The position numbers were made by a program, and so were the translations under genes. 64,000 nucleotides of DNA from Candidatus Parcubacteria bacterium (GTDB taxonomy: Bacteria; Patescibacteriota; Patescibacteriia; CAIXNZ01): the NCBI GenBank assembly GCA_026395685.1, contig JAPLYG010000018.1, forward strand, positions 288-64,287, given 5' to 3'. Positions 1 through 64,000 of this stretch are shown here, piece after piece (within the stretch, counting starts at the first letter, position 1; each line of letters begins with the position of its first letter). The notes under the pieces were generated by a model that was given only the letters and a program-made list of their open reading frames with translations, was not told the DNA's origin and ran no database searches.

Positions 1-522
1 TGCTTATTTTATTTTTTTCCTCTCGCGTCATCTCTGCGAAAGTTTTGGCAAATCCCCTGGGTTTAAAAATCGGATCCCAACCAAATCCGGTTTCACCGGT
101 CGGTTCGGCAATTTCGCCTTCTAAATCACCTTCAAAAAAATATATTTCCTGAGGATTTTTAGCATAGCCGATAATGGTCTTCGCCTGGGCTTTATAATTA
201 CCATATTTTCTTGCTATTTCAGCTAAGCCATTATTGCCAATAGTTTTTAAAAACCATTTAATAAGGGGACCGGGTAATCCATTCAGGCAATCCAGATAAA
301 GTGAAGTATCTTCAATTATGAATTCTCCTTTATGATTTTTAAGAGCTTCTAATAATTTTGCTTCAACTACTTTTCTGGCGTCAATTTCCTGGATTTCAGG
401 CAGGTCAATGTCCAATTGCTCAACGTCAGGAAGGATTGATTGTACCTCGTGTAATTTTCCTTTATTGCCCGTAATGAAATACATTTTTGGCCTTTTTTCT
501 TTTTTTTCAACTGGTAAGAGTT
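1..522 (-). CDS. rdgB: Non-canonical purine NTP pyrophosphatase (RdgB/HAM1 family), 3' end beyond window
   Basis: Reverse-strand translation MPKELLPVEKKEKRPKMYFITGNKGKLHEV...EDTSLYLDCLNGLPGP matches the Ham1/ITPase fold. The start codon is the complement of 520-522. This ORF is not in the supplied track because it is incomplete. Confidence 0.75.
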
Positions 523-554
523 CTTTTGGCATAAAATAGTATTAAATAGATCAA

Positions 555-938
555 TTAATTTTCATTTTGCCATAAACCATGGATATTACAATAAATTCTG
601 GCAATAATTTTTTCCGCCTTGACGCAGAATTCCGCTTCCGGAGCTTCACCCGGCTTTAAAAAAGTTTTATAACTTACGCCGTCAGCTAAAATTTCAATCC
701 ACTGGATATAATGTTCAGCCAGCATGGGGTGGGAAACTGAACCAACTTTAATTTTATAGCCAGCTTCAGCTTTTTCAATTACCGGCACATGCTTTTCCTT
801 ACCTTCGGTTTCTTTAGCTTTGGGTTCTAAGAGCTCCATGTTTTGTCCGCAGCAGACTAAGGTTCCGACGCCGGTATTTAGGACTTCAATAATATTGCCA
901 CAGACGGAACATTTGTAAATTTGGTTGGTTTGGGTCAT
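555..938 (-). CDS. dfx: Desulfoferrodoxin (2Fe superoxide reductase)
   Basis: The N-terminal desulforedoxin CxxC...CC motif and a C-terminal SOR domain (HVPVIEK...KVGSV.HPM...H) align end to end with known Dfx proteins. Confidence 0.9.
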
Positions 939-1179
939 AGGATTAAAAATATTAAAAGTAATATTAAGCGATAAGATATTGAATACATTAGAATCTTAGC
1001 ATAAAAAATAAAGAAAGTCTGTATCAAAAGCAGATTTAAGGATAATGGTTGACGGATTTGCTAATAAGTGTTATGATTTAGAATCAGTAAATGCTATTTT
1101 AGTAATTGTAAACTTGGGAATATTGCTTATTATTTCTAGACACTGCCAGCGCCAATGGGGCAAAAAGGGAGGATTTATT

Positions 1180-1773
1180 ATGGAATTTTTTCAGAGTGTG
1201 AAGTTACTTGAACAATTAGAACAAAGTGGGCTGGATTTGGATGTGTTGAAGTTGTTGCAAGACAATGAGCATCTGCGCGATCAAGTAATGAAAGCTGTTA
1301 GGGATAAGCAGAAGAAGATTAAGAACGGTGTCTTGTTTCTCAATACGCCTCATGAAATTACAGTTGATTACACTCAATCGCCTGAAGAAATGTGTCATGA
1401 TGCGAAGCTTTCGCCAGGGTGGTTTGATTTTTCAAAGTGTCGTGTGGATTCAGCTCGGGGGCAACAAAAATTTAAGGTATGTGCCCATGAGTTAGTTAAA
1501 AACATTCACCTTACAGAAGCCGCCCATTTTTTGAAAAGTCATTCCTTGACGCCGGCAAGCCTCGAACATTTGTTGGCATTCAAGAAAATATGTCCGCAAT
1601 TCGGCCACCCAGGTTTAATTGCAGCAGTCGGTACAAGCTTCGATAGAGGCTATGGTTATCCTTCATATCCATTTTTTCGATTTTTTGATGATGAAGAAGA
1701 GCTTGATACCACTGGACGGCTGGCTGTATCAGTCTATTGGCATGCCGGAAATCGCATATTAGCAATTTGCTAA
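1180..1773 (+). CDS. Hypothetical protein in a higher-GC cassette with a strong SD
   Basis: The track ORF is 1045..1773. I chose the start at ATG 1180 because AAGGGAGGA lies 6 nt upstream. A rho-independent terminator follows the stop. I recognise no known domain. Confidence 0.5.
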   Translation: MEFFQSVKLLEQLEQSGLDLDVLKLLQDNEHLRDQVMKAVRDKQKKIKNGVLFLNTPHEITVDYTQSPEEMCHDAKLSPGWFDFSKCRVDSARGQQKFKVCAHELVKNIHLTEAAHFLKSHSLTPASLEHLLAFKKICPQFGHPGLIAAVGTSFDRGYGYPSYPFFRFFDDEEELDTTGRLAVSVYWHAGNRILAIC

Positions 1774-1786
1774 TTGGTATCGTATA

Positions 1787-1824
1787 AAGAAATATCCCCG
1801 AGGTATGAATTTTACCTCGGGGTT
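1787..1824 (+). terminator. Rho-independent terminator
   Basis: ccccgaggt...acctcgggg hairpin followed by a T-run. Confidence 0.7.
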
Positions 1825-1882
1825 CTTATTTTTAGGTTTGTTTAAAGAAGATGTTTTAATTAAGTTGTTTGGTCGTAAGTTT

Positions 1883-1918
1883 GTGCCGCAAAGCGGCATC
1901 CTGCTACGCGGGATAAAG
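1883..1918. repeat. 36-nt GC-rich double-hairpin repeat, copy 1 (direct repeat of 2869..2904)
   Basis: gtgccgcaaagcggcatcctgctacgcgggataaag compared with gtgccgcggagcggcatcccgctacgcgggataaag gives 33 of 36 identical. Each copy contains gccgc/gcggc and cccgc/gcggg mini-hairpins. The two copies flank the TerC-like gene. Confidence 0.8.
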
Positions 1919-1922
1919 TATT

Positions 1923-2849
1923 TCAGTCCTTTAACGCTTCACTTTTTTTAATTTCCCGATAGGACAAAAATAAAAATAAAAGCAGAATGACGGCGGTATT
2001 AAGTGTCGGCATCCAGAAAGGCACTTCTTGTCCAAAAGATTCTAAAATCATAATCGCGCCCAGCACGCCAATGGAATACATGGCTCCGTTTTTTAAATAA
2101 GCATATTTAGTAATGATATTTAAGCCATGGATGGTGAATTCTCTGACTACAAAGGCGCCGATGCCATTGCCGATTAAAATTAAAGGCACGGAAACAGTAA
2201 AGGCAAATGCGCCGATGACACCATCAATGGAAAATGAGGCATCAAGAATTTCCAAATATAAAATTTTGCTCCAAGCACTCATTCCCGGGTTTAAAAGTTG
2301 TTTTTCTTTCTCCTCGGCATTTTTCTTAAATCCGTCAGTTAAAAAGAAGGCTGACGCGCCGATTGAAGCCGACAGGGCTAAAAGGGGATTGATAATCAAA
2401 GAAGTATAAATAATGGCAGTCAGGGAAACAGAAGCCAGAAAATAAAACCAGATGCCTTGGCGATGAATGAATTTTTCAACTAGAAAGGCATACTTTTTTT
2501 CTTCTAAAAACAGCCAGGCTAAAGCCACAAAAAACAGATAAACACCGCCGCCTAAAAGCAGAAGGGGCTTTGATTGTTCCACGTATTGTTCGATTTTGGG
2601 ATCCTGGGAAAAAACAAAGGTAAAGACTTCGGTGACTGACAAAGCGGGATTAACCATCCAGACAATTAAAAAAGGCAATATGCCCCTGACAATAAAGACG
2701 GCAAAAATTAAGCCCCAAAAAAGAAAGAGCTTGCGATATTTTTCCGGCATTGTTTTGAGAACATGGGCATTGACTACGGCATTATCAACACTGCTGATAA
2801 TTTCAAACATGCACAAGCCGATGATGACGATAATGATGTTTAGAATCAT
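1923..2849 (-). CDS. TerC/DUF475-like integral membrane protein
   Basis: Polytopic membrane protein with paired DNAVV and LDASFSIDGV motifs typical of the TerC superfamily. Confidence 0.55.
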   Translation of the reverse strand: MILNIIIVIIGLCMFEIISSVDNAVVNAHVLKTMPEKYRKLFLFWGLIFAVFIVRGILPFLIVWMVNPALSVTEVFTFVFSQDPKIEQYVEQSKPLLLLGGGVYLFFVALAWLFLEEKKYAFLVEKFIHRQGIWFYFLASVSLTAIIYTSLIINPLLALSASIGASAFFLTDGFKKNAEEKEKQLLNPGMSAWSKILYLEILDASFSIDGVIGAFAFTVSVPLILIGNGIGAFVVREFTIHGLNIITKYAYLKNGAMYSIGVLGAIMILESFGQEVPFWMPTLNTAVILLLFLFLSYREIKKSEALKD

Positions 2850-2868
2850 GGTTGTATGTTGTTAGGTT

Positions 2869-2904
2869 GTGCCGCGGAGCGGCATCCCGCTACGCGGGAT
2901 AAAG
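2869..2904. repeat. 36-nt GC-rich double-hairpin repeat, copy 2
   Basis: See copy 1. About 8 nt of similar flank lies upstream of both copies. Confidence 0.8.
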
Positions 2905-2915
2905 TTGTAGAGTTA

Positions 2916-3878
2916 TCAAGGTTGTAGAATATCCTCGGTCCTTCCGTCAATTGAAATCGCCACATCTTTAACTGTCGGGAATTGTTTCAATGTCTCCCTT
3001 ATTTGGCTGGCAATGGCGGCCACTCGGCAAGAACCGCCGACCTGAAATTCTAGCTGGCTATTAAAATCAGCATATGCAACGCCGTCTTTTATTGTCACTT
3101 TATTCAAGCTAACGCCTGAATTGATTGAGGTAAAATATTTTTGCGTTAATTCATCTTCAGTCGGGCCTTTTAGGAGCTCTTCCAGGGATGCTTTGGCTGT
3201 GGTGACTGTTTTAGCAATAATGCGGTCAACCGGATAGACTAAGGAACAGTCCATTGCCCCCGGATTTTTCAATTCATTGCCGAAAAATACTTTCAGGGTC
3301 AGAGTTTCAGTCTTTTGAATTTTAACGGGAATTTCAAATTTCTCATCAAGTTCACGCAAATCCGAAGGATTGTCTTTCATAAAAACTAAAGTCCCGTTTT
3401 GATCTTTGGGAGAAATAAAGTTTAATTCAGCTTTAAAAGGCACCCAATTTTCAGTCATCCAGTCACTTTGGGCTGTGGCATAATGAGCAACCAGCACTTT
3501 GCCGTTTTCATCCAATAAAGTTACAGGAAAACTTCCTTCAAAGTACCAGAGCCTGGCAGAGCCGGTTATTGTCAGGGGAGTGGTGATAGTATCGCCAGCC
3601 TTGATATTGTCTATTCTTACATTAACTTCTTCAGGTATGGTATTTGTATTATTATTAGCATTTACATTCGCGTTATTATTATCGTTATAGTTATTGTTCG
3701 CAACAACTCCGCATCCAGTCGTAGGCATCGCGGCAGAAGGATTGCCGTGCTTGAGCCATTGGCCATTACTGCAGTCCCAGGAATCTTCAGTGGATAATTT
3801 TAAATAAGCAACCGAACCAATCGCAATGACAGCCAAAACAATTAAAATAATTGTGACGATTTGGAGTTGTTTGGACAT
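2916..3878 (-). CDS. Membrane-anchored Gmad2 (Ig-like) plus GerMN domain protein
   Basis: N-terminal TM helix, an Asn-rich linker, a Gmad2-like block (RLWYFEGSFPVTLLDENG...MKDNPSDL) and a C-terminal GerMN block (LEELLKGPT...QFPTVKDV). Confidence 0.75.
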   Translation of the reverse strand: MSKQLQIVTIILIVLAVIAIGSVAYLKLSTEDSWDCSNGQWLKHGNPSAAMPTTGCGVVANNNYNDNNNANVNANNNTNTIPEEVNVRIDNIKAGDTITTPLTITGSARLWYFEGSFPVTLLDENGKVLVAHYATAQSDWMTENWVPFKAELNFISPKDQNGTLVFMKDNPSDLRELDEKFEIPVKIQKTETLTLKVFFGNELKNPGAMDCSLVYPVDRIIAKTVTTAKASLEELLKGPTEDELTQKYFTSINSGVSLNKVTIKDGVAYADFNSQLEFQVGGSCRVAAIASQIRETLKQFPTVKDVAISIDGRTEDILQP

Positions 3879-4019
3879 AAGTTTAAAAATTAGGTTATAT
3901 TATGTTTTATTAGGTTAGATGAAGTTTTATTCCGCGATCCGGAATGCCACTCCGTGGCATAAGGTTGCTGTAAAAATTTATTTGATAGATTTTTCCCAGT
4001 TATAAACAAGTGTCAATGA

Positions 4020-4550
4020 TTATTTATCAGATTTTGTCTGGGATAATACTTTATTAATAAATTCTATCTTTTCTTTATAATAGGCTCTGACATTTTTGCC
4101 AGAGGCATTTTCTTTTAATTTTCGATATTCATCTAGCATAGAATGATTTGCCAACAATAGTTCATTAAATTTTTCACTATCTATCCACCCGTTGTCATTT
4201 TGGTTGATTACAAAAATATCAATATGTTTGCCATCGATTGAAGTTACAAATCGGGCTCGCTTCAAAGGGTAATTGCTCCTTGGATTACCAAATAGATTAG
4301 CAATATGATTGACTATGCGATCGAATTCTTCACTCAAAACGGGAATATATATATCAATTTCATCTTGGCCAGATATTTTTAAACTACTAGCACCGCGATG
4401 TTCAACAGCCTGTAGTTGGCCAAGAAGATCCTGAATTTGTTTTTTAATTTGTAAAAATTTGTTTTCACAAGTCGGATCCCAAGGCACAATAGTAACTGTT
4501 TCAGTATCGCTAAGATGGTCAAGCCATTGTTGTTGTTCTGTGGTAATCAT
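4020..4550 (-). CDS. GrpB-family (UPF0157) nucleotidyltransferase-fold protein
   Basis: VEHRGASS...DIDIYIPV is a GrpB-like signature. Size about 176 aa. Confidence 0.55.
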   Translation of the reverse strand: MITTEQQQWLDHLSDTETVTIVPWDPTCENKFLQIKKQIQDLLGQLQAVEHRGASSLKISGQDEIDIYIPVLSEEFDRIVNHIANLFGNPRSNYPLKRARFVTSIDGKHIDIFVINQNDNGWIDSEKFNELLLANHSMLDEYRKLKENASGKNVRAYYKEKIEFINKVLSQTKSDK

Positions 4551-4562
4551 ATGTTTGTGATA

Positions 4563-4581
4563 TTCGGGCTAGTGGGACTTG
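4563..4581. repeat. 19-nt duplicate of the tRNA-Pro 3' end
   Basis: ttcgggctagtgggacttg is identical to 4630..4648, the acceptor 3' strand and T-arm of the tRNA at 4631..4703. Confidence 0.85.
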
Positions 4582-4613
4582 CCCGCCAGAGGCGGGTCCG
4601 CCCTTGGCGGAAA
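4582..4613. repeat. GC-rich palindromic unit, family CCGCCAGRGGCGG...CTTTGGCGGA, copy 1
   Basis: cccgccagaggcggg plus tccgcccttggcgga. Related copies at 11262..11325 and 24403..24432. Confidence 0.65.
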
Positions 4614-4630
4614 CCCACCGATTTTGATTT

Positions 4631-4703
4631 TCGGGCTAGTGGGACTTGAACCCACGGCCTCATGCACCCCATGCATGCGCGCTACCAACTGCGCTATAGC
4701 CCG
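4631..4703 (-). tRNA. tRNA-Pro (anticodon GGG)
   Basis: The reverse complement folds as a cloverleaf: acceptor CGGGCTA/TAGCCCG, D-arm AGCGCAGTTGGTAGCGC, anticodon loop T-GGG-G, T-loop GGTTCAAGTCC. CCA is not encoded. Confidence 0.85.
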
Positions 4704-4761
4704 TCGGGATATATATATATATATTACTTTAAAATGACCTTAAAATCAAGGCTTTACCAGC

Positions 4762-4794
4762 CAAAAAACCTCCCGCAACGCGGGAGGTTTTTTG
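4762..4794. terminator. Bidirectional rho-independent terminator
   Basis: The cctcccgc-aacg-gcgggagg hairpin is flanked by an A-run on the left and a T-run on the right. Confidence 0.75.
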
Positions 4795-4806
4795 TATGAG
4801 AACAGT

Positions 4807-4962
4807 TTATTTGGCTGCGCCGATTTTGAACATTTTGGTGCCACAGTCAGGGCAAGTGCCGGTAACCGCTGGTCTGCCGTTTTTCATCTTTATTTCCTGA
4901 GCATCTTTCATCTCTTTTTTAGCTTTACATTTAACGCAATAAGCTTGAGTCATACAAGGTTT
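4807..4962 (-). CDS. Small zinc-ribbon protein (DUF5679-like), missed by the ORF track
   Basis: Reverse-strand translation MTQAYCVKCKAKKEMKDAQEIKMKNGRPAVTGTCPDCGTKMFKIGAAK, with CxxC...CxxC. Below the 60-aa cutoff. Boundaries are uncertain (a hand-counted 156-nt span versus 147 nt expected for the 48-aa translation). Confidence 0.6.
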   Translation of the reverse strand, partial: KPCMTQAYCVKCKAKKEMKDAQEIKMKNGRPAVTGTCPDCGTKMFKIGAAK

Positions 4963-5010
4963 TAGAGTTAATAATTATCCTTCGACTATGTCTGATTAAA
5001 AATCAAACAA

Positions 5011-5187
5011 TTATCTTGCGACTTTAGATTTTGTACGCAAACAGCTGGTGCAGATTTTTGTTTTTTTACCGTCGATTTTCTTGGTCTGCAAGTTTAAATA
5101 TTTTTTTGTTAAGGTTTTGATGTTGGAATGGCTTCGGCTGGCACTTGATAAGGGGCCGCGGCCACAGATTTCACAAGTTCTGCTCAT
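5011..5187 (-). CDS. rpmB: 50S ribosomal protein L28, missed by the ORF track
   Basis: Reverse-strand translation MSRTCEICGRGPLSSASRSHSNIKTLTKKYLNLQTKKIDGKKTKICTSCLRTKSKVAR has the L28 signature (MSRxCxxxGK...RSH). Confidence 0.8.
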   Translation of the reverse strand: MSRTCEICGRGPLSSASRSHSNIKTLTKKYLNLQTKKIDGKKTKICTSCLRTKSKVAR

Positions 5188-5312
5188 AATGGTATGATGT
5201 TAATAATTGTTAGTTCAGCCACGGAAATATAATCACGCTTAAGGATTATCAGGTGACCTAATTAATGAATGAATTAAGTTTAGCATAAAATATTAATATA
5301 ATCAAGCTTTGT

Positions 5313-5945
5313 ATGAATTTAGACCCGATTTTATTGGTAGTAAATTTTATTGCTTTTTTCTTGGCTTTAACTGTCCATGAATTTTCGCACGCCTTGGTTG
5401 CCTACTTATATGGCGATAAAACAGCTGCTTATGAAGGACGGTTAACTTTGAATCCGATTGCGCATATTGATTTGTTTGGTACCATCTTATTGCCCTTATT
5501 ATTGATTATCAGCCAGACAGGTATTGTCTTTGGCTGGGCCAAGCCCGTACCGGTTAATTATTATAATCTTAAAAATCAGAAATGGGGGCCTGCCATAGTT
5601 TCCTTGGCTGGACCGGCTGCTAATTTAGTTTTTTTAATATTTTCTTTAATTTTATGGAATCTAAATAAATACTATTTAATGCTGCCCCAGGAAAATTTAT
5701 TGGTGCAGTTCGTATCCCTGCTCATTATCGTGAATTCAATTTTAATGATATTCAACCTATTGCCTATATTCCCGTTAGACGGTTCCAAATTGTTATTTGC
5801 CATTTTACCCGATAGATATGAGAATTTTAAGATTTTTTGGGAACGCAATGGTGTTTTGTTCTTAATTATTCTGATGATTTTTGGTTCTGGGTTTCTGAAC
5901 CTGCTTTTCGGCTTATTTTTAGGCTTGCTAACTCCTTTCATGTAA
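5313..5945 (+). CDS. Peptidase M50 / site-2-protease-like zinc metalloprotease (short form)
   Basis: HEFSHAL zinc motif in TM1 and a later NLLPIFPLDGSKL (LDG) motif. Polytopic membrane protein. Confidence 0.8.
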   Translation: MNLDPILLVVNFIAFFLALTVHEFSHALVAYLYGDKTAAYEGRLTLNPIAHIDLFGTILLPLLLIISQTGIVFGWAKPVPVNYYNLKNQKWGPAIVSLAGPAANLVFLIFSLILWNLNKYYLMLPQENLLVQFVSLLIIVNSILMIFNLLPIFPLDGSKLLFAILPDRYENFKIFWERNGVLFLIILMIFGSGFLNLLFGLFLGLLTPFM

Positions 5946-6070
5946 GATCCTTGACTTTTAAGCGATAAACCGATAGAATAAGAATGCAATTAGCCTAATA
6001 AGCTAATTTTTCATTTTTAATTATCAGCGCGGCTAAAGGTTAACAGACTTTAGCGCCTAATTTTTTAGTT

Positions 6071-6496
6071 ATGCCGACAATTAATCAGCTAGTTAGAAAG
6101 AGTAGAAATTTAACAAAAAAGAAATCTAAAACTCCGGCTTTAGAGAGTGTTTTTAATACAATTACCAGAAAAGCGAAAAAACTAGATTCAGGCAGCCCCT
6201 TTAAAAGGGGGGTATGTTTGAAGGTAACAACTACGACTCCGAAAAAACCTAACTCTGCTTTGCGTAAAATTGCCAGGGTCCGTCTTTCAAATGGCATGGA
6301 AGTAACTGCCTATATTCCGGGAGAAGGCCATAATTTGCAGGAACATTCAATTGTGATGCTGCGCGGGGGCAGGGTAAAAGATCTGCCAGGTGTACGTTAT
6401 CATATTATTCGTGGCCGTTATGATACTCAGGGTGTTGAAAATAGACGAAAAGGCAGATCACTTTATGGCCAGAAACGCCCTAAGGACAAAAAGTAA
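6071..6496 (+). CDS. rpsL: 30S ribosomal protein S12
   Basis: [10 protein letters not shown]...; full-length S12 similarity. Confidence 0.95.
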
Positions 6497-6588
6497 GTCT
6501 AAAGGCTAGATTTTAAATTCTAAATTTAGGAAGATAATTAATTATAAAACTTTATAAACTTTCTACTTTATAACTTTTAACTAATTTT

Positions 6589-7059
6589 ATGAGAGGTAAA
6601 CAAGCACCAAAAAGACCCAGCCAACCAGATGCAAAATTTAAAAATGCTCAAATCGGTAAATTTATTAATTATTTAATGCGCCGAGGCAAAAAATCAGTTG
6701 CTCAAAATGTTGTTTATGATTGCTTTGCCATTATTTCAGAAAAAACCAAGCAGGACGCCATGGAAGTTTTTGATACTGCAATCAGGAATGTCGGACCCTC
6801 TTTAGAGGTTAGAGGACGCAGAATCGGAGGTGCAAATTATCAGATTCCTTTTCCGGTAAGAGTAGAACGACGCTATAATCTGGCTTGTCGTTGGATTATT
6901 GACTCAGCTAATAAAAGAAAAGGCAGATCAATGGCTGAAAAATTAGCTCAAGAAATTATAGATGCCGCCAATAGCCAGGGTGAAGCGTTTAAAAAGAAAG
7001 TTGACGCCCATAAAATGGCTGATGCAAATCGCGCGTTTGCCCATTTTGCCCGCTACTAA
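6589..7059 (+). CDS. rpsG: 30S ribosomal protein S7
   Basis: S7 family similarity throughout, with conserved str-operon position. Confidence 0.95.
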   Translation: MRGKQAPKRPSQPDAKFKNAQIGKFINYLMRRGKKSVAQNVVYDCFAIISEKTKQDAMEVFDTAIRNVGPSLEVRGRRIGGANYQIPFPVRVERRYNLACRWIIDSANKRKGRSMAEKLAQEIIDAANSQGEAFKKKVDAHKMADANRAFAHFARY

Positions 7060-7060
7060 A

Positions 7061-7215
7061 TCAAATAATCAATAAACAATAATCAATAAACAAACAAACT
7101 GTTTATAATTACTAATTTCTAAATTCTAAAATTTAGCATTTGAATTTGGGAATTTGATATTGTTTGATGATTGTTGCTTGATTATTGGTAATTTAATTTA
7201 AATTTTATACTTAAA
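7061..7215. repeat. AT-rich ~150-bp imperfect palindromic intergenic element, copy A (5' of fusA)
   Basis: Left arm aataatcaataaacaataatcaataaacaaac, centre ctaaattctaaaatttag, right arm tgtttgatgattgttgcttgattattgg. The arms are reverse complements of each other. Copies B, C and D are listed below. Confidence 0.7.
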
Positions 7216-7226
7216 ACTTTTTATTT

Positions 7227-9302
7227 ATGCCTCGTGAATATTCTCTAGACAAAACAAGAAATATAGGGATTATGGCCCACATTGACGCCGGTAAGACAAC
7301 TGTTACCGAGCGTGTTTTATTTTATACCGGTAAAAAGCATAAAATAGGAGAAGTTCATGAAGGCGCCGCTGAAATGGACTGGATGGAACAGGAAAAAGAA
7401 AGGGGTATTACCATTACTGCCGCTGCTACCACCTGTTTTTGGAAAGACAATCGCATTAATATTATTGATACTCCCGGCCATGTAGATTTTACAGTGGAAG
7501 TAGAAAGATCTTTACGCGTATTGGACGGCGCAGTTGCTGTTTTTGACGGCTCTCAGGGCGTAGAACCTCAGTCTGAAACTGTTTGGCACCAGGCTGCCAA
7601 ATATGATGTTCCTAGGATTGCTTTTGTTAATAAAATGGATAAAATGGGCGCAGATTTCTATATGACGCTGGATTCAATCGCGGAACGTTTATCCCTCAAC
7701 GCGGCTGCTATTCAACTGCCAATTGGTGCGGAAGAAACATTTAAAGGTTTAGTTGACTTATTAGACAGAAAAGCATTCTTATTTGAAGGCGAGTATGGCC
7801 AAAATATTAAAGAAATTCCAATCCCTGATGATATGAAAGAACAGGTGGAAAAATTTCGGAAAATTTTATTGGAAAAAGTAGCTGAAAATGATGAAGATTT
7901 AATGAATAAATATCTGGCTGGAGAAGAATTAGAAATTAGTCAGATTAAGCAGGTAATAAGAAAGGCTACAATCACTAATGATTTTCATCCGGTTTTATGC
8001 GGTTCAGCTTTAAAAAATATTGGCGTGCAGATGATGCTCGATGCTGTTGTTGCTTATTTGCCCTCGCCTTTAGATATTCCTCCGGTTAAAGGAAAAAATC
8101 CTGATACTGAAGCAGAGGAAATACGTAAAGCTTCTGACGATGAACCATTTGCCGCCTTAGCTTTCAAACTGGCAACTGATCCTTTTGTTGGTAAATTAGT
8201 TTTCTTTCGTGTATATTCCGGTAGTTTAAAAGCAGGTTCTTATGTCTTAAATGCCAAAACAGGCAGTAAAGAGCGAATCGGCCGTATTGTACGTCTGCAC
8301 GCTAATTCCCGCGAAGATGTTGATGAAGTTTTTTCCGGAGAAATCGCAGCTGCAATTGGTTTGAAAAATACTGTTACCGGTAATACTTTATGTGACGAGA
8401 AGGCGCCCATTATTTTGGAAGAAATTATTTTCCCGGAACCGGTCATTTCAGTGGCGATTGAACCAAAAACCAAGGTTGATCAGGAAAAGATGGGTATGGC
8501 AATGCAGAAATTGGCTGAAGAGGATCCTACTTTTAGAATCCATACTGACGAAGAAACTCTGCAGACAATTATTGAAGGCATGGGCGAATTACATCTTGAT
8601 ATTATTGTTGATCGCATGAAAAGGGAATTTAAAGTTGAAGCCAATGTCGGTGCGCCGCAAGTAGCTTATAAAGAAACAATTAAAGCAGCAGCTGAAGCTG
8701 AAGGAAAATATATTAAACAATCTGGCGGACGAGGACAATATGGCCATTGCTGGATTAAAGTTGAACCGAGAGAAAGAGGTGCAGGCTTTGAATTTGTTGA
8801 TGAAATTAAAGGCGGTCTCATCCCCCGGGAATTTATTCCTGCTATTGAGAAAGGCATAAAAGAATCATTAACCAAGGGTATTTTGGCAGGTTATCCGGTT
8901 GTCGATGTTAAGGCTATCGTTTTTGATGGTTCTTATCATGATGTCGATTCGTCTGAAGTAGCTTTCAAAATTGCAGGTTCAATGGCTTTTGTTGAAGCAG
9001 CAAAAAAAGCTAAGCCAGTTATTTTGGAACCGATAATGAAAATTCAGGTAATTACTCCGGAGCAATTCATGGGAGATGTCATCGGTGATTTGAATTCCAA
9101 ACGCGCCCAGATTTCTCAGATGACTGATAAGGTCAAATTGAAAGTGATTGATGGTCAAGTCCCATTATCTGAAATGTTTGGTTATGCTACTTCGTTGCGG
9201 TCATTGACACAGGGTCGCGCAAATTATGTAATGGAATTTTCTCATTATGCCGAAACCCCGAGCAATATAACCCAGAAAATTATTGAAGGGAAGAAAAAAT
9301 AG
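7227..9302 (+). CDS. fusA: Elongation factor G
   Basis: GTPase G1-G5 motifs ([21 protein letters not shown]) with full-length EF-G domains. Confidence 0.95.
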
Positions 9303-9340
9303 GAACCACGGATTTTGTTCACTGATAACACTGATATACG

Positions 9341-9371
9341 AAAACACGCCTAAGTAATTGGGCGTGTTTTT
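9341..9371 (+). terminator. Rho-independent terminator after fusA
   Basis: aaaacacgcc...ggcgtgtttt hairpin followed by a T-run. Confidence 0.75.
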
Positions 9372-9383
9372 GATGGGGGCTGA

Positions 9384-9412
9384 TTGACAATATCGGAACC
9401 ATTTGTTAAGTT
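9384..9412 (+). promoter_or_regulatory. Sigma70-like promoter (TTGACA-N17-TAAGTT)
   Basis: Canonical -35 hexamer, exact 17-nt spacer and an AT-rich -10. Sits upstream of the SD-bearing ORF at 9442. Confidence 0.45.
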
Positions 9413-9441
9413 AATATCAAAATTGAAAAGGAGGGACAAAA

Positions 9442-9825
9442 ATGTCCGAAAAACAAGTTTCTTTTTGGCAGACAGCGACAAATGTAGAAAAGATTATCAA
9501 TTCAATTTTAACTCTCATTCTGAATCTTAAAGGACAGCTCATCCCCAACCATCCGTCAGCGATCTATCTGGTTTTTCCTCCGAATGAGCCTAAAAAGGCA
9601 GATCTGTACTTTTCTCCGCAGGCCAAGCTTCAACAGGAGGCGGATATTCTTTTGAGAAGAATCGAGCTGCCGGAAGGCATTTTGATAAATGAGCTTTTAG
9701 GCCTAGCCTCAGTAAGGCTTAATCAACTGTTGCAAGTATACTACAGTCCTAGCAGAAGCATATATTTGCTGGAAACTGAATACCGTGAAGGCGGTCTGAT
9801 GATTAATATGATTAGGAAAGGTTAA
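9442..9825 (+). CDS. Hypothetical protein (island gene, strong SD)
   Basis: AAAGGAGGG lies 6 nt upstream of the ATG. I recognise no domain. It is followed by its own terminator at 9835..9864. Confidence 0.5.
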   Translation: MSEKQVSFWQTATNVEKIINSILTLILNLKGQLIPNHPSAIYLVFPPNEPKKADLYFSPQAKLQQEADILLRRIELPEGILINELLGLASVRLNQLLQVYYSPSRSIYLLETEYREGGLMINMIRKG

Positions 9826-9834
9826 TTGTTTTTC

Positions 9835-9864
9835 AACCACCCAAAAAGGGGTGGTTTTATTTAT
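9835..9864 (+). terminator. Rho-independent terminator
   Basis: aaccaccc-aaaaa-ggggtggtt hairpin followed by a T-run. Confidence 0.7.
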
Positions 9865-9987
9865 GGCCGCAATATTTTGTATTTTGTACTATGTGTATAA
9901 AAAGTGCATAAACCTCGGGATAATTATGTGTATAACTATGTGTATAAGCATGTTGAAAATTTGTTTATAATTAGCCTAGAAATGGCT

Positions 9988-10016
9988 TGACGCAATCTGT
10001 AAATAATTATACAATA
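9988..10016 (+). promoter_or_regulatory. Sigma70-like promoter (TTGACG-N17-TACAAT)
   Basis: Consensus-like hexamers with a 17-nt spacer. Drives the short unit that ends at the terminator 10144..10175. Confidence 0.5.
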
Positions 10017-10143
10017 CAATCACGAACCCTACTTGATTACTGAGTTAAGTATTTCTAATCTCAATTTTTTTGGGATTGGTATTTGGCTCAGTGTCCTAAG
10101 CGGGGTTTTTTGTTGGATAAAATTTTATGGAGGAGAACTTTAA

Positions 10144-10175
10144 AGGAAACACCACGCTGTTTCCTTTTTGTTTTG
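10144..10175 (+). terminator. Rho-independent terminator closing a ~150-nt unit that contains an SD plus a 23-codon ORF
   Basis: aggaaaca-ccacgc-tgtttcct hairpin followed by a T-run. Upstream, GGAGGAG-ATG 10127 opens the ORF MEENFKGNTTLFPFCFVHCRLGR. Confidence 0.55.
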
Positions 10176-10279
10176 TTCACTGTCGTTTAGGAAGGTAATT
10201 AGGATGCTTAAGAGTTTTAAGGGATATTGGCAGATTAACGCAGTAACCAGCCAAAGAAGTAGAAAGGGGGAAGTCTAAA

Positions 10280-11158
10280 ATGGTAGCGACCAAGCTCGTG
10301 ATGAATAATCAGATCCCCAGAGTTTTCAAAAACCTGGATCCTGAAACTCAGCAACTCGCGCAAGCGATTTGCGGCCACAAAGTCAACGGCATAAATGTGC
10401 ATCTGAAGCATTTGGCTGAAAACCTCAGACGTTCGGAAATGATTATTTGGGTGACCAAACGGCTCATTTCGGATGAGGCCCTTGGCGTCAACTGGGAGCA
10501 TTTGCTGGAGGATATTACTGAACAATGCCTCAAACCGTTCCACGAAGAAACCTACCGCCATCTTAAGCGTATGCACCAGATCGTGGCGGAACAGTTGAAA
10601 TTGCTGGAGCATCAAAAGCCTGAACAGCTGGATGACTTTGGCTGTGAAGACTTCCGTACTATGCATCATTTTGAACTGACTCCGGAAGATCAACAAAATC
10701 TGAAATGGGCTGCTGCTTTCCATGATTTGGGGCGTATGTGTTATCCAGTTTCTTTCTGGAATACGCCAGGTCGATTCAGCCAGAAACAGCGAGAGCAGCT
10801 TGAGTTCCATGCTCGGAATTTTTACTTCCTGGGAGAAATGCTTAATGTTTGCCAGGAGGTAATCGCCCTGTCAGTATTGCATCATTATCCCAATAAGGGC
10901 TATCCTGATAACGGTATTATTGCTAAGTTAAGGCCCTTTTTGGATCAGCCGAAATTTCAGTACATGCTGAAATGGCTGGTTACTAACGATGTTTACGGCG
11001 GTGCGACCGACAAGCGCAGTTACCGGGATCAAATCTGGACTCACGAACAAGTGATCCAGCAAACTATGCCTGTGGAAATGGCTCGCGTAGGCCTGGGTTG
11101 GGTGCCTTTTATTCAGGCGCTAAAACAATCCGGACAAAGAGTCGTTTGCCCAGCTTAA
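10280..11158 (+). CDS. Stand-alone HD-GYP-type phosphohydrolase (candidate cyclic-dinucleotide phosphodiesterase)
   Basis: Motifs AAAFHDLGR, PGRFSQKQREQLEFH, HHYPNKGYPDNG (HHExxDGxGYP-like) and NDVYGGATDKRSYRD. Preceded by AAAGGGGGAAG. Coding G+C is visibly higher than in fusA or tuf. Confidence 0.7.
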   Translation: MVATKLVMNNQIPRVFKNLDPETQQLAQAICGHKVNGINVHLKHLAENLRRSEMIIWVTKRLISDEALGVNWEHLLEDITEQCLKPFHEETYRHLKRMHQIVAEQLKLLEHQKPEQLDDFGCEDFRTMHHFELTPEDQQNLKWAAAFHDLGRMCYPVSFWNTPGRFSQKQREQLEFHARNFYFLGEMLNVCQEVIALSVLHHYPNKGYPDNGIIAKLRPFLDQPKFQYMLKWLVTNDVYGGATDKRSYRDQIWTHEQVIQQTMPVEMARVGLGWVPFIQALKQSGQRVVCPA

Positions 11159-11261
11159 CCCTTCAAAGGGCCCCCTTCTACTCAGCTCTATTGTTGGGAG
11201 GAGAGGGCCCTTGACTTTCTTTTCGATTTAAGTTAAGTTATATATAGTTTTTTAGAATTTT

Positions 11262-11325
11262 TGTCCGCCAGGGGCGGGTTCCCGCCATAGGCGGGCAGGC
11301 TGCCTTTGGCGGACAAACTTTTTTT
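11262..11325 (+). repeat. GC-rich palindromic unit, copy 2, acting as a terminator
   Basis: gtccgccaggggcgggttcccgccataggcgggcaggctgcctttggcggac followed by TTTTTTT. Confidence 0.7.
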
Positions 11326-11330
11326 ATTTT

Positions 11331-11642
11331 ATGATCAACTTGCAAAGAATTTTAGATCTTATACGCAAAACAGGGGATAAATATATTTTTGAAGATGAAA
11401 ATAATGGCATGTTTGTAGTTATGTCTTTGCCTGATTATGAAAATTATATTTTTAAAAATAATCAGCTGAAAGACTTATCAGAGGAAGAGCTTTTAAATAA
11501 AATAAATAAAGATATCGCCATCTGGAAAGCTACCCAGGAGGACAAAACATTGGCTGAAAACTGGCATGATTTGCCCCTGGAAGAAAAAAAATCATCAGAA
11601 GATGATCAATACTATTTTGAGCCTGTTGAGGATGAGGAATAA
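11331..11642 (+). CDS. Small acidic protein, possibly a Phd/YefM-like antitoxin fold (orphan)
   Basis: The N-terminus ...GMFVVMSLPDYENY resembles the Phd/YefM core, and the C-terminus is acidic. No toxin partner is adjacent. Native low GC, no SD. Confidence 0.3.
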   Translation: MINLQRILDLIRKTGDKYIFEDENNGMFVVMSLPDYENYIFKNNQLKDLSEEELLNKINKDIAIWKATQEDKTLAENWHDLPLEEKKSSEDDQYYFEPVEDEE

Positions 11643-11781
11643 AAAATACTTGCCAAGGCTTGAAATTGTGCTATAATTATAGACACATTAACCCAAATAT
11701 AATTATTAATTAAATTTAGTGGGCGGCTGGATAAAACTCTCCCGTTTTAGGGTCAGAGGCCGTTACCCAGGAGTTAAAACA

Positions 11782-12969
11782 ATGGCAGAAAAATACGAAC
11801 GTAAAAAGCCCCATGTTAACGTCGGTACAATCGGTCACGTTGACCATGGAAAAACCACGTTAACAGCTGCAATTTTAAATTATATTAACGCTATTGGCGG
11901 CAAAGCGCAGCAAAAAAGTGTTGCTCAGATTGATGCAGCCCCAGAAGAAAAAGAACGTGGTATTACTATTGCCACTGCTCACGTTGAATATGAAACTGAA
12001 AAAAGGCACTATGCCCACGTTGATTGCCCTGGCCATGCTGATTATATCAAAAATATGATTACTGGCGCGGCACAAATGGATGGCGCTATTTTGGTTGTAG
12101 CTGCGACAGATGGTCCGATGCCTCAAACTCGTGAACATATTTTATTAGCAAGACAGGTAGGCGTACCTTCAATTGTTGTATTCTTAAATAAGGTTGATCA
12201 GGTTTCTGATCCGGAACTGATAAGTTTAGTTGAAGAAGAAGTTCGTGAATTATTGAAAAAATATGAATATCCAGGTGATGAAACTCCTATTATCAGAGGC
12301 TCAGCTTTGAAGGCCTTGGAAAATCCTAAAGGAGAAGATGGCAAATGCATTCAACAGCTTTTAGATGCTTTGGATAGCTTTATTCCTGAACCAAAGAGAG
12401 AGATTGATAAGCCTTTCTTAATGCCGGTGGAAGATGTTTTCTCTATTGAAGGACGCGGTACTGTAGTTACTGGTAAAATTGAAAGAGGTAAAATCAAGGT
12501 TTCTGAAGAAATTGAAATTGTTGGTCTCAAACCCACTCAAAAAACAGTAGTTACTGGTATTGAAATGTTTAATAAATCATTAGATGAAGGTATGGCTGGT
12601 GACAATGCCGGCTTATTATTGAGAGGTACTAAAAAGGAAGATGTAGAAAGAGGCCAAGTTATTGCTAAGCCAGGATCAATTACGCCTCACACTGAATTTG
12701 AAGCAGAGGTTTATATTTTAACCAAAGAAGAAGGTGGCAGACATAAACCATTTTTTAAAGGATATAAACCGCAATTTTATATCAGAACAACTGACGTTAC
12801 GGGTGAAATTGAAATTTTAGGCGGCGCTGAAATGGTTATGCCGGGCGATACCATCCATTTAAAGGTAAAATTAATTGCTCCCGTTGCTTTGGAAGAAAAA
12901 GGTAAACTTGCCATTCGTGAAGGCGGCAAAACAGTTGGTGCTGGCGTGGTAGTTAAAATTATTGCTTAA
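11782..12969 (+). CDS. tuf: Elongation factor Tu
   Basis: [26 protein letters not shown]... The track ORF starts at an upstream in-frame GTG. ATG 11782 matches the EF-Tu N-terminus. Confidence 0.95.
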
Positions 12970-12981
12970 GTGAATAGGGTA

Positions 12982-13016
12982 AACCCCCGCCCCCAAAAAA
13001 GGGGCGGGGTTTTATT
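12982..13016 (+). terminator. Rho-independent terminator after tuf
   Basis: acccccgcccc-aaaaaa-ggggcggggt followed by a T-run. Confidence 0.8.
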
Positions 13017-13071
13017 CCCGAATAAAATTAAAAAATAGTTAAATAACCTAATTAAAATTAATTAATAGTTC

Positions 13072-13404
13072 ATGTCTAAGATGGAAAAGACAAAAGAAGA
13101 AAAACAGAAAATCAGAATTAAAATCCGGGCATACGATCATAAAATAATTGATCAGTCAGTCAGGACAATTATGGATACAGCAACCAGAACAGGAGCCCAA
13201 ATTTCAGGGCCCATTCCCTTGCCTGTTGAAAAGAAAAAGTACACAGTTTTAAGCTCTACATTTGTTCATAAAAATGCTCGTGACCAATATGAAATGCGCG
13301 TCCATAAGAGATTAGTGGATATTATTGAGCCAACACCGGCAACTATCGAAGCTTTGACGAATTTGAATTTGCCAGCCGGGGTTGATGTTGAAATAAAAAT
13401 GTAA
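13072..13404 (+). CDS. rpsJ: 30S ribosomal protein S10
   Basis: S10/NusE family similarity over the full length. Confidence 0.95.
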
Positions 13405-13731
13405 GCCTTGACAAGTAAACTGAATTTCGCTAAGCTTATACTAGGTTTAAAAATTTTTGATTTTTTGAAATTTTTAACTTTTTAGATGTAAAGAAAGCTT
13501 CCCTGATATAGGGAATAACCTTTATATTTAGCGAGTTAATTGAGGAGACATTAATTTCCAAATAAAAAATAAATCCAGAACATCTTTACTAATCAGGCTG
13601 CTTTTTTTAATTTTAATCTGGATTTGAGTACCAGATTTTTTATTTCTAAAAATTTTTAATTGGCAATAGGAAGGTTGAAATTAAGTGAAGATTATTTCAA
13701 GTTTCTAATTTCCAGTAAGATTAAATATATT

Positions 13732-14454
13732 ATGAAGTTTATCTTAGGTAAAAAAGTAGAAATGAGCCAAAAGTATAAAGAAGATGGGCGCGTAATTCCC
13801 GTAACTATTGTTAAGGCAGGGCCTTGTTTTATTAGTCAGGTAAAAAATAATGAAAAAGACGGTTATCAGTCAGTCCAGGTCGGCATTGAAGGTAAGAAAA
13901 AGTTAAATAAGGCATTAGGCGGTCATTTGAAGGGATTAAAAACCGCTCGTTGCTTGAAAGAATTTAGAGCGCAAAATGAAGAAGGATTTCAGAAAGGTCA
14001 GGAAATTACTGTCGCTGTTTTTACTCCGGGAGATAAAGTTACGGTCACTGCAAATTCTAAAGGACGAGGTTTTCAAGGGGTTGTCAAAAGACATCATTTT
14101 TCCGGCGCTCCTAAATCTCATGGTGATAAGGACCAATTAAGAAAGGGAGGCTCAATCGGCGCTCAGCGTCCACAAAGAGTTTTAAAAAATAAGAGAATGC
14201 CGGGTCATATGGGCGATGAGCAGGTAAGTGTTAAAAATTTAGAAGTAATTGAAATTGATGAGAAAAATAATTTAATTTATATTAAAGGAGCTATCCCAGG
14301 AAGCCGCAATGCTTTGGTAAAAATCGTAGCTGAGGGTGATATGAAATTGGCTTCTGCAGCAGTTGCAAATAAGGAAACCCCTGCAGTTGAAGTTCAAGCT
14401 CCGGAGAATAAAGATAACAAAGAACAAGTTGAAGAAATTGTCGAAAATAAATAA
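13732..14454 (+). CDS. rplC: 50S ribosomal protein L3 (with Lys/Glu-rich C-terminal tail)
   Basis: MKFILGKKVEMSQ...; the start was moved to ATG 13732 to match the L3 N-terminus. The C-terminal extension runs ...ETPAVEVQAPENKDNKEQVEEIVENK. Confidence 0.9.
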   Translation: MKFILGKKVEMSQKYKEDGRVIPVTIVKAGPCFISQVKNNEKDGYQSVQVGIEGKKKLNKALGGHLKGLKTARCLKEFRAQNEEGFQKGQEITVAVFTPGDKVTVTANSKGRGFQGVVKRHHFSGAPKSHGDKDQLRKGGSIGAQRPQRVLKNKRMPGHMGDEQVSVKNLEVIEIDEKNNLIYIKGAIPGSRNALVKIVAEGDMKLASAAVANKETPAVEVQAPENKDNKEQVEEIVENK

Positions 14455-14471
14455 TTCTAGATGCTATTTTT

Positions 14472-15107
14472 ATGATAAAAGTCAAAGTTTACAATTTAGA
14501 AGGCAAAGAGCTTGACGAACTGAAATTGGATCCAGCTATTTTTGGAATAGAGATAAATCCGAATTTAGTTCATCAGGTTGTCTTGGCACAGCAAGCCAAT
14601 GCCAGATTGACTTTAGCTCATACTAAAACTAAAGGAGAAGTTCGTGGAGGCGGCCGTAAGCCTTGGAAACAAAAGGGCACTGGTCGCGCTAGGCACGGCT
14701 CTAATCGGTCTCCTTTATGGATCGGCGGTGGCATCACTTTTGGTCCTCGTACTGATAGGAATTTTGCCCAGAAGATAAACAGAAAAATGAAACGAAAAGC
14801 CTTGTTTATGGGTTTAACTGATAAGGTTAAAGAAGATAATTTTGTGGTTGTTGATAAATTAGAATTACCAGAAATTAAAACAAAAAAAATAATTAATATT
14901 TTTAGCAAGTTGCCATTAAAGAAATCGCCTTCAATTTTAGTCGTACTGGCAGCAACTGATGAGAAAATAATGAAATCAATACAGAATTTGCCGCAAGTAA
15001 AATCAATCTTAGCAGATAGCTTAAATATTATTGATATTTTGCAATACAACTATATTTTAATTGATAAGGCAGGCATAAATAAAGTAATTGAGACATATAA
15101 GAAATAA
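14472..15107 (+). CDS. rplD: 50S ribosomal protein L4
   Basis: L4 family similarity (GGGRKPWKQKGTGRAR). Confidence 0.95.
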   Translation: MIKVKVYNLEGKELDELKLDPAIFGIEINPNLVHQVVLAQQANARLTLAHTKTKGEVRGGGRKPWKQKGTGRARHGSNRSPLWIGGGITFGPRTDRNFAQKINRKMKRKALFMGLTDKVKEDNFVVVDKLELPEIKTKKIINIFSKLPLKKSPSILVVLAATDEKIMKSIQNLPQVKSILADSLNIIDILQYNYILIDKAGINKVIETYKK

Positions 15108-15111
15108 TAAT

Positions 15112-15600
15112 ATGGGAATTTTAGACCGATTTATTAAAACAAAGAAAACAGAAAAGGCAAAAGAGGTAAAAAAAGAAACCCCTGATGTTAATACTGAGAA
15201 AAAACAAGCGGTTAAGGCCATTACTGAAAAAACTTCGTCATTAAAATTGAAAACAGAAGCAACGAAACCAGTGGCAAATACTGACAAGGCGGCAAAAACA
15301 AAAAAAGGAGAATCTGACTATGCTTTTAGAATATTATCCAAGGCGTTGATTACTGAAAAGGCTACAAACTTAGTGGGATTAAATAAATATTCTTTTAAGG
15401 TTAATAAATCAGCAAATAAGATTGAAGTTAAAAACGCAATGAAGGCTTTATATGGGGTGGAACCGGTTAGCGTGAATATAATTAATGAAAGAGGCAAAAG
15501 AATAAGCTATGGCAGAATAAAAGGTAAAAAGAGTAATTGGAAAAAGGCCATTGTTACCCTGAAAAAGGGAGAAAAAATTGAAGTTTACGAGGGAGTATAA
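15112..15600 (+). CDS. rplW: 50S ribosomal protein L23 with a ~70-aa Lys/Thr-rich N-terminal extension
   Basis: The C-terminal ~95 aa is L23 (DYAFRILSKALITEKAT...). ATG 15112 sits immediately after the rplD stop. Confidence 0.85.
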   Translation: MGILDRFIKTKKTEKAKEVKKETPDVNTEKKQAVKAITEKTSSLKLKTEATKPVANTDKAAKTKKGESDYAFRILSKALITEKATNLVGLNKYSFKVNKSANKIEVKNAMKALYGVEPVSVNIINERGKRISYGRIKGKKSNWKKAIVTLKKGEKIEVYEGV

Positions 15601-15623
15601 TTTAAATTTTAAATTTTGTAGAT

Positions 15624-16475
15624 ATGGGAATTAAGTTTTACAAACCAATAACCGCAGGTATTCGTCACGCAAGCGTTGATGATTTTTCTGATATTACAAA
15701 TAAGAAGCCTTTGAAAAAATTGATTTGCATTAAAAGAAAAAGTGGCGGCCGGAATGCTCAGGGTAAAATTACCGTTAGACATATTGGCGGAGGTTCCAAA
15801 CAATTTATCAGGCTGATTGATTTTAAACGTGATAAATTTGATATTCCGGCAACAGTTATTTCCATAGAATACGATCCTAACCGAAATGCCAGAATCGCTT
15901 TGATTAAATTTACCGATGGTGAAAAAAAATATATTATTGCCCCCGGTAATTTAAAAGTCGGTGATCAGGTCGTTAATTATAAGGAAAAAACGCCAGAAAT
16001 AAAAGTTGGTAATTCTATGAGTTTAGAAAAGATTCCAGTCGGATCATTTATTTATAATATTGAAGTAACGCCAGGTAAAGGGGGGCAATTAGTCAGAAGT
16101 GCTGGCAATAGCGCCCAGCTTTTGGCAATTGAGGGCGATTATGCAACTATTAAACTGCCGTCTGGCGAAATTCGTAAGCTATTGAAAAAATGCACCGTGG
16201 TTTTAGGTACCTCGAGTAATCCCGAGGCAATGAATATCAGATTGGGCAAGGCTGGACGCACAAGGCATCGCGGTATTAGACCAACTGTCCGTGGTAAAGC
16301 CATGAATCCAGTTGATCATCCTCATGGTGGCGGCGAAGGTAAGCATCCTATCGGTATGAAATATCCAAAAACAAAATGGGGTCGTCATGCTTTAGGTGTA
16401 AAAACACGAAATCCAAATAAATATTCAAATAAATTAATTATTCAAAGAAAAAATAAACAGAAAATGGCAGTTTAA
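15624..16475 (+). CDS. rplB: 50S ribosomal protein L2
   Basis: L2 signature (...HGGGEGK...) over the full length. Confidence 0.95.
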
Positions 16476-16506
16476 AGTAAGTACTAATTTATTATAGTAA
16501 TAAAAT

Positions 16507-16842
16507 ATGTCAAGAAGTTTAAAAAAAGGCCCATATATAAATGAGAAGTTATTGAAAAAAGTATCCCAATTGAAGGCTAATGATAAAACAGTAATAAAAA
16601 CTTGGGATAGAGCGTGTACTATTACTCCGGAAATGGTCGGCTTTAAAATTGGAGTCCATAATGGCCGGGAGCATATTGTAGTTGATATCATTGAAAATAT
16701 GGTCGGTCATAAATTAGGTGAGTTTTCAGCGACTAGAAAATTTGTTTCTCATGGTGGTAAAATGGCTAAAGAACAGCAAAAGGGCCCGGAAACAGCGGCT
16801 CCGGCAGTAACCGTTCCTGCAGCGTCTAAAACTAAAAAATAA
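16507..16842 (+). CDS. rpsS: 30S ribosomal protein S19 (C-terminal extension)
   Basis: S19 core plus about 20 extra C-terminal residues. Confidence 0.9.
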
Positions 16843-16866
16843 TTTTTATTGCTAAATTAATTATAT

Positions 16867-17463
16867 ATGCAAGTTAAAGCACAATTAAAATATTTGAGAA
16901 TGTCCCCGAAAAAATTGAGGTTAATAGCCGATATTATAAGGGGAATGAAAGTGGAAGATGCTTTGATCCAGCTGTCTTTTGTTAATCGTTTAGCGAGAAA
17001 GCCGATAATTAAATTGTTAAATTCTGCGATTGCGAATGCCGTGAATAATTTCAATTTAAAAAAAGATAATTTGATGGTTAAGGAAATAAAAGTAGATATG
17101 GCGGGTATGCTTAAAAGATGGCAATATAAAGCTCATGGAAGAGCGACACCGTTAAGAAAAAGAAACGCTCATATTTTGCTGGTATTAGAAGAAATCGTGC
17201 CTAGTAAGACAAAAGCCAAAAAAGTTAAGGCTGAAAAAGCAGTAAAAGTTTCTTCTTTAGAGGAAATCAAGGATAAAGAAATCCCCAGGAAATTAGAAGT
17301 AAAAGAAGAAAAAATATCAAAAGAAGTTGAAAAGGGCAATGAAGAATCGCCCATTGATATAAGAATGGAAGGGAAAAGACGACATAAACAAAATCTTGAT
17401 AAACGGCAGATGAAAGGTGAAAAGGGATTTATTAAGAAAATTTTTAATAGAAAATCAGGTTAA
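16867..17463 (+). CDS. rplV: 50S ribosomal protein L22 with a ~85-aa Lys/Glu-rich C-terminal extension
   Basis: L22 core in the first ~110 aa, followed by a low-complexity K/E tail. Confidence 0.9.
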   Translation: MQVKAQLKYLRMSPKKLRLIADIIRGMKVEDALIQLSFVNRLARKPIIKLLNSAIANAVNNFNLKKDNLMVKEIKVDMAGMLKRWQYKAHGRATPLRKRNAHILLVLEEIVPSKTKAKKVKAEKAVKVSSLEEIKDKEIPRKLEVKEEKISKEVEKGNEESPIDIRMEGKRRHKQNLDKRQMKGEKGFIKKIFNRKSG

Positions 17464-17490
17464 ATAATATTTGATAAAAGTTTTAATAAT

Positions 17491-18165
17491 ATGGGTAATA
17501 AAGTTAATCCAAAAGCAATAAGAATAGGTGTAAATAGAGGCTGGGATTCCAAATGGTTTTCACAACGCAACTTTTGCATTTACTTGCGGCAGGATTTAGC
17601 AATTCGTAAATTTTTAAAGGGCAAATTGAAAGATTCAGGCGTCGCCGGTATTGATATTGAAAGATCTGGCCAAAATTTAACCATCATTATCCATGCTGTC
17701 AAGCCGGGTGTAATTATCGGACGTTCAGGTGTCGGCATTGAAGATTTAAAAAATGCCTTAAGAAAAAATATTTTAAATAAAGAAGTATTAAAGACACCGG
17801 CTAAAGTTAATTTAAATATTAATATTTTGGAGGTTGACAAACCAAATTTAAATGCCCAGATCGTTTTAGATAATATAATCGCAGATTTAGAAAAAAGAAT
17901 TCCTTTTAGACGTACCATGAAACAGTCGATCAGTAGAGTCATGAGAGCCGGAGCTAAAGGTGTTAAAGTTAACATTTCTGGCCGTTTGAACGGCGCAGAA
18001 ATCGCACGCGATGAAGTTTTAAGCGAGGGTGAAATCCCTTTGCATACTTTACGCGCAGATATTGATTATTCCCGCGGAGCAGCGCAAACTATTTACGGCA
18101 AAATCGGAGTTAAGGTCTGGATTTATAAAGGGGAAGTTTTTAATAAGAAAATAATTAAATTATAA
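17491..18165 (+). CDS. rpsC: 30S ribosomal protein S3
   Basis: KH and S3-C domains. Confidence 0.95.
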   Translation: MGNKVNPKAIRIGVNRGWDSKWFSQRNFCIYLRQDLAIRKFLKGKLKDSGVAGIDIERSGQNLTIIIHAVKPGVIIGRSGVGIEDLKNALRKNILNKEVLKTPAKVNLNINILEVDKPNLNAQIVLDNIIADLEKRIPFRRTMKQSISRVMRAGAKGVKVNISGRLNGAEIARDEVLSEGEIPLHTLRADIDYSRGAAQTIYGKIGVKVWIYKGEVFNKKIIKL

Positions 18166-18180
18166 GATAGGATATTATAT

Positions 18181-18594
18181 ATGTTGATGCCTAAAAAAGT
18201 AAAACATCGAAAATGGCACAAGGGCCGCAAGCGCAATCTGGGAATAAGTGCCAGCCGCACGGAATTGAATTTCGGTAGTTATGGATTAAAGGCCATGACT
18301 CACGCCTGGGTAACTGCCAGGCAAATTGAGGCTGCCAGAAGAACCCTTACGCATTATTTAAAACGGGGAGGTAAAGTCTGGATTCGAATTTTTCCTGATA
18401 AGCCTGTAACCAAAAAAGGCTCAGAAGTGCCGATGGGTTCGGGAAAAGGAGCTCCGGATCACTTTGTGGTAGTTGTAAAACCCGGAGTAATTATGTTTGA
18501 AATGGAAGGCGTTGCTATTGATAAGGCGCAGGAAGCTATGAGGTTGGCCAGTTTTAAACTTCCGATGAAGACTAAATTTATAAGTAAACAATAA
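18181..18594 (+). CDS. rplP: 50S ribosomal protein L16
   Basis: [11 protein letters not shown]... L16 family. Confidence 0.95.
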
Positions 18595-18610
18595 TTTAAT
18601 AGTATTGAAT

Positions 18611-18826
18611 ATGAAAGTTAAAGAAGAATTAAAAGAGTTAAAAGCAAAATCAAAGACAGAGCTGAATAAGCTTTTGGTTTCTAGTCGTGAAAAACTGAGA
18701 GAATTGCGTTTTAAGGTTGCCCAGAATAATTTAAAAAATATCAGAGAAGTTCGTGTTCTAAAAAAGAAAATTGCCAAGTTGAACACTTTGCTCGTCAGTA
18801 AAGGAAAGGAAGTCGAGACTAAATAA
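18611..18826 (+). CDS. rpmC: 50S ribosomal protein L29
   Basis: MKVKEELKELK...; L29 coiled-coil family. Confidence 0.85.
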   Translation: MKVKEELKELKAKSKTELNKLLVSSREKLRELRFKVAQNNLKNIREVRVLKKKIAKLNTLLVSKGKEVETK

Positions 18827-18846
18827 TAGCAAATAATTATTTTAAT

Positions 18847-19104
18847 ATGGGATCACAAAAAACCAAAAAAATTATAAGACAGTTTCAGGGGATTGTTACC
18901 AGTGATAAAATGGATAAAACCAGGGTGGTTATTGTCTCTGCTTTTAAATGGCATCCGAAATATAAAAAGCAGTATAAATCAAGCAAGAAATATAAAGTTC
19001 ATGATGAAAAAAATTTGTCTCGGGCGGGCAATGAAGTTATTTTTCAGGAATGCAGGCCTTTAAGCAAGGATAAACGCTGGCGTTTAATAAAAATAGTTAA
19101 ATAA
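18847..19104 (+). CDS. rpsQ: 30S ribosomal protein S17
   Basis: S17 OB-fold ([15 protein letters not shown]). Confidence 0.9.
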
Positions 19105-19109
19105 AATAT

Positions 19110-19481
19110 ATGGTTCAATTAAGATCGATGTTAAAATTAGCTGATAATACCGGCGCAAAAAAGTTGCAGGTTATTAGAGTTTTAGGAGGATATAAAAAGC
19201 GTTACGGCCGTTTAGGTGATATTATCACAGCTTCAGTTAAAGAAGCCGTTCCTCATGGCATGGTTAAAAAAAGTGAAGTTGTTCATGCAGTTTTAGTGCG
19301 CACAAGAAAAGAGGTCCGCAGGGCAGACGGGTCATATATACGTTTTGATGATAATGCCGCAGTAATTATCGATATGAAATCTCATGAACCTATTGGCAGC
19401 CGTATCTTAGGCCCAGTGGCCAGAGAGTTGAGAGCCGCTGGATTTAATAAAATAATTTCTTTGGCTCCGGAAGTATTATAA
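19110..19481 (+). CDS. rplN: 50S ribosomal protein L14
   Basis: L14 family over the full length. Confidence 0.95.
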
Positions 19482-19502
19482 GAATTGATTATTTAATGAC
19501 AT

Positions 19503-19856
19503 ATGAAAAAAAATTTAATCCCCGTATTAAGCGGAAAATTAAAAACAGGCGACAGGGTAAAAGTAATCGCAGGCAAAGATAACGGCAAGAAAGGGAAAAT
19601 CTTGCAGGTTTTTGCTGATCGCAATCGCGCCTCAGTTGAAGGAATTAATTTAGCAATCAAATATTTAAAACCCAGAAAACAAGGGGAGAAGGGCCAGAAA
19701 ATTGAATTTCCTGCTCCTATCAATATGTCAAACTTAATGTTATTATGCCCAAGATGCAATAAAGCTGTAAGAATTAGGAGTAAGTTTTTAGATACAGCAG
19801 GTAAAAAAGCGAAAAAAGTCAGAATTTGCGGAAAATGTAAAGAATTAATTGATTAA
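19503..19856 (+). CDS. rplX: 50S ribosomal protein L24 with a C-terminal CxxC...CxxC zinc ribbon
   Basis: KOW domain plus a C-terminal CPRCNK...CGKCKE. Confidence 0.85.
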   Translation: MKKNLIPVLSGKLKTGDRVKVIAGKDNGKKGKILQVFADRNRASVEGINLAIKYLKPRKQGEKGQKIEFPAPINMSNLMLLCPRCNKAVRIRSKFLDTAGKKAKKVRICGKCKELID

Positions 19857-19876
19857 AATAGTTTTAATTTATTACT

Positions 19877-20422
19877 ATGAATTTCAAAGAACAATATACT
19901 AAAAAAATAGTGCCGGAATTAATGAAAACTCTTGGTTTTAAAAACCAAATGCAGGTACCTAAGATTGAAAAGGTTGTTTTGAACGTGGGTTTAAGCAAGG
20001 GTTTGAAAGATGCTACTTTTATTGATACCGTAGAAAGTACCCTCACTCGTATAACGGGTCAGAAACCGATAAAAACCAAAGCTAAAAAGTCAATTTCCAA
20101 TTTTAAAATAAGACAGGGCATGATTATCGGCATGAAGGTTACTTTACGCGGGAAAAGGATGTATGATTTTATTGAAAAATTAATTAAGGTAACCTTACCC
20201 CGCGTCCGCGATTTTAGAGGATTAGATTGGAAAATTTTAGATCATAAAGGAAATTTGAATTTGGGAATTAAGGAACATATTTCTTTTCCGGAAATTCGTT
20301 CAGATGAAATTGAAAAGTTGCACGGTTTAGAAGTAGCTATTGTTACTAGCGCAAAAAATAGGGAAGATGCAAAGGCATTATTTAGCGCCCTAGGCTTTCC
20401 TTTTAAAACCGATAATAAGTAA
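19877..20422 (+). CDS. rplE: 50S ribosomal protein L5
   Basis: L5 family over the full length. Confidence 0.95.
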   Translation: MNFKEQYTKKIVPELMKTLGFKNQMQVPKIEKVVLNVGLSKGLKDATFIDTVESTLTRITGQKPIKTKAKKSISNFKIRQGMIIGMKVTLRGKRMYDFIEKLIKVTLPRVRDFRGLDWKILDHKGNLNLGIKEHISFPEIRSDEIEKLHGLEVAIVTSAKNREDAKALFSALGFPFKTDNK

Positions 20423-20437
20423 TTAGTTATATATTTT

Positions 20438-20623
20438 ATGGCAACATCAGCACAAATAGCAAAATCAAATAAAAAACCAAAATATTCGACCAGGATTGTC
20501 AGACGATGCTGGCGTTGTGGCCGTAGCCACGGCTATATGCGGGATTTTAAGATTTGCCGCATTTGTTTCAGGGAATTGGCTTCGCAAGGCGCTATCCCCG
20601 GAATAAGAAAAAGCAGCTGGTAA
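20438..20623 (+). CDS. rpsZ: 30S ribosomal protein S14, type Z (zinc-binding)
   Basis: 61 aa with CWRCGRSHGYMRDFKICRIC. Confidence 0.95.
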   Translation: MATSAQIAKSNKKPKYSTRIVRRCWRCGRSHGYMRDFKICRICFRELASQGAIPGIRKSSW

Positions 20624-20670
20624 ATTTTTATTTAATTTATATTTTATAAAATAAGTTAATTTATTTAAAT

Positions 20671-21063
20671 ATGATTACTGACCCAATTGCAGACATGCTA
20701 ACAAGAATACGGAATGCGCAAATTGTGAGAAAAAGCGAAGTCTTAGTACCTTTCTCTAAGCTTAAGTTTGAGATTGCCAAAATTTTGAAGCATGAAAAAT
20801 ATATTGAAAATCTGGAAAAAGTTGAAGAGGCAAAATTTCCGCAGTTAAAAATTACCTTAAAGTATAATGAAGATCAGCCAGCAATCACTTCAATTAGAAG
20901 AGTAAGTAGGCCGGGTCAGCGTGTATATCTTAGTAAAAATAATGTTTTTAACGTTTTGAATAATTTAGGCATCGCAATTTTATCTACTTCGGCCGGCTTA
21001 ATGACTAGCAGAGAAGCAAAAAGGAAAGGTGTCGGCGGTGAAATTATTTGTGAAATTTGGTAA
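20671..21063 (+). CDS. rpsH: 30S ribosomal protein S8
   Basis: MITDPIADMLTRIRNA... Confidence 0.95.
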   Translation: MITDPIADMLTRIRNAQIVRKSEVLVPFSKLKFEIAKILKHEKYIENLEKVEEAKFPQLKITLKYNEDQPAITSIRRVSRPGQRVYLSKNNVFNVLNNLGIAILSTSAGLMTSREAKRKGVGGEIICEIW

Positions 21064-21155
21064 TAATTTATAATGTAAAATGAGCCCCAAACTTATAATC
21101 ACAATTGAGTAGTTGCCGTGATTAAAGTTTAGTGGTTAAATTAACACATATAACT

Positions 21156-21686
21156 ATGTCTAGAATAGGTAAAAAACTGATTACTGTCCCCGAAGGAGTG
21201 GAAGTAAAAATTAGTGATAATTTAGTAACAGTCAAAGGCCCTAAAGGAGAATTGACTCAAAAAATTCATTCCTTGGTTAAGGTTGAACTACAAAATAAAG
21301 AAGTAATTTTTACCGTTAAAGATCCGGAGGATAAAACTAATAAGTCTTTATGGGGTCTTTATAATAGATTAGTTAATAACATGATAGTTGGCGTTACTAA
21401 GGGTTTCGAAAAAAAATTAGAAGTTATCGGCGTAGGTTTCAAGGTAGCCTTACAGGGACAAAAATTAATTTTAAATTTAGGGTTTTCTCATCCGGTTGAA
21501 TATCTGATTCCACCGGAGATGACCGCGAGTGTGGAGAAAAATACAATTACCTTGAAAGGGTATGATAAATATTTAGTAGGTGAAACTGCTGCACGTATTA
21601 GGCGTATTAAAAAACCGGAGCCATATAAAGGTAAAGGTATTCGATATCTCGGAAGTAAAGGCAAAAAAGGGCAAAAAAATAGATAA
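21156..21686 (+). CDS. rplF: 50S ribosomal protein L6
   Basis: MSRIGKK...; two L6 repeats, about 176 aa. Confidence 0.9.
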
Positions 21687-21831
21687 GGCTGTTGAGGTCG
21701 GAAAATTAATTGCAAAAAAAGCTTTAGAGCAAAAGATTAAAAACGTGGTGTTTGATCGCGGTGGATATAAGTTTCATGGTCGTGTTAAAGCAGTCGCAGA
21801 GGCAGCACGTGAAAACGGTTTAGAATTTTAA
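21580..21831 (+). CDS. rplR: 50S ribosomal protein L18, C-terminal domain only; the ORF overlaps rplF by ~107 nt
   Basis: Only ...[48 protein letters not shown] is L18-like. The frame is closed by TAG at 21577-21579. The 170-nt gap between rplF and rpsE cannot hold a full L18. Confidence 0.55.
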
Positions 21832-21855
21832 TAAATATATTAAATTAATTTATAT

Positions 21856-22461
21856 ATGCCCAAAAGAGAAAAAATGTATAAAAAGGACGAGGAATTCGAA
21901 CAGCGTATTGTTGATTTGGCGAGGGTTACTCGCGTGGTAGCAGGCGGCAAGAGAATGAGATTTCGTGCTACTTTAGCTATTGGCGATAAAAGGGGACGGG
22001 TAGGCATGGGAGTCGCCAAGGGCGCTGATGTTACAATTGCTGTTAATAAAGCATTTAATCAGGCGAAAAAGCAATTGATACATGTCCCGATTGTCAATGA
22101 AACAATTCCACATGAAATACATGTAAAATATAAGGCCGCAAGAATTTTGTTAAAACCTGCTCCCAAAGGTACTGGTATTAAGGTTGGCGGCGCAGTGCGG
22201 GTTGTCTGTGAGTTAGCTGGTATTACGAATGTGAGAGGTAAAATATTAGGTTCTAATAATAAGATCAGTAATCTACGGGCAGCTTTGTTTGCTTTGCAGA
22301 ACTTTAAAAAAGGCAATAAAGAGGGAAAACAGGAAATTAAAGGTGACACCATAGAATTTAAGACTGCAAATTCAGAAAAAAATCAGGACAATGAAGTTAA
22401 AAAGGAAAAGGTGTCAATTAAGGAAAAAATTAAAGGTTTAATAAAAAAAGAAGATAAATAA
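21856..22461 (+). CDS. rpsE: 30S ribosomal protein S5 (C-terminal K/E-rich extension)
   Basis: S5 dsRBD and S5-C domains plus a ~45-aa tail. Confidence 0.95.
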   Translation: MPKREKMYKKDEEFEQRIVDLARVTRVVAGGKRMRFRATLAIGDKRGRVGMGVAKGADVTIAVNKAFNQAKKQLIHVPIVNETIPHEIHVKYKAARILLKPAPKGTGIKVGGAVRVVCELAGITNVRGKILGSNNKISNLRAALFALQNFKKGNKEGKQEIKGDTIEFKTANSEKNQDNEVKKEKVSIKEKIKGLIKKEDK

Positions 22462-22556
22462 GAAAAGGAATCACTAAATTTTTATCACGAAAATACACGA
22501 AAATTCGGTGTTATTTAGTGAAATAATTTCGTGGTTCAGATAACCTAAATAATCAT

Positions 22557-23042
22557 ATGGCTTTGAATTTACATAATTTAAGACCTGCTAAGGGCGCTAG
22601 AAAAAGAAAGATTAGAGTAGGGCGCGGTACTTCTTCAGGCCACGGCACTTATTCTGGCCGTGGTGCAAAAGGACAGCGAGCGAGAAGTGGCGGTAAAGGC
22701 GGCTTAAAAGCTTTTGGTTTGAAAGGAAATATTTTGAGTACCCCGAAATTAGGTGGTTTCAAAAGCAGAAGACCAAAATTTGAAATTGTGAACCTTAGTG
22801 ATTTAGAAAACAATTTTAATGATAATGAGCTGGTTACCCCCGAGATTTTGCTTGCCAAGGGGTTAATTGCAGATACCAGGCCAGGTGTTAAAATTTTAGG
22901 AGAAGGAAAATTGACAAAAAAAATTAATTTACGTGTCCATAAAATTTCTGAAAACGCCAAGGTAATGATTGAAAAAAATGGCGGTAAAGTGTTTTTGTTC
23001 GGTCAAGCAAAGTCGAATGATAAAAAAGCGAACAAAGAATAA
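22557..23042 (+). CDS. rplO: 50S ribosomal protein L15
   Basis: L15 family. No rpmD (L30) lies in the 95-bp rpsE-rplO spacer. Confidence 0.95.
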   Translation: MALNLHNLRPAKGARKRKIRVGRGTSSGHGTYSGRGAKGQRARSGGKGGLKAFGLKGNILSTPKLGGFKSRRPKFEIVNLSDLENNFNDNELVTPEILLAKGLIADTRPGVKILGEGKLTKKINLRVHKISENAKVMIEKNGGKVFLFGQAKSNDKKANKE

Positions 23043-23047
23043 ATATT

Positions 23048-24322
23048 ATGTTTGATAAGATAATTCAAATTTTTAAAATCAAGGATTTAAGGATGAAGAT
23101 TCTGACAATCCTCGGATTATTGGTAGTTTTTCGTATTGCGGCGCATATTCCAATTCCCGGCGTTAATCTGGAAAATTTGAAAGAATTTTTTTCATCTAAT
23201 CAAATTTTTGGTTTGATAAATGTATTTTCCGGTGGCGGTATGGAAAATTTCTCTATAGTTGCTATGGGTGTCGGCCCCTATATTACAGCCTCCATCATTT
23301 TTCAGCTACTAGTCATGATTATCCCGAAATTGGAAGAATTATCAAAGGAGCCAGGCGGACATCAAAAAATTAACAGCTGGACAAGATGGCTGACAATCCC
23401 GATGGCAGCTTTGCAGGCTTATGGAACAATCTCCATATTACAAAGACAGTCTACATATCAAATTATTAGCGGTTTAACACCCTTTACCCTTTTTTCTATC
23501 ATTGTAACTTTAACCGCAGGCACAATCTTTTTAATGTGGTTGGGCGAAATAATTTCCGAATTGCATATCGGTAATGGCATTTCACTTTTGATTTTTGCAG
23601 GTATTGTTGCTAATTTGCCCTTGGTTCTCCAAAGAGCAGTTGTAGTTTTTGACCCATCTCAAATTGTTAATATAGTAATCTTTGCTGCTATTGCACTAAT
23701 TACAGTCATTGGAGTAGTCATTATTAATGAGGGTACTCGCAATATCCCTGTTTCTTATGCTCGGCATGTGCGCGGCAACAGAATGTATGGCGGAGTAAAT
23801 ACGTATTTGCCGTTGAAGGTAAATATGGCAGGTGTAATTCCGATTATCTTTGCGATTTCTCTAATCGTTTTTCCTCCAATGATTGCCAATTTCTTTTTAC
23901 AGGCCAAAAGCCAGATACTGGTAAAGGCTTCTGAGTTTGTAATTCAGGTTTTTCAAAATCAGCTAGTGTATGGTATTTTATATTTTGTTTTTGTTTTTGC
24001 CTTCACTTATTTTTATACTGCAGTAATTTTCCATCCTCAGCAGATTGCAGAAAATTTGCAGAAACACGGCGGATTTATTCCGGGGATTAGGCCTGGAAAA
24101 AATACCGAAGAGTATTTAGCCTCAGTAACTAACCGTATTATTTTTACAGGTGCTTTATTTTTGGGCTTAATTGCTATTTTGCCTTTAGTTGTTCAGCAAT
24201 TTGTTGGTGGTTTGAACCTGGTCATCGGCGGTACTAGCTTATTAATCGTTGTCAGTGTGGTAATTGAAACGGTAAAACAGATAGAATCACAAATGACCAT
24301 GAGAGACTACGAAGGGTTGTAA
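23048..24322 (+). CDS. secY: Preprotein translocase subunit SecY
   Basis: Ten-TM SecY with ...VFRIAAHIPIPGV... at the N-terminus. Confidence 0.95.
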   Translation: MFDKIIQIFKIKDLRMKILTILGLLVVFRIAAHIPIPGVNLENLKEFFSSNQIFGLINVFSGGGMENFSIVAMGVGPYITASIIFQLLVMIIPKLEELSKEPGGHQKINSWTRWLTIPMAALQAYGTISILQRQSTYQIISGLTPFTLFSIIVTLTAGTIFLMWLGEIISELHIGNGISLLIFAGIVANLPLVLQRAVVVFDPSQIVNIVIFAAIALITVIGVVIINEGTRNIPVSYARHVRGNRMYGGVNTYLPLKVNMAGVIPIIFAISLIVFPPMIANFFLQAKSQILVKASEFVIQVFQNQLVYGILYFVFVFAFTYFYTAVIFHPQQIAENLQKHGGFIPGIRPGKNTEEYLASVTNRIIFTGALFLGLIAILPLVVQQFVGGLNLVIGGTSLLIVVSVVIETVKQIESQMTMRDYEGL

Positions 24323-24373
24323 AGGCAGTAGGATTTTATCTAGTATTTGCAATAATTGAATATATGTTATAAT

Positions 24374-24400
24374 AAAAAGGGAAATCACCCTTTTTATTTT
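24374..24400 (+). terminator. Rho-independent terminator after secY
   Basis: aaaggg-aaatca-cccttt followed by a T-run. Confidence 0.65.
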
Positions 24401-24402
24401 TT

Positions 24403-24432
24403 TCCGCCAGGGGCAGATCAGTCTTTGGCAGA
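24403..24432. repeat. GC-rich palindromic unit, copy 3 (shortened)
   Basis: ccgccaggggcag...ctttggcaga. Aligns with copy 2 carrying an internal deletion. Confidence 0.5.
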
Positions 24433-24445
24433 ATCATATAATAAT

Positions 24446-25096
24446 ATGAACTTAATTTTAATCGGACCCCAAGGTAGCGGTAAGGGTACACAGGCGAAAT
24501 TGTTGTCACAATTTTTAAAAATACCCGCTTTATCAATGGGGCAACTATATCGCCGGGAAATATTACACCAGACAGCGATCGGCAAAATCGCCGCACCTTA
24601 TGTTGCTGCGGGTAAACTCGTACCCGATGAAATTACTGGCAAATTGTTAAAAAAAGAGTTAAGATCTAAAAGATATAAAAAGGGGGTAATTTTCGACGGT
24701 TTCCCCCGCACTTATAAGCAAAATATGTTTCTGGAAGATTTGTTAAAAATTGACAGTGTAATTTTGATAGATATTCGCCGCAAAGCAATCTTAAAAAGAT
24801 TAAGCGGCCGATATATCTGTGATTGCGGCCAGACCTATAATCTTTATTCCCAGGAATCAGAAAAGCCAAAGTATTACATGATTTGTGATAAGTGTGGACA
24901 TAAATTAAAGCAAAGGCAGGATGATACACCGAAGGCAATAAGGCAGAGATTAAAAATATATCGAGAAAATACCAAGCCTTTATTCGCTTATTATAAAAAA
25001 CAAAAAAAATTGATAACAATTAGCGGGGAGCAAAGGATTGAGAAAATTTTTAGGGCAATTTTGCTTGCTTTAAAATATAAAGGAACTATTTCATGA
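24446..25096 (+). CDS. adk: Adenylate kinase (zinc-lid type)
   Basis: MNLILIGPQGSGKGTQA P-loop and a CDCG...CDKCG lid. Confidence 0.95.
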   Translation: MNLILIGPQGSGKGTQAKLLSQFLKIPALSMGQLYRREILHQTAIGKIAAPYVAAGKLVPDEITGKLLKKELRSKRYKKGVIFDGFPRTYKQNMFLEDLLKIDSVILIDIRRKAILKRLSGRYICDCGQTYNLYSQESEKPKYYMICDKCGHKLKQRQDDTPKAIRQRLKIYRENTKPLFAYYKKQKKLITISGEQRIEKIFRAILLALKYKGTIS

Positions 25097-25869
25097 TTAT
25101 TTATAAAACCCAAAAAGAAATTGATACTATAGGAAAAGGTGGTAAGATTTTAGCGCAAATTTTAAAACAGGTGGCCCAAACAGTAAAGCCTGGAGTCGGC
25201 ACAAAGGAATTGGATGAAATGGCTGAAAGGCTGATTTTACAAAGTGGCGGTCAGCCATCATTTAAAAATTATCGACCTTCAAGCGCAGACCGTCCGTTTC
25301 CTACGACTCTCTGCACTTCTATTAATGATGAAGTAGTCCATGCACCTGCTATTCCCAATCGTTTTTTGAAAGAAGGGGATATCATTGGGTTGGATATCGG
25401 CATGCAATATAAAGGGCTATATACAGATATGGCTGTAACTGTTGGCGTTGGTCAAATCAGCAAACAGGCACAGCGGCTTTTAAATGTAACCCAAGAAGCC
25501 TTGAGTTTAGCACTGGACCAGGTTAAAGAAGGTAATTATATAAGCGATATTTCGGCAGCCATACAGCAATATGCGGAAAAAAATGGTTTTGGCGTAGTTC
25601 GTGAATTGGTTGGCCATGGGGTAGGAAAGAAAGTTCACGAAGACCCTAATGTTCCAAATTTTGTGACTGAAGAAAGTAAGCTGATTATGATTAAAAGGGG
25701 TATGGTGCTCGCTCTTGAGCCGATGATAAATATTGGCGGATGGCAGATTGAAGTAGCAGATGATGATACTACGTTTAAAACAGCTGATGGCTCATTATCC
25801 GCGCAATTTGAACATACAGTGGCCGTGGATCATAATGGAGAGACTAGGGTGCTTACAGCATTTGAATAA
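25093..25869 (+). CDS. map: Methionine aminopeptidase type I
   Basis: Pita-bread fold with conserved metal ligands (D..D..H..E..E pattern). Confidence 0.9.
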   Translation: MIIYKTQKEIDTIGKGGKILAQILKQVAQTVKPGVGTKELDEMAERLILQSGGQPSFKNYRPSSADRPFPTTLCTSINDEVVHAPAIPNRFLKEGDIIGLDIGMQYKGLYTDMAVTVGVGQISKQAQRLLNVTQEALSLALDQVKEGNYISDISAAIQQYAEKNGFGVVRELVGHGVGKKVHEDPNVPNFVTEESKLIMIKRGMVLALEPMINIGGWQIEVADDDTTFKTADGSLSAQFEHTVAVDHNGETRVLTAFE

Positions 25870-25888
25870 TCATCGGTTATTAAATTTT

Positions 25889-26608
25889 ATGTGTTACCAT
25901 TTATCAGTCAATCGCAAACAAAAAGAGCTGGAAAAAAGGTTTGGGGCAGAGTTTTCCAAACCCGATTTGTTCATGCCGATTTTTTATGCCAATGGCTTTG
26001 AGGCACCGAGAATTCCGGTGATAACCAATGAAGAACCCGAAAAAATTCAGATGCTGACCTGGGGCTTGATTCCTCATTGGATTGCCAATGAAGATAAGGC
26101 TAAGGAAATCAGGTTTAAAACTTTAAATTCACGAGCTGATACTTTATTTACCAAAGCTTCGTTTAGTGAGCCAATCAGAAAAAAGCGCTGTCTGATTTTA
26201 GCTGACGGCTTTTTTGACTGGCGGGAATATAAAAGCAAAAAATATCCTTATTATATCTATTTAAAATCAAAAGAGCCTTTTGCTTTTGCCGGGATCTGGG
26301 ATGAATGGATAAATCCTGATAACAAAAAGAAAATTAAGACTGTTTCAATTATTACCACCGACGCCAATGACTTAGTTGCAAAAATTCATAATCTAAAACA
26401 GCGTATGCCGGTTATATTAAGCAAATTTGAGGGAAGGCAATGGTTGGGTGGCTTGGATGATCAGGAGATTAAAAGTATGCTTGACCCTTATCCTGCTAAG
26501 GAAATGGCAGCATATACTGTTTCAAAGTTAATAACTGCCAGAGGCGTTGACCGCAATGTGCCGGAAGTGATGGAAAAATTTGAATATAAGAAGTTAGAAC
26601 CAATATAA
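25889..26608 (+). CDS. SOS-response-associated peptidase (SRAP/YedK, abasic-site processing)
   Basis: Begins M-C (catalytic Cys2) with SRAP family similarity. The track ORF starts upstream inside map. I moved the start to ATG 25889. Confidence 0.7.
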   Translation: MCYHLSVNRKQKELEKRFGAEFSKPDLFMPIFYANGFEAPRIPVITNEEPEKIQMLTWGLIPHWIANEDKAKEIRFKTLNSRADTLFTKASFSEPIRKKRCLILADGFFDWREYKSKKYPYYIYLKSKEPFAFAGIWDEWINPDNKKKIKTVSIITTDANDLVAKIHNLKQRMPVILSKFEGRQWLGGLDDQEIKSMLDPYPAKEMAAYTVSKLITARGVDRNVPEVMEKFEYKKLEPI

Positions 26609-27484
26609 ATGAAAAAAATGATAGACTTAGTACAACTTCCGGAAAATGTGATAATTCCAAATTTTGAAAGGTTAGCGGATTTGCTTAAAATATTTAAAGA
26701 ACAGGGTAAAGATAAAATTCATGTTTTAGCTGATTTTGATCGTACTTTGACTAAAGCGATTGTTGCAGGGCAAAAAATGCCTTCTATTATTTCTATCTTG
26801 CGCGATGGACGATTTCTAACTCCTGAATATGCCCAAAAAGCTCATAAGCTGTTTGATTATTATCATCCCTTTGAAATTGATCTAAATTTAGGTTTGGCGG
26901 ATAAAAAGAAAAAGATGGAGGAATGGTGGCGTAAACATTTTGAGCTATTGCTTAAGTCTGGTTTGAGCAAAAAAGAAATCAGCGAAGTAGCCCAAGACCC
27001 TAGAATCCAATTGCGGCCGGGCGCAGAAGAACTCTTAAAAGAACTTAATCAACAAAAAATTCCTTTGGTGATAATGTCATCGGCGGGATTGGGGACTGAA
27101 TCTATTTCTTTGGTTTTACAGAGAGAAAAAAGCCTTTATGACAATATTAATATTATTTCCAATGAGTTTGAATACGACCAAAGCGGCCAAGCGATTAAGG
27201 TCAAAGAGCCGATTATCCATACTTTAAATAAGGATGAAACAATGATCCAACAATTTCCGGCTTATCAGGCCGTTAAAAACCGGCCTAATGTTATTTTGTT
27301 AGGTGATAATTTGGAGGATGTGGGTATGGTTGATGGGTTTGATTATGATAATTTATTGAGGATTGGATTTTTGAACGAAAATGTTGATAGAAACTCGGAA
27401 ATTTACAAGAAAAATTTTGATGTAGTGATAATAAATGATGGGGGGATGGAGTTTATTAATATAATATTGAAAGAAGTTATATGA
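26609..27484 (+). CDS. HAD-superfamily pyrimidine 5'-nucleotidase (UMPH-1-like)
   Basis: The DFDRTLT motif I and the overall length and pattern resemble the cytosolic 5'-nucleotidase III family. Confidence 0.6.
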   Translation: MKKMIDLVQLPENVIIPNFERLADLLKIFKEQGKDKIHVLADFDRTLTKAIVAGQKMPSIISILRDGRFLTPEYAQKAHKLFDYYHPFEIDLNLGLADKKKKMEEWWRKHFELLLKSGLSKKEISEVAQDPRIQLRPGAEELLKELNQQKIPLVIMSSAGLGTESISLVLQREKSLYDNINIISNEFEYDQSGQAIKVKEPIIHTLNKDETMIQQFPAYQAVKNRPNVILLGDNLEDVGMVDGFDYDNLLRIGFLNENVDRNSEIYKKNFDVVIINDGGMEFINIILKEVI

Positions 27485-27876
27485 ACGAAAAAATATTAGG
27501 ACTTGACTATGGCTTAAAAAAAGTCGGTTTAGCTATCGGAGACACTGAGACAAAAATTGCCTCTCCTTTTAAGATACTTGAAAAAAGCATTAGCATTTTT
27601 AATGATCTGTCGAAAATTTGCCAGACTCAAGAAATTACCAAAATTGTGCTGGGCGTGCCGGTCGGATTAAAGGGTATTAAGTCAGAACAATATGAACAAG
27701 TAATTGCCTTTAGTGATAAATTGACTCAGGCATTAGGACTTGAAGTTATACAGCAAGATGAAAATTTGAGCAGCACATATGCCCAGCGTCTTTTGCAGGG
27801 GACTAAGGCGAAGGGCAAGGATGATGCTGTGGCGGCGATGATTGTATTGCAGAGCTACTTTGATGGGCAATTATAA
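27481..27876 (+). CDS. ruvX: Putative pre-16S rRNA nuclease / Holliday-junction resolvase-like YqgF
   Basis: ILGLDYGLKKVGLAIGD... RNase H-like YqgF signature. Confidence 0.85.
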   Translation: MNEKILGLDYGLKKVGLAIGDTETKIASPFKILEKSISIFNDLSKICQTQEITKIVLGVPVGLKGIKSEQYEQVIAFSDKLTQALGLEVIQQDENLSSTYAQRLLQGTKAKGKDDAVAAMIVLQSYFDGQL

Positions 27877-27879
27877 TAT

Positions 27880-28016
27880 AATTTAAAGTTCAAAGTTTAA
27901 AATTAAAAATTACAGTTAGTAGTTTAAAATTTCGGAAGATTTATTATAAAAAATAATACATTAACTTTGAATTTCAATCTGTAACTTTGCACTTTGCATT
28001 TTGAACTTTTAACTAT
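27880..28016. repeat. AT-rich caaagt/aactttg repeat block (family 2)
   Basis: gttcaaagtttaaaatt...aactttgaatttcaat...aactttgcactttgcattttgaactttt. Related to 37093..37140 (tcaaagtttaaagtgcaaagtt). Confidence 0.55.
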
Positions 28017-28799
28017 ATGTCACGAACTTACACCACTACCGGAATTATTTTGAAACGCCGAGACTATCAGGAAAATGATAGGCTCTTTTGTCTATATACC
28101 AAGGATTTTGGCAAGATTGAAGTGGTAGCTCGAGGCACAAAAAAAATTACCAGTAAGCTGAAGGGATATTTGGAACCTTTTTATCTGGTTAAGCTGATGA
28201 TTGCTAAAGGCAAGGTAATTGATAAACTGGCAAATTGCAATTCTATTAAGTGTTATGAAAATTTAAGAAACGATCCGACACTTTTAGGCTTTGGTCTAAT
28301 AAATTATCTTGCAGAAGGAACAGACGGCTTGATTTCCGGGCATACTTCACAAAGCGATAAATTTGAATTGCTTTTGGAAGCATTGGATATCATGGAACAG
28401 GAAATTATTAAAGATTTGCCTGAAAAAAAAGAACGCATGCAATTTTTAGCCAATATTTATTTTATTAAATTGCTTGGACTTTTGGGTTATCAGCCGGAAA
28501 TACATCGTTGTGTCCTCTGCCACAAGGGAGTATTACTGACAAAAAATGTTTTTGATTTTTCTAAAGGCGGCCTAATTTGTGAGGACTGCAAAAAGGTTTG
28601 CCTCATTGAGGATTATATCCGTGTTTCTGACAGCGTGATTAAGCTTTTACAATTGGCAAAGGAAAAGCCGCTTGAGTATTTCAGGAATTTAGCAATTGAA
28701 GCTAATGAGCTGAACGAATTTAACGGAGTTGGGGAAAAATTGCTTTTAATTAATATGGAGAAACCGATAAAGTCACTGGAATTTTTTAGCTCAATTTGA
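28017..28799 (+). CDS. recO: DNA repair protein RecO
   Basis: RecO N-terminal OB fold plus a CxxC...CxxC zinc finger (CVLCHK...CEDC). Confidence 0.85.
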   Translation: MSRTYTTTGIILKRRDYQENDRLFCLYTKDFGKIEVVARGTKKITSKLKGYLEPFYLVKLMIAKGKVIDKLANCNSIKCYENLRNDPTLLGFGLINYLAEGTDGLISGHTSQSDKFELLLEALDIMEQEIIKDLPEKKERMQFLANIYFIKLLGLLGYQPEIHRCVLCHKGVLLTKNVFDFSKGGLICEDCKKVCLIEDYIRVSDSVIKLLQLAKEKPLEYFRNLAIEANELNEFNGVGEKLLLINMEKPIKSLEFFSSI

Positions 28800-28844
28800 T
28801 AGCTTAGATGAATTAAAATTTATAACTTTATTTAGCGAAAAGTT

Positions 28845-28887
28845 CATCTTGACGCTGTCGCTCGCGAGCGACAGGGTTGACAGGGCG
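28845..28887 (+). terminator. Terminator after recO
   Basis: ctgtcgctcgcgagcgacag hairpin followed by a T9 run. Confidence 0.6.
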
Positions 28888-28895
28888 ATTTTTTT
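28867..28895 (+). promoter_or_regulatory. Promoter TTGACA-N17-TAAGGT (island promoter 1 of 3 sharing this architecture)
   Basis: Exact 17-nt spacer. The identical TAAGGT -10 recurs at 29502..29530 and 32160..32188. Confidence 0.45.
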
Positions 28896-28957
28896 TTGTT
28901 AAGGTCAAGTAAATATTGGAGTAATCTTCCCATTAAAACTAGTCAAAGGAGGGGACT

Positions 28958-29257
28958 TTGGAGATTTTAAAGGTGATAGCGGCAAAGTTGGATAAAGCCT
29001 TTTTGTCCGGAGGTCATTCAAAATTCTTTACGGTTATTGATTTGGTTTTTAAAAAAGATCAGATCTTATCCGAAGAAGATGAAGTAGCCTTACTGGAGTG
29101 GATTCGGGCAGAAATAAAGCCGGAGTGGACTTATATTTGCTGTAATCGAGCCTGGAAAGAAGGCCCCAAGTTTAAGGCCTTTTTGCATCTTTATTGTTTT
29201 GACACGGAACAGAAAATGTATCAGCAGTTGCTAAAAGAATTTAACGTTTTACGATAA
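28958..29257 (+). CDS. Hypothetical protein (island gene, TTG start 5 nt after AAGGAGGGG)
   Basis: Strong SD. I recognise no domain. Confidence 0.45.
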   Translation: MEILKVIAAKLDKAFLSGGHSKFFTVIDLVFKKDQILSEEDEVALLEWIRAEIKPEWTYICCNRAWKEGPKFKAFLHLYCFDTEQKMYQQLLKEFNVLR

Positions 29258-29288
29258 GAGAAGGATCTTTTTAGTGAAAGGAGGGAAT

Positions 29289-29423
29289 ATGGAGGATTCA
29301 TCTGATTATACAGAAGCCAAAAAGGAAGACAAAAAAGGCCGGCGTAAGAAAAAGAAACCGGATAACCGAAAAAAAGAACTGCGCAAAAACTGGAAAACTA
29401 GGTGTGCGGCAAGAAGAATATAA
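29289..29423 (+). CDS. 44-aa highly basic small protein (Lys/Arg-rich), missed by the ORF track
   Basis: AAAGGAGGGAAT-ATG. MEDSSDYTEAKKEDKKGRRKKKKPDNRKKELRKNWKTRCAARRI. Terminator at 29438..29466. Confidence 0.5.
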   Translation: MEDSSDYTEAKKEDKKGRRKKKKPDNRKKELRKNWKTRCAARRI

Positions 29424-29437
29424 ATATTTTGGAATTC

Positions 29438-29466
29438 AAGGACGTTCTCAATGGCGTCCTTTTTTA
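29438..29466 (+). terminator. Rho-independent terminator
   Basis: aaggacg...cgtcctt hairpin followed by TTTTT. Confidence 0.7.
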
Positions 29467-29501
29467 ATTCGAGGAAGGCTGAAATACGAATATTTCGATT
29501 G

Positions 29502-29530
29502 TTGACTTATAGAGGATATCTTGCTAAGGT
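29502..29530 (+). promoter_or_regulatory. Promoter TTGACT-N17-TAAGGT (island promoter 2)
   Basis: Exact 17-nt spacer. Sits upstream of pyrK. Confidence 0.45.
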
Positions 29531-29579
29531 TTGGGTACAAAAAGTTATTTGAAAAATCAAGATAAAGGGAGGATGGGAC

Positions 29580-30386
29580 ATGGAAACATGGAAGATTCAG
29601 GTTGGTGAGGCTGTCGTGGTTTCTAATATTCTTAAAGCCAAAGATACTTGGGAATTAGAATTAAACCTAGGTAATGACCTTGATGTGACTGCTTTTTTGC
29701 CCGGTCAGTTTGTCTGCTTAGCGCCTTTGGATCCGAGCTCAACTATGGCCAGGCCATTCAGTATTGCCAGTATTAGTACTTTCAACGGCACTTTTTCCTT
29801 GCTGTATAAAGTCATTGGAAAAAACACGGAATTGATGGCCAGGCTTGCAGTCGGAGAAAAGGTAAAGTTCTGGGGACCTTTGGGTCAGGGATTTCTACCT
29901 AACACGGATGAGTATGATGAAGTCTGGCTGATAGGCGGTGGAATCGGCATTGCTCCGCTGATTTTCTATGAAAAGGTCGTTTCGGAATTTCAGGGCGGGA
30001 TTGTCAGGGTTTTTTATGGCAATAAAACCGGGGCAGAAATTATTCCCTTGGATTTATATTGCCAAGAACCTTTGATAATAGTCACTGACGATGGCTCCAT
30101 TGGCTGTCAAGGTTTTGTAACTGATGTTGTACAGGCCTACATGAAAGTGGCCAATGAAAAAAAGATTTTAGTCATTACCTGCGGTCCCAAAGTCATGATG
30201 CGCAAAGTTGCGGATATCTGCCAGCAGGCAGGCCAGGATTGCTATGTGATTTTGGAAACAATCATGGCCTGCGGCCTCGGAGTTTGTCTGGGCTGTTCAA
30301 TCAAGACGTCTTCGGGCATGAAACGCATTTGCCATGATGGACCGGTTTTTCCGGCTAAGGAGGTAATCTGGGATGAGCTCAGTTAA
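29580..30386 (+). CDS. pyrK: Dihydroorotate dehydrogenase electron-transfer subunit (FAD/2Fe-2S)
   Basis: FNR-like fold plus a C-terminal CGLGVCLGC...C cluster. SD AAAGGGAGGA. Confidence 0.85.
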   Translation: METWKIQVGEAVVVSNILKAKDTWELELNLGNDLDVTAFLPGQFVCLAPLDPSSTMARPFSIASISTFNGTFSLLYKVIGKNTELMARLAVGEKVKFWGPLGQGFLPNTDEYDEVWLIGGGIGIAPLIFYEKVVSEFQGGIVRVFYGNKTGAEIIPLDLYCQEPLIIVTDDGSIGCQGFVTDVVQAYMKVANEKKILVITCGPKVMMRKVADICQQAGQDCYVILETIMACGLGVCLGCSIKTSSGMKRICHDGPVFPAKEVIWDELS

Positions 30387-31287
30387 TCTTGGCGTTGAGA
30401 TTGGCGGTATCAGACTGAAAAATCCGATTATGCCGGCCTCAGGAACCTTTGGCAACGGAGAAGAATTTGCCGGCATTCAGGGCATGGATTTAAGTGCGCT
30501 GGGAGCGCTGGTTACCAAGGGTACAACTCTGGAACCGCGAGCTGGCAATCCGCAGCCACGGATCAGAGAAACAGCCAGCGGCATGATCAACTTTATAGGC
30601 CTGGCAAATCCGGGTGTTAAAGCTTTTATTGAAGAAAAATTGCCGTTTATGGCTCAGTTCGAGACTCCGATCATTGTCAATGTTTCCGGTTTTACGCTTA
30701 ACGAATATGTTCGGATGGCTGAGTTACTTGATCAGGTGCCATCTGTTGCAGGATTGGAAATAAATATTTCCTGTCCCAATGTAGAAGGCGGCAGAATTCC
30801 TTTTGGCAGTGATGCTCAAATCGCTGCCAATGTTATTCGAGCGGTGCGCAGGGCTACGAAATTGCCTTTGATCGTTAAGCTGACGCCGAACGTAACTGAT
30901 ATTGTGCCGATTGCTAAAGCAGTAGTTGATGTCGGAGCCAATGCCATTTCCATGATCAATACGGTCCGAGCTGCATTTATTGACCGAGGCAAAATCATCC
31001 AGGGCGGGCTTTCTGGCCCGGCTATCAAACCAATTGCCCTATGTCTAATCAATCAGGTGTCTCAGGCAGTCAATGTGCCGATAATAGGCATGGGCGGAAT
31101 CAGTACCCTGCAGGACATTTTTGATTTTTTCCAGGTCGGTGCGTCAGCTGTTGCCATTGGCACAGCGAATTTCAAAAATCCGCTGGTGATGATGGCGCTG
31201 ATTGACCAGCTGGAAAAATATTGTTTGGAACACGGCCTAGCCAATATTGACCAGGTCAAAGCAAGGATAAAAGGAGGAAAAGGGTGA
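30373..31287 (+). CDS. pyrD: Dihydroorotate dehydrogenase catalytic subunit (class 1B)
   Basis: ...IMPASGTFGNG..., ...NISCPN... and GGIST motifs. Confidence 0.9.
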   Translation: MSSVNLGVEIGGIRLKNPIMPASGTFGNGEEFAGIQGMDLSALGALVTKGTTLEPRAGNPQPRIRETASGMINFIGLANPGVKAFIEEKLPFMAQFETPIIVNVSGFTLNEYVRMAELLDQVPSVAGLEINISCPNVEGGRIPFGSDAQIAANVIRAVRRATKLPLIVKLTPNVTDIVPIAKAVVDVGANAISMINTVRAAFIDRGKIIQGGLSGPAIKPIALCLINQVSQAVNVPIIGMGGISTLQDIFDFFQVGASAVAIGTANFKNPLVMMALIDQLEKYCLEHGLANIDQVKARIKGGKG

Positions 31288-32045
31288 TGAAGGAAATTGC
31301 TAATGTCAACGAAAGGTTGATCGTGGCAGCGGACTTTGAGCTGGAAGGCAATGACGTACAGGCGGCGATAAATGTTCGCCAAAAGGTGCTGCAACTTGCC
31401 GATGCTCTCCACGGAACAGGCGTGATCATCAAGGTCAACTCCATCTTACGAGCCGGGGGATACAGCCTGGTCGAAGAGCTCCATGAGCGCGGACTTAAGG
31501 TCATGGCTGATCTCAAGCTGGTGGATATTCCCCAGACCATGAAGATCGACGGACAGCTTCTGGCTTGCTATAAGCCGGAGATTGTCACTGTCATGGCCAA
31601 TGCCGGAATCGATGGCCTGTCAGCCTTGGTTAAGGCTATGCCTGCGACGCAGGTTTTAGCCGTGACGGTGCTGACATCGTTGGATGAAGAAGAATGCCAG
31701 CAGATCTACTGCTGCTCAACCAAAGCCGGCGTGCTCAGATTTGCGCGCATGGCTCAAGCCGCTGGTTGCGCAGGCCTGGTGCTTTCACCCAAGGAAGTGG
31801 ACGTGATCAGGAAACGGCCGGCGTTGAACGCGCTTTCCCTCAATACTCCGGGCATCCGGCCCACCTTCGGCGTGGTCAAAGGCGATGACCAAAAACGGAC
31901 TGACACTCCGGAAGCAGCTTTTCTGGCCGGCGTGGATCGGATCGTGGTCGGACGTCCGATTACCCAGGCGGAAAATCCGCAGGTAGCAGTGCAATTGATC
32001 TTGGAGGAGATCAAGGTCGCACTTGAGAAAAAGGAAAAGAAATAA
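31284..32045 (+). CDS. pyrF: Orotidine-5'-phosphate decarboxylase
   Basis: ADLKLVDIPQTM active-site motif (D-K-x-x-D-I-P-x-T). The highest G+C in the window. Confidence 0.8.
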   Translation: MMKEIANVNERLIVAADFELEGNDVQAAINVRQKVLQLADALHGTGVIIKVNSILRAGGYSLVEELHERGLKVMADLKLVDIPQTMKIDGQLLACYKPEIVTVMANAGIDGLSALVKAMPATQVLAVTVLTSLDEEECQQIYCCSTKAGVLRFARMAQAAGCAGLVLSPKEVDVIRKRPALNALSLNTPGIRPTFGVVKGDDQKRTDTPEAAFLAGVDRIVVGRPITQAENPQVAVQLILEEIKVALEKKEKK

Positions 32046-32046
32046 C

Positions 32047-32082
32047 AGCCAAGGGATTCCCATCCGGGAGTCCCTTTTTTAT
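32047..32082 (+). terminator. Terminator after pyrF
   Basis: agggattcccatccgggagtccct followed by a T-run. Confidence 0.6.
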
Positions 32083-32159
32083 TTCGTTAATCGTTTTTCG
32101 CTATCGATATTCGTTTCATTTATCGTTATACGTCTAACGTAACGAACTTTGATAACTGA

Positions 32160-32188
32160 TTGACGAATTAAACGAGGTTTGATAAGGT
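32160..32188 (+). promoter_or_regulatory. Promoter TTGACG-N17-TAAGGT (island promoter 3)
   Basis: Exact 17-nt spacer. Sits upstream of pyrE. Confidence 0.45.
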
Positions 32189-32239
32189 GGAGGAAATTAG
32201 GGATTGTTTTTAAAGCAAAAAAGAAGAAGGAGGAAAGTG

Positions 32240-33007
32240 ATGAAAGAATTAGCGGTTATTGAGACAGTGAAAAACGGAGGCGTCTTTGCGCTAAATTCAA
32301 GTGACTTTGAAGGGCGGCGCATGACCATCAACGAGGTGGTGGCGATTTTGAGCGCCTTTGATGCCTTTTGGCAATATCAAGGCGATCCTTGCGTCCAAAA
32401 GCCACATGCGCTACTGAAGTCGGGCAAGCACAGCAACGGTTTCATCAATTGCAAGGAGGTGCTGGATTATCCGCTGTTGTGCATGTTGCTGGCGCATGAG
32501 ATGCTCAAAGAAGCCAAATCACATCTTGCTCAGGATGTTCTGGCCACAATAGGCGGGGTGGCTGCTTCAGCCTATTCGGCCTTGGATCCCGGCTTTTGCC
32601 TGGCTTGGCTGTTGAGCAAAGAGTACAATCACCGGATCAAAGCCTTTAAGGCTGAAAAAGACGATAAGGGCAATCCGACCATCATTCGTGGTGGGATCGA
32701 CCCCAGCTTGAATGTCTTGGTCATCAACGAACTGATGACCACGGCCAGCGGCTCAACTTGGGAGACCAAACAAGCTGTCTTGAAAACCAATGGCGACAAG
32801 CCGGCGCCTAAAGTGCTGGATAAAGCGATCGTGTTGATGCACAGATCAAAGGATTTCCAGTTGCCTGACGGCTCACTTGTTGTTCCAGTCTTTCATTTCG
32901 ACATTGAGAACTTCGAGCCGGAAAACTGCCCTTACTGCCAAGTTGGTTCGCAGGCTATCAAGCCCAAAGTCGGCAACAACTGGAATATTTTACACGGCTG
33001 GGCCTAG
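32240..33007 (+). CDS. pyrE: Orotate phosphoribosyltransferase with a C-terminal extension
   Basis: LKSGKHSNGFINCKEVLDYP resembles the OPRTase loop, and VLVINELMTTASGST is the PRPP-binding motif. I chose the start at ATG 32240 after GGAGGAAAGTG. The extra ~70 aa include CPYC. Confidence 0.7.
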   Translation: MKELAVIETVKNGGVFALNSSDFEGRRMTINEVVAILSAFDAFWQYQGDPCVQKPHALLKSGKHSNGFINCKEVLDYPLLCMLLAHEMLKEAKSHLAQDVLATIGGVAASAYSALDPGFCLAWLLSKEYNHRIKAFKAEKDDKGNPTIIRGGIDPSLNVLVINELMTTASGSTWETKQAVLKTNGDKPAPKVLDKAIVLMHRSKDFQLPDGSLVVPVFHFDIENFEPENCPYCQVGSQAIKPKVGNNWNILHGWA

Positions 33008-33024
33008 CGCTATTCAAACAAATT

Positions 33025-33057
33025 GGCCGCCCTCTGCGTTATGGGGGGCGGTCTTTA
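33025..33057 (+). terminator. Terminator after pyrE
   Basis: ccgccc...gggcgg hairpin followed by a T-rich tract. Confidence 0.5.
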
Positions 33058-33089
33058 AATTTGACTTTTTATTGAATTTTGCTACAATA

Positions 33090-33298
33090 TAATCACCAAA
33101 AGCCGTTTGACCCTACTAACAGTAGGGGAGGCACGGGAAGAAACCATTTGGGAGTAGAACCCGTCGTAAACCTGCGTTAAGGGTAAATTAAGAGGCTCTC
33201 CTCGGAGGGAATCAAGGTGGTACCGCGAAGAAAAAACTTCGTCCTTGAATCTATCAGTATTTGGTTTTTTGATAGGTTTAGAGACGAAGTTTTTTTAA
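33090..33298 (+). promoter_or_regulatory. T-box riboswitch leader of aspS
   Basis: AATCAAGGTGGTACCGCGAAG matches the T-box core AAUUAGGGUGGNACCGCG. It is followed by the terminator aacttcgtc...gacgaagtt plus T7 (33236..33298). Confidence 0.6.
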
Positions 33299-33299
33299 T

Positions 33300-33430
33300 A
33301 ACCAATCATCAATAATCAAAATCCAAACAATATCTAAATTATAATAACTAATATTCAAACCGTTTAGTGATTAGGAATTGGTTATTTGTATTTGTTTGAT
33401 GATTGAGACTTGATGATTGATTATTAATCA
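33300..33430. repeat. AT-rich imperfect palindromic intergenic element, copy B (between the T-box terminator and the aspS ATG)
   Basis: caatcatcaataatcaaaatccaaacaa ... ctaaattataa ... ttgtttgatgattgagacttgatgattgattatt. Confidence 0.65.
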
Positions 33431-33439
33431 CAAAAATCT

Positions 33440-35215
33440 ATGTTAAGAACACAAACCTGCGGCGAATTAACTAAAAAACAAGTCGGTAAAAAAGCTGCCT
33501 TATGCGGCTGGGTAAATTCCAGACGCGATCATGGCGGTATTATTTTTATTGACTTGCGTGACCGTTATGGCTTGACCCAGATTAAGTTTGATCCCAGAAT
33601 TTCTCAGCCAGCCTGGGATGAAGCCAATAATGTAAGGCCAGAATGGGTGTTAAAAGTAACCGGTGAAGTTTTAGCGCGTCCCAAGGATATGATAAATCCC
33701 AAAATGGAGACCGGAGAGATTGAAATGGCAATTACTGAAATTGAAATTTTAACTCAGGCCAAAACTCCGCCTTTTGAAATTGATCAGGATAAAAATGTAA
33801 ATGAGGATTTGAGATTGAAATACCGATTTTTAGATTTGAGGCACAGTCGATTGCAAAAAATTATTGCTGATCGGGATAAATTGATTACCTATGTACGAGA
33901 ATATTTTCATAAAAAAGAGTTCATTGAAATTCAAACACCGATTTTAGCAAACTCTTCTCCTGAAGGGGCTCGTGATTATTTAGTTCCTTCAAGAATACAT
34001 CCTGGAACATTTTATGCCTTGCCTCAGGCACCCCAACAGTTTAAACAATTATTAATGGTCTCTGGTTTTGACCGCTATTTTCAGATTGCGCCTTGTTTTC
34101 GTGACGAAGATCCGCGATCTGACCGCCATCCCGGAGAATTTTATCAGATTGACTTAGAAATGTCTTTTGTGGAACAGGAAGATGTCTGGCAGCTGGTTGA
34201 ACCTTTGATGGTTGAACTGACTGAAAAATTTTCTGAGAAAAAAATTATTGCCAAGCCTTTCCCAAGAATTACTTACAAAGAAGCTTTGGAAAAGTACGGA
34301 TCTGATAAGCCGGATTTGCGTTTTGATATGGAAATTAAGTCTATTTCAGAAATGGTTAAAGCTTGCGGATTTTCTGTCTTTAGCGAAGCTATTAAAAACG
34401 GCGGTGTAGTTCATGCTTTGAAAGTTGAGGCCGATGGCAAGTTTTCCAGAAAGGATATTGATGAAATAACTGAAATTGCCAAAGCAAAAGGCGCTAAGGG
34501 TTTAGCTTATATTATTGTCAAAGAAAAAAATGAATTACAGTCGCCAATAGTCAAATTTTTAGGCGATGATCTTTCTCTTAAATTAGTTAAGGAATTGAAG
34601 GCGAAAGTCGGGGATATTATCTTCTTTGGTGCAGATGTTTGGAAGACCGTTTGTAGCGCTCTGGGAGCAGTAAGAAACGAATGTGGCAGCCGTTTAGGGC
34701 TAAAAGATCCTAATAAGGCAGCCTGGCTATGGGTGGCTGATTTTCCCATGTACGAGTATTCTGAAATTGAACCGGGACGTATTGATTTTTCCCATAATCC
34801 ATTTTCCATGCCGCAGGGTGGGCTGAAAGCACTGATGGAAATGAATCCTTTAGATATTTTGGCACATCAGTATGATTTGGTCTGTAATGGCTTTGAAATC
34901 TCCTCAGGTGCCATTCGAAATCACCAGCCGGAAATTATGTATAAAGCTTTTGAGATCGCCGGCTATACCAAAGAAGAAGTTGATGCTAAATTTGGCCATA
35001 TGATTAAAGCCTTTGAATTTGGCGCGCCCCCTCATGGCGGCATTGCTCCGGGTTTGGACAGGTTATTAATGGTTCTCTGGGATTTACCGAGCATCCGCGA
35101 TATTTATGCTTTTCCGAAAAATGGTTCTGCACAGGATGCTATGTTAGGCGCGCCAAGCGAGGTTAGCGCTAAGCAACTTAAAGATCTTCATATTAAATTG
35201 GACTTGGATAAATAG
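33440..35215 (+). CDS. aspS: Aspartyl-tRNA synthetase (bacterial type)
   Basis: N-terminal OB fold and class II motifs 1-3 (FRDED, GxGxDR), about 590 aa. Confidence 0.95.
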   Translation: MLRTQTCGELTKKQVGKKAALCGWVNSRRDHGGIIFIDLRDRYGLTQIKFDPRISQPAWDEANNVRPEWVLKVTGEVLARPKDMINPKMETGEIEMAITEIEILTQAKTPPFEIDQDKNVNEDLRLKYRFLDLRHSRLQKIIADRDKLITYVREYFHKKEFIEIQTPILANSSPEGARDYLVPSRIHPGTFYALPQAPQQFKQLLMVSGFDRYFQIAPCFRDEDPRSDRHPGEFYQIDLEMSFVEQEDVWQLVEPLMVELTEKFSEKKIIAKPFPRITYKEALEKYGSDKPDLRFDMEIKSISEMVKACGFSVFSEAIKNGGVVHALKVEADGKFSRKDIDEITEIAKAKGAKGLAYIIVKEKNELQSPIVKFLGDDLSLKLVKELKAKVGDIIFFGADVWKTVCSALGAVRNECGSRLGLKDPNKAAWLWVADFPMYEYSEIEPGRIDFSHNPFSMPQGGLKALMEMNPLDILAHQYDLVCNGFEISSGAIRNHQPEIMYKAFEIAGYTKEEVDAKFGHMIKAFEFGAPPHGGIAPGLDRLLMVLWDLPSIRDIYAFPKNGSAQDAMLGAPSEVSAKQLKDLHIKLDLDK

Positions 35216-35244
35216 GAGGCGAAAACGTCCGATAAAATATTATC

Positions 35245-35272
35245 GTAGGGGACGCAGATCTGCGTCCCCTAC
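35245..35272. repeat. 28-nt perfect palindrome gtaggggacgcagatctgcgtcccctac (terminator-like), copy 1
   Basis: The second copy at 49313..49340 differs by one compensatory pair (gggga/tcccc versus gggaa/ttccc). Confidence 0.85.
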
Positions 35273-35347
35273 GTTTGTTTTACAAACGGCCGTTTTTGTC
35301 CGCGACTTGAATATTCATCATTTTTAGGCTAAAATTAAAGAGTACCT

Positions 35348-35653
35348 ATGAAACTTTCTGGCTTACAGAAATACATAATTTTGCAATGTTTTGACTCCAA
35401 AAACAAGCTTGATCGCAAGGTTTTGCTGGGCTTTTACGGTTCTAATAAGAAGAATCCTAGCAAAGAGATAATGGTTAATTCCATTACTAATAGTATTGAA
35501 CGATTAATCAAAAAGGGGTTGATTGTGGGGTTTGGAGAGATTACTAAGGAGAAAGTTTATATCAATAAAATAAGATTAACTAGGGCGGGACAAGTATTGG
35601 CGAAGAAGGCGCTGGGGGAACAAAGACACCTGCCCTTTAAGGCTAAATTTTAA
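35348..35653 (+). CDS. Hypothetical protein
   Basis: ORF with no recognised motif. Possibly a small DNA-binding protein. Confidence 0.4.
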   Translation: MKLSGLQKYIILQCFDSKNKLDRKVLLGFYGSNKKNPSKEIMVNSITNSIERLIKKGLIVGFGEITKEKVYINKIRLTRAGQVLAKKALGEQRHLPFKAKF

Positions 35654-35751
35654 ATTTAAAATTTTAATTGTAGGAATATTATTTAAAAATTTAAACATTA
35701 AAAATTGATTTAAAATTAAAAATTATAAATTTAAAATTAATTAGAAATCCT

Positions 35752-36327
35752 ATGCCTATCCCAAAACAAATTACTAACTATCTGGACAAGCGTGATGCCA
35801 AGTATGCTATTGTCACTCATAAAAAAGTTTATACTGCTTATGATGCCGCTCAGACATTAAAGAAAAAGTTGGATGAAATAGTAAAGAATTTATTAATTAA
35901 AACTGATAAAGGATTTGTTTTGGTTTTATTGCCAGCGTCAAAGCGGCTAGATCTAAAGCAGTTGAAGAAATTGATGAATAGTAAAGGTAAGGGAGTGAAA
36001 ACAGTAGAAATTCCCAAAGAAGGCGCGATGGTCAGATTGTTAAAAGTAAAACCAGGCGCTTTGTCAGCTTTTGGTAGGTTGCATGCTTTGGAAGTTTATA
36101 TGGATAAAAATTTACGTAAAGTCAAAAAGGCGATTTTTTCCAGCGGCAGCTTTACGGAAAGTTTTGAAATGGCCATGAAGGAATTTGAAAAACTGGAAGA
36201 GCCGGTGGTAGGCGTATTTACCGAAACAAAAAAATTTAAGCCGATAAAGAAGGTGTTTAAGAAAATAAAGAAGACAGTTAAAAAAGCAACAAAGAACGTT
36301 AAAAAATCAATTAAGAAAAGAAAGTAG
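35752..36327 (+). CDS. YbaK/ProX-like aminoacyl-tRNA deacylase domain protein with a Lys-rich C-terminal tail
   Basis: N-terminal ~150 aa resemble YbaK/EbsC. The C-terminus reads KKFKPIKKVFKKIKKTVKKATKNVKKSIKKRK. Confidence 0.5.
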   Translation: MPIPKQITNYLDKRDAKYAIVTHKKVYTAYDAAQTLKKKLDEIVKNLLIKTDKGFVLVLLPASKRLDLKQLKKLMNSKGKGVKTVEIPKEGAMVRLLKVKPGALSAFGRLHALEVYMDKNLRKVKKAIFSSGSFTESFEMAMKEFEKLEEPVVGVFTETKKFKPIKKVFKKIKKTVKKATKNVKKSIKKRK

Positions 36328-36393
36328 TTTGGCTTCGTGCCTAGGGTTTTGAGCTTAGAGCTCATAGCCGATAACTCGCAGCCCACAGCTTAT

Positions 36394-37092
36394 ATGGAAC
36401 AATATAAGGTACAATTAGAAGACTGGCAGGGTCCTTTAGATTTACTTTTACAGCTGATTGAGCAGCAAGAATTGGATATTACCAAGATTTCATTATCCAA
36501 GGTCGCTGACCAGTTTATTGCGTATATGAATATGAAACCTATTTCCCTGGAGGAAACTGCTGATTTTTTAGTTGTAGCCGCAAAGTTGATCTATATTAAA
36601 TCAAAAGCACTTTTGCCGACTTTAAGTTTGGAAGAAGATGATGGCATTGATCTGGAAAAGCAGCTCAAAATGTATAAAGAATATCTGGAAGCTTCAAGGA
36701 AAATACAAAAAATATTGAGTAAAAATCAGTTTTGTTTCAGCAAAGAAAAATTTCCCGACGGAATTACTTCTCAAATTTTTTATATACCGCAAAGTCTTAC
36801 CCCCAATAAGCTTAGTAATGTATATGCTCAAATTCTGGGGCGCATCAAACCGATTTTAGAATTGCCGAAGAGAGTGATTGAAAGAACAATAAAATTGTCA
36901 GAAAGAATTTTACATATTAAAGAATTGGTATTAAGAGAAGCCTGCTCATCTTTCAATAAGCTATTATGCGATTCTAAATCTAAAACCGAGAGGATTGTTT
37001 CTTTCTTGGCTATCTTGGAGCTGGTAAAACAAAAAATAATTAATGTAGAACAGAACGAATTATTTGAGGATATTACTATGAACAAAATTTAA
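36394..37092 (+). CDS. scpA: Segregation and condensation protein A
   Basis: GPLDLLLQLIEQQELDITKISL kleisin signature. I chose the start at ATG 36394. Confidence 0.85.
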   Translation: MEQYKVQLEDWQGPLDLLLQLIEQQELDITKISLSKVADQFIAYMNMKPISLEETADFLVVAAKLIYIKSKALLPTLSLEEDDGIDLEKQLKMYKEYLEASRKIQKILSKNQFCFSKEKFPDGITSQIFYIPQSLTPNKLSNVYAQILGRIKPILELPKRVIERTIKLSERILHIKELVLREACSSFNKLLCDSKSKTERIVSFLAILELVKQKIINVEQNELFEDITMNKI

Positions 37093-37140
37093 GATTCAAA
37101 GTTTAAAGTGCAAAGTTACAATTATTAATTTAAATTTATT
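37093..37140. repeat. AT-rich caaagt repeat (family 2), copy 2
   Basis: tcaaagtttaaagtgcaaagtt. Compare 27880..28016. Confidence 0.5.
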
Positions 37141-37147
37141 GATATTT

Positions 37148-37738
37148 ATGTCATTAAAATCTAAAATTGAATCGTTATTATTTATAACTACCAGGCCTTT
37201 AGCGGTAAATAAAATTGCTGAATTGGTCGAGGGAGACAAAAATGAGGTAAAAGAGGCAATAGAAAGCCTTTATCAGAAATATAATAATGAAGAAAATGGA
37301 GTCATTCTGCAAAAAATAGGAAATGATTATCAGTTGGTTACCAGGCCGGAAAACAGCAAAATGATCAGTGAATTTTTAAAGGAAGAAATTACCGGGGAAT
37401 TAACCCCGGCTTCACTAGAAACTTTAACGGTTGTGGCTTATCGCGGCCCCATAGCACGCGAAGAGTTGGAATTAATTCGCGGGGTAAATTGCAGTATTAT
37501 CTTGCGCAATTTGTTAATCAGAGGATTGATTGAAGAAATCAATGATAAGAATGAATTGGTTAAGAAATATCAGATTACTTTTGAATTTTTAAAGCACCTG
37601 GGAATTTCAGAGCCGGCTCAATTGCCTAACTATGAGCATCTTAACAGCGCAGAAGCGCTGGAACAGCTTTTAAAGCAAAAACAAGGCGAACAATTAAAAA
37701 TTACAGATGCTCCCGAGACAGGGGAGGCAAATGTTTAA
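37148..37738 (+). CDS. scpB: Segregation and condensation protein B
   Basis: Winged-helix ScpB motifs (...VVAYRGPIAREELELIRGV...). Confidence 0.85.
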   Translation: MSLKSKIESLLFITTRPLAVNKIAELVEGDKNEVKEAIESLYQKYNNEENGVILQKIGNDYQLVTRPENSKMISEFLKEEITGELTPASLETLTVVAYRGPIAREELELIRGVNCSIILRNLLIRGLIEEINDKNELVKKYQITFEFLKHLGISEPAQLPNYEHLNSAEALEQLLKQKQGEQLKITDAPETGEANV

Positions 37739-37764
37739 TTATTAACGTTTAGAACTTAGTTATT

Positions 37765-38685
37765 ATGTTGGTTGATATTTTTTTAGAATTTTTAATATTT
37801 TCTACTTTAGGTAGCGCAAGTTTTGTTGCTAATCATTATATAAATTTAGATAATTTAGCTAATTTTTCGGATCTTGATATCCAAAGTCAGCAAGAGCAAA
37901 ATGCACCGGACAGAATGTATACTGATTATGTGGATATTGTTATTTCCGCAAAAAGTGCAATTGCCGTAGATGTCAAAAGCGGCAAAATATTATACCAAAA
38001 AAATACGGAAGAGATTTTACCTATTGCCAGCATCACAAAATTAATGACCGCCCTGGTTTTTTTGGATTATAATCCCGGTTGGCAAAAGGAATGGTCAACA
38101 ACTTCTTCTGACCGCAGAAACGGCGGCGTAATTTATTTAAATACCGATGAAGTTATTACTCTAGATAATTTATTTAAAACCGCACTGATCGTTTCCGATA
38201 ACGATTCAGCCATGGCCTTATCTCGGGCAAGCGGATTAAGCGAGGATGAATTTATCAGACAAATGAATATTAAAGCAAAGAGCCTTGGCCTTTTAAATAC
38301 TGTTTTTGTTGATCCGACGGGCTTAAAATCAGGCAATCAGTCAACTGTCGGCGATTTAGCAAAGCTTTTAAATTTTGCTTTACAAAATAAGGAATTAAGC
38401 AGAGTTACCAGCACGTCTTATTATGAGTTTGAGGTATCATCTCTGGATAAAAAACGTACCGTAAAATTAAAAAATACTGATTGGCTATTGAAAAGTTATT
38501 TGAATGTTCTCGGCGGCAAAACAGGGTCTTTAGAATCAGCAGGGTATTGTTTGGCAGTTAAAATTAAGGGAGAAAAAAATCAGGAAATAGTTATTGTTGT
38601 TTTAGGCAGTCAGTCAAATAGCGAAAGGTTTCAGGATGTTAAGGCAATTAGTGACTGGACATTTTTTAATTATCAGTGGCGATAA
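37765..38685 (+). CDS. D-alanyl-D-alanine carboxypeptidase (peptidase S11, PBP5-like)
   Basis: SITK (SxxK), SDN and KTG motifs in the correct order. Confidence 0.85.
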   Translation: MLVDIFLEFLIFSTLGSASFVANHYINLDNLANFSDLDIQSQQEQNAPDRMYTDYVDIVISAKSAIAVDVKSGKILYQKNTEEILPIASITKLMTALVFLDYNPGWQKEWSTTSSDRRNGGVIYLNTDEVITLDNLFKTALIVSDNDSAMALSRASGLSEDEFIRQMNIKAKSLGLLNTVFVDPTGLKSGNQSTVGDLAKLLNFALQNKELSRVTSTSYYEFEVSSLDKKRTVKLKNTDWLLKSYLNVLGGKTGSLESAGYCLAVKIKGEKNQEIVIVVLGSQSNSERFQDVKAISDWTFFNYQWR

Positions 38686-38699
38686 TTTATTAATATTAT

Positions 38700-39830
38700 A
38701 TGAGAATAGGTATTGATTGCAGAAGAATTTTAGATGTCAAACATAACCAATCCGCGGGCGTCGGTTATTATACTTATTATTTGATAAAAAATTTACTGAA
38801 GATTGATAAAACTAATCAATATTTTCTGTTTTTGTATGACGCCCGTATTAATCTGGATGATTTAAGACAGGATAATGTCCAGATTGTATATTTCCCTGGC
38901 TTGGAAAATATCGGTAAAATACCATTTCTTTACCGCCATGTAATAGTGCCACATGTTTTAAAATTATATAAGCTTGATGTTTACCATAATCCCGCCTATG
39001 TTATCCCGTTTTTTTATTTCGGCAAATCAGTGATTACGATTCATGATATGGCGTATTATAAAAATCCGGCCTGGTTTCCCGATCATCAATTTTTCAATAC
39101 TAAAATTTTAACACCTCTCAGTATTTGGAAAGCGAAAAAAATCATTGCAGTTTCAGAAAGTACCAAAAAAGATACCATTAAGTACTTTAAAGTCAAAGAA
39201 GATAAAATTAAAGTTATCTTGGAAGGCATTGATGATTATTGCAACATAGTAGTTGATGAAAATAAAATTGATAGTAAGCTTAAATTTACTCCGTCATATT
39301 TTTTGGCTCTCGGCACCTTAGAGCCCCGTAAAAATTTGGTCAGACTGATCAAGGCTTTTGATAAATTCTTGAAAGAAAATTCGGGAAGTAATTTTAAACT
39401 GGTATTGGCAGGTAAAAAAGGCTGGAAATATGAACCGATTTTTGAAATAATAGAAGCATTAAAATTAGAAGATAAAGTAATCTGGGTTGGTTATGTCACC
39501 TTGCCAGAGAAAATTTTTTTATTAAGGCATGCTTATTGTCTGGTTTTCCCCAGTTTATATGAGGGTTTTGGCCTGCCGATTTTAGAGGCTATGAATATGG
39601 GGGTCTCAGTAGTTACTTCAAATGTCGCTTCTATTCCGGAAATAGTTATTGATAACGCGGTACTGATTGAGCCCGAAGATGTGGATTCAATTAAAGACGG
39701 TTTAAATAAGATTTATCGTGATTCGGCTTTGCGGCTGAAGCTGATTGAACGGGGGAAAGGTATTGCCCGACATTTTACCTGGGAAAAAAGTGCGCAAAAG
39801 ACTCTGGAATTATTTGAAAGTTTAAAATAA
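38700..39830 (+). CDS. Glycosyltransferase family 4 (GT-B)
   Basis: EGFGLPILEAMNMGVSVVTSN (EX7E region). Confidence 0.85.
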   Translation: MRIGIDCRRILDVKHNQSAGVGYYTYYLIKNLLKIDKTNQYFLFLYDARINLDDLRQDNVQIVYFPGLENIGKIPFLYRHVIVPHVLKLYKLDVYHNPAYVIPFFYFGKSVITIHDMAYYKNPAWFPDHQFFNTKILTPLSIWKAKKIIAVSESTKKDTIKYFKVKEDKIKVILEGIDDYCNIVVDENKIDSKLKFTPSYFLALGTLEPRKNLVRLIKAFDKFLKENSGSNFKLVLAGKKGWKYEPIFEIIEALKLEDKVIWVGYVTLPEKIFLLRHAYCLVFPSLYEGFGLPILEAMNMGVSVVTSNVASIPEIVIDNAVLIEPEDVDSIKDGLNKIYRDSALRLKLIERGKGIARHFTWEKSAQKTLELFESLK

Positions 39831-39834
39831 AAAA

Positions 39835-39868
39835 ATGGTCTCGAGAACGGGACCATTTTTTGTATAAT
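39835..39868. terminator. Bidirectional terminator
   Basis: aaatggtc-tcgagaacg-ggaccattt flanked by A-runs and T-runs. Confidence 0.7.
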
Positions 39869-39871
39869 TTA

Positions 39872-40321
39872 TTATTGGTATCTGAGGATTAAATAGATAA
39901 TAATAATCTGGACAATGATGCCGAATTTGAGAGGAATACTCCATTTAAATTTTTCATGGGTCCAATTATGAAATTTATGGGTGCGGGTAAAAAATTTATC
40001 AGAGATTTCATGGATAGCGACTAAAATATCAGGTAAAACTCCGCCAATAATACCCCATAAAACCGTCTGGCTATAAGAAATTTGGCCGGTATAAAATAAA
40101 AGCACCAGTAAAATAGGAGTGGTAATCAAATCAAAATAGATTAAATAAAGCATGGCTTTGTTTTTGAAATCGTTACGGTAAGCCTTAATTAATTCTTTGT
40201 CGCCATGCGGGATCAAATCTAAGAGAAAATGGGAAATAAACGAAAAAACAAAAGCTAAAAGCGGTTTAGAGACATTCTCGCCTATAATGGCGCCTATGGT
40301 TGCATGTACGGAGATGAGCAT
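39872..40321 (-). CDS. Small polytopic membrane protein, paralog 2 (possible metal-dependent membrane hydrolase family)
   Basis: About 150 aa. Shares ...VH...G......P..AF...F..H...D.IPHGD... with the adjacent gene. Confidence 0.4.
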   Translation of the reverse strand: MLISVHATIGAIIGENVSKPLLAFVFSFISHFLLDLIPHGDKELIKAYRNDFKNKAMLYLIYFDLITTPILLVLLFYTGQISYSQTVLWGIIGGVLPDILVAIHEISDKFFTRTHKFHNWTHEKFKWSIPLKFGIIVQIIIIYLILRYQ

Positions 40322-40322
40322 A

Positions 40323-40778
40323 TTATATATAGATAGCGATTAAGATGATTAAAGTAAATATTTGCATAAGCAACCCCCAGACAATCGGGAAATCAAAGCG
40401 CTTAGAAATTAAATTATGGGGATATGTATGTAGCATCTGTATTTTTCCAAGAAGCTTATTTTTCGGGAAAATAAAGTAAAAAAGCTGCATGACATCAGGG
40501 ATAACGCTTCCTAGTATAGCGGATATTTCAACCAGAGTAAAAGTTTTAGCCCGTATAATAATTAAACTAATAAGTAATATAGATAGTACGGAAAGATCAA
40601 TAATTCCCGCAGTAATAATGTATTTTATCTGGTAGAATTTTGCTGAAACTTTCGTATCTCCGTGGGGTATTATATCAAAGATATAGTGAAAGATAAAGCC
40701 GATAAAAAATGCCCAAAGGGGATTTGTAACCCCACGGCTGACGACTAGTCCTACTGAACTGTGGACTGTTAAAAACAT
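40323..40778 (-). CDS. Small polytopic membrane protein, paralog 1
   Basis: Tandem paralog of 39872..40321. The start codon abuts the tRNA-Met 3' end (3-nt gap). Confidence 0.4.
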   Translation of the reverse strand: MFLTVHSSVGLVVSRGVTNPLWAFFIGFIFHYIFDIIPHGDTKVSAKFYQIKYIITAGIIDLSVLSILLISLIIIRAKTFTLVEISAILGSVIPDVMQLFYFIFPKNKLLGKIQMLHTYPHNLISKRFDFPIVWGLLMQIFTLIILIAIYI

Positions 40779-40780
40779 AG

Positions 40781-40854
40781 TACCAGGGGAGGGGATCGAA
40801 CCCTCGACCTCGGGCTTATGAGTCCCGCGCTCTAACCAACTGAGCTACCCTGGC
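40781..40854 (-). tRNA. tRNA-Met (anticodon CAT; could be initiator, elongator or Ile2)
   Basis: The reverse complement GCCAGGGTAGCTCAGTTGGTTAGAGC...CTCATAA...GAGGGTTCGATCCCCTC...CCCTGGTA folds as a cloverleaf, with a G1-U72 pair. Confidence 0.8.
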
Positions 40855-40936
40855 ATAATAAACTCATAACTCAGAGTTTTTAACTTAAAACTTAGGCAGT
40901 TTTAAATTATTAGTTTTGAGATTTGAGTTGTTAATG

Positions 40937-41020
40937 TGCCGCTGGTCGGAGTCGAACCGACATGAAATTGCTCTCACACGATTTTGAGTCGTGCGCGTCT
41001 ACCAGTTTCGCCACAGCGGC
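40937..41020 (-). tRNA. tRNA-Leu (anticodon CAA), type II with a long variable arm
   Basis: The reverse complement GCCGCTGTGGCGAAACTGGTAGACGC...CTCAAAA...GTCGGTTCGACTCCGACCAGCGGCA folds as a cloverleaf. Confidence 0.8.
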
Positions 41021-41058
41021 ATGTTAATTATAAATGTATTCTTTTTTTAAAATTACTT

Positions 41059-41125
41059 GGACAGCGCGTCTATCTACCTTCGCTCCTTGGAGCTACGGTG
41101 GACAGGCCAGTTTCGCCACGGCGGC
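41059..41125 (-). pseudogene. tRNA-Leu 5'-half pseudo-copy (nt 1-19 + 30-nt insertion + nt 20-26)
   Basis: Reverse complement GCCGCCGTGGCGAAACTGG | cctgtccaccgtagctccaaggagcgaagg | TAGATAGACGCGC. It has no anticodon or T-arm. Confidence 0.7.
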
Positions 41126-41427
41126 TTAGTTACAGGGATAGGTTAACAACCTATCTTGCATTAATTTTAGTTAGTAATATTTAAAAAGGCTATATACGGC
41201 CATTACTTAAACTTGTAACTGGCCGAGGCCAGATATCTGCCTATAAATACCAGCCTTGAAAAGCACGAAAGACGATAAAAAATCGTCCTAATCCCTATAA
41301 TTTTAGCCCTGAGAGGGCTTCTTTGTCGTAAATTAATCGCTTACGCTTAATCATCATTATTTTATCTTATTTTATCAAAGATGTCAATTGGACATCTTGT
41401 CTAAAATAGTATAAAATATAGATATAT

Positions 41428-42210
41428 ATGTCTCATATAATATCAATAGTTAATCAAAAAGGGGGAGTAGGAAAGACTACGACAGCTATTAATTTAGCCG
41501 CTTATTTGGCTTCTTTGGGCAAATTTGTTTTATTGGTTGATATGGATCCTCAGGCGAATGCAACCAGTGGCTTAGGTATTGATTATAATAATTTAGAGCG
41601 GGGAATCTATGAAGCCTTAATCGGTTCTTATAGTTTAAAGGATATTGTTTTGAATACAAAGATTTCCGGCTATAAGATTGCACCGGCGACAGTTAATTTG
41701 GCAGGTGCAAATGTTGAATTGGTAAATATTGAGAATCGGGAAACAAAACTTGAGCAGGCGCTGCTTTCAGTAAGAAATGATTACGATTATATTATTATTG
41801 ATTGCCCGCCCTCTTTGGGTCTTTTGACACTCAATAGCTTAGTCGCCGCTGAGAAGCTATTAATTCCAGTTCAGGCTGAATATTATGCTTTAGAAGGATT
41901 AGGCCAATTAGTTAAAACCATTAATTTAATACAGGCGCATATTAAACCAGAGTTAGAAATATTAGGCGCTGTTTTAACAATGTATGATAAGAGGACTAAA
42001 TTATCTGACGAAATACTGCAGCAACTTTATCAGTATTTTCCCGATCGAATTTTTAGGTCAGTTATCCCGCGTAATGTAAGATTAACCGAGTCTCCAAGCT
42101 ATGGAAAAACTATTTTGGAATATGATCCCAAATCAAAGGGCGCTAAAGCCTATGAAAGATTAGCTCGAGAAATAATTGATCTGACAAATTTTAATTTTAA
42201 TACCTACTAA
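41428..42210 (+). CDS. parA: Chromosome partitioning ATPase ParA/Soj
   Basis: Deviant Walker A KGGVGKTT with full ParA similarity. Confidence 0.9.
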   Translation: MSHIISIVNQKGGVGKTTTAINLAAYLASLGKFVLLVDMDPQANATSGLGIDYNNLERGIYEALIGSYSLKDIVLNTKISGYKIAPATVNLAGANVELVNIENRETKLEQALLSVRNDYDYIIIDCPPSLGLLTLNSLVAAEKLLIPVQAEYYALEGLGQLVKTINLIQAHIKPELEILGAVLTMYDKRTKLSDEILQQLYQYFPDRIFRSVIPRNVRLTESPSYGKTILEYDPKSKGAKAYERLAREIIDLTNFNFNTY

Positions 42211-42227
42211 CTTTTAATTTATATTTT

Positions 42228-43088
42228 ATGCCTTTAGGAAGGGGGTTGGATTCATTAATCCCGAAAAAGACAGTTGCTACTAAATTTTCGAATGACGAGA
42301 TTAATAAAATCGATGAAAAAAACAGAATTTTGGAAGTTAATCCTGATAAAATTCAGCTTAATCCCCATCAGCCCAGAAAGCAATTTGGGCATGAGGATTT
42401 GGAGGATTTGGTAAATTCAATCAAAACACACGGGATAATCCAGCCTTTGATTGTAACAAGGCAGGATGATGAGAATTTTCAGCTTATTGCTGGTGAACGC
42501 CGCTTAAGATCCGCCAAGATATTAAATTTGTCTGCTGTACCGGTTATTGTGCGTGAAGCCAAAGAACAAGATAAGCTGGAATTGGCATTGATTGAAAATT
42601 TGCAGAGAAAAAATCTTAATCCTATTGAAGAAGCAATTTCCTATAGGAGGTTAATGGATGAATTCAATCTGACACAGGAACAAGTATCCTTAAAGATAGG
42701 GAAAAAGAGGTCCAGTGTCGCAAATACCCTGCGGTTGCTTACTTTGCCGGAGGACGTCCAAAAAGCAATTTTAGACGAGAAAATTTCCGAAGGACATGCC
42801 CGTGCAATTGCGGCTTTAGAAAATGAAAAAGATCAGCTTGATTTGTTAAAAAAGATATTGCGCAATCAGCTCACAGTCAGGGATGCCGAGCAACAGGTTA
42901 AAAATGCCAGACAGCCCTATCAGTTTAAGAATGACCCCTTGCTTTTAGCGAGGGAAGAGCGGCTGCAAAATTTATTAGGGCATCAGGTGAATATTAAGGG
43001 CAATAATAAAAAAGGAGAAATTGTCATTAAATACAATTCTCCCGAAGATTTGAGTAATATTATTGAAAAGCTCAGCGGCAAGGAATAA
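42228..43088 (+). CDS. parB: Chromosome partitioning protein ParB/Spo0J
   Basis: ParB box GERRLRSAK, HTH and dimerisation regions. Confidence 0.9.
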   Translation: MPLGRGLDSLIPKKTVATKFSNDEINKIDEKNRILEVNPDKIQLNPHQPRKQFGHEDLEDLVNSIKTHGIIQPLIVTRQDDENFQLIAGERRLRSAKILNLSAVPVIVREAKEQDKLELALIENLQRKNLNPIEEAISYRRLMDEFNLTQEQVSLKIGKKRSSVANTLRLLTLPEDVQKAILDEKISEGHARAIAALENEKDQLDLLKKILRNQLTVRDAEQQVKNARQPYQFKNDPLLLAREERLQNLLGHQVNIKGNNKKGEIVIKYNSPEDLSNIIEKLSGKE

Positions 43089-43112
43089 TGTTTTTATAAT
43101 AGCATATAAATA

Positions 43113-43150
43113 ATCCCGCCTTATAAGGCAGGATTATTTTTTTAGAAATT
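43113..43150. terminator. Bidirectional terminator between parB and rel
   Basis: aataatcctgcc-ttataa-ggcaggattatt followed by T7. Confidence 0.75.
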
Positions 43151-44600
43151 TTTCGATTAATGTTCTTTTGGCGAGAGCGCTTTTAATTTTATTTTTCGCT
43201 ACGCTCGTTTTAACAAATTTTAGCCAGTCAGCACTTGGGTTTTTGCGATTTTTATCAGTTATGATCTCAATCACATCGCCGCTTTTTAAGGGCGAGTTCA
43301 GGCTGGCAATATGATTATTAATTAAAGCCCCCGTGCATTGCGCACCGATATCAGTATGTACATAGTAGGCGAAATCTATAGGGGTGGCTCCTTTGGGCAA
43401 GTCAATAACATCTCCTTTGGGAGTGAAAACAAAAATTCGGTCATTAAAGACATCGATCTTTAAATTTTCTAAATATTTTTCGTTTTCGGATAATTCTTTT
43501 TGCCATTTAGTCAGTTCATCTATCCATTTTATTTTCTTGGAGGGTATTAATGATCCTTTTTCATCATAATGCCAGTGGGCAGCAATGCCATATTCAGCTT
43601 CCTCTTCCATTTCCTTAGTTCTGATTTGAATCTCAATTATTTCGCCATCAACCGTAAAGACCGTAGTATGCAAAGAAGAATAGCCATTTGGCTTGGGTTG
43701 AGCAATATAATCCTTAATGCGCCCTTTAAGAGGTTTCATCTTTTTATGGATAATTCCCAAGACAGCATAGCAGGTAGGAATATCTTGTACAATAATACGA
43801 ATGGCGACAAAATCATAGACGCGGTTAATGTCTTTGTCATGTTCAAGCAATTTGGCATAAAGGCTGTATAATTGCTTGACGCGTCCTTTGACTTCCAGAT
43901 ATTCAATCCCTTCTTCTTTCAGCTCTTTTTTTACAAAAGCGATTATTTCATCTAAATATATTTCTTTGGTTTTAAGTTGTTTTTCTACCAAGCCTTTTAG
44001 CCAGTTGTATTCTTTAGGATATAAGTATTTGAAGGATTCTTCTTCTAATTTACCTTTCATTTCATACATGCCGAGTCGATTGGCAATTGGCGCATAAATT
44101 TCCAGAACTTCAGAGGCAATGCGAATCTGTTTATCTCGAGGCAAAGCATATAAGGTCTTTAAATTATGATACCGGTCGGCGAATTTTATGAGGATTACCC
44201 TGGTATCTTTGGCCATGGCCACAAACATTTTGCGTAAATTTTCAATATATCGTTCAATGCCGCGGTATTTGATGTTTCCTAATTTTGTAATGCCTTCAAC
44301 TAGCGTAGCAACTTCTTCTCCAAAATTTTTCGTAATATCTTCTAACGTATATTTTGTATCTTCCGGCACGTCATGCAAAAGGCCGGCTATGATAATATTA
44401 GGGCTTAATTTCATGTCCGCCAGCATTTGAGCAGTTGCTAACGGATGATGAATATAATCTTCACCTGTCAGTCTCTTTTGGCCGTCATGAGCCTGCTTGG
44501 CAAAAAGAAAAGCCAGCTCAATAAGCCCTAAATCAGCTTTGGGATTGTATTCTTTGATGGTTTTTAATAGGTGTTGTATTTTTTTCTCAAGTTCAGGCAT
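43134..44600 (-). CDS. rel: RelA/SpoT-family (p)ppGpp synthetase/hydrolase, short form (HD + synthetase + TGS, no ACT)
   Basis: HD motif (HHPLA...HDVPED), synthetase domain, and a TGS block (DRIFVFTPKGDVIDLPKGATPIDFAYYVHTDIG). Confidence 0.85.
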   Translation of the reverse strand: MPELEKKIQHLLKTIKEYNPKADLGLIELAFLFAKQAHDGQKRLTGEDYIHHPLATAQMLADMKLSPNIIIAGLLHDVPEDTKYTLEDITKNFGEEVATLVEGITKLGNIKYRGIERYIENLRKMFVAMAKDTRVILIKFADRYHNLKTLYALPRDKQIRIASEVLEIYAPIANRLGMYEMKGKLEEESFKYLYPKEYNWLKGLVEKQLKTKEIYLDEIIAFVKKELKEEGIEYLEVKGRVKQLYSLYAKLLEHDKDINRVYDFVAIRIIVQDIPTCYAVLGIIHKKMKPLKGRIKDYIAQPKPNGYSSLHTTVFTVDGEIIEIQIRTKEMEEEAEYGIAAHWHYDEKGSLIPSKKIKWIDELTKWQKELSENEKYLENLKIDVFNDRIFVFTPKGDVIDLPKGATPIDFAYYVHTDIGAQCTGALINNHIASLNSPLKSGDVIEIITDKNRKNPSADWLKFVKTSVAKNKIKSALAKRTLIEKFLKK

Positions 44601-44665
44601 ATATTAGGAGTATAACTTAAAATTAGCTAAAAATAAAGGGAATTTCCACAATTTGGGTCAAACCC

Positions 44666-44694
44666 TTGACATTTTTCTTTAGATATGCTAAAAT
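44666..44694 (+). promoter_or_regulatory. Strong sigma70-like promoter TTGACA-N17-TAAAAT
   Basis: Consensus -35 hexamer, exact 17-nt spacer, TAAAAT -10. No + strand CDS lies downstream. Confidence 0.55.
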
Positions 44695-44700
44695 ACGTGT

Positions 44701-44935
44701 AGGATGTAAGGGGATAACCCTATTACAAGCAAAATGTCCGCGGCGCAAGCCGGGGATATTTTGTTTAAAAAAGGCGATTTTTCCTCTTGACAAAACTGTT
44801 AAAATATGATAACTTTATAATGATGGGAAGTAGCGGCCCTTACATCCACATTGTAATTGGGGCTTTAGCTATTTTTCCCATCACTAAAAAATCCCCCCGC
44901 ATTGCGGGAAGGGATTTTTTAGTTAAATGGAGATA
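44701..44935 (+). ncRNA. Candidate structured ncRNA (~230 nt) of unknown class
   Basis: It starts ~7 nt after the -10 hexamer. The 5' GGATGTAAGGG (44702-44712) can pair with CCCTTACATCC (44837-44847). It ends in the bidirectional terminator atcccccgcattgcgggaagggat plus T6 (44896..44935). Confidence 0.35.
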
Positions 44936-44939
44936 TAAA

Positions 44940-47075
44940 TTACTCAGTTTGGGGAGGGTCCTCAGTTTTGGGACGTTCCCAGGTAGCATAGTCGCAATCC
45001 GGATAACGGTTGCAGGCATAAAATATCTTGCCTCTTTTGCTCTTCTTAATGACTACATCGCCCTGATTGCATTTGGGGCATTTCAGTCCCAATGATTTTT
45101 GTATTGGCTTGGTAAATTTGCATTCGGGATATTTGGAACAGGCGAGGAATTTTCCAAACCGTCCTGTTTTGATCAGTAATTTGGCATTGCACTTGGGGCA
45201 GGTTTCATTCGTTTCCAAAGCGGCATGCTCTTCATCTGTTACCATCATTGATTGGATATTTTTACATTCAGGATAATTTGAGCACGCTAAAAATTTACCA
45301 AAGCGACCCATTTTAACTATCATTGGGGAGCCGCATTTATCACATTTGAGGTCAGTTTTTTCTTCAGTCAAATCTTTCTTATTAATTTCCTTATCTTTTA
45401 TTTTTAAATTGGCTTCAAACGGTTCGTAGAATTCCCTGATTACCGGCTGCCATTTCATTTTGCCTGCGGCGATCTCATCAAATTCCTCCTCCATTTTAGC
45501 TGTAAAGTTTAGGTCTACAATTTTCGGAAAATGTTCGACCAGAAGGTCAGTTACCAGCATACCGATTTCAGTCGGCGTCAGTTTTTTCTCATCATTTTTC
45601 TTTACATAATTTCTATCCTGGATGGTAGACAGAGTAGGCGCATAAGTGGACGGTCTGCCAATTCCATATTCTTCCAAAGCCTTGATTAAAGTTGCTTCTG
45701 AATATCTGGCTGGCGGCTGGGTAAAATGCTGCAGTTTCCTTAATTCAATTAAATTCGGTTCATCGCCTTCTTTCAATTCCGGCAAGATATTTTCTTTAAT
45801 ACTGGTTTTATAGACCTTCAAAAATCCGTCAAATTTGATGGTTGATCCAGTCGCGCGAAAAGTATAATCATTAGCTTTAATATCAACTTTGGTTTGATCA
45901 ATAATTGCCGGATTAATTTGACTAGCCAGCGTTCTTTGCCAGATTAATTTATACAGTTTTAATTGTTTGGGCTCCAAATAATTGGCAATAGCATCAGGGG
46001 AATGATTTACATCTGTTGGTCTGATAGCTTCATGGGCTTCCTGTGCGCCTTTGGATTTTGTTTTATAGATGTTAGCTTTTGCCGGCAAATACTCGGCACC
46101 TATTTGATTTTTGATATAAGCGCGGATATTATCCAAAGAAAAAGTAGAGAGGTTTAAAGAGTCTGTTCTCATATAAGTGATTAAACCGACAGAACCCTCC
46201 GACCCCAATTCAATACCTTCATAAAGCTGCTGGGCTAACATCATTGTCTGTTTTGCTGAATAGCCGAGTTTTTTGCCGGCTTCTTGCTGTAAGGTACTGG
46301 TGGTAAAAGGAGTCGGCGCTTGGCGTAAAGATTCTTTTCGTTCAATTTTTTCAACCTCATATTTGGCCCCGTTTAATTCAGCTAAAATTTTCTTGGCTTC
46401 TTCCTCATTTTTAATAGCCATTTTATCCAGAGACTTACCTTTGACCTGAGCCAGCTGGGCAATGAAGTTCTGCTCATCTTTTTGCAGTTCAGCTTCCAGT
46501 GACCAGTATTCCTCCTGTTTAAATTTTTGTATCTCTCGTTCACGGTCAACAATCAGGCGCACAGCTACTGACTGTACGCGTCCGGCGCTCAAACCGCGGG
46601 CAACCTTTTTCCAGAGCAGGGGAGAAAGCTTGTAGCCGACTAGCCTATCTAATATTCTGCGTGCCTGCTGGGCATCAATTAAATTGTAGTCCAAGTCGCG
46701 GGGATTTTTTAAGGCCTCTTCAATCGCATTTTTGGTAATTTCATGAAAAACAATTCTTTCTGTTTTTTTGTCATGCAAATTTAGAGACTCCACCAAATGC
46801 CAGGCAATGGCTTCACCTTCGCGGTCTTCGTCAGTTGCGAGAATAATTAAATTTGCTGAAGAAGCAAGCTTTTTAAGTTTATCGACTTGTTTTTGGGCTT
46901 TAGCCGGTATTTCGTAGTCAGGTTTAAAATTATTTTTAATATCAACGCCCAACTTTTTTTGCGGCAAATCGCGGATATGACCAAAAGAAGACTCCACCTT
47001 GAAGTCTTTGTTTAAGAATTTAGTTATTGTTTTGGCCTTGGTCGGTGATTCGACGATGACTAGTGATTTTGCCAT
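44940..47075 (-). CDS. topA: DNA topoisomerase I with C-terminal zinc ribbons
   Basis: Toprim and Topo IA domains plus four C4 zinc-ribbon repeats. Confidence 0.95.
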   Translation of the reverse strand: MAKSLVIVESPTKAKTITKFLNKDFKVESSFGHIRDLPQKKLGVDIKNNFKPDYEIPAKAQKQVDKLKKLASSANLIILATDEDREGEAIAWHLVESLNLHDKKTERIVFHEITKNAIEEALKNPRDLDYNLIDAQQARRILDRLVGYKLSPLLWKKVARGLSAGRVQSVAVRLIVDREREIQKFKQEEYWSLEAELQKDEQNFIAQLAQVKGKSLDKMAIKNEEEAKKILAELNGAKYEVEKIERKESLRQAPTPFTTSTLQQEAGKKLGYSAKQTMMLAQQLYEGIELGSEGSVGLITYMRTDSLNLSTFSLDNIRAYIKNQIGAEYLPAKANIYKTKSKGAQEAHEAIRPTDVNHSPDAIANYLEPKQLKLYKLIWQRTLASQINPAIIDQTKVDIKANDYTFRATGSTIKFDGFLKVYKTSIKENILPELKEGDEPNLIELRKLQHFTQPPARYSEATLIKALEEYGIGRPSTYAPTLSTIQDRNYVKKNDEKKLTPTEIGMLVTDLLVEHFPKIVDLNFTAKMEEEFDEIAAGKMKWQPVIREFYEPFEANLKIKDKEINKKDLTEEKTDLKCDKCGSPMIVKMGRFGKFLACSNYPECKNIQSMMVTDEEHAALETNETCPKCNAKLLIKTGRFGKFLACSKYPECKFTKPIQKSLGLKCPKCNQGDVVIKKSKRGKIFYACNRYPDCDYATWERPKTEDPPQTE

Positions 47076-47204
47076 TTGGATAAGTTATAGGATTTATAGG
47101 AAGAATAGGTAGTAGAGGAAAATAGAATAAGATGATCACAGTCCTCTAATCATCTTCTTCATCTACTTCTTCTAATTCCTCTTTTAATTAATACCAGATT
47201 TTTT

Positions 47205-47370
47205 ACTGATTGTCAAATTCGGGTTTTCGAACCCTTCATTGTTAATAATCAATAACCAATAACACAATCATCAAACAATTCCTAATAACTAAATCTAAAT
47301 ACTAAAATTAGTTATTAGAATTTAAATATTTTTTATTGTTTGATGTTTGATTATTGATGTTTGGTGATTT
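47205..47370. repeat. AT-rich imperfect palindromic intergenic element, copy C (topA leader)
   Basis: aataatcaataaccaataacacaatcatcaaacaa ... ctaaatctaaatactaaaattag ... ttgtttgatgtttgattattgatgtttgg. A minus-strand TTGACA-N17-TATTAAT promoter lies at about 47196..47224. Confidence 0.65.
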
Positions 47371-48498
47371 TTATAGAAGTATATAGTTTTGTCCTCCTAA
47401 ATTCTTAATCATACCCTTCATCTCCATTAGGCTTAAACAGCCGGAAACTAAAGAAGCAGTCAATTTTGTCGATTTTATAATATCATCAATATGTTTCGGT
47501 TCATGATTAAGGTTTTTATATATTAATTTTTCTTCAGTTGTTTGGGGCAGCACCAGCTGGTTGGATATATAACTTTTAACCTCATTAAGATTTAGTTCTT
47601 CCAAAATTTCCTGATAGTTAGTTATTAATTTGGCACCTTTTTGAATTAATTTATTCGTGCCGATAGAATTCTCATTATAAATTGAGCCTGGGACGGCGAA
47701 TACTTCGCGGTTTTGTTCCAAAGCTATATAGGCGGTAATTAATGCCCCGGATGTTTCAGCCGCTTCAATTACTAAGGTTCCTAAACTTAAACCGGAAATT
47801 ATGCGATTGCGGATCGGGAAGTTATGCTTAAGCGGCAACATGCCAATGGGAAACTCCGATATGATAGTGCCATCATGCTCTAAAATGTTTTTAGCTATAT
47901 AGCGGTTTGAAGAAGGATAAATACTGGTGGTATCTAAGCCGCTGCCTAAAACTGCGATTGTTTTTCCCTGAACATCTACTGCGCTCTGATGGGCTAAGGC
48001 ATCCACGCCAATTGCCAATCCGCTGACAATTGTGAAGCCATTTTGGGCTAAAGGCTTTACCAGTTTCGGCGTTATCTGTTTGCCATAGTTGGAAATTTTT
48101 CTGGTGCCCACAACAGCCAGATTATAGCGGCAGTTAAAATTCTTGATATTTCCTTTGATATATAATAAGGCAGGTGGATTAAAAATTTCTTTAAGCAACT
48201 CTGGATAGTCTTCATCTTTAACCGTAAGCGCGTTAATGCCTTCAGTTTGAATTTTTTCCATTTCAGTATCGGGATCAATTTGTTCTTTAGTTAAATAAAA
48301 CTCCCTGGCAATGTTTTCCTCCAGGCCGCTTTTTTGCAATTCTAAAAGATCGGCTTCCCAGGCAGCTTTCATATCAGGGAAGTGATTATAAAGTTTTTTA
48401 AACCTGTTTGCGCCGATTTTGGCAAACTGGCTGATGGCGATCCAGTATTTTAGATCATTGTTCATTGTTTTTATTTCCTTTTTGCGTTTATTAGGCAA
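47371..48498 (-). CDS. dprA: DNA processing protein DprA (Smf)
   Basis: Rossmann-fold DprA core (GxAxGxDxxAH) with the conserved dprA-topA synteny. Confidence 0.85.
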   Translation of the reverse strand: MPNKRKKEIKTMNNDLKYWIAISQFAKIGANRFKKLYNHFPDMKAAWEADLLELQKSGLEENIAREFYLTKEQIDPDTEMEKIQTEGINALTVKDEDYPELLKEIFNPPALLYIKGNIKNFNCRYNLAVVGTRKISNYGKQITPKLVKPLAQNGFTIVSGLAIGVDALAHQSAVDVQGKTIAVLGSGLDTTSIYPSSNRYIAKNILEHDGTIISEFPIGMLPLKHNFPIRNRIISGLSLGTLVIEAAETSGALITAYIALEQNREVFAVPGSIYNENSIGTNKLIQKGAKLITNYQEILEELNLNEVKSYISNQLVLPQTTEEKLIYKNLNHEPKHIDDIIKSTKLTASLVSGCLSLMEMKGMIKNLGGQNYILL

Positions 48499-48668
48499 TT
48501 GGTGTTTAAATGATTAATAACAAATTTTTAATTTTTAGTGAATGAAATAATGATTTAATGTCTAAATTCAGACATTACAAACTTAGTCATTGAATAAAAA
48601 TTATAAATTAAAAATTAATAATTAAAGAAATGGTGCTTTTTTGTATATTATCACATAAACTTTAGTCT

Positions 48669-48697
48669 TGACAAAAGGTCATTTTTTTGATATGCTG
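48669..48697 (+). promoter_or_regulatory. Promoter TTGACA-N17-TATGCT driving a ~235-nt leader
   Basis: Consensus -35 hexamer with a 17-nt spacer. The leader contains a long-range CCAGCG/CGCTGG pairing and a GAGAGUAGC motif. Confidence 0.45.
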
Positions 48698-48935
48698 GAG
48701 AATAATAAAAAATTAGTAGATTAGTAGCCAATTAGTATTCAGACTTCTATCTGCCAGCGCGAAATCAAAAGGGACCCTCCTCCTGATTAGAGAGTAGCTA
48801 AGTTAGGGTATTAGCCTTGTGCGAATTATTCTACGCTGGCGGGTAGTATTCTTGATAGTAATGGCAAGGGGGCTTTGAGTCTGGTATTAAGAGCCTTTTG
48901 CATAAAATCAAACCAAAGCGCAAGGAGGATTGATC

Positions 48936-49145
48936 ATGAATTGTCCGTTAATGAAAGGTGATCAAATAAAGATGTGTGGGGCTTTCCAATGCAGACTAGT
49001 TTTGTCCCCGGAGGAATTGAAGGAAGTCTGTTCCAACGACAGTTGGAGGAACTGCAGCTTTTATTTAAAGCACCAGCAACAGGGGCAACAGTTGCCGATT
49101 CATGAACACTATGACCACTATGATAAACGGCCGCCTCTGTGTTAG
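48936..49145 (+). CDS. Cys/His-rich small protein (putative metal-binding) with a strong SD
   Basis: MNCPLMKGDQIKMCGAFQCRLVLSPEELKEVCSNDSWRNCSFYLKHQQQGQQLPIHEHYDHYDKRPPLC. GCAAGGAGGATTGATC-ATG. Higher local G+C. Confidence 0.5.
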   Translation: MNCPLMKGDQIKMCGAFQCRLVLSPEELKEVCSNDSWRNCSFYLKHQQQGQQLPIHEHYDHYDKRPPLC

Positions 49146-49312
49146 AGCGGAGCTGCTTTAGCTCCCGCCTACGCTCATCCTTCACTTCGCTACGGAGGGC
49201 TTCGGCGGGCAGGCGACCCTTGTCTGCCCCGCCAAAAAAATCATGCGGTTTGTCGTAAGACAGCCGCTTTTATTTTTGGGAAATAAAAAATCCGCTCATT
49301 TTTTTAAAAAAT

Positions 49313-49340
49313 GTAGGGAACGCAGATCTGCGTTCCCTAC
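49313..49340. repeat. 28-nt perfect palindrome gtagggaacgcagatctgcgttccctac, copy 2
   Basis: See 35245..35272. Confidence 0.85.
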
Positions 49341-49366
49341 AAATATAAATTATTTGAGCGGATTTT

Positions 49367-49939
49367 TTAATTGAATTTATTTTGAACTTTATTTAGAGGT
49401 TCCCCGTTAATTAGGAGATTAAGCGCCTCGAGTATCTGAGGAATTGAATTTTTTATAATTTTTTTGTCAGCGGGAGTGAAGTTTTGCAGGACAAATTTGT
49501 CAGCCGGCATTTTTTCGCGGAGGGAATTGGCCACGCCGACGCGAATGCGGATAAAACCTTTACTGCCCAGTTCTTTAATAATTGACTCTACGCCATTATT
49601 GCCGCCGGAACTTGCGTCTTGGGAAATTCTGATTTTGCCGAGTGCTAAATCAATATCATCATGAACTACGATTATATTTTCCAGCTTGATTTTGAAAAAA
49701 GTCTTAATAGTTTTGACTGCCTGGCCAGAATTGTTCATAAAAGTTTGGGGCTTAGCCAGGATAAAATTAGCGCCTTTCGCAATTTCGGCTTTAAATTTTT
49801 TTTCCAATTTAAATGTCGGTACAACACCGAATAAATTCGGTATTACCCGAGCAGCATCTAAGGCTTGAAAGCCAATGTTATGGCGGTTATTTTTGTATTC
49901 TTGGCCGGGGTTGCCCAGACCGACTATTAATTTAGTCAT
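49367..49939 (-). CDS. pth: Peptidyl-tRNA hydrolase
   Basis: MTKLIVGLGNPG...HNIGF Pth signature. Confidence 0.9.
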   Translation of the reverse strand: MTKLIVGLGNPGQEYKNNRHNIGFQALDAARVIPNLFGVVPTFKLEKKFKAEIAKGANFILAKPQTFMNNSGQAVKTIKTFFKIKLENIIVVHDDIDLALGKIRISQDASSGGNNGVESIIKELGSKGFIRIRVGVANSLREKMPADKFVLQNFTPADKKIIKNSIPQILEALNLLINGEPLNKVQNKFN

Positions 49940-49944
49940 ATTTT

Positions 49945-50080
49945 TTTAAAAATCCTCAATAATCAAGTGCCAATAATCAAGCAATATCAAATAAATAAAT
50001 CCTAAATTCTAAACCTTTGGTAATTATATTTTTAAATTTAGAATTTGTTGGATGATTGATTATGGTGTATTGATTATTAA
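49945..50080. repeat. AT-rich imperfect palindromic intergenic element, copy D (pth leader)
   Basis: ctcaataatcaagtgccaataatcaagcaatatcaa ... ctaaattctaaa ... ttgttggatgattgattatggtgtattgattatt. Confidence 0.65.
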
Positions 50081-50081
50081 A

Positions 50082-50951
50082 TTATGGCAATTTATTCGCA
50101 ATTATATTTAAAACTTGGGGCAGAATTCTTACATCCAAATAGGGGAGCTCGAAATTGTCGCCGTCTATTTGTTTGGGAACTTTTTTATGCAACGGTAAAA
50201 TATAAATTCTTTTAGCTTTAAAAAATTCATAGCGCCAGTCTTTTAAATAATAACCTTTAATTAGCCGAAAGGCAATTATCCCCAAATCTCTAAGATTTAG
50301 TGTTTTTAAGATGCTTAAGCTTAAATAGCCATCATTTATTTTGGAGGCAGGATTAAGATTAAAATTGAAAAATCTGGCAAAGTTGGATATAAATACGCTC
50401 TGGGCAGTCACGGTATATGACTCATCATCAATTTTTATAAAATATTTATTGGCATGAGTATTGAAAAATGAATATATAAGGCTAAAGATATAAGCCAGAA
50501 ATCCCCAGGCTTTTTTTAATTTGCGCGAAGTATTTTTAATTACTTTGGCGTCAAATCCGCAACCGGTGGCAATTAAGAAGTATTCACGGTTATTGATAAG
50601 ACCGGCATCAATTTTTTGGATTTTTTCGCTCAGCCCCAGTTTCAAGGCTTTGCCAAGATCGAAGGGGATGCCTAAAGCAGAAGCTAAAATATTGGCACTG
50701 CCAATGGGAATAATGGCAATTGGGGTCTGGCTGTGAGCACTAATAATCCAGGCCGCTACTTCTTTGATAGTGCCATCGCCCCCAGCGACAAAAATACGTT
50801 CAAAACTGTCCGGGTTAAGACCGATAAATGAGCCGGTGGACAGGTCATGCCAGTGATAATCCAGATTCAGCTGCTTGCAGATGCTCCTGATCTGCCGGTC
50901 TTTGGCTCTTTTTTTACCGGCCATGGGATTGTAAATAATTAATGCGTTCAT
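50082..50951 (-). CDS. Diacylglycerol/lipid kinase catalytic-domain protein (YegS/BmrU family)
   Basis: NPMAGKK...VAGGDGT... DAGK_cat signature. Confidence 0.8.
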   Translation of the reverse strand: MNALIIYNPMAGKKRAKDRQIRSICKQLNLDYHWHDLSTGSFIGLNPDSFERIFVAGGDGTIKEVAAWIISAHSQTPIAIIPIGSANILASALGIPFDLGKALKLGLSEKIQKIDAGLINNREYFLIATGCGFDAKVIKNTSRKLKKAWGFLAYIFSLIYSFFNTHANKYFIKIDDESYTVTAQSVFISNFARFFNFNLNPASKINDGYLSLSILKTLNLRDLGIIAFRLIKGYYLKDWRYEFFKAKRIYILPLHKKVPKQIDGDNFELPYLDVRILPQVLNIIANKLP

Positions 50952-52324
50952 GAATCTTTTAGATTGATTTCAATCGGCGTGCCGATCAGATCAAACTCTG
51001 TGCGTAATGAATTTTCCAGATAGCGTAAATAGGACTGATTTAGCTGGTCCTGCTTGCGCAATTTAATTTCAAAAATTGGAGGATTTGTTTTTACCTGCGT
51101 CAGACCGAATAAAAACGGATGAGTAAAGCCTTTAGAGCGCGATGGTCTGTGCCTTTTTATGGTTTTCTTTAAGAACGTGTCTAAAGGTTTATCTTTGATT
51201 TGAATTTGTCTTTTTTTATAAACCTCAAGCGCCAGATCCAGAACATTTTGCGTGCCTTTTTGCGTCTTGGCGGAAACGAAAATAATCGGCGCCCAGGTTA
51301 AATAGGGGAAATAGCGGTAAATATATTTGGTAAAATTGTTTTGGGTTTTGTCATCTTTATCAACAATCAGATCCCATTTGTTGGCGACGATAATAATGCT
51401 GGCTTTTGATTTTATCAGGACATCGCTCAATTTGTTGTCCTGGACAGAAATTGGTTCGCTGATATCCAAAATTAAAAGACAAATATCAGAATGACGCGCA
51501 TTTTCCAGGCTTCTTTTGACAGAAGTATGTTCCAGTCCGACATTTACTTTAGACTGTTTACGCACGCCGGCAGTATCGACTAATATTATTTTTTGGTTAT
51601 TATATTCCAGTTCAATATCGATTGATTCTCTGGTCGTAAACGGAATAGGTGAGACAATTACTCTTTCTTCCCCCAAAATGGCATTTAATAATGACGATTT
51701 GCCGACATTGGGCTTGCCTACCATGGTGATTTTTAAGGCTTTTTCTTTTTCCGGCTTTTCTCCCTTTTTTAGGAGGTGTTTATTTACTAAAGTTTCAGTA
51801 ATTGCATCCAATAAATCACCGGTGCCTAGTCCGTTTTTAGCGGAAATGCAAACTGGTGCGCCCAGTCCCAGCTTGAAAAATTCTGTAGTCTGAGGCTGCC
51901 TGTTAATAGAATCCATTTTATTGGCAACCAGAATAATCGGTTTTGCGGGCAGTAATTTCTCCAGTGATCTTTTTAATTCTCGGTCTTGCGCCAAGACACC
52001 GACTTGGGTATCAACTACAAAAACGATCAGGTCTGCTTCTTTAAGGACTTGTTGGGTTTTTCTTATTATTTCTACGGCAAAATCAAGATTTAATTTAGGT
52101 GCTAGATTTTTCAGCTTTTTTTTCGGAAGAATAGTATCTATGCCGCCAGTATCGATCAATTCAAAATTATATCCCTGCCAATAAACCTGTCCGACATTAA
52201 AATCTCTGGTTGTGCCGGCAAGCGGAGAAGTAAGGGATTTTGATTGTTCAATCAGCCGGTTAAATAAAGTTGATTTGCCGGTATTAGCCCGTCCGAAGAT
52301 TATTACGCGAGGATATTTTTTCAT
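50948..52324 (-). CDS. der: Ribosome-biogenesis GTPase Der (EngA)
   Basis: Two tandem GTPase domains (GRANTGKST; GKPNVGKSS) plus a KH-like C-terminus. Confidence 0.9.
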   Translation of the reverse strand: MKKYPRVIIFGRANTGKSTLFNRLIEQSKSLTSPLAGTTRDFNVGQVYWQGYNFELIDTGGIDTILPKKKLKNLAPKLNLDFAVEIIRKTQQVLKEADLIVFVVDTQVGVLAQDRELKRSLEKLLPAKPIILVANKMDSINRQPQTTEFFKLGLGAPVCISAKNGLGTGDLLDAITETLVNKHLLKKGEKPEKEKALKITMVGKPNVGKSSLLNAILGEERVIVSPIPFTTRESIDIELEYNNQKIILVDTAGVRKQSKVNVGLEHTSVKRSLENARHSDICLLILDISEPISVQDNKLSDVLIKSKASIIIVANKWDLIVDKDDKTQNNFTKYIYRYFPYLTWAPIIFVSAKTQKGTQNVLDLALEVYKKRQIQIKDKPLDTFLKKTIKRHRPSRSKGFTHPFLFGLTQVKTNPPIFEIKLRKQDQLNQSYLRYLENSLRTEFDLIGTPIEINLKDS

Positions 52325-52386
52325 AAATTCAAATATTGCTAATTCGTAATAGCTTTAAGTATTAGTAGTAAAAATTTAAATTAAGT

Positions 52387-53772
52387 TTATGGTAGTTTTG
52401 ATATTGACTTAAGGTCTTGGCCTAAGATAATTAAAAAGTCAGCTTCAATATTGTCGCTTGTCATCCAGTCCGGTTTAGTGTCTGTTAACTTTGCCTGCAG
52501 TTTTGTTTGCAGCTCTGTAAGCTGTTCTGCTTTTTGACCCTGGGTTAAATCATATATAAGAGTGTTGGAATAGTCTTGTTTTGACGCATTGCCTATTTTG
52601 GTAATCTTGTAGCCATCGGCTTTCAAGGTAACGGAAGTCCTGTAAGCCAGGCCTTCTATTTTAGTGCCGTTTTGGATTTCTAATTTTACAATTTCTACTG
52701 CTTTCTGCTGCTTTTGCGGGTCAAAAACATATTTGACAATGTTTTGCAGCTGTTTGAAAGACATGTCTTTGGGCAAAAGCAAATAGGCGCCGTTTATGTT
52801 GGTGGCAAAAAGCGGACCATTTGGTTCAACCTCTAAAACAACATTATTAATATTTGAAGTATCAATTTTTTTTGCCAGTTTATAGAATTTGTAAATTTCC
52901 CAGGGTTCCAGATTGGTTGTGACATGGTCTTTATACATATCTAACAGTGCACTGATTTTGCGGTAGCTTATGAAAGTACTGAAAGATAAAGCCTTGTCTT
53001 TGATGGCCTGAAGGACTTTTTGTTGGCGCTTGCTGCGGGCAAAATCAGAGTTTTCTCCGTTGGTGCCGTGGCGTGACCGTGCATAATTAAGCGCTGTCTT
53101 GCCGTCCATTTTTTGCCAGCCTTGTCGGAAAGATACTGTCTGGTAGCCAAAGTCGTCAGTCGGGAATTGGGGATCGGAAAAGGCATTTTCAACATTGATT
53201 TTAATGCCACCAAGTTCGTCAATTAATTTTTCAAATCCTGAGAAATCAACCCTGACATAATAATGAATCGGCTGGTTAAAGGTTTTATTCACTACCTCAG
53301 AGGCAAACTGGGCGCCATTGCCGTTTTGGTCTGTCTCTCCGAAACTGTTGGCATTATTTATTTTACGCCAGCCATAACCCGGAATCGGCACTGATAAATC
53401 TCGCGGAATAGAAATCATCGAAATTTTATTTTCTGATGGCTTGAGGGAGGTCAAAATTATGGTATCGGTCAGATAGGGCCCAGGATGGCCAGCGCCGCCC
53501 ATGCCAAGCAATAATATATTAATGCGGTCATCTGCTTCGCCTTTAAGCAGCTTTTCATTATCCAAACTAAAGCCGATATTCTGAAAAATATTTATTTTTT
53601 CCAGGTTATCAATCACGCTTTCCCCGGATAAAATCACTTCTACTGAAAACACCAAAAAAAAGACCGCGATAAAAATAAGGGGATAAAAAAGCAGTTTTAA
53701 AAAACTGACAGGCTGACGGGTCTCCCCCTCTTTCTTATTGGAACGAAGCAGGTTGATTTTGGGTTGGGTCAT
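52387..53772 (-). CDS. LytR-CpsA-Psr (LCP) family cell-envelope phosphotransferase
   Basis: N-terminal TM and an LCP core (...LLGMGGAGHPG...TDTIILTS...ISIPRD...). Confidence 0.8.
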   Translation of the reverse strand: MTQPKINLLRSNKKEGETRQPVSFLKLLFYPLIFIAVFFLVFSVEVILSGESVIDNLEKINIFQNIGFSLDNEKLLKGEADDRINILLLGMGGAGHPGPYLTDTIILTSLKPSENKISMISIPRDLSVPIPGYGWRKINNANSFGETDQNGNGAQFASEVVNKTFNQPIHYYVRVDFSGFEKLIDELGGIKINVENAFSDPQFPTDDFGYQTVSFRQGWQKMDGKTALNYARSRHGTNGENSDFARSKRQQKVLQAIKDKALSFSTFISYRKISALLDMYKDHVTTNLEPWEIYKFYKLAKKIDTSNINNVVLEVEPNGPLFATNINGAYLLLPKDMSFKQLQNIVKYVFDPQKQQKAVEIVKLEIQNGTKIEGLAYRTSVTLKADGYKITKIGNASKQDYSNTLIYDLTQGQKAEQLTELQTKLQAKLTDTKPDWMTSDNIEADFLIILGQDLKSISKLP

Positions 53773-53938
53773 GTGGATAAACTTAAAATTTAGAGAAAAT
53801 TAGTCTCTCCTATATATATTTAACCAGAAAAAAAGATAAAAATCAAGTTTTATCGTTGGGATTATGCAATTTGCCTTTCTTTGTTTTTTATGATATTATT
53901 TTACTAATCGTTTATATTATTAAACAGATATATAAAGT

Positions 53939-54568
53939 ATGAACAAAAATAATGATCAAGATGAGCAGTTTGAATGGAATACAAAGTCATCTTATGATTC
54001 GCTGTTAAAAACAGTGGGGGAATTTTTTGTTGAAATTGTTAAGGTGGTTATAATTTCTTTGGCAATAATTATCCCGGTCAGATATTTTCTGATCCAGCCT
54101 TTTTATGTCAAAGGCGCTTCCATGGAGCCGAATTTTTATGATCATGAATATCTGATCATTAATGAAATATCGTATCGTTTTACCGGACCGGAACGCGGGG
54201 ATATTATTATTTTCCGCTATCCCAAAGACCCGAGTCAGTATTTTATTAAGAGAGTAATCGGATTGCCTGGGGATATCATTAAGCTTAAGGATAATAAAAT
54301 ATATATTAAGACTAAAGAGACTTCTGATTTTGTAGCCTTAGATGAAACAGAATATTTAAATGAAGATGTGAACACTCTAAGTTTCGGGCGTTCTGATTAT
54401 GAGCTGGAAGCGGATCAGTTTTTTGTAATGGGAGATAATCGTGAACAAAGTTTGGATTCCCGCCGGTTCGGACCCATCGATAGGCGCCTGATTATTGGTA
54501 AAGCTTGGATTAGGGGCTGGCCGTTTGATAAGGTTACGATTTTTAAAACACCGCAGTTTAATTTTTAA
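53939..54568 (+). CDS. lepB: Signal peptidase I
   Basis: Catalytic Ser box (KGASMEPN), Lys box, and GDNREQSLDSR. Confidence 0.9.
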   Translation: MNKNNDQDEQFEWNTKSSYDSLLKTVGEFFVEIVKVVIISLAIIIPVRYFLIQPFYVKGASMEPNFYDHEYLIINEISYRFTGPERGDIIIFRYPKDPSQYFIKRVIGLPGDIIKLKDNKIYIKTKETSDFVALDETEYLNEDVNTLSFGRSDYELEADQFFVMGDNREQSLDSRRFGPIDRRLIIGKAWIRGWPFDKVTIFKTPQFNF

Positions 54569-54635
54569 GCCTTAAATTTTTAGTGGTTAAATTAAAAAAT
54601 ATTTTATATTCAATTTAAATTTTAATTTTTCCGTT

Positions 54636-56042
54636 ATGGCTAAGCTTAAGAAGAAAGAAAAAAATGTGAAAAAAAATATTAAGCCGATTAAAACAGAAAA
54701 GGCTGATGAGGCTAAAAATTTTAAGGTTTCTAAAAAGACGCCCCAGGTTTTGCGCGGGTTTAAAGATATTTTGCCGGGCGAACAAAGATATTGGGATTTG
54801 CTTTATGCAAAAGTTGCAAATTTGACGACAGATTACGGTTTTGAGAGGATTGATTTACCCTTACTGGAAGAAACTTCGTTATTCATCCGTTCAGTCGGCA
54901 AGGAGACAGATATTGTTGATAAGGAAATGTTTTCCTTTGTTGACCGCGGCAATGAAAATGTAAGTTTACGTCCTGAGGCAACTGCGCAAATTGCGCGTGC
55001 CTACATAAATCATGGCATGTTTAATCTGCCCCAGCCGGTTAAATTATATTATCTTGGTCCCATGTTCCGTTATGACCGTCCTCAGTCAGGCCGTTATCGC
55101 CAGTTTTACCAGTTTGGCGTGGAGGTTTTGGGAGATAAGCAGCCTGTTTTGGATGCCCAGATTATTATTATGGCCTATAATTTTTTAACCAGCATTGGCT
55201 TGCCGGTTAATGTTCAGGTTAATAGCATTGGCTGCAATAATTGCCGCAAGGAATATAAAGTGCAACTGGTTAATTTTTATAAGAGCCAAAAGCATGATTT
55301 ATGCGAGGACTGCAAGGAACGCTTGCCGAAAAATCCCTTAAGGCTTTTGGACTGCAAGGAAGAAAAATGTTCGGCCATTAAAGAAGATGCTCCCCAAATC
55401 GTAGATTTTTTATGTGATGAATGCAAATCACATTTTATGAAGGTTCTGGAATTCTTGGAAGAGCTGGAAATTCCCTACAGTTTGAATTCCCAATTGGTGC
55501 GCGGTTTAGATTATTATACAAAAACAGTATTTGAAATCTGGCCTCAGGCGGAACAGGCTGCTTTAGACAAACAGCCAGAGCCGGGCGCGGAAGATAAAAA
55601 AGCGCAGATTGCCCTGGCAGGCGGCGGCAGATATGATAATTTGGTTGAAATTTTGGGCGGACGTCCGACTCCGGCCGTGGGTTTTTCCATTGGCCTGGAA
55701 CGCGTGATTTTGAAAATAAAAGAATTGAATCTGGCTGTGCCGGAAAAGGAAAAACGCGATATTTTTGTCGCACAGTTGGGTGAATCAGCGAAGAGAAAAG
55801 CAATGAAACTTTATGAGACATTACGCAGTGAAGGCTTCAAGGTGGCAGAATGCTTTGCCAAAGACGGCTTGAAAAACCAGCTGGAAGTAGCCAATAAACT
55901 AGGGGTAAAATATACTTTAATTCTGGGACAGAAAGAGCTGTCAGAGGGTACAATTTTGCTGCGCGATATGGATGCCGGATCGCAAGAAACGCTGAATTTT
56001 AATAAGGTAGTTAAAGATATAAAAAAACGGCTGGAAGTTTAA
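54636..56042 (+). CDS. hisS: Histidyl-tRNA synthetase (Lys-rich N-extension and a Cys-cluster insertion)
   Basis: LRGFKDILPG (RGxxD), class II motifs and an anticodon-binding domain. The insertion carries CNNC...CEDC...C..C...CDEC. Confidence 0.9.
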   Translation: MAKLKKKEKNVKKNIKPIKTEKADEAKNFKVSKKTPQVLRGFKDILPGEQRYWDLLYAKVANLTTDYGFERIDLPLLEETSLFIRSVGKETDIVDKEMFSFVDRGNENVSLRPEATAQIARAYINHGMFNLPQPVKLYYLGPMFRYDRPQSGRYRQFYQFGVEVLGDKQPVLDAQIIIMAYNFLTSIGLPVNVQVNSIGCNNCRKEYKVQLVNFYKSQKHDLCEDCKERLPKNPLRLLDCKEEKCSAIKEDAPQIVDFLCDECKSHFMKVLEFLEELEIPYSLNSQLVRGLDYYTKTVFEIWPQAEQAALDKQPEPGAEDKKAQIALAGGGRYDNLVEILGGRPTPAVGFSIGLERVILKIKELNLAVPEKEKRDIFVAQLGESAKRKAMKLYETLRSEGFKVAECFAKDGLKNQLEVANKLGVKYTLILGQKELSEGTILLRDMDAGSQETLNFNKVVKDIKKRLEV

Positions 56043-56184
56043 AATATAATAGCAAAATAATAGAGAAAGGCGTTAACTAAGGTTAGCGCTTTTCTTTTGT
56101 ATTTATTAACAGGCATTTTATTTGACGTATTAGCCAAATCCTGATATATTTAAATTAACTTTTTATAGAAAGGAGATAACCTAA

Positions 56185-56421
56185 ATGAGTGAAGTAAAAC
56201 GTAAAAAAGGAGAGACATTTGAAAGCCTTTTAAGACGCTTTAGCAAACGTATGATTCAGAGCGGAAAAATACTGCAAGCCAAAAAAATTAGGTTTATTCA
56301 AAAACCAGAAAATAAAAACTTGAATAAAAAATTAGCTTTGCGCCGCTTAAAGATTAAAACTAAAAAAGATTATTTAAAAAAGATCGGCAAGGAAGTTGAG
56401 GAAACCAGAAACAGAAGGTAA
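56185..56421 (+). CDS. rpsU: 30S ribosomal protein S21
   Basis: MSEVKRKKGETFESLLRRFSKR... S21 family. Native gene with an AAGGAG SD. Confidence 0.85.
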   Translation: MSEVKRKKGETFESLLRRFSKRMIQSGKILQAKKIRFIQKPENKNLNKKLALRRLKIKTKKDYLKKIGKEVEETRNRR

Positions 56422-56450
56422 TCTTTAACTTGGCGCTTTAATTTAAATCA

Positions 56451-56900
56451 ATGTCTATCTTAGAACAAATTGCCAGTGATTTTCAGCAGGCTCTTAAGGA
56501 CAGGGATATGGGCAGAATCGGAATTTTGCGCCTGATTAATGCTGCCACTAAAAATGAACGAATTAAAAAAATGGCTGATTTGACCGATGAAGATGTAATT
56601 AAGGTTCTAAAAAGTGAAATAAAGAAGCGCAAAGAAGCGATTGTTGATTATACAAAGGGAGCCCGCCAGGATTTGATTGACAAGGAACAAGCGGAAATTG
56701 TAGCGATTGAAAAATATCTGCCGCAACAAATGGGAGAGGATGAACTGCGGTCCAAAATAGCCGCCATCATTGAGGCTTTGGAAGAAAAGGATAATATCGG
56801 CAAGGTTATGGGCAAAGTAATGGCCGAACTCAAGGGGCAGGCAGACGGAACCCTGGTCAAAAAAATCGTTGAAGAATTATTAAATAAAGAGAAAAATTAA
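56451..56900 (+). CDS. yqeY: GatB/YqeY-domain protein
   Basis: YqeY family similarity over the full length. Confidence 0.8.
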   Translation: MSILEQIASDFQQALKDRDMGRIGILRLINAATKNERIKKMADLTDEDVIKVLKSEIKKRKEAIVDYTKGARQDLIDKEQAEIVAIEKYLPQQMGEDELRSKIAAIIEALEEKDNIGKVMGKVMAELKGQADGTLVKKIVEELLNKEKN

Positions 56901-56910
56901 AAATAATCCC

Positions 56911-58887
56911 ATGCAAAGTAAAAAACTCTTGGCGTTTTTATTCAGCCGGGAGAAAACAAACAAACTTGTCAGAAAAACTGCCAAAGCATTATTTTTTGTA
57001 ATTGCTCTTATGGCGGTTTTTTTGTTTTCTAATCATCCGGCTTTGGCTCAGGATACTTATGGCTTAAACAGCTTTTCTGATAGCGGATTAGCGACCGCCA
57101 ACTTAATGGCCATAATTGCCCGAATTATTAATGGCTTTTTGATTTTGCTCGGCCTGGTAGCAGTAATCATCATTCTTTACGCAGGTATTTTATGGATGAC
57201 TGCTTCTGGCAAGGAAGAGCAGGTAATGAAAGCCAAAAAGACTTTGATTAACGGGGTAATCGGTTTAATAATTATTCTGTTATCTTATGCTTTTGTCAGA
57301 CTGTTATTCGGTATTTTAGATCTTCAATTCCAAAACAACGAGGGCGGTCCCGGCGGCGGGGGAGGCGGGTATGAACCAGGCACCGGAGCTTTAGGTGCAG
57401 GTATAATTCAGAGCCATTATCCGACGCGCAATGCTAAGGACGTACCGCGTAACACCAAGATCGCCATCACCTTTAAAGAGCCGATGGATTTAGCTTCTAT
57501 TATTAGTGATACCAATAATAATAATATTCTTGGTGATTGCGTTGATTCTGATGATGCTAATGATACCATTGATGTGATTGATGCCAATAATAACGGTAAG
57601 TTTGACGCCGGGGATTTTTCGGAATGCGACTTGATTAATCCTGCCAGTATTAAAATCAGAAAAAATGCAGATGATCCGGCTGTTGGTCCGTTTGTTGATT
57701 TTGTAAAAGCCATGGTTACTCTTGATAAAAAAACTTTTGTCTTAAAGCCTGTTACTTATTTGGGCAGTGCGGCAGAAAAAGTAGATTATACTGTAAGCCT
57801 GACATCTAATATTAAGAAAGCTTCAGGCGATGCGGCTTTTGGCAGTTCAGCCGGCTATAAATGGACTTTTGAGGTTTCCACTTTCTTAGATACAACTCCG
57901 CCTCAGGTACTGTCTGTTATTCCCAAAGCTGCTGCCAATCCACTGGAAAAGCTTTATGCAAGGAATGTAGTAATTCAGGTTAATTTTAATGAAGCCATGG
58001 ATCCGCTGGCTTTGAGCGATAAGCTCGAAATTGAGGGTGGCGGCACGACAGGAGCGGCATTAAAAAACACTTCTAAGGAGATAATGCCGATTAAGGTCGG
58101 AACCAATTATGTTGCTGGAGAATGGTATTTTAGCAACCAATACCGTACAGATGAATTTATTACTAATTCACCCTGCGGTGTAAATTCCTGCGGAAAAACC
58201 ATTTATTGCCTGCCTGGTTTATCTGAAATTACCACGCTTTTAAAAGCGGCTACTTTGGCCACTGCAGGTTCTGCTGAAGCTTTAGAAAAGCCTGATTTAT
58301 TGAGTAGTAAAGGGACTTTATATGACGGTTTAACTGATATGTGCGGCAATTCTTTGAACGGCAATAAGGATAACACGCCTCAGGGACCGGCCGGGACATA
58401 TAATTTAAATTCTCTTTCCGGAGGCGGTGATAATGCCATCTGGAAATTCAATACGAATGACACTGTTGATTTGATTCCGCCCTTGATTGAATCCAGAAAC
58501 CCTGATCAGTCAGAAGAAGTTAGCCCGAAGGCTGATTTAAATTTGTTATTCAGTAAATTACTTATGTTTAATTCTTTGGTTCAGGGAAGCACTCTCACTC
58601 TTGTTCAGACTGATGATCCTACAGCCTATTGGTTTGAAAAAAATAATGATGATCTGACGGATAAAACAACAGTGATTATTAAAACAAACGGCTTGAAGCC
58701 AGATGGGGAAGAATATCCGATTATTGTCGGTTCGGGCACCAAGGATCTTTACCAAAATTGCTTTATGCCGCCGGCGGATACCCAAAATTGTATTCGCGTT
58801 CCGGTTGCGGGACAGCCTGGCCAGTATGAGCCGAGCAATGTATCGGGTGAATGGAAGGGTACAAAACCGAATTGCGATTTAAGATAA
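56911..58887 (+). CDS. Large secreted protein: signal peptide + VirB2/TrbC-like T4SS-pilin module + Gly linker + Big_5 (SbsA-type) Ig-like domains
   Basis: Signal peptide ending PALA|QD. The next ~90 aa form two hydrophobic helices separated by SGKEEQVMKAKKT, a TrbC/VirB2 pilin topology. This is followed by GGPGGGGGGYEPG and ...PPQVLSVIPKAAANP...VIQVNFNEAMD... Ig-like repeats. Confidence 0.6.
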   Translation: MQSKKLLAFLFSREKTNKLVRKTAKALFFVIALMAVFLFSNHPALAQDTYGLNSFSDSGLATANLMAIIARIINGFLILLGLVAVIIILYAGILWMTASGKEEQVMKAKKTLINGVIGLIIILLSYAFVRLLFGILDLQFQNNEGGPGGGGGGYEPGTGALGAGIIQSHYPTRNAKDVPRNTKIAITFKEPMDLASIISDTNNNNILGDCVDSDDANDTIDVIDANNNGKFDAGDFSECDLINPASIKIRKNADDPAVGPFVDFVKAMVTLDKKTFVLKPVTYLGSAAEKVDYTVSLTSNIKKASGDAAFGSSAGYKWTFEVSTFLDTTPPQVLSVIPKAAANPLEKLYARNVVIQVNFNEAMDPLALSDKLEIEGGGTTGAALKNTSKEIMPIKVGTNYVAGEWYFSNQYRTDEFITNSPCGVNSCGKTIYCLPGLSEITTLLKAATLATAGSAEALEKPDLLSSKGTLYDGLTDMCGNSLNGNKDNTPQGPAGTYNLNSLSGGGDNAIWKFNTNDTVDLIPPLIESRNPDQSEEVSPKADLNLLFSKLLMFNSLVQGSTLTLVQTDDPTAYWFEKNNDDLTDKTTVIIKTNGLKPDGEEYPIIVGSGTKDLYQNCFMPPADTQNCIRVPVAGQPGQYEPSNVSGEWKGTKPNCDLR

Positions 58888-58930
58888 ATTATCAATTCTC
58901 AATCCCTAACATATAAAAATCTCAAATCCC

Positions 58931-61900
58931 ATGCTTATGAACAAAAAAAAATATTTGAGCAAAATATTATTAGCTACGCTCCTGATAGTCGGGTTTTTGG
59001 CTGCCTTTAATTTTATTTTGGCGCAGACAGCTGACACTGAATATGGCCTGACAAGTTTTGGCGCGGAAACTACTTTGCCGACGCGCAATCTGCAGGTGGT
59101 GGCAGCGCGCATTATTAACGCTTTGTTGGGATTATTGGGATTGATTGCCGTAGTGCTGATTATTTACGGCGGCGTTTTATATATGACTGCTCACGGCGAG
59201 CAGGAAAAAGTCCAAAAAGCGAAAAAGCTTTTAATCGCCGCTTTGATTGGCCTGGTGATCGTGATTATGGCTTTTTCCATTGCCAATTTTGTATTTAGCG
59301 CCTTGGGCATAAATGCCTGGGGAACTGAGCCAAGCGGCTGTACATCGGGCACATCCAGAGCATGCGGCTGTGATAATAGCGGCCAGCAGACCTGCAGTGA
59401 AAGCGGTACTTGGGGAGAATGCTCGGGAGAAGTTTGCCCTGCACTCTGTCCCGGCGGAATTTGCCCTTTATCAACCTGTCAAAATCCCGGAGCAGCTGAT
59501 GATCCATATATTTGCGGGGTTGTCCCGACTATTAACGGTGCAGGCGGTACCTTGACTATTTCAGGCGGTAATTTCGGTGACTATACCGAAGGGACAAGCA
59601 AAGTGATTTTAGGCAAGGGTGGAGATGAATATGAGGCTGCAATTGAAGTCTGTCCGCCAAGCACTCCGGTCTGGACTGCAGATGAAATTAAAGTGCGAGT
59701 GCCTGCTGATTTACCGTATGTTGAAGGCGGGAACAACGTTTACCATGTTTTTGTTCAAAACAATGCGAAGGAAAGCATGGATAATAGTATTGATAATAAA
59801 TTAGTAAATATTTTTACTTTAACCAATAAACAGCCGACAGCAGGGATTATTTGTATTGTTCCGCCTGCTGCGCCAGTAGGCACGGAGGTGGAAATTTATG
59901 GCCGAAATTTTGGGACTACTGATGACAGCGGCAATAGCAAAATATTTTTTAATCAGAATGTCCCTGCAACTGCCACAGAATGGAGCGATGAAAAAATCAC
60001 AACCACAGTGCCGACAACGGCGATCTGGGGCAATGTTTATGCCAGAGTTAATGATGTTATCAGCGCAGGTGAAAAGTTTTTTGTCACTTGCGATAATGCA
60101 ACCGGCTGCGCAAGCAGTTGCTGTCATAAAATAAAGAGGTATTCTTTAAAGGAAGTGTGTGATGCAACTTTACAGTGCTATACCTCTGCCAAAGTCGGAG
60201 ATTCATGCGATGGCGCTGCTACTTCAGGATGTCAGCCGAATAATAGTATGTGCGGTATTGAATTAGTTTGCGCTGACCCCGATACTGCCGAAGCCTGTAC
60301 CTGCCAGGAATCTCTGGTAATCACTGGTTTAAGCCCTTATAATGGCAAGGCTGGAAATTTTGTTACTATTTTCGGCAAGAAATTCGGCACTTATTCAGCT
60401 GCTTCCAAAGTTATTTTTCTGGGTAATGCAGCTGATCCTAATAATATTGAAAAAGAAGCCAGCCTGCCAACAGTTTGCGGGGATATGGAGCTGTGGCAAG
60501 ATAATCAAATTATCGTGGAAGTTCCCAGTGGCGCTATTTCAGGACCGATTAAAGTCATTTCCGGCAGTCAGAGTGATGCTACTAATGATAGCAAGGGACG
60601 AGCGTTAAATAATTTTATCATTAATAATACAGTAAGGCCTGGTCTATGCGGGGCAGTAACAACTACTGCCGGTGCTAATGAAGGCTTAGCCCAGGGATTT
60701 TTTGAAGAAGAGGTTAAACTTACGGGTAAAAATTTCGGCCCTACCAAGGAAGCCACTTCTGCGGCTTTGCTGGGCGGTTCAAATTTTAATAATGAGGCAA
60801 GCTGGGTGTGGTCAGCTGAAAATATCAGCGGTTTGATTGTGCCCAATATGAAGCCGGCAAAATTAGTAGCGCAGGTTAAAGTGGGTGAAGAATACAGTAA
60901 TTCTGTGAATTATACTGTGGCGCAAAGAGCTGATTTGCCTGTGATTATGGATGTTGATCCCAAACAGGGTCCTGCCGGACAATATATTACCATCATTGGT
61001 TCTAATTTTGGCACTGAAGCAGGAAAGGTACAACTTTTAAATGACGGTGGTGATTGGATAGATGCGGATACTGATTTTCCCATAGATTGTGCTTCTAAAT
61101 ACTGGTCTGACACTCAGATTGTAGTGAGAGTACCTGGTGCTGCCAGGATAGCAAACGGTAAAATCGTAGTATATAATCAAACAACAGAATTACAAAGCGC
61201 AGAATATGATTTTGGCCGTTGCATTAAAAATGAAAGCGGCTGCCCTTTGACTCCGGGTATCTGCGCTATAAAACCGGATAATGGGCCAAAGGATTCGCGA
61301 AATATAAGAATTTACGGTAATAATTTCGGAACATATGGCGGTTCTGCCACAGTTACTTTTTCCAGCGGTAAAGACGCTGTTAACTTATCAGGCAGCTGGA
61401 CAAGTAAGCAAATCGGTACAGAGTCGGGCTCAGATGGTCAGATTGTTCTGCCTGAAGATGCTGTTTCCGGACCGGTGACGGTTACTGACAGTGACGGTGT
61501 TAAAAGTAATTCTTTTATTTTTAATGTGGCTGACTGCCGCGATCCTGAAAATCAGGGAATTTGTACCGGGTCTGATATTTGCTGTCAATACACAGGCTCC
61601 TGTCTTTCAAATGCGACTTGTAATTCCTATAGTGGCAATGTGGCTACTTATACTTATAGCTTTATAACAACCAGCAGCACCGCAACCCAGTTGCCGCCTC
61701 AGGTCGTGGAAAATAAAAATTGCGGCAGTGGTGCTTTGCAATCGCCATCACCATGGAGAGATTCTAGTGATGCCTGTGTAAATGCTCAAGTATATGCCAG
61801 GTTCAACCAATATATGGATGAAGCATCTTTTGCTGTTGCCGGCAATATTTTATTGGCAAGCTGTGCTTCGGATCAGGCTGGTAAAATTGATATAACAAAC

Positions 61901-64000
61901 TGTACGGATCTCGCGTTTACTACCAGTTTGGGTACATATACCCAAAGACAAGATGCTGCCGGAAATCCTATTATTGGTTATGATCAGGTCATTATCACAC
62001 CAAGCGCAGCCAGTTTAACAAAAAATACCTGGTATCGTGTTACCTTGAAAGGCAGCGGCATTAAATCCGCAACCGGGCAATTTTTAGACGGCGATAAAGA
62101 TCGCCAGCCGGGCGGTGATTATAGCTGGGAATTTAAAACCAGAAATGATGCATCTCCCTGCCCGGTAACCAGCGTGGCAGTAACTCCTGACAATTATATT
62201 ATTGAAAGCTTAATTGTCAGGCCGAAATATCTTGCCAGCGCCAATGCAGCCAATTGTAATATGCTCAGACCCGATGCTTATGATTGGGGCTGGTATAAAT
62301 TGTATGATCCTTATAACCCCACAACAAATCGTGAGGCAGCCCAAGCAATTGATAAAGGCGGGTTTGCCCAGATTTCTTTAAATAAATTAACAAATGGCAA
62401 TACTTCATTTCAACAAACGATAATTCCGCTCAAGCAGGTAGAAATAATGCGAATCGGCGCCGAAGTCTTTGCTGGTACGCCAAACCGTCGGGCTGATGAT
62501 CAAAATAATTTAACGATTGATTTGAATTTGCCGGAGATTCAGTCTTTTTCTCCGCGCGACGGAAAAATAGATGAGCCTGAAGTCAATGCTTATGTCACGA
62601 TTAAAGGTATTAATTTCGGCGTATCAGGCACGGTTTCCTTTGAAACAGCAACGGGCTGGAAAACAGCAGCCTTGGCCGGCTGTCCTAATCCCTGGACTGA
62701 TGAGGAAATCAAAGTAATAGTGCCGCAGGGCATTAAAGACAATTCCTGGATAAAAGTGGAAAATAAATTCGGGGTCAGTACGAGTGATTATAATAATGAT
62801 AAGGAACATGATCCCGGAAATAAGGAGACATTTAGTAGCAGCGAAAATGTCTATCCGTTTTTATGCGCCTTAGCTCCTTTTTACGGCACAGAAGGCGTAT
62901 CAGTCAGCGCCAGCGGTGATAATCTGGGCAACAGCAATAAGACTGTGTTTGGCGGCAAGACTTATGGCACGGGCAGTTACATTAAATTTGATATATCGCC
63001 AACTCCGGTACTTAATAAAGATATTTCCAGCTGGACAAATGAAAAAGTTTCCTACAGAAATCCGCTCAAGGATTTAAATGTGCCGGAAATAAAAGTCTAT
63101 GCCGCAATTACGCCCTATGCCGAGCCGTATAATGATCTGGATGAAAATGGATTTTATTCAGCAGGTGATACATATGGCGATTTGAATAGTAATGGGAGTT
63201 ATGACGGCAAAGAATTCACTAAGCCCGATTATGTAGAAAAATTTGAACAGTTAGACAGCAATCAGTTATCGTTTTATATGCCCCCGGTTATTACCGCAAT
63301 TTCTCCGAATAATGGGCCTGTTGACCAGTGGGTCACTATCAGGGGCCGAAATTTCGGTTATCAGACCGGTGAAGTTTGGATTGGAGGAAAACAGGCTGAA
63401 TTAGCGCCGTGTGAAATCGGCATGTGGCATAATGACGAGATTATTGCAGTGGTGCCGAGAGATATTGGCAATTTGGGAAATAAAAATGTTTATGTAATTA
63501 CCAAGCAAGCTTTGCAAAGTAGGGATTTTACTTATACGCTCAATAACAATCCGATTGGCGCGGGTTTGTGCGCGATTTTTGATCCTGTCTGCCTTTTGAC
63601 TAATGATCCGAGTCTCTGTATTAAGACTAGTGGCAGGGTGACTGATATTGTTTCTGCGCAAGGTGTGCGTTTCGGGGACACAAAAGAATCAAGTGAATTA
63701 TTATTTTCCTCCAATGTGCCGGCAGTTGTCAGCCTGGCAGGTGATTGGAGCGATTCCAATATTACCGCAAAAATCGCGATTGATTCCGTAAGCGGAGACA
63801 TTGTAGTGACCAAAAAAATTCTGGTGGGTCAAAAATGCTCCGGCTTCAGTATCGGTTCCTGGTGTTCCACCAATAAATTTGAGGACGATTATATTACAGT
63901 ACCCAGCAATTCAAAATCAATATTTATTACCGGATCCTGTACTGACAGCGGCTCATTGCTGGGCACTGTTTCCGCCCGTGATGACGGCTTTCAGACTGGG
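58931..64000 (+). CDS. Giant surface protein (>1680 aa, 3' end beyond window): VirB2/TrbC-like pilin module + Cys-rich linkers + at least 10 IPT/TIG repeats
   Basis: N-terminus ...TEYGLTSFGAETTLPTRNLQVVAARIINALLGLLGLIAVVLIIYGGVLYMTAHGEQEKVQKAKKLLIAALIGLVIVIMAF... is paralogous to the previous gene. It carries repeated P.I..(I/V)SP..G..G..(V/I)TI.G.NFG units, which are IPT/TIG domains. The track does not list it because it has no in-window stop. Continuity is inferred because no long + strand ORF appears in the other frames. Confidence 0.6.
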   Translation, partial: MLMNKKKYLSKILLATLLIVGFLAAFNFILAQTADTEYGLTSFGAETTLPTRNLQVVAARIINALLGLLGLIAVVLIIYGGVLYMTAHGEQEKVQKAKKLLIAALIGLVIVIMAFSIANFVFSALGINAWGTEPSGCTSGTSRACGCDNSGQQTCSESGTWGECSGEVCPALCPGGICPLSTCQNPGAADDPYICGVVPTINGAGGTLTISGGNFGDYTEGTSKVILGKGGDEYEAAIEVCPPSTPVWTADEIKVRVPADLPYVEGGNNVYHVFVQNNAKESMDNSIDNKLVNIFTLTNKQPTAGIICIVPPAAPVGTEVEIYGRNFGTTDDSGNSKIFFNQNVPATATEWSDEKITTTVPTTAIWGNVYARVNDVISAGEKFFVTCDNATGCASSCCHKIKRYSLKEVCDATLQCYTSAKVGDSCDGAATSGCQPNNSMCGIELVCADPDTAEACTCQESLVITGLSPYNGKAGNFVTIFGKKFGTYSAASKVIFLGNAADPNNIEKEASLPTVCGDMELWQDNQIIVEVPSGAISGPIKVISGSQSDATNDSKGRALNNFIINNTVRPGLCGAVTTTAGANEGLAQGFFEEEVKLTGKNFGPTKEATSAALLGGSNFNNEASWVWSAENISGLIVPNMKPAKLVAQVKVGEEYSNSVNYTVAQRADLPVIMDVDPKQGPAGQYITIIGSNFGTEAGKVQLLNDGGDWIDADTDFPIDCASKYWSDTQIVVRVPGAARIANGKIVVYNQTTELQSAEYDFGRCIKNESGCPLTPGICAIKPDNGPKDSRNIRIYGNNFGTYGGSATVTFSSGKDAVNLSGSWTSKQIGTESGSDGQIVLPEDAVSGPVTVTDSDGVKSNSFIFNVADCRDPENQGICTGSDICCQYTGSCLSNATCNSYSGNVATYTYSFITTSSTATQLPPQVVENKNCGSGALQSPSPWRDSSDACVNAQVYARFNQYMDEASFAVAGNILLASCASDQAGKIDITNCTDLAFTTSLGTYTQRQDAAGNPIIGYDQVIITPSAASLTKNTWYRVTLKGSGIKSATGQFLDGDKDRQPGGDYSWEFKTRNDASPCPVTSVAVTPDNYIIESLIVRPKYLASANAANCNMLRPDAYDWGWYKLYDPYNPTTNREAAQAIDKGGFAQISLNKLTNGNTSFQQTIIPLKQVEIMRIGAEVFAGTPNRRADDQNNLTIDLNLPEIQSFSPRDGKIDEPEVNAYVTIKGINFGVSGTVSFETATGWKTAALAGCPNPWTDEEIKVIVPQGIKDNSWIKVENKFGVSTSDYNNDKEHDPGNKETFSSSENVYPFLCALAPFYGTEGVSVSASGDNLGNSNKTVFGGKTYGTGSYIKFDISPTPVLNKDISSWTNEKVSYRNPLKDLNVPEIKVYAAITPYAEPYNDLDENGFYSAGDTYGDLNSNGSYDGKEFTKPDYVEKFEQLDSNQLSFYMPPVITAISPNNGPVDQWVTIRGRNFGYQTGEVWIGGKQAELAPCEIGMWHNDEIIAVVPRDIGNLGNKNVYVITKQALQSRDFTYTLNNNPIGAGLCAIFDPVCLLTNDPSLCIKTSGRVTDIVSAQGVRFGDTKESSELLFSSNVPAVVSLAGDWSDSNITAKIAIDSVSGDIVVTKKILVGQKCSGFSIGSWCSTNKFEDDYITVPSNSKSIFITGSCTDSGSLLGTVSARDDGFQTG

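Follow-up and report, generated by a model that had tools for sequence, protein, structure and literature searches.

A GC-rich pyrK-pyrD-pyrF-pyrE segment of a Parcubacteria genome as a likely reduced, mosaic remnant of a resident pyrimidine operon

In Bacillus subtilis, which represents the Firmicutes type, the genes of the pyr operon are arranged in the order pyrR-pyrP-pyrB-pyrC-carA-carB-pyrK-pyrD-pyrF-pyrE. The concept of mosaic operons, which arise by in situ xenologous gene displacement, was reportedly put forward by Omelchenko et al. (Genome Biology, 2003). Partial pyrimidine pathways and salvage of orotate occur in host-dependent microbes. Here, we analyzed a 64-kb stretch of a Parcubacteria contig, designated the window in the following, which carries pyrK, pyrD, pyrF and pyrE between recO and aspS. 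The features of this segment are:

28877..28905, + strand: promoter P1, putatively the former pyrB promoter; TTGACA-N17-TAAGGT with extended -10 TGnTAAGGT, exact pattern match
28906..28957, + strand: putative former pyrB 5'UTR with SD AAGGAGG at 28946-28952, now preceding orf99
28958..29257, + strand: orf99, a TTG-start ORFan in the place of pyrB; GC 0.38, host-like
29289..29423, + strand: conserved small ORF of 44 aa, rich in Lys/Arg and preceded by a separate SD (29278-29284)
29438..29467, + strand: intrinsic terminator (terminator scan), homologous to the post-pyrC terminator of relatives
29502..29530, + strand: promoter P2 for pyrK-pyrD-pyrF; TTGACT-N17-TAAGGT
29580..30386, + strand: pyrK, class 1B dihydroorotate dehydrogenase, electron-transfer subunit with FAD/NAD domains and a 2Fe-2S domain
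30373..31287, + strand: pyrD, class 1B dihydroorotate dehydrogenase, catalytic subunit; 14-nt overlap with pyrK
31284..32045, + strand: pyrF, type-1 OMP decarboxylase; start GTG at 31284 or ATG at 31287
32051..32082, + strand: intrinsic terminator after pyrF (terminator scan), conserved in loci L005 and L058
32080..32159, + strand: CpG-rich and CGTT/AACG-rich element directly 5' of the -35 box of P3
32160..32188, + strand: promoter P3 for pyrE; TTGACG-N17-TAAGGT, with the same motif 5' of pyrE in L005
32240..33007, + strand: pyrE, divergent Helicobacter/Thermus-type orotate phosphoribosyltransferase (OPRTase) of a Parcubacteria subfamily, 255 aa
33025..33060, + strand: intrinsic terminator after pyrE (terminator scan), end of the module

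The B-C-K-D-F-E order of the Firmicutes-type operon is matched in related Parcubacteria and K-D-F-E in this genome, and the dihydroorotate dehydrogenase is likewise of class 1B with a PyrK partner. Unlike the Firmicutes type, the operon lacks pyrR, pyrP and carAB, and an Rfam scan (E <= 1) detected no PyrR-binding RNA motif. It is organized in three separate promoter/terminator units rather than in a single transcript under attenuation. In the relatives, a small basic ORF is located between pyrB and pyrC, which are both missing here. As in mosaic operons, distant homologues replace single genes while order and position stay fixed, which applies to pyrE, to pyrF, whose slot is filled by any of three forms (type 2 among them), and to pyrK/pyrD when L004 is compared with L006. 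Unlike in other mosaic operons, a single small clade appears to show unusually many replacements, the limits of the pyrF swap coincide with the ORF boundaries, the donors would come from the same phylum, and GC3 and SD usage of the whole operon are stationary but distinct from those of the host. With the partial pathways of host-dependent microbes the locus shares the late steps (OPRTase, OMP decarboxylase) without the early ones, but it keeps the PyrK/PyrD pair in addition. We consider it likely that the segment is what remains of a resident pyrimidine operon that was shortened and became mosaic, and whose reduction would be visible in progress, together with its scars.

The contrast between a GC-rich pyr block and AT-rich flanks, to which the first-pass annotation had drawn attention, is clear in windowed GC as well as in gene-wise GC and GC3 values. 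The 1-kb windows at 30-33 kb have a GC content of 0.47, 0.54 and 0.47, compared to ~0.32-0.41 in most of the window. GC/GC3 amounts to 0.45/0.47 for pyrK, 0.48/0.47 for pyrD, 0.55/0.64 for pyrF and 0.50/0.62 for pyrE, versus 0.36/0.35 for recO and 0.40/0.35 for aspS, and ribosomal-protein genes have a GC3 of ~0.25-0.35. Tetranucleotide usage agrees with this, as positions 30001-33000 are the strongest outlier in the window (r 0.71, z -3.1). Strong SD sites had been ascribed to all module genes and found to be mostly absent elsewhere. Indeed, each of the six module ORFs is preceded by 5 or more nt matching AAGGAGGT, whereas an AAGGAGG SD is present in just one of the ~58 other ORFs of the window (9442-9825). 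The pattern TTGAC-N18-TAAGGT occurs three times in the window (+ strand in each case, at 28877, 29502 and 32160) at an expectation of 0.02, and three or more occurrences were seen in none of 100 shuffles. Three promoters of the same architecture are thus present as annotated, except that the first starts at 28877 instead of 28867. Both small ORFs at the 5' end carry SD sites, and the coordinates of the 44-aa ORF were corrected to 29289-29423.

The order recO-pyrB-(small ORF)-pyrC-pyrK-pyrD-pyrF-pyrE-aspS was found in the same slot in eight related Parcubacteria species (loci L001/L003, L002, L004, L005, L006, L008, L010 and L061). The clade with the operon at this position consists of Falkowbacteria/Buchananbacteria-like Parcubacteria MAGs. 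Its operon is equipped with dedicated promoters of the form TTGAC-N14-TGnTAAGGT, with intrinsic terminators and with strong SD sites; a P1-type motif precedes pyrB in seven relatives and a P2-type motif precedes pyrK in L001, L002, L005 and L008. P1 is 93-97% identical to the region 5' of pyrB in L005 and L001, and positions 28848-28975 of the window align at 70% with L010 1369-1500, the end of which is the pyrB start. The small basic ORF is 69-77% identical at the nucleotide level to the pyrB-pyrC spacers of L005, L001, L002 and L010. These spacers harbor conserved ORFs of ~38-41 aa, the stop codon of which overlaps the SD of pyrC. Between the window and L005, changes in the small ORF number 8/12/19 at codon positions 1/2/3, i.e. 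third positions vary more, and the ORF had no match in a library of 1.8 billion representative proteins. The terminator at 29438..29467 is 86% identical to L001 7090-7125, just past the pyrC stop codon. A search of 5.8 billion proteins for homologues of orf99 returned only orf99 itself, Pfam and NCBIfam gave no match for it, and remnants of pyrB or pyrC were not detectable in its region at the DNA or protein level. From these alignments, pyrB appears to have been replaced by the 99-codon ORFan, and pyrC seems to have been lost through a deletion that matches its ORF to within ~10 nt. The scars that were kept would be the pyrB promoter, its leader with the SD, the small basic ORF and the pyrC terminator. 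The late-step-only state would accordingly have arisen in place by loss of pyrB and pyrC, although variation between strains or a collapsed assembly of the MAG could also account for the deletion.

The identities of the four pyr genes, as originally assigned, hold by family profiles, PDB matches and predicted structure. PyrK matches PF10418 (56.6 bits), PF00970 and PF00175 as well as PDB entries 4ylf, 5ksw_B and 1ep3_B, with its C-terminal Cys motif aligned. PyrD matches NF005574 (362.7 bits; cut-off 269), PF01180 (251 bits) and the DHODB PyrD structures 5ue9 and 1ep1 (296 bits), and has kept the NISCPN motif. Compared with the nearest relative, L005, pyrK and pyrD show 76% and 85% amino acid identity with dN/dS of 0.15 and 0.08, respectively, and both genes fall into a single colinear 1.78-kb alignment with 78.9% nucleotide identity, recO and ruvX reaching 77-79%. 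Thus, pyrK and pyrD appear to be vertical orthologues under purifying selection, where dN/dS spans the whole divergence from L005 and cannot show that selection persisted after the pyrBC deletion. PyrF (PF00215, 129.8 bits; TIGR01740, 124 bits at a cut-off of 92.3) is 39-45% identical to PyrF of the close relatives, among which identity amounts to 53-85%. In blastn against L005, similarity ends at 31291 and returns at 32038 with none over 31292-32037, both flanks being aligned. PyrF proteins with 84-87% identity were found in other pyr(BC)KDF operons, and the same slot is occupied by type-2 PyrF in L008 and L060. These breakpoints suggest that pyrF is a distant Patescibacteria xenolog exchanged at the ORF boundaries. 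PyrE is only 67% identical to its counterpart in L005. Its gene is 89% identical at the amino acid and 88% at the nucleotide level to pyrE of L002 (dS 0.30); recO of L002 is 66% identical at the amino acid level, and core-gene dS is at least 1 even to the closest relative. Judged by these values, pyrE would be a recent import within Patescibacteria, an allele that a distantly related Parcubacteria lineage also carries. Gene replacements were called from pairwise identities, dS and blastn breakpoints. In L004 and L006, recO is 95% identical, yet pyrK reaches 48% and pyrD 60%. Transfer thus appears to have proceeded gene by gene within the phylum for pyrF and pyrE, pyrK and pyrD being inherited vertically.

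The composition of the block turned out to be widespread. In seven relatives tabulated, GC3 of nearly every pyr gene lies ~0.05-0.25 above that of recO/ruvX, the sole pyr gene at flank level being pyrK of L008. Across 44 loci, pyr GC3 equals 0.86 x neighbour GC3 + 0.13 (r 0.73; positive in 32 of 44), and in 56 Patescibacteria loci a 6-mer SD precedes 78 of 112 pyr genes compared to 51 of 703 others (70% vs 7%; Fisher p 6e-47). GC3 of pyrK and pyrD is alike (~0.43-0.52) in the window, L005 and L001 despite dS of ~1 or more, indicating that the offset is stationary and not decaying. Since the GC3 excess and the SD sites are common to the operons of the relatives and to the pyr genes of the phylum, they cannot serve to date a recent import. 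High GC3, SD sites and the special promoter may rather be properties of pyr genes across Patescibacteria, and probably do not derive from a single recent import. These properties could stem from a gene pool circulating horizontally within the phylum, or from selection, biased gene conversion or a similar force that acts on these genes specifically.

Within the 64-kb window, the retained genes cover only the conversion of dihydroorotate to UMP; neither pyrB nor pyrC was found and no ORF is long enough for carB, in agreement with the late-step-only content noted before. PyrK, PyrD, PyrF and PyrE keep their catalytic and cofactor motifs and obtain strong family scores. According to their families, PyrK/PyrD (class 1B) would perform NAD-linked oxidation of dihydroorotate, PyrE would form OMP from orotate and PRPP, and PyrF would convert OMP to UMP; the remaining transcription units would be orf99-small ORF, pyrK-pyrD-pyrF and pyrE. 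Due to loss of pyrB and pyrC, the locus can only convert dihydroorotate or orotate to UMP, and retention of PyrK/PyrD implies that the entry point would be dihydroorotate, not only orotate. No transporter for either compound was seen adjoining the module. UMP may be made from external dihydroorotate or orotate, unless pyrB and pyrC are encoded elsewhere in the genome. The scavenging role proposed in the first-pass annotation is plausible for the 64 kb covered, and it is strengthened by L060. This 19.5-kb locus lacks pyrBC but keeps pyrKDFE without scars, which points to long-term retention. As L060 groups with the pyrBC-bearing L004/L006 subgroup, its loss of pyrBC appears to be independent of the loss described here.

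The initial interpretation as a horizontal module is supported in part: the block looks foreign in composition and translation and horizontal transfer has acted on it, but import of the four genes as a unit from an outside donor is not supported. Acquisition of pyrK-pyrD-pyrF-pyrE in one event from a GC-richer, SD-using non-CPR donor, with insertion between recO and aspS, could explain the real contrasts in GC, GC3, tetranucleotides and SD sites to the flanks and the module's own promoters and terminators. It is nevertheless very improbable, as the slot holds full pyrBCKDFE in eight other species, pyrK/pyrD similarity to the nearest relative equals the recO/ruvX level, and the pyrB promoter with SD, the inter-cistronic ORF and the pyrC terminator persist. 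Moreover, homologues of PyrE and PyrF are nearly all Patescibacteria/CPR sequences, and no integrase, tRNA gene or repeat boundary is present at the block flanks. That a chimeric assembly or binning error placed foreign GC-rich DNA into a Parcubacteria contig is hardly credible: the source is a metagenome-assembled genome and composition changes sharply at the block edges, but arrangement and compositional step recur in assemblies that were obtained independently, in different studies and from different samples, and homology to relatives is unbroken from recO across the promoter and, at the other end, between pyrE and the leader of aspS.

A resident operon may also have been split, with pyrB, pyrC and a carbamoyl-phosphate source relocated and de novo synthesis persisting. 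As the window covers only 64 kb of the genome, these genes could lie elsewhere, and in other Patescibacteria loci pyr genes are often scattered (pyrE alone, pyrF-pyrE pairs, pyrD apart). We regard this as possible though unlikely, given that eight of eight close relatives hold pyrB and pyrC in the operon, the scars resemble in-place deletion or replacement and not translocation, the window contains neither gene, and L060 has undergone the same loss. Somewhat more doubtful is a relic in decay, in which the remaining genes became functionless upon pyrBC loss and disabling mutations have not yet accumulated. Reductive genomes are typical of Patescibacteria, dihydroorotate is an unusual metabolite to scavenge, and an ORFan now follows the pyrB promoter. 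However, all four ORFs are intact with catalytic motifs, SD sites, promoters and terminators, dN/dS is 0.08-0.22 (averaged over the whole divergence from the relative), and pyrE is an apparently recent import that is intact. Independent retention in L060 and the frequent late-step-only clusters (pyrF-pyrE, pyrD-pyrF-pyrE) in other Patescibacteria loci likewise argue against decay.

Upstream of pyrE, the 136-nt stretch 5' of P3 contains 11 CpG and 6 CGTT/AACG words, and all but one CpG fall within the ~80-nt element at 32080..32159. A second copy of this element was not found in the window; it is 83% identical to the region 5' of the pyrK promoter and 78% to the region 5' of the pyrE promoter in L005. 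For PyrE itself, the family profile matches PDB 4paw_A (E 4e-33 over residues 44-247, CPxC tail included), and the AF2 model (pLDDT 97) retrieved OPRTases as all of the top 43 Foldseek matches. The ~70-aa C-terminal extension with CPYC that had been annotated is no extra: in alignments, the C-terminus of 4PAW and the end of TIGR01367 cover the CPxC...IKPG tail, and the additional length is mostly N-terminal. The CPYC tail is a family trait. PyrE shares the fold of 4PAW (HP1257) and TIGR01367 (pyrE_Therm), and the SG-x-HS-N hood motif, the PRPP loop and the CPxC...AIKPG tail align with Helicobacter/Thermus-type OPRTases. However, identity to these is only 21-28%, the TIGR01367 score of 42.7 bits is below the cut-off of 150, and PF00156 is not matched in Pfam. 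Further differences are ~20-50 additional N-terminal residues forming three short helices, and a PRPP motif (NELMTT) in which Asn takes the first acidic position in at least 90% of family members.

The interval at 28867-33060, which lies between recO and aspS, is made up of six ORFs on the + strand. Three intrinsic terminators, detected by a terminator scan, set apart the units orf99-small ORF, pyrK-pyrD-pyrF and pyrE.

Features of the pyr interval
28958-29257, + strand: orf99 (99 aa)
29289-29423, + strand: Lys/Arg-rich ORF of 44 aa (small ORF)
about 29438-29461: intrinsic terminator 1
29580-30386, + strand: pyrK
30373-31287, + strand: pyrD, overlapping pyrK by 14 nt
31284/31287-32045, + strand: pyrF
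about 32051-32076: intrinsic terminator 2
32240-33007, + strand: pyrE, encoding a PRT-like protein of 255 aa
about 33025-33053: intrinsic terminator 3

The first-pass annotation, made from the sequence alone, had described a repeated promoter of unusual architecture in this interval. Indeed, TTGAC-N18-TAAGGT is present at 28877, 29502 and 32160, i.e. in three exact copies as compared to 0.02 expected. The TAAGGT promoter is kept 5' of pyrB, pyrK and pyrE in relatives and also precedes a type-2 pyrF in the distant locus L050. A sigma-70 consensus scan missed all three copies, because TAAGGT shares only 3/6 positions with TATAAT, and its total count of promoter-like sites equalled the shuffled expectation. 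Therefore, the promoter claim is based on exact-pattern statistics and on conservation. A fourth copy, TTGACT-N17-TAAGGT, was observed in the related locus L008 (12782-13595), where it drives an SD-bearing 256-aa ORF inserted 3' of aspS. Upstream of the pyrE promoter, in the stretch from the preceding terminator to the -35 box, the window carries a CpG-rich and CGTT/AACG-rich element of ~80 nt (32080-32159; single copy in the window) with the palindrome-like core CGTYWAACG. The element recurs in L005, the nearest relative (7128-7203 and 9840-9902), and in L058 (about 2494-2548). It precedes the pyrE promoter in the window and in L005, and the pyrK promoter in L005, and may represent an operator or activator site. 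PyrR-binding sites or other pyr-leader families were not detected in 28700-33500 using Rfam at E <= 1; at the gathering threshold Rfam returned three tRNAs only. No pyrR-like gene was found in the locus.

The PyrE-like protein and PyrF are 100% identical to entries of a Candidatus Parcubacteria MAG (NTZ49_05245 and neighbours). All 90 PyrE-family matches bearing names belong to Patescibacteria, as do nearly all named PyrF matches. A locus scan covering one genome per species yielded 55 loci, essentially all from Patescibacteria. Eight species (L001/L003, L002, L004, L005, L006, L008, L010 and L061) carry the order ruvX-recO-pyrB-pyrC-pyrK-pyrD-pyrF-pyrE; wherever their contigs extend further, aspS comes next. 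As the full operon occupies the recO-aspS slot in all of them, it must be regarded as a resident of this site within the clade. L005 is the closest of these loci (RecO 82% identical). The genes are arranged as in the Firmicutes pyr operon, except that pyrR, pyrP and carAB are absent here.

Two further features of this neighborhood were observed. Two genes 5' of the pyr operon, at 26609-27484, the window encodes a UMPH-1-type pyrimidine 5'-nucleotidase (PF05822, E 5e-68); its gene has a host-like composition, lacks an SD and is found in the same neighborhood in L002, L004, L006, L008 and L061. The aspS gene is preceded by a T-box leader (33097-33249, terminator hairpin extending to about 33298), which scores 58 bits (E 3e-11). 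It stays below the Rfam gathering score (93), since stem I has only 7 nt for 76 model positions. This leader possesses the T-box sequence GGUGGUACCGCG and a terminator/antiterminator, and it is conserved in L001, L004 and L008.

In agreement with the first-pass annotation, neither pyrB nor pyrC was found in the 64-kb window. Pieces of the relatives' operon surrounding these two genes could nevertheless be aligned.

Pieces of the relatives' operon aligned in the window
28848-28975: pyrB leader as far as SD and start (70% to L010)
28877-28905: pyrB promoter of relatives (93-97% identity)
29280-29424: pyrB-pyrC spacer of relatives (69-77%)
29434-29469: post-pyrC terminator (86% to L001)
29518 onward: pyrK promoter and pyrK of relatives (72-79%)

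The aligned promoter, leader, spacer and terminator pieces argue that pyrC has been deleted almost exactly at its ORF limits (give or take about 10 nt) and that pyrB has been replaced by about 330 nt containing orf99. We also considered that orf99 or the rest of 28906-29517 contains decayed pyrB or pyrC. This was rejected, as sensitive blastn/tblastn comparison with seven relatives matched only promoter, leader, small ORF and terminator in this region, the best protein match of orf99 having an E value of 0.06. A search of 5.8 billion proteins returned no homologue of orf99 other than orf99 itself, and an exact 29-mer of orf99 was absent from metagenome_contigs.

The small ORF has a counterpart in the pyrB-pyrC spacer of the relatives, a conserved ORF of about 38-41 aa with its own SD and a stop codon overlapping the SD of pyrC. 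Between the window and L005, the changes at codon positions 1/2/3 amount to 8/12/19, with the third position being most variable, which fits a translated peptide. No match was found among 1.8 billion representatives, a weak negative since the ORF is short and of low complexity. Just 5' of the small ORF, the relatives possess a post-pyrB terminator hairpin conserved across species, in which an SD-like arm (AGGAGGG) pairs with an anti-SD-like arm (CCCTCCT). It is located at L005 5602-5700, L001 5646-5700 and L002 5561-5625 as well as in the pyrB-pyrC spacers of L004 and L006.

A second case of reduction is provided by L060, which by recO and aspS groups with the pyrBC-bearing L004/L006 subgroup. 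In this locus, the loss of pyrB, pyrC and the small ORF is an independent event, while promoter, pyrK, pyrD, pyrF and pyrE are kept in the same slot. A minus-strand ddl-like gene is inserted between its pyrF and pyrE genes.

The family assignment of PyrD, PyrK and PyrF is firm at the level of profiles and aligned motifs. PyrD scores above the curated class-1 cut-offs (NF005574, 362.7 bits, cut-off 269; TIGR01037, 303.9 bits, cut-off 270), with 251 bits on PF01180; against solved PyrD subunits of DHODB it reaches 296 bits. Its NISCPN motif aligns with NISCPN of the DHODB PyrD subunit 5ue9 and thus carries Cys (class 1) rather than Ser (class 2); this Cys is the established catalytic base of class 1 dihydroorotate dehydrogenases. 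PyrK comprises FAD and NAD domains (PF00970, PF00175) and a C-terminal 2Fe-2S domain (PF10418, 56.6 bits), and its Cys motif CGxGxCxGC...C lines up with those of 4ylf and 1ep3_B; its NCBIfam score of 178 lies below the equivalog cut-off of 219. Together, PyrD and PyrK correspond to a class 1B dihydroorotate dehydrogenase. PyrF exceeds the curated cut-off for type-1 OMP decarboxylases (TIGR01740, 124.3 bits, cut-off 92.3; PF00215, 129.8 bits) and keeps the active-site motif DxKxxD, DLKLVDIP aligning to DLKLHDIP of a solved OMP decarboxylase.

The PyrE-like protein reaches only 42.7 bits on TIGR01367 (equivalog cut-off 150.25), and it has no Pfam match. Its family profile matches the Helicobacter OPRTase 4PAW with an E value of 4e-33; the match spans residues 44-247 and takes in the CPxC...IKPG tail. 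An AlphaFold (AF2) model (pLDDT 97, pTM 0.92) displays a type I PRT fold with an OPRTase hood and is nearest to solved OPRTases: ranks 1-43 in Foldseek are all OPRTases, with 4paw being best. Because of the profile match and the OPRTase-only top 43 ranks of the model, we regard the protein as a probable divergent OPRTase; as it scores below the TIGR01367 cut-off, it is filed as a sister subfamily outside this curated equivalog. Its PRPP-loop motif, VLVINELMTTASGS, retains the TT-x-x-GS part, and at least 90% of the family have Asn at the first acidic position (E-D in canonical members). In every relative the gene closes the pyr operon, and a second pyrE was not detected in these loci. By operon context, the protein is the putative catalyst converting orotate and PRPP to OMP. 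The idea that its CPYC-containing tail is an add-on has to be dropped, as the tail is a trait of the Helicobacter/Thermus-type OPRTase. PyrE is predicted to resemble this type in fold and function, albeit it lies below the curated sequence cut-off.

The individual genes relate to the core genome in different ways. For pyrK and pyrD, positions 29521-31291 are colinear with L005 at 78.9% identity, comparable to ruvX and recO (77-79%), and dN/dS is 0.15 and 0.08, respectively (flanks 0.05-0.16). Nucleotide similarity to L005 ends at 31291 and returns at 32038, i.e. at the borders of the pyrF ORF. The PyrF encoded within these borders shares 39-45% identity with its counterparts in all close relatives, which share 53-85% among themselves, and proteins 84-87% identical to it are encoded in other pyr(BC)KDF operons with more distant pyrK and pyrD genes. 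The pyrE gene shares only 67% identity with L005. With L002 it shares 89% (aa) and 88% (nt) at a dS of 0.30, whereas the core genes of L002 share 51-67% aa identity with those of the window. Similar patchiness is seen among the relatives: RecO of L004 and L006 is 95% identical, PyrK 48% and PyrD 60%, and a type-2 PyrF of 301-320 aa occupies the pyrF slot in L008 (8198-9160) and L060 (6769-7674). Where mapped, the limits of the exchanged cassettes are ORF boundaries. Hence, judged from identity matrices and dS rather than from trees, the similarities of pyrF and pyrE are incongruent with those of the core genes, and no such incongruence is seen for pyrK or pyrD. These patterns point to repeated in situ xenologous displacement within the operon, an evolutionary mode matching that of known mosaic operons.

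The first-pass annotation had proposed a horizontally acquired module. Transfer and the restriction to late steps turned out to be real, but import as a single unit and donors outside the CPR did not hold up. Absence from the site in relatives, as expected for a genomic island, is contradicted by the operon in the recO-aspS slot of eight species. No integrase, tRNA target or direct repeats flank the module, its flanks being recO and the aspS T-box leader, and there are no tRNA genes within 7 kb.

The compositional observations behind this proposal were reproduced. The 1-kb windows at 30-33 kb have GC contents of 0.47, 0.54 and 0.47, as compared to about 0.32-0.41 for most of the window, and this region is the strongest tetranucleotide outlier (z -3.1). 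At third codon positions (GC3), pyrK and pyrD reach 0.47 each, pyrF 0.64 and pyrE 0.62, the mean of the other genes being 0.35 +/- 0.05; the z-scores of +2.1 to +5.3 are atypical for the host. All 6 ORFs of the module have a Shine-Dalgarno (SD) match of at least 5 nt. Among about 58 other ORFs this applies only to 9442-9825 (AAGGAGG).

A single GC-rich donor would account for such an excess, but is rejected by two lines of evidence. The offset is positive even in GC-rich hosts (e.g. 0.53 -> 0.69, 0.56 -> 0.72), and the background GC of none of the PyrE-subfamily carriers fits. Amino-acid composition alone is likewise rejected, as the excess is greatest at third codon positions. The signature extends far beyond this genome: in the seven relatives tabulated, GC3 of nearly every pyr gene is about 0.05-0.25 above that of recO/ruvX, with pyrK of L008 being the sole gene at flank level. 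Even in the AT-rich L004 locus the pyr genes have a GC3 of 0.29-0.36 (flanks 0.14-0.20). Across 44 Patescibacteria loci, pyr GC3 equals 0.86 x neighbor GC3 + 0.13 (r 0.73). Of these loci, 32 show a positive offset, GC-rich hosts included, and that of the window is among the largest (+0.20). GC3 of pyrK and pyrD is about equal in the window, L005 and L001 despite a dS of about 1 or more, so that the offset is stationary even at saturated synonymous divergence. The SD contrast is equally widespread, as a core SD of 6 nt was found upstream of 78 out of 112 pyr genes and of just 51 out of 703 others (odds ratio 29, p 6e-47), several of the latter 51 being type-2 pyrF genes missed by the probes. 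SD-led genes other than pyr also tend to a higher GC3 (median z +0.79).

The GC3/SD signature is thus a property of the gene class and not a date stamp. It may stem from continual exchange within a phylum-level pool or from a force acting on these genes in particular, for instance selection or biased gene conversion. A tentative extension, which we consider possible but rather doubtful, is that the pyr genes of Patescibacteria form a distinct exchangeable gene pool dependent on SD-led translation; besides strong SDs and the GC3 offset, these genes retain a promoter of their own, of the TGnTAAGGT type. If so, the offset would be kept by recombination-associated GC-biased conversion or by SD-linked selection, ongoing amelioration being no explanation for it, and the polybasic pyrB-pyrC ORF of ~40 aa would serve as a translational coupling or regulatory device of the operon. 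Literature searches on SD usage in Patescibacteria, dihydroorotate in Parcubacteria and pyrimidine/orotate in CPR yielded nothing relevant.

All genes of the window outside the pyr module and 9442-9825 lack an SD, including those of the ribosomal-protein operon, and the upstream regions of these SD-less genes are A/T-rich. As the SD is absent from nearly all non-pyr genes of the window, core genes of this organism appear to use SD-independent initiation.

The enzymes of the module appear intact and conserved, and are predicted to be expressed from separate transcription units. From family knowledge, PyrK/PyrD would oxidize dihydroorotate to orotate with NAD+, PyrE would convert orotate and PRPP to OMP, and PyrF would yield UMP. 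With pyrB and pyrC missing in the 64 kb of genome seen, we give roughly even chances to a substrate supplied from outside the cell. Retention of the late steps is supported by the parallel loss in L060 and by clusters of late steps alone, which are common in other Patescibacteria loci. Operon and enzymes as such are ordinary. Of moderate interest are the scarred and recurrent reduction to the route from dihydroorotate to UMP, the density of gene swaps and the phylum-wide SD/GC3 signature. Patescibacteria/CPR are usually described as lacking nucleotide synthesis, and their host dependence is a central open question. Here, a full pyrBCKDFE operon of relatives has been cut down with legible scars, suggestive of pathway reduction in progress, and the same end point was reached independently twice, which predicts that dihydroorotate or orotate is taken from partners. 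Since the sharp GC/SD island here is a stationary, phylum-wide property of a gene class rather than a sign of recent foreign acquisition, composition-based transfer calls in reduced genomes need caution. The SD contrast between pyr and other genes is relevant to translation initiation in Patescibacteria, and the repeated swaps bear on the circulation of accessory metabolism.

Several observations concern other parts of the window. An intergenic, AT-rich imperfect palindrome of ~130 nt is present at 7064-7196, 33294-33427, 47242-47369 and 49951-50078, and in relatives at L001 7124-7247, L002 7050-7185 and L008 2768-2898 as well as in L019 and L020. One of its arms carries words of the CAATAATCAA type, the opposite arm TTGATTATTG, and the palindrome folds into a long hairpin (z -3.1). 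It is located twice immediately 5' of start codons (fusA, aspS) and, in relatives, between pyrC and pyrK, and may represent a MITE/REP-like or 5'UTR element. Between fusA and tuf, about 2.3 kb are inserted (9442-11642), which by SD usage and GC look like a second, foreign island. This insert comprises an ORF of 127 aa led by a perfect SD (AAGGAGG) and a 292-aa ORF (GC 0.47, GC3 0.52), both without Pfam match, and an ORF weakly resembling Phd/YefM antitoxins. Finally, a single ORF of >1690 codons with an N-terminal signal/transmembrane segment and a GC content of 0.43-0.46, above the window average, extends from about 58930 to 64000 and runs off the window end. It is preceded by a gene for a 658-aa protein (56911-58887) with TrbC/VirB2 pilin-like and Big_5 domains.
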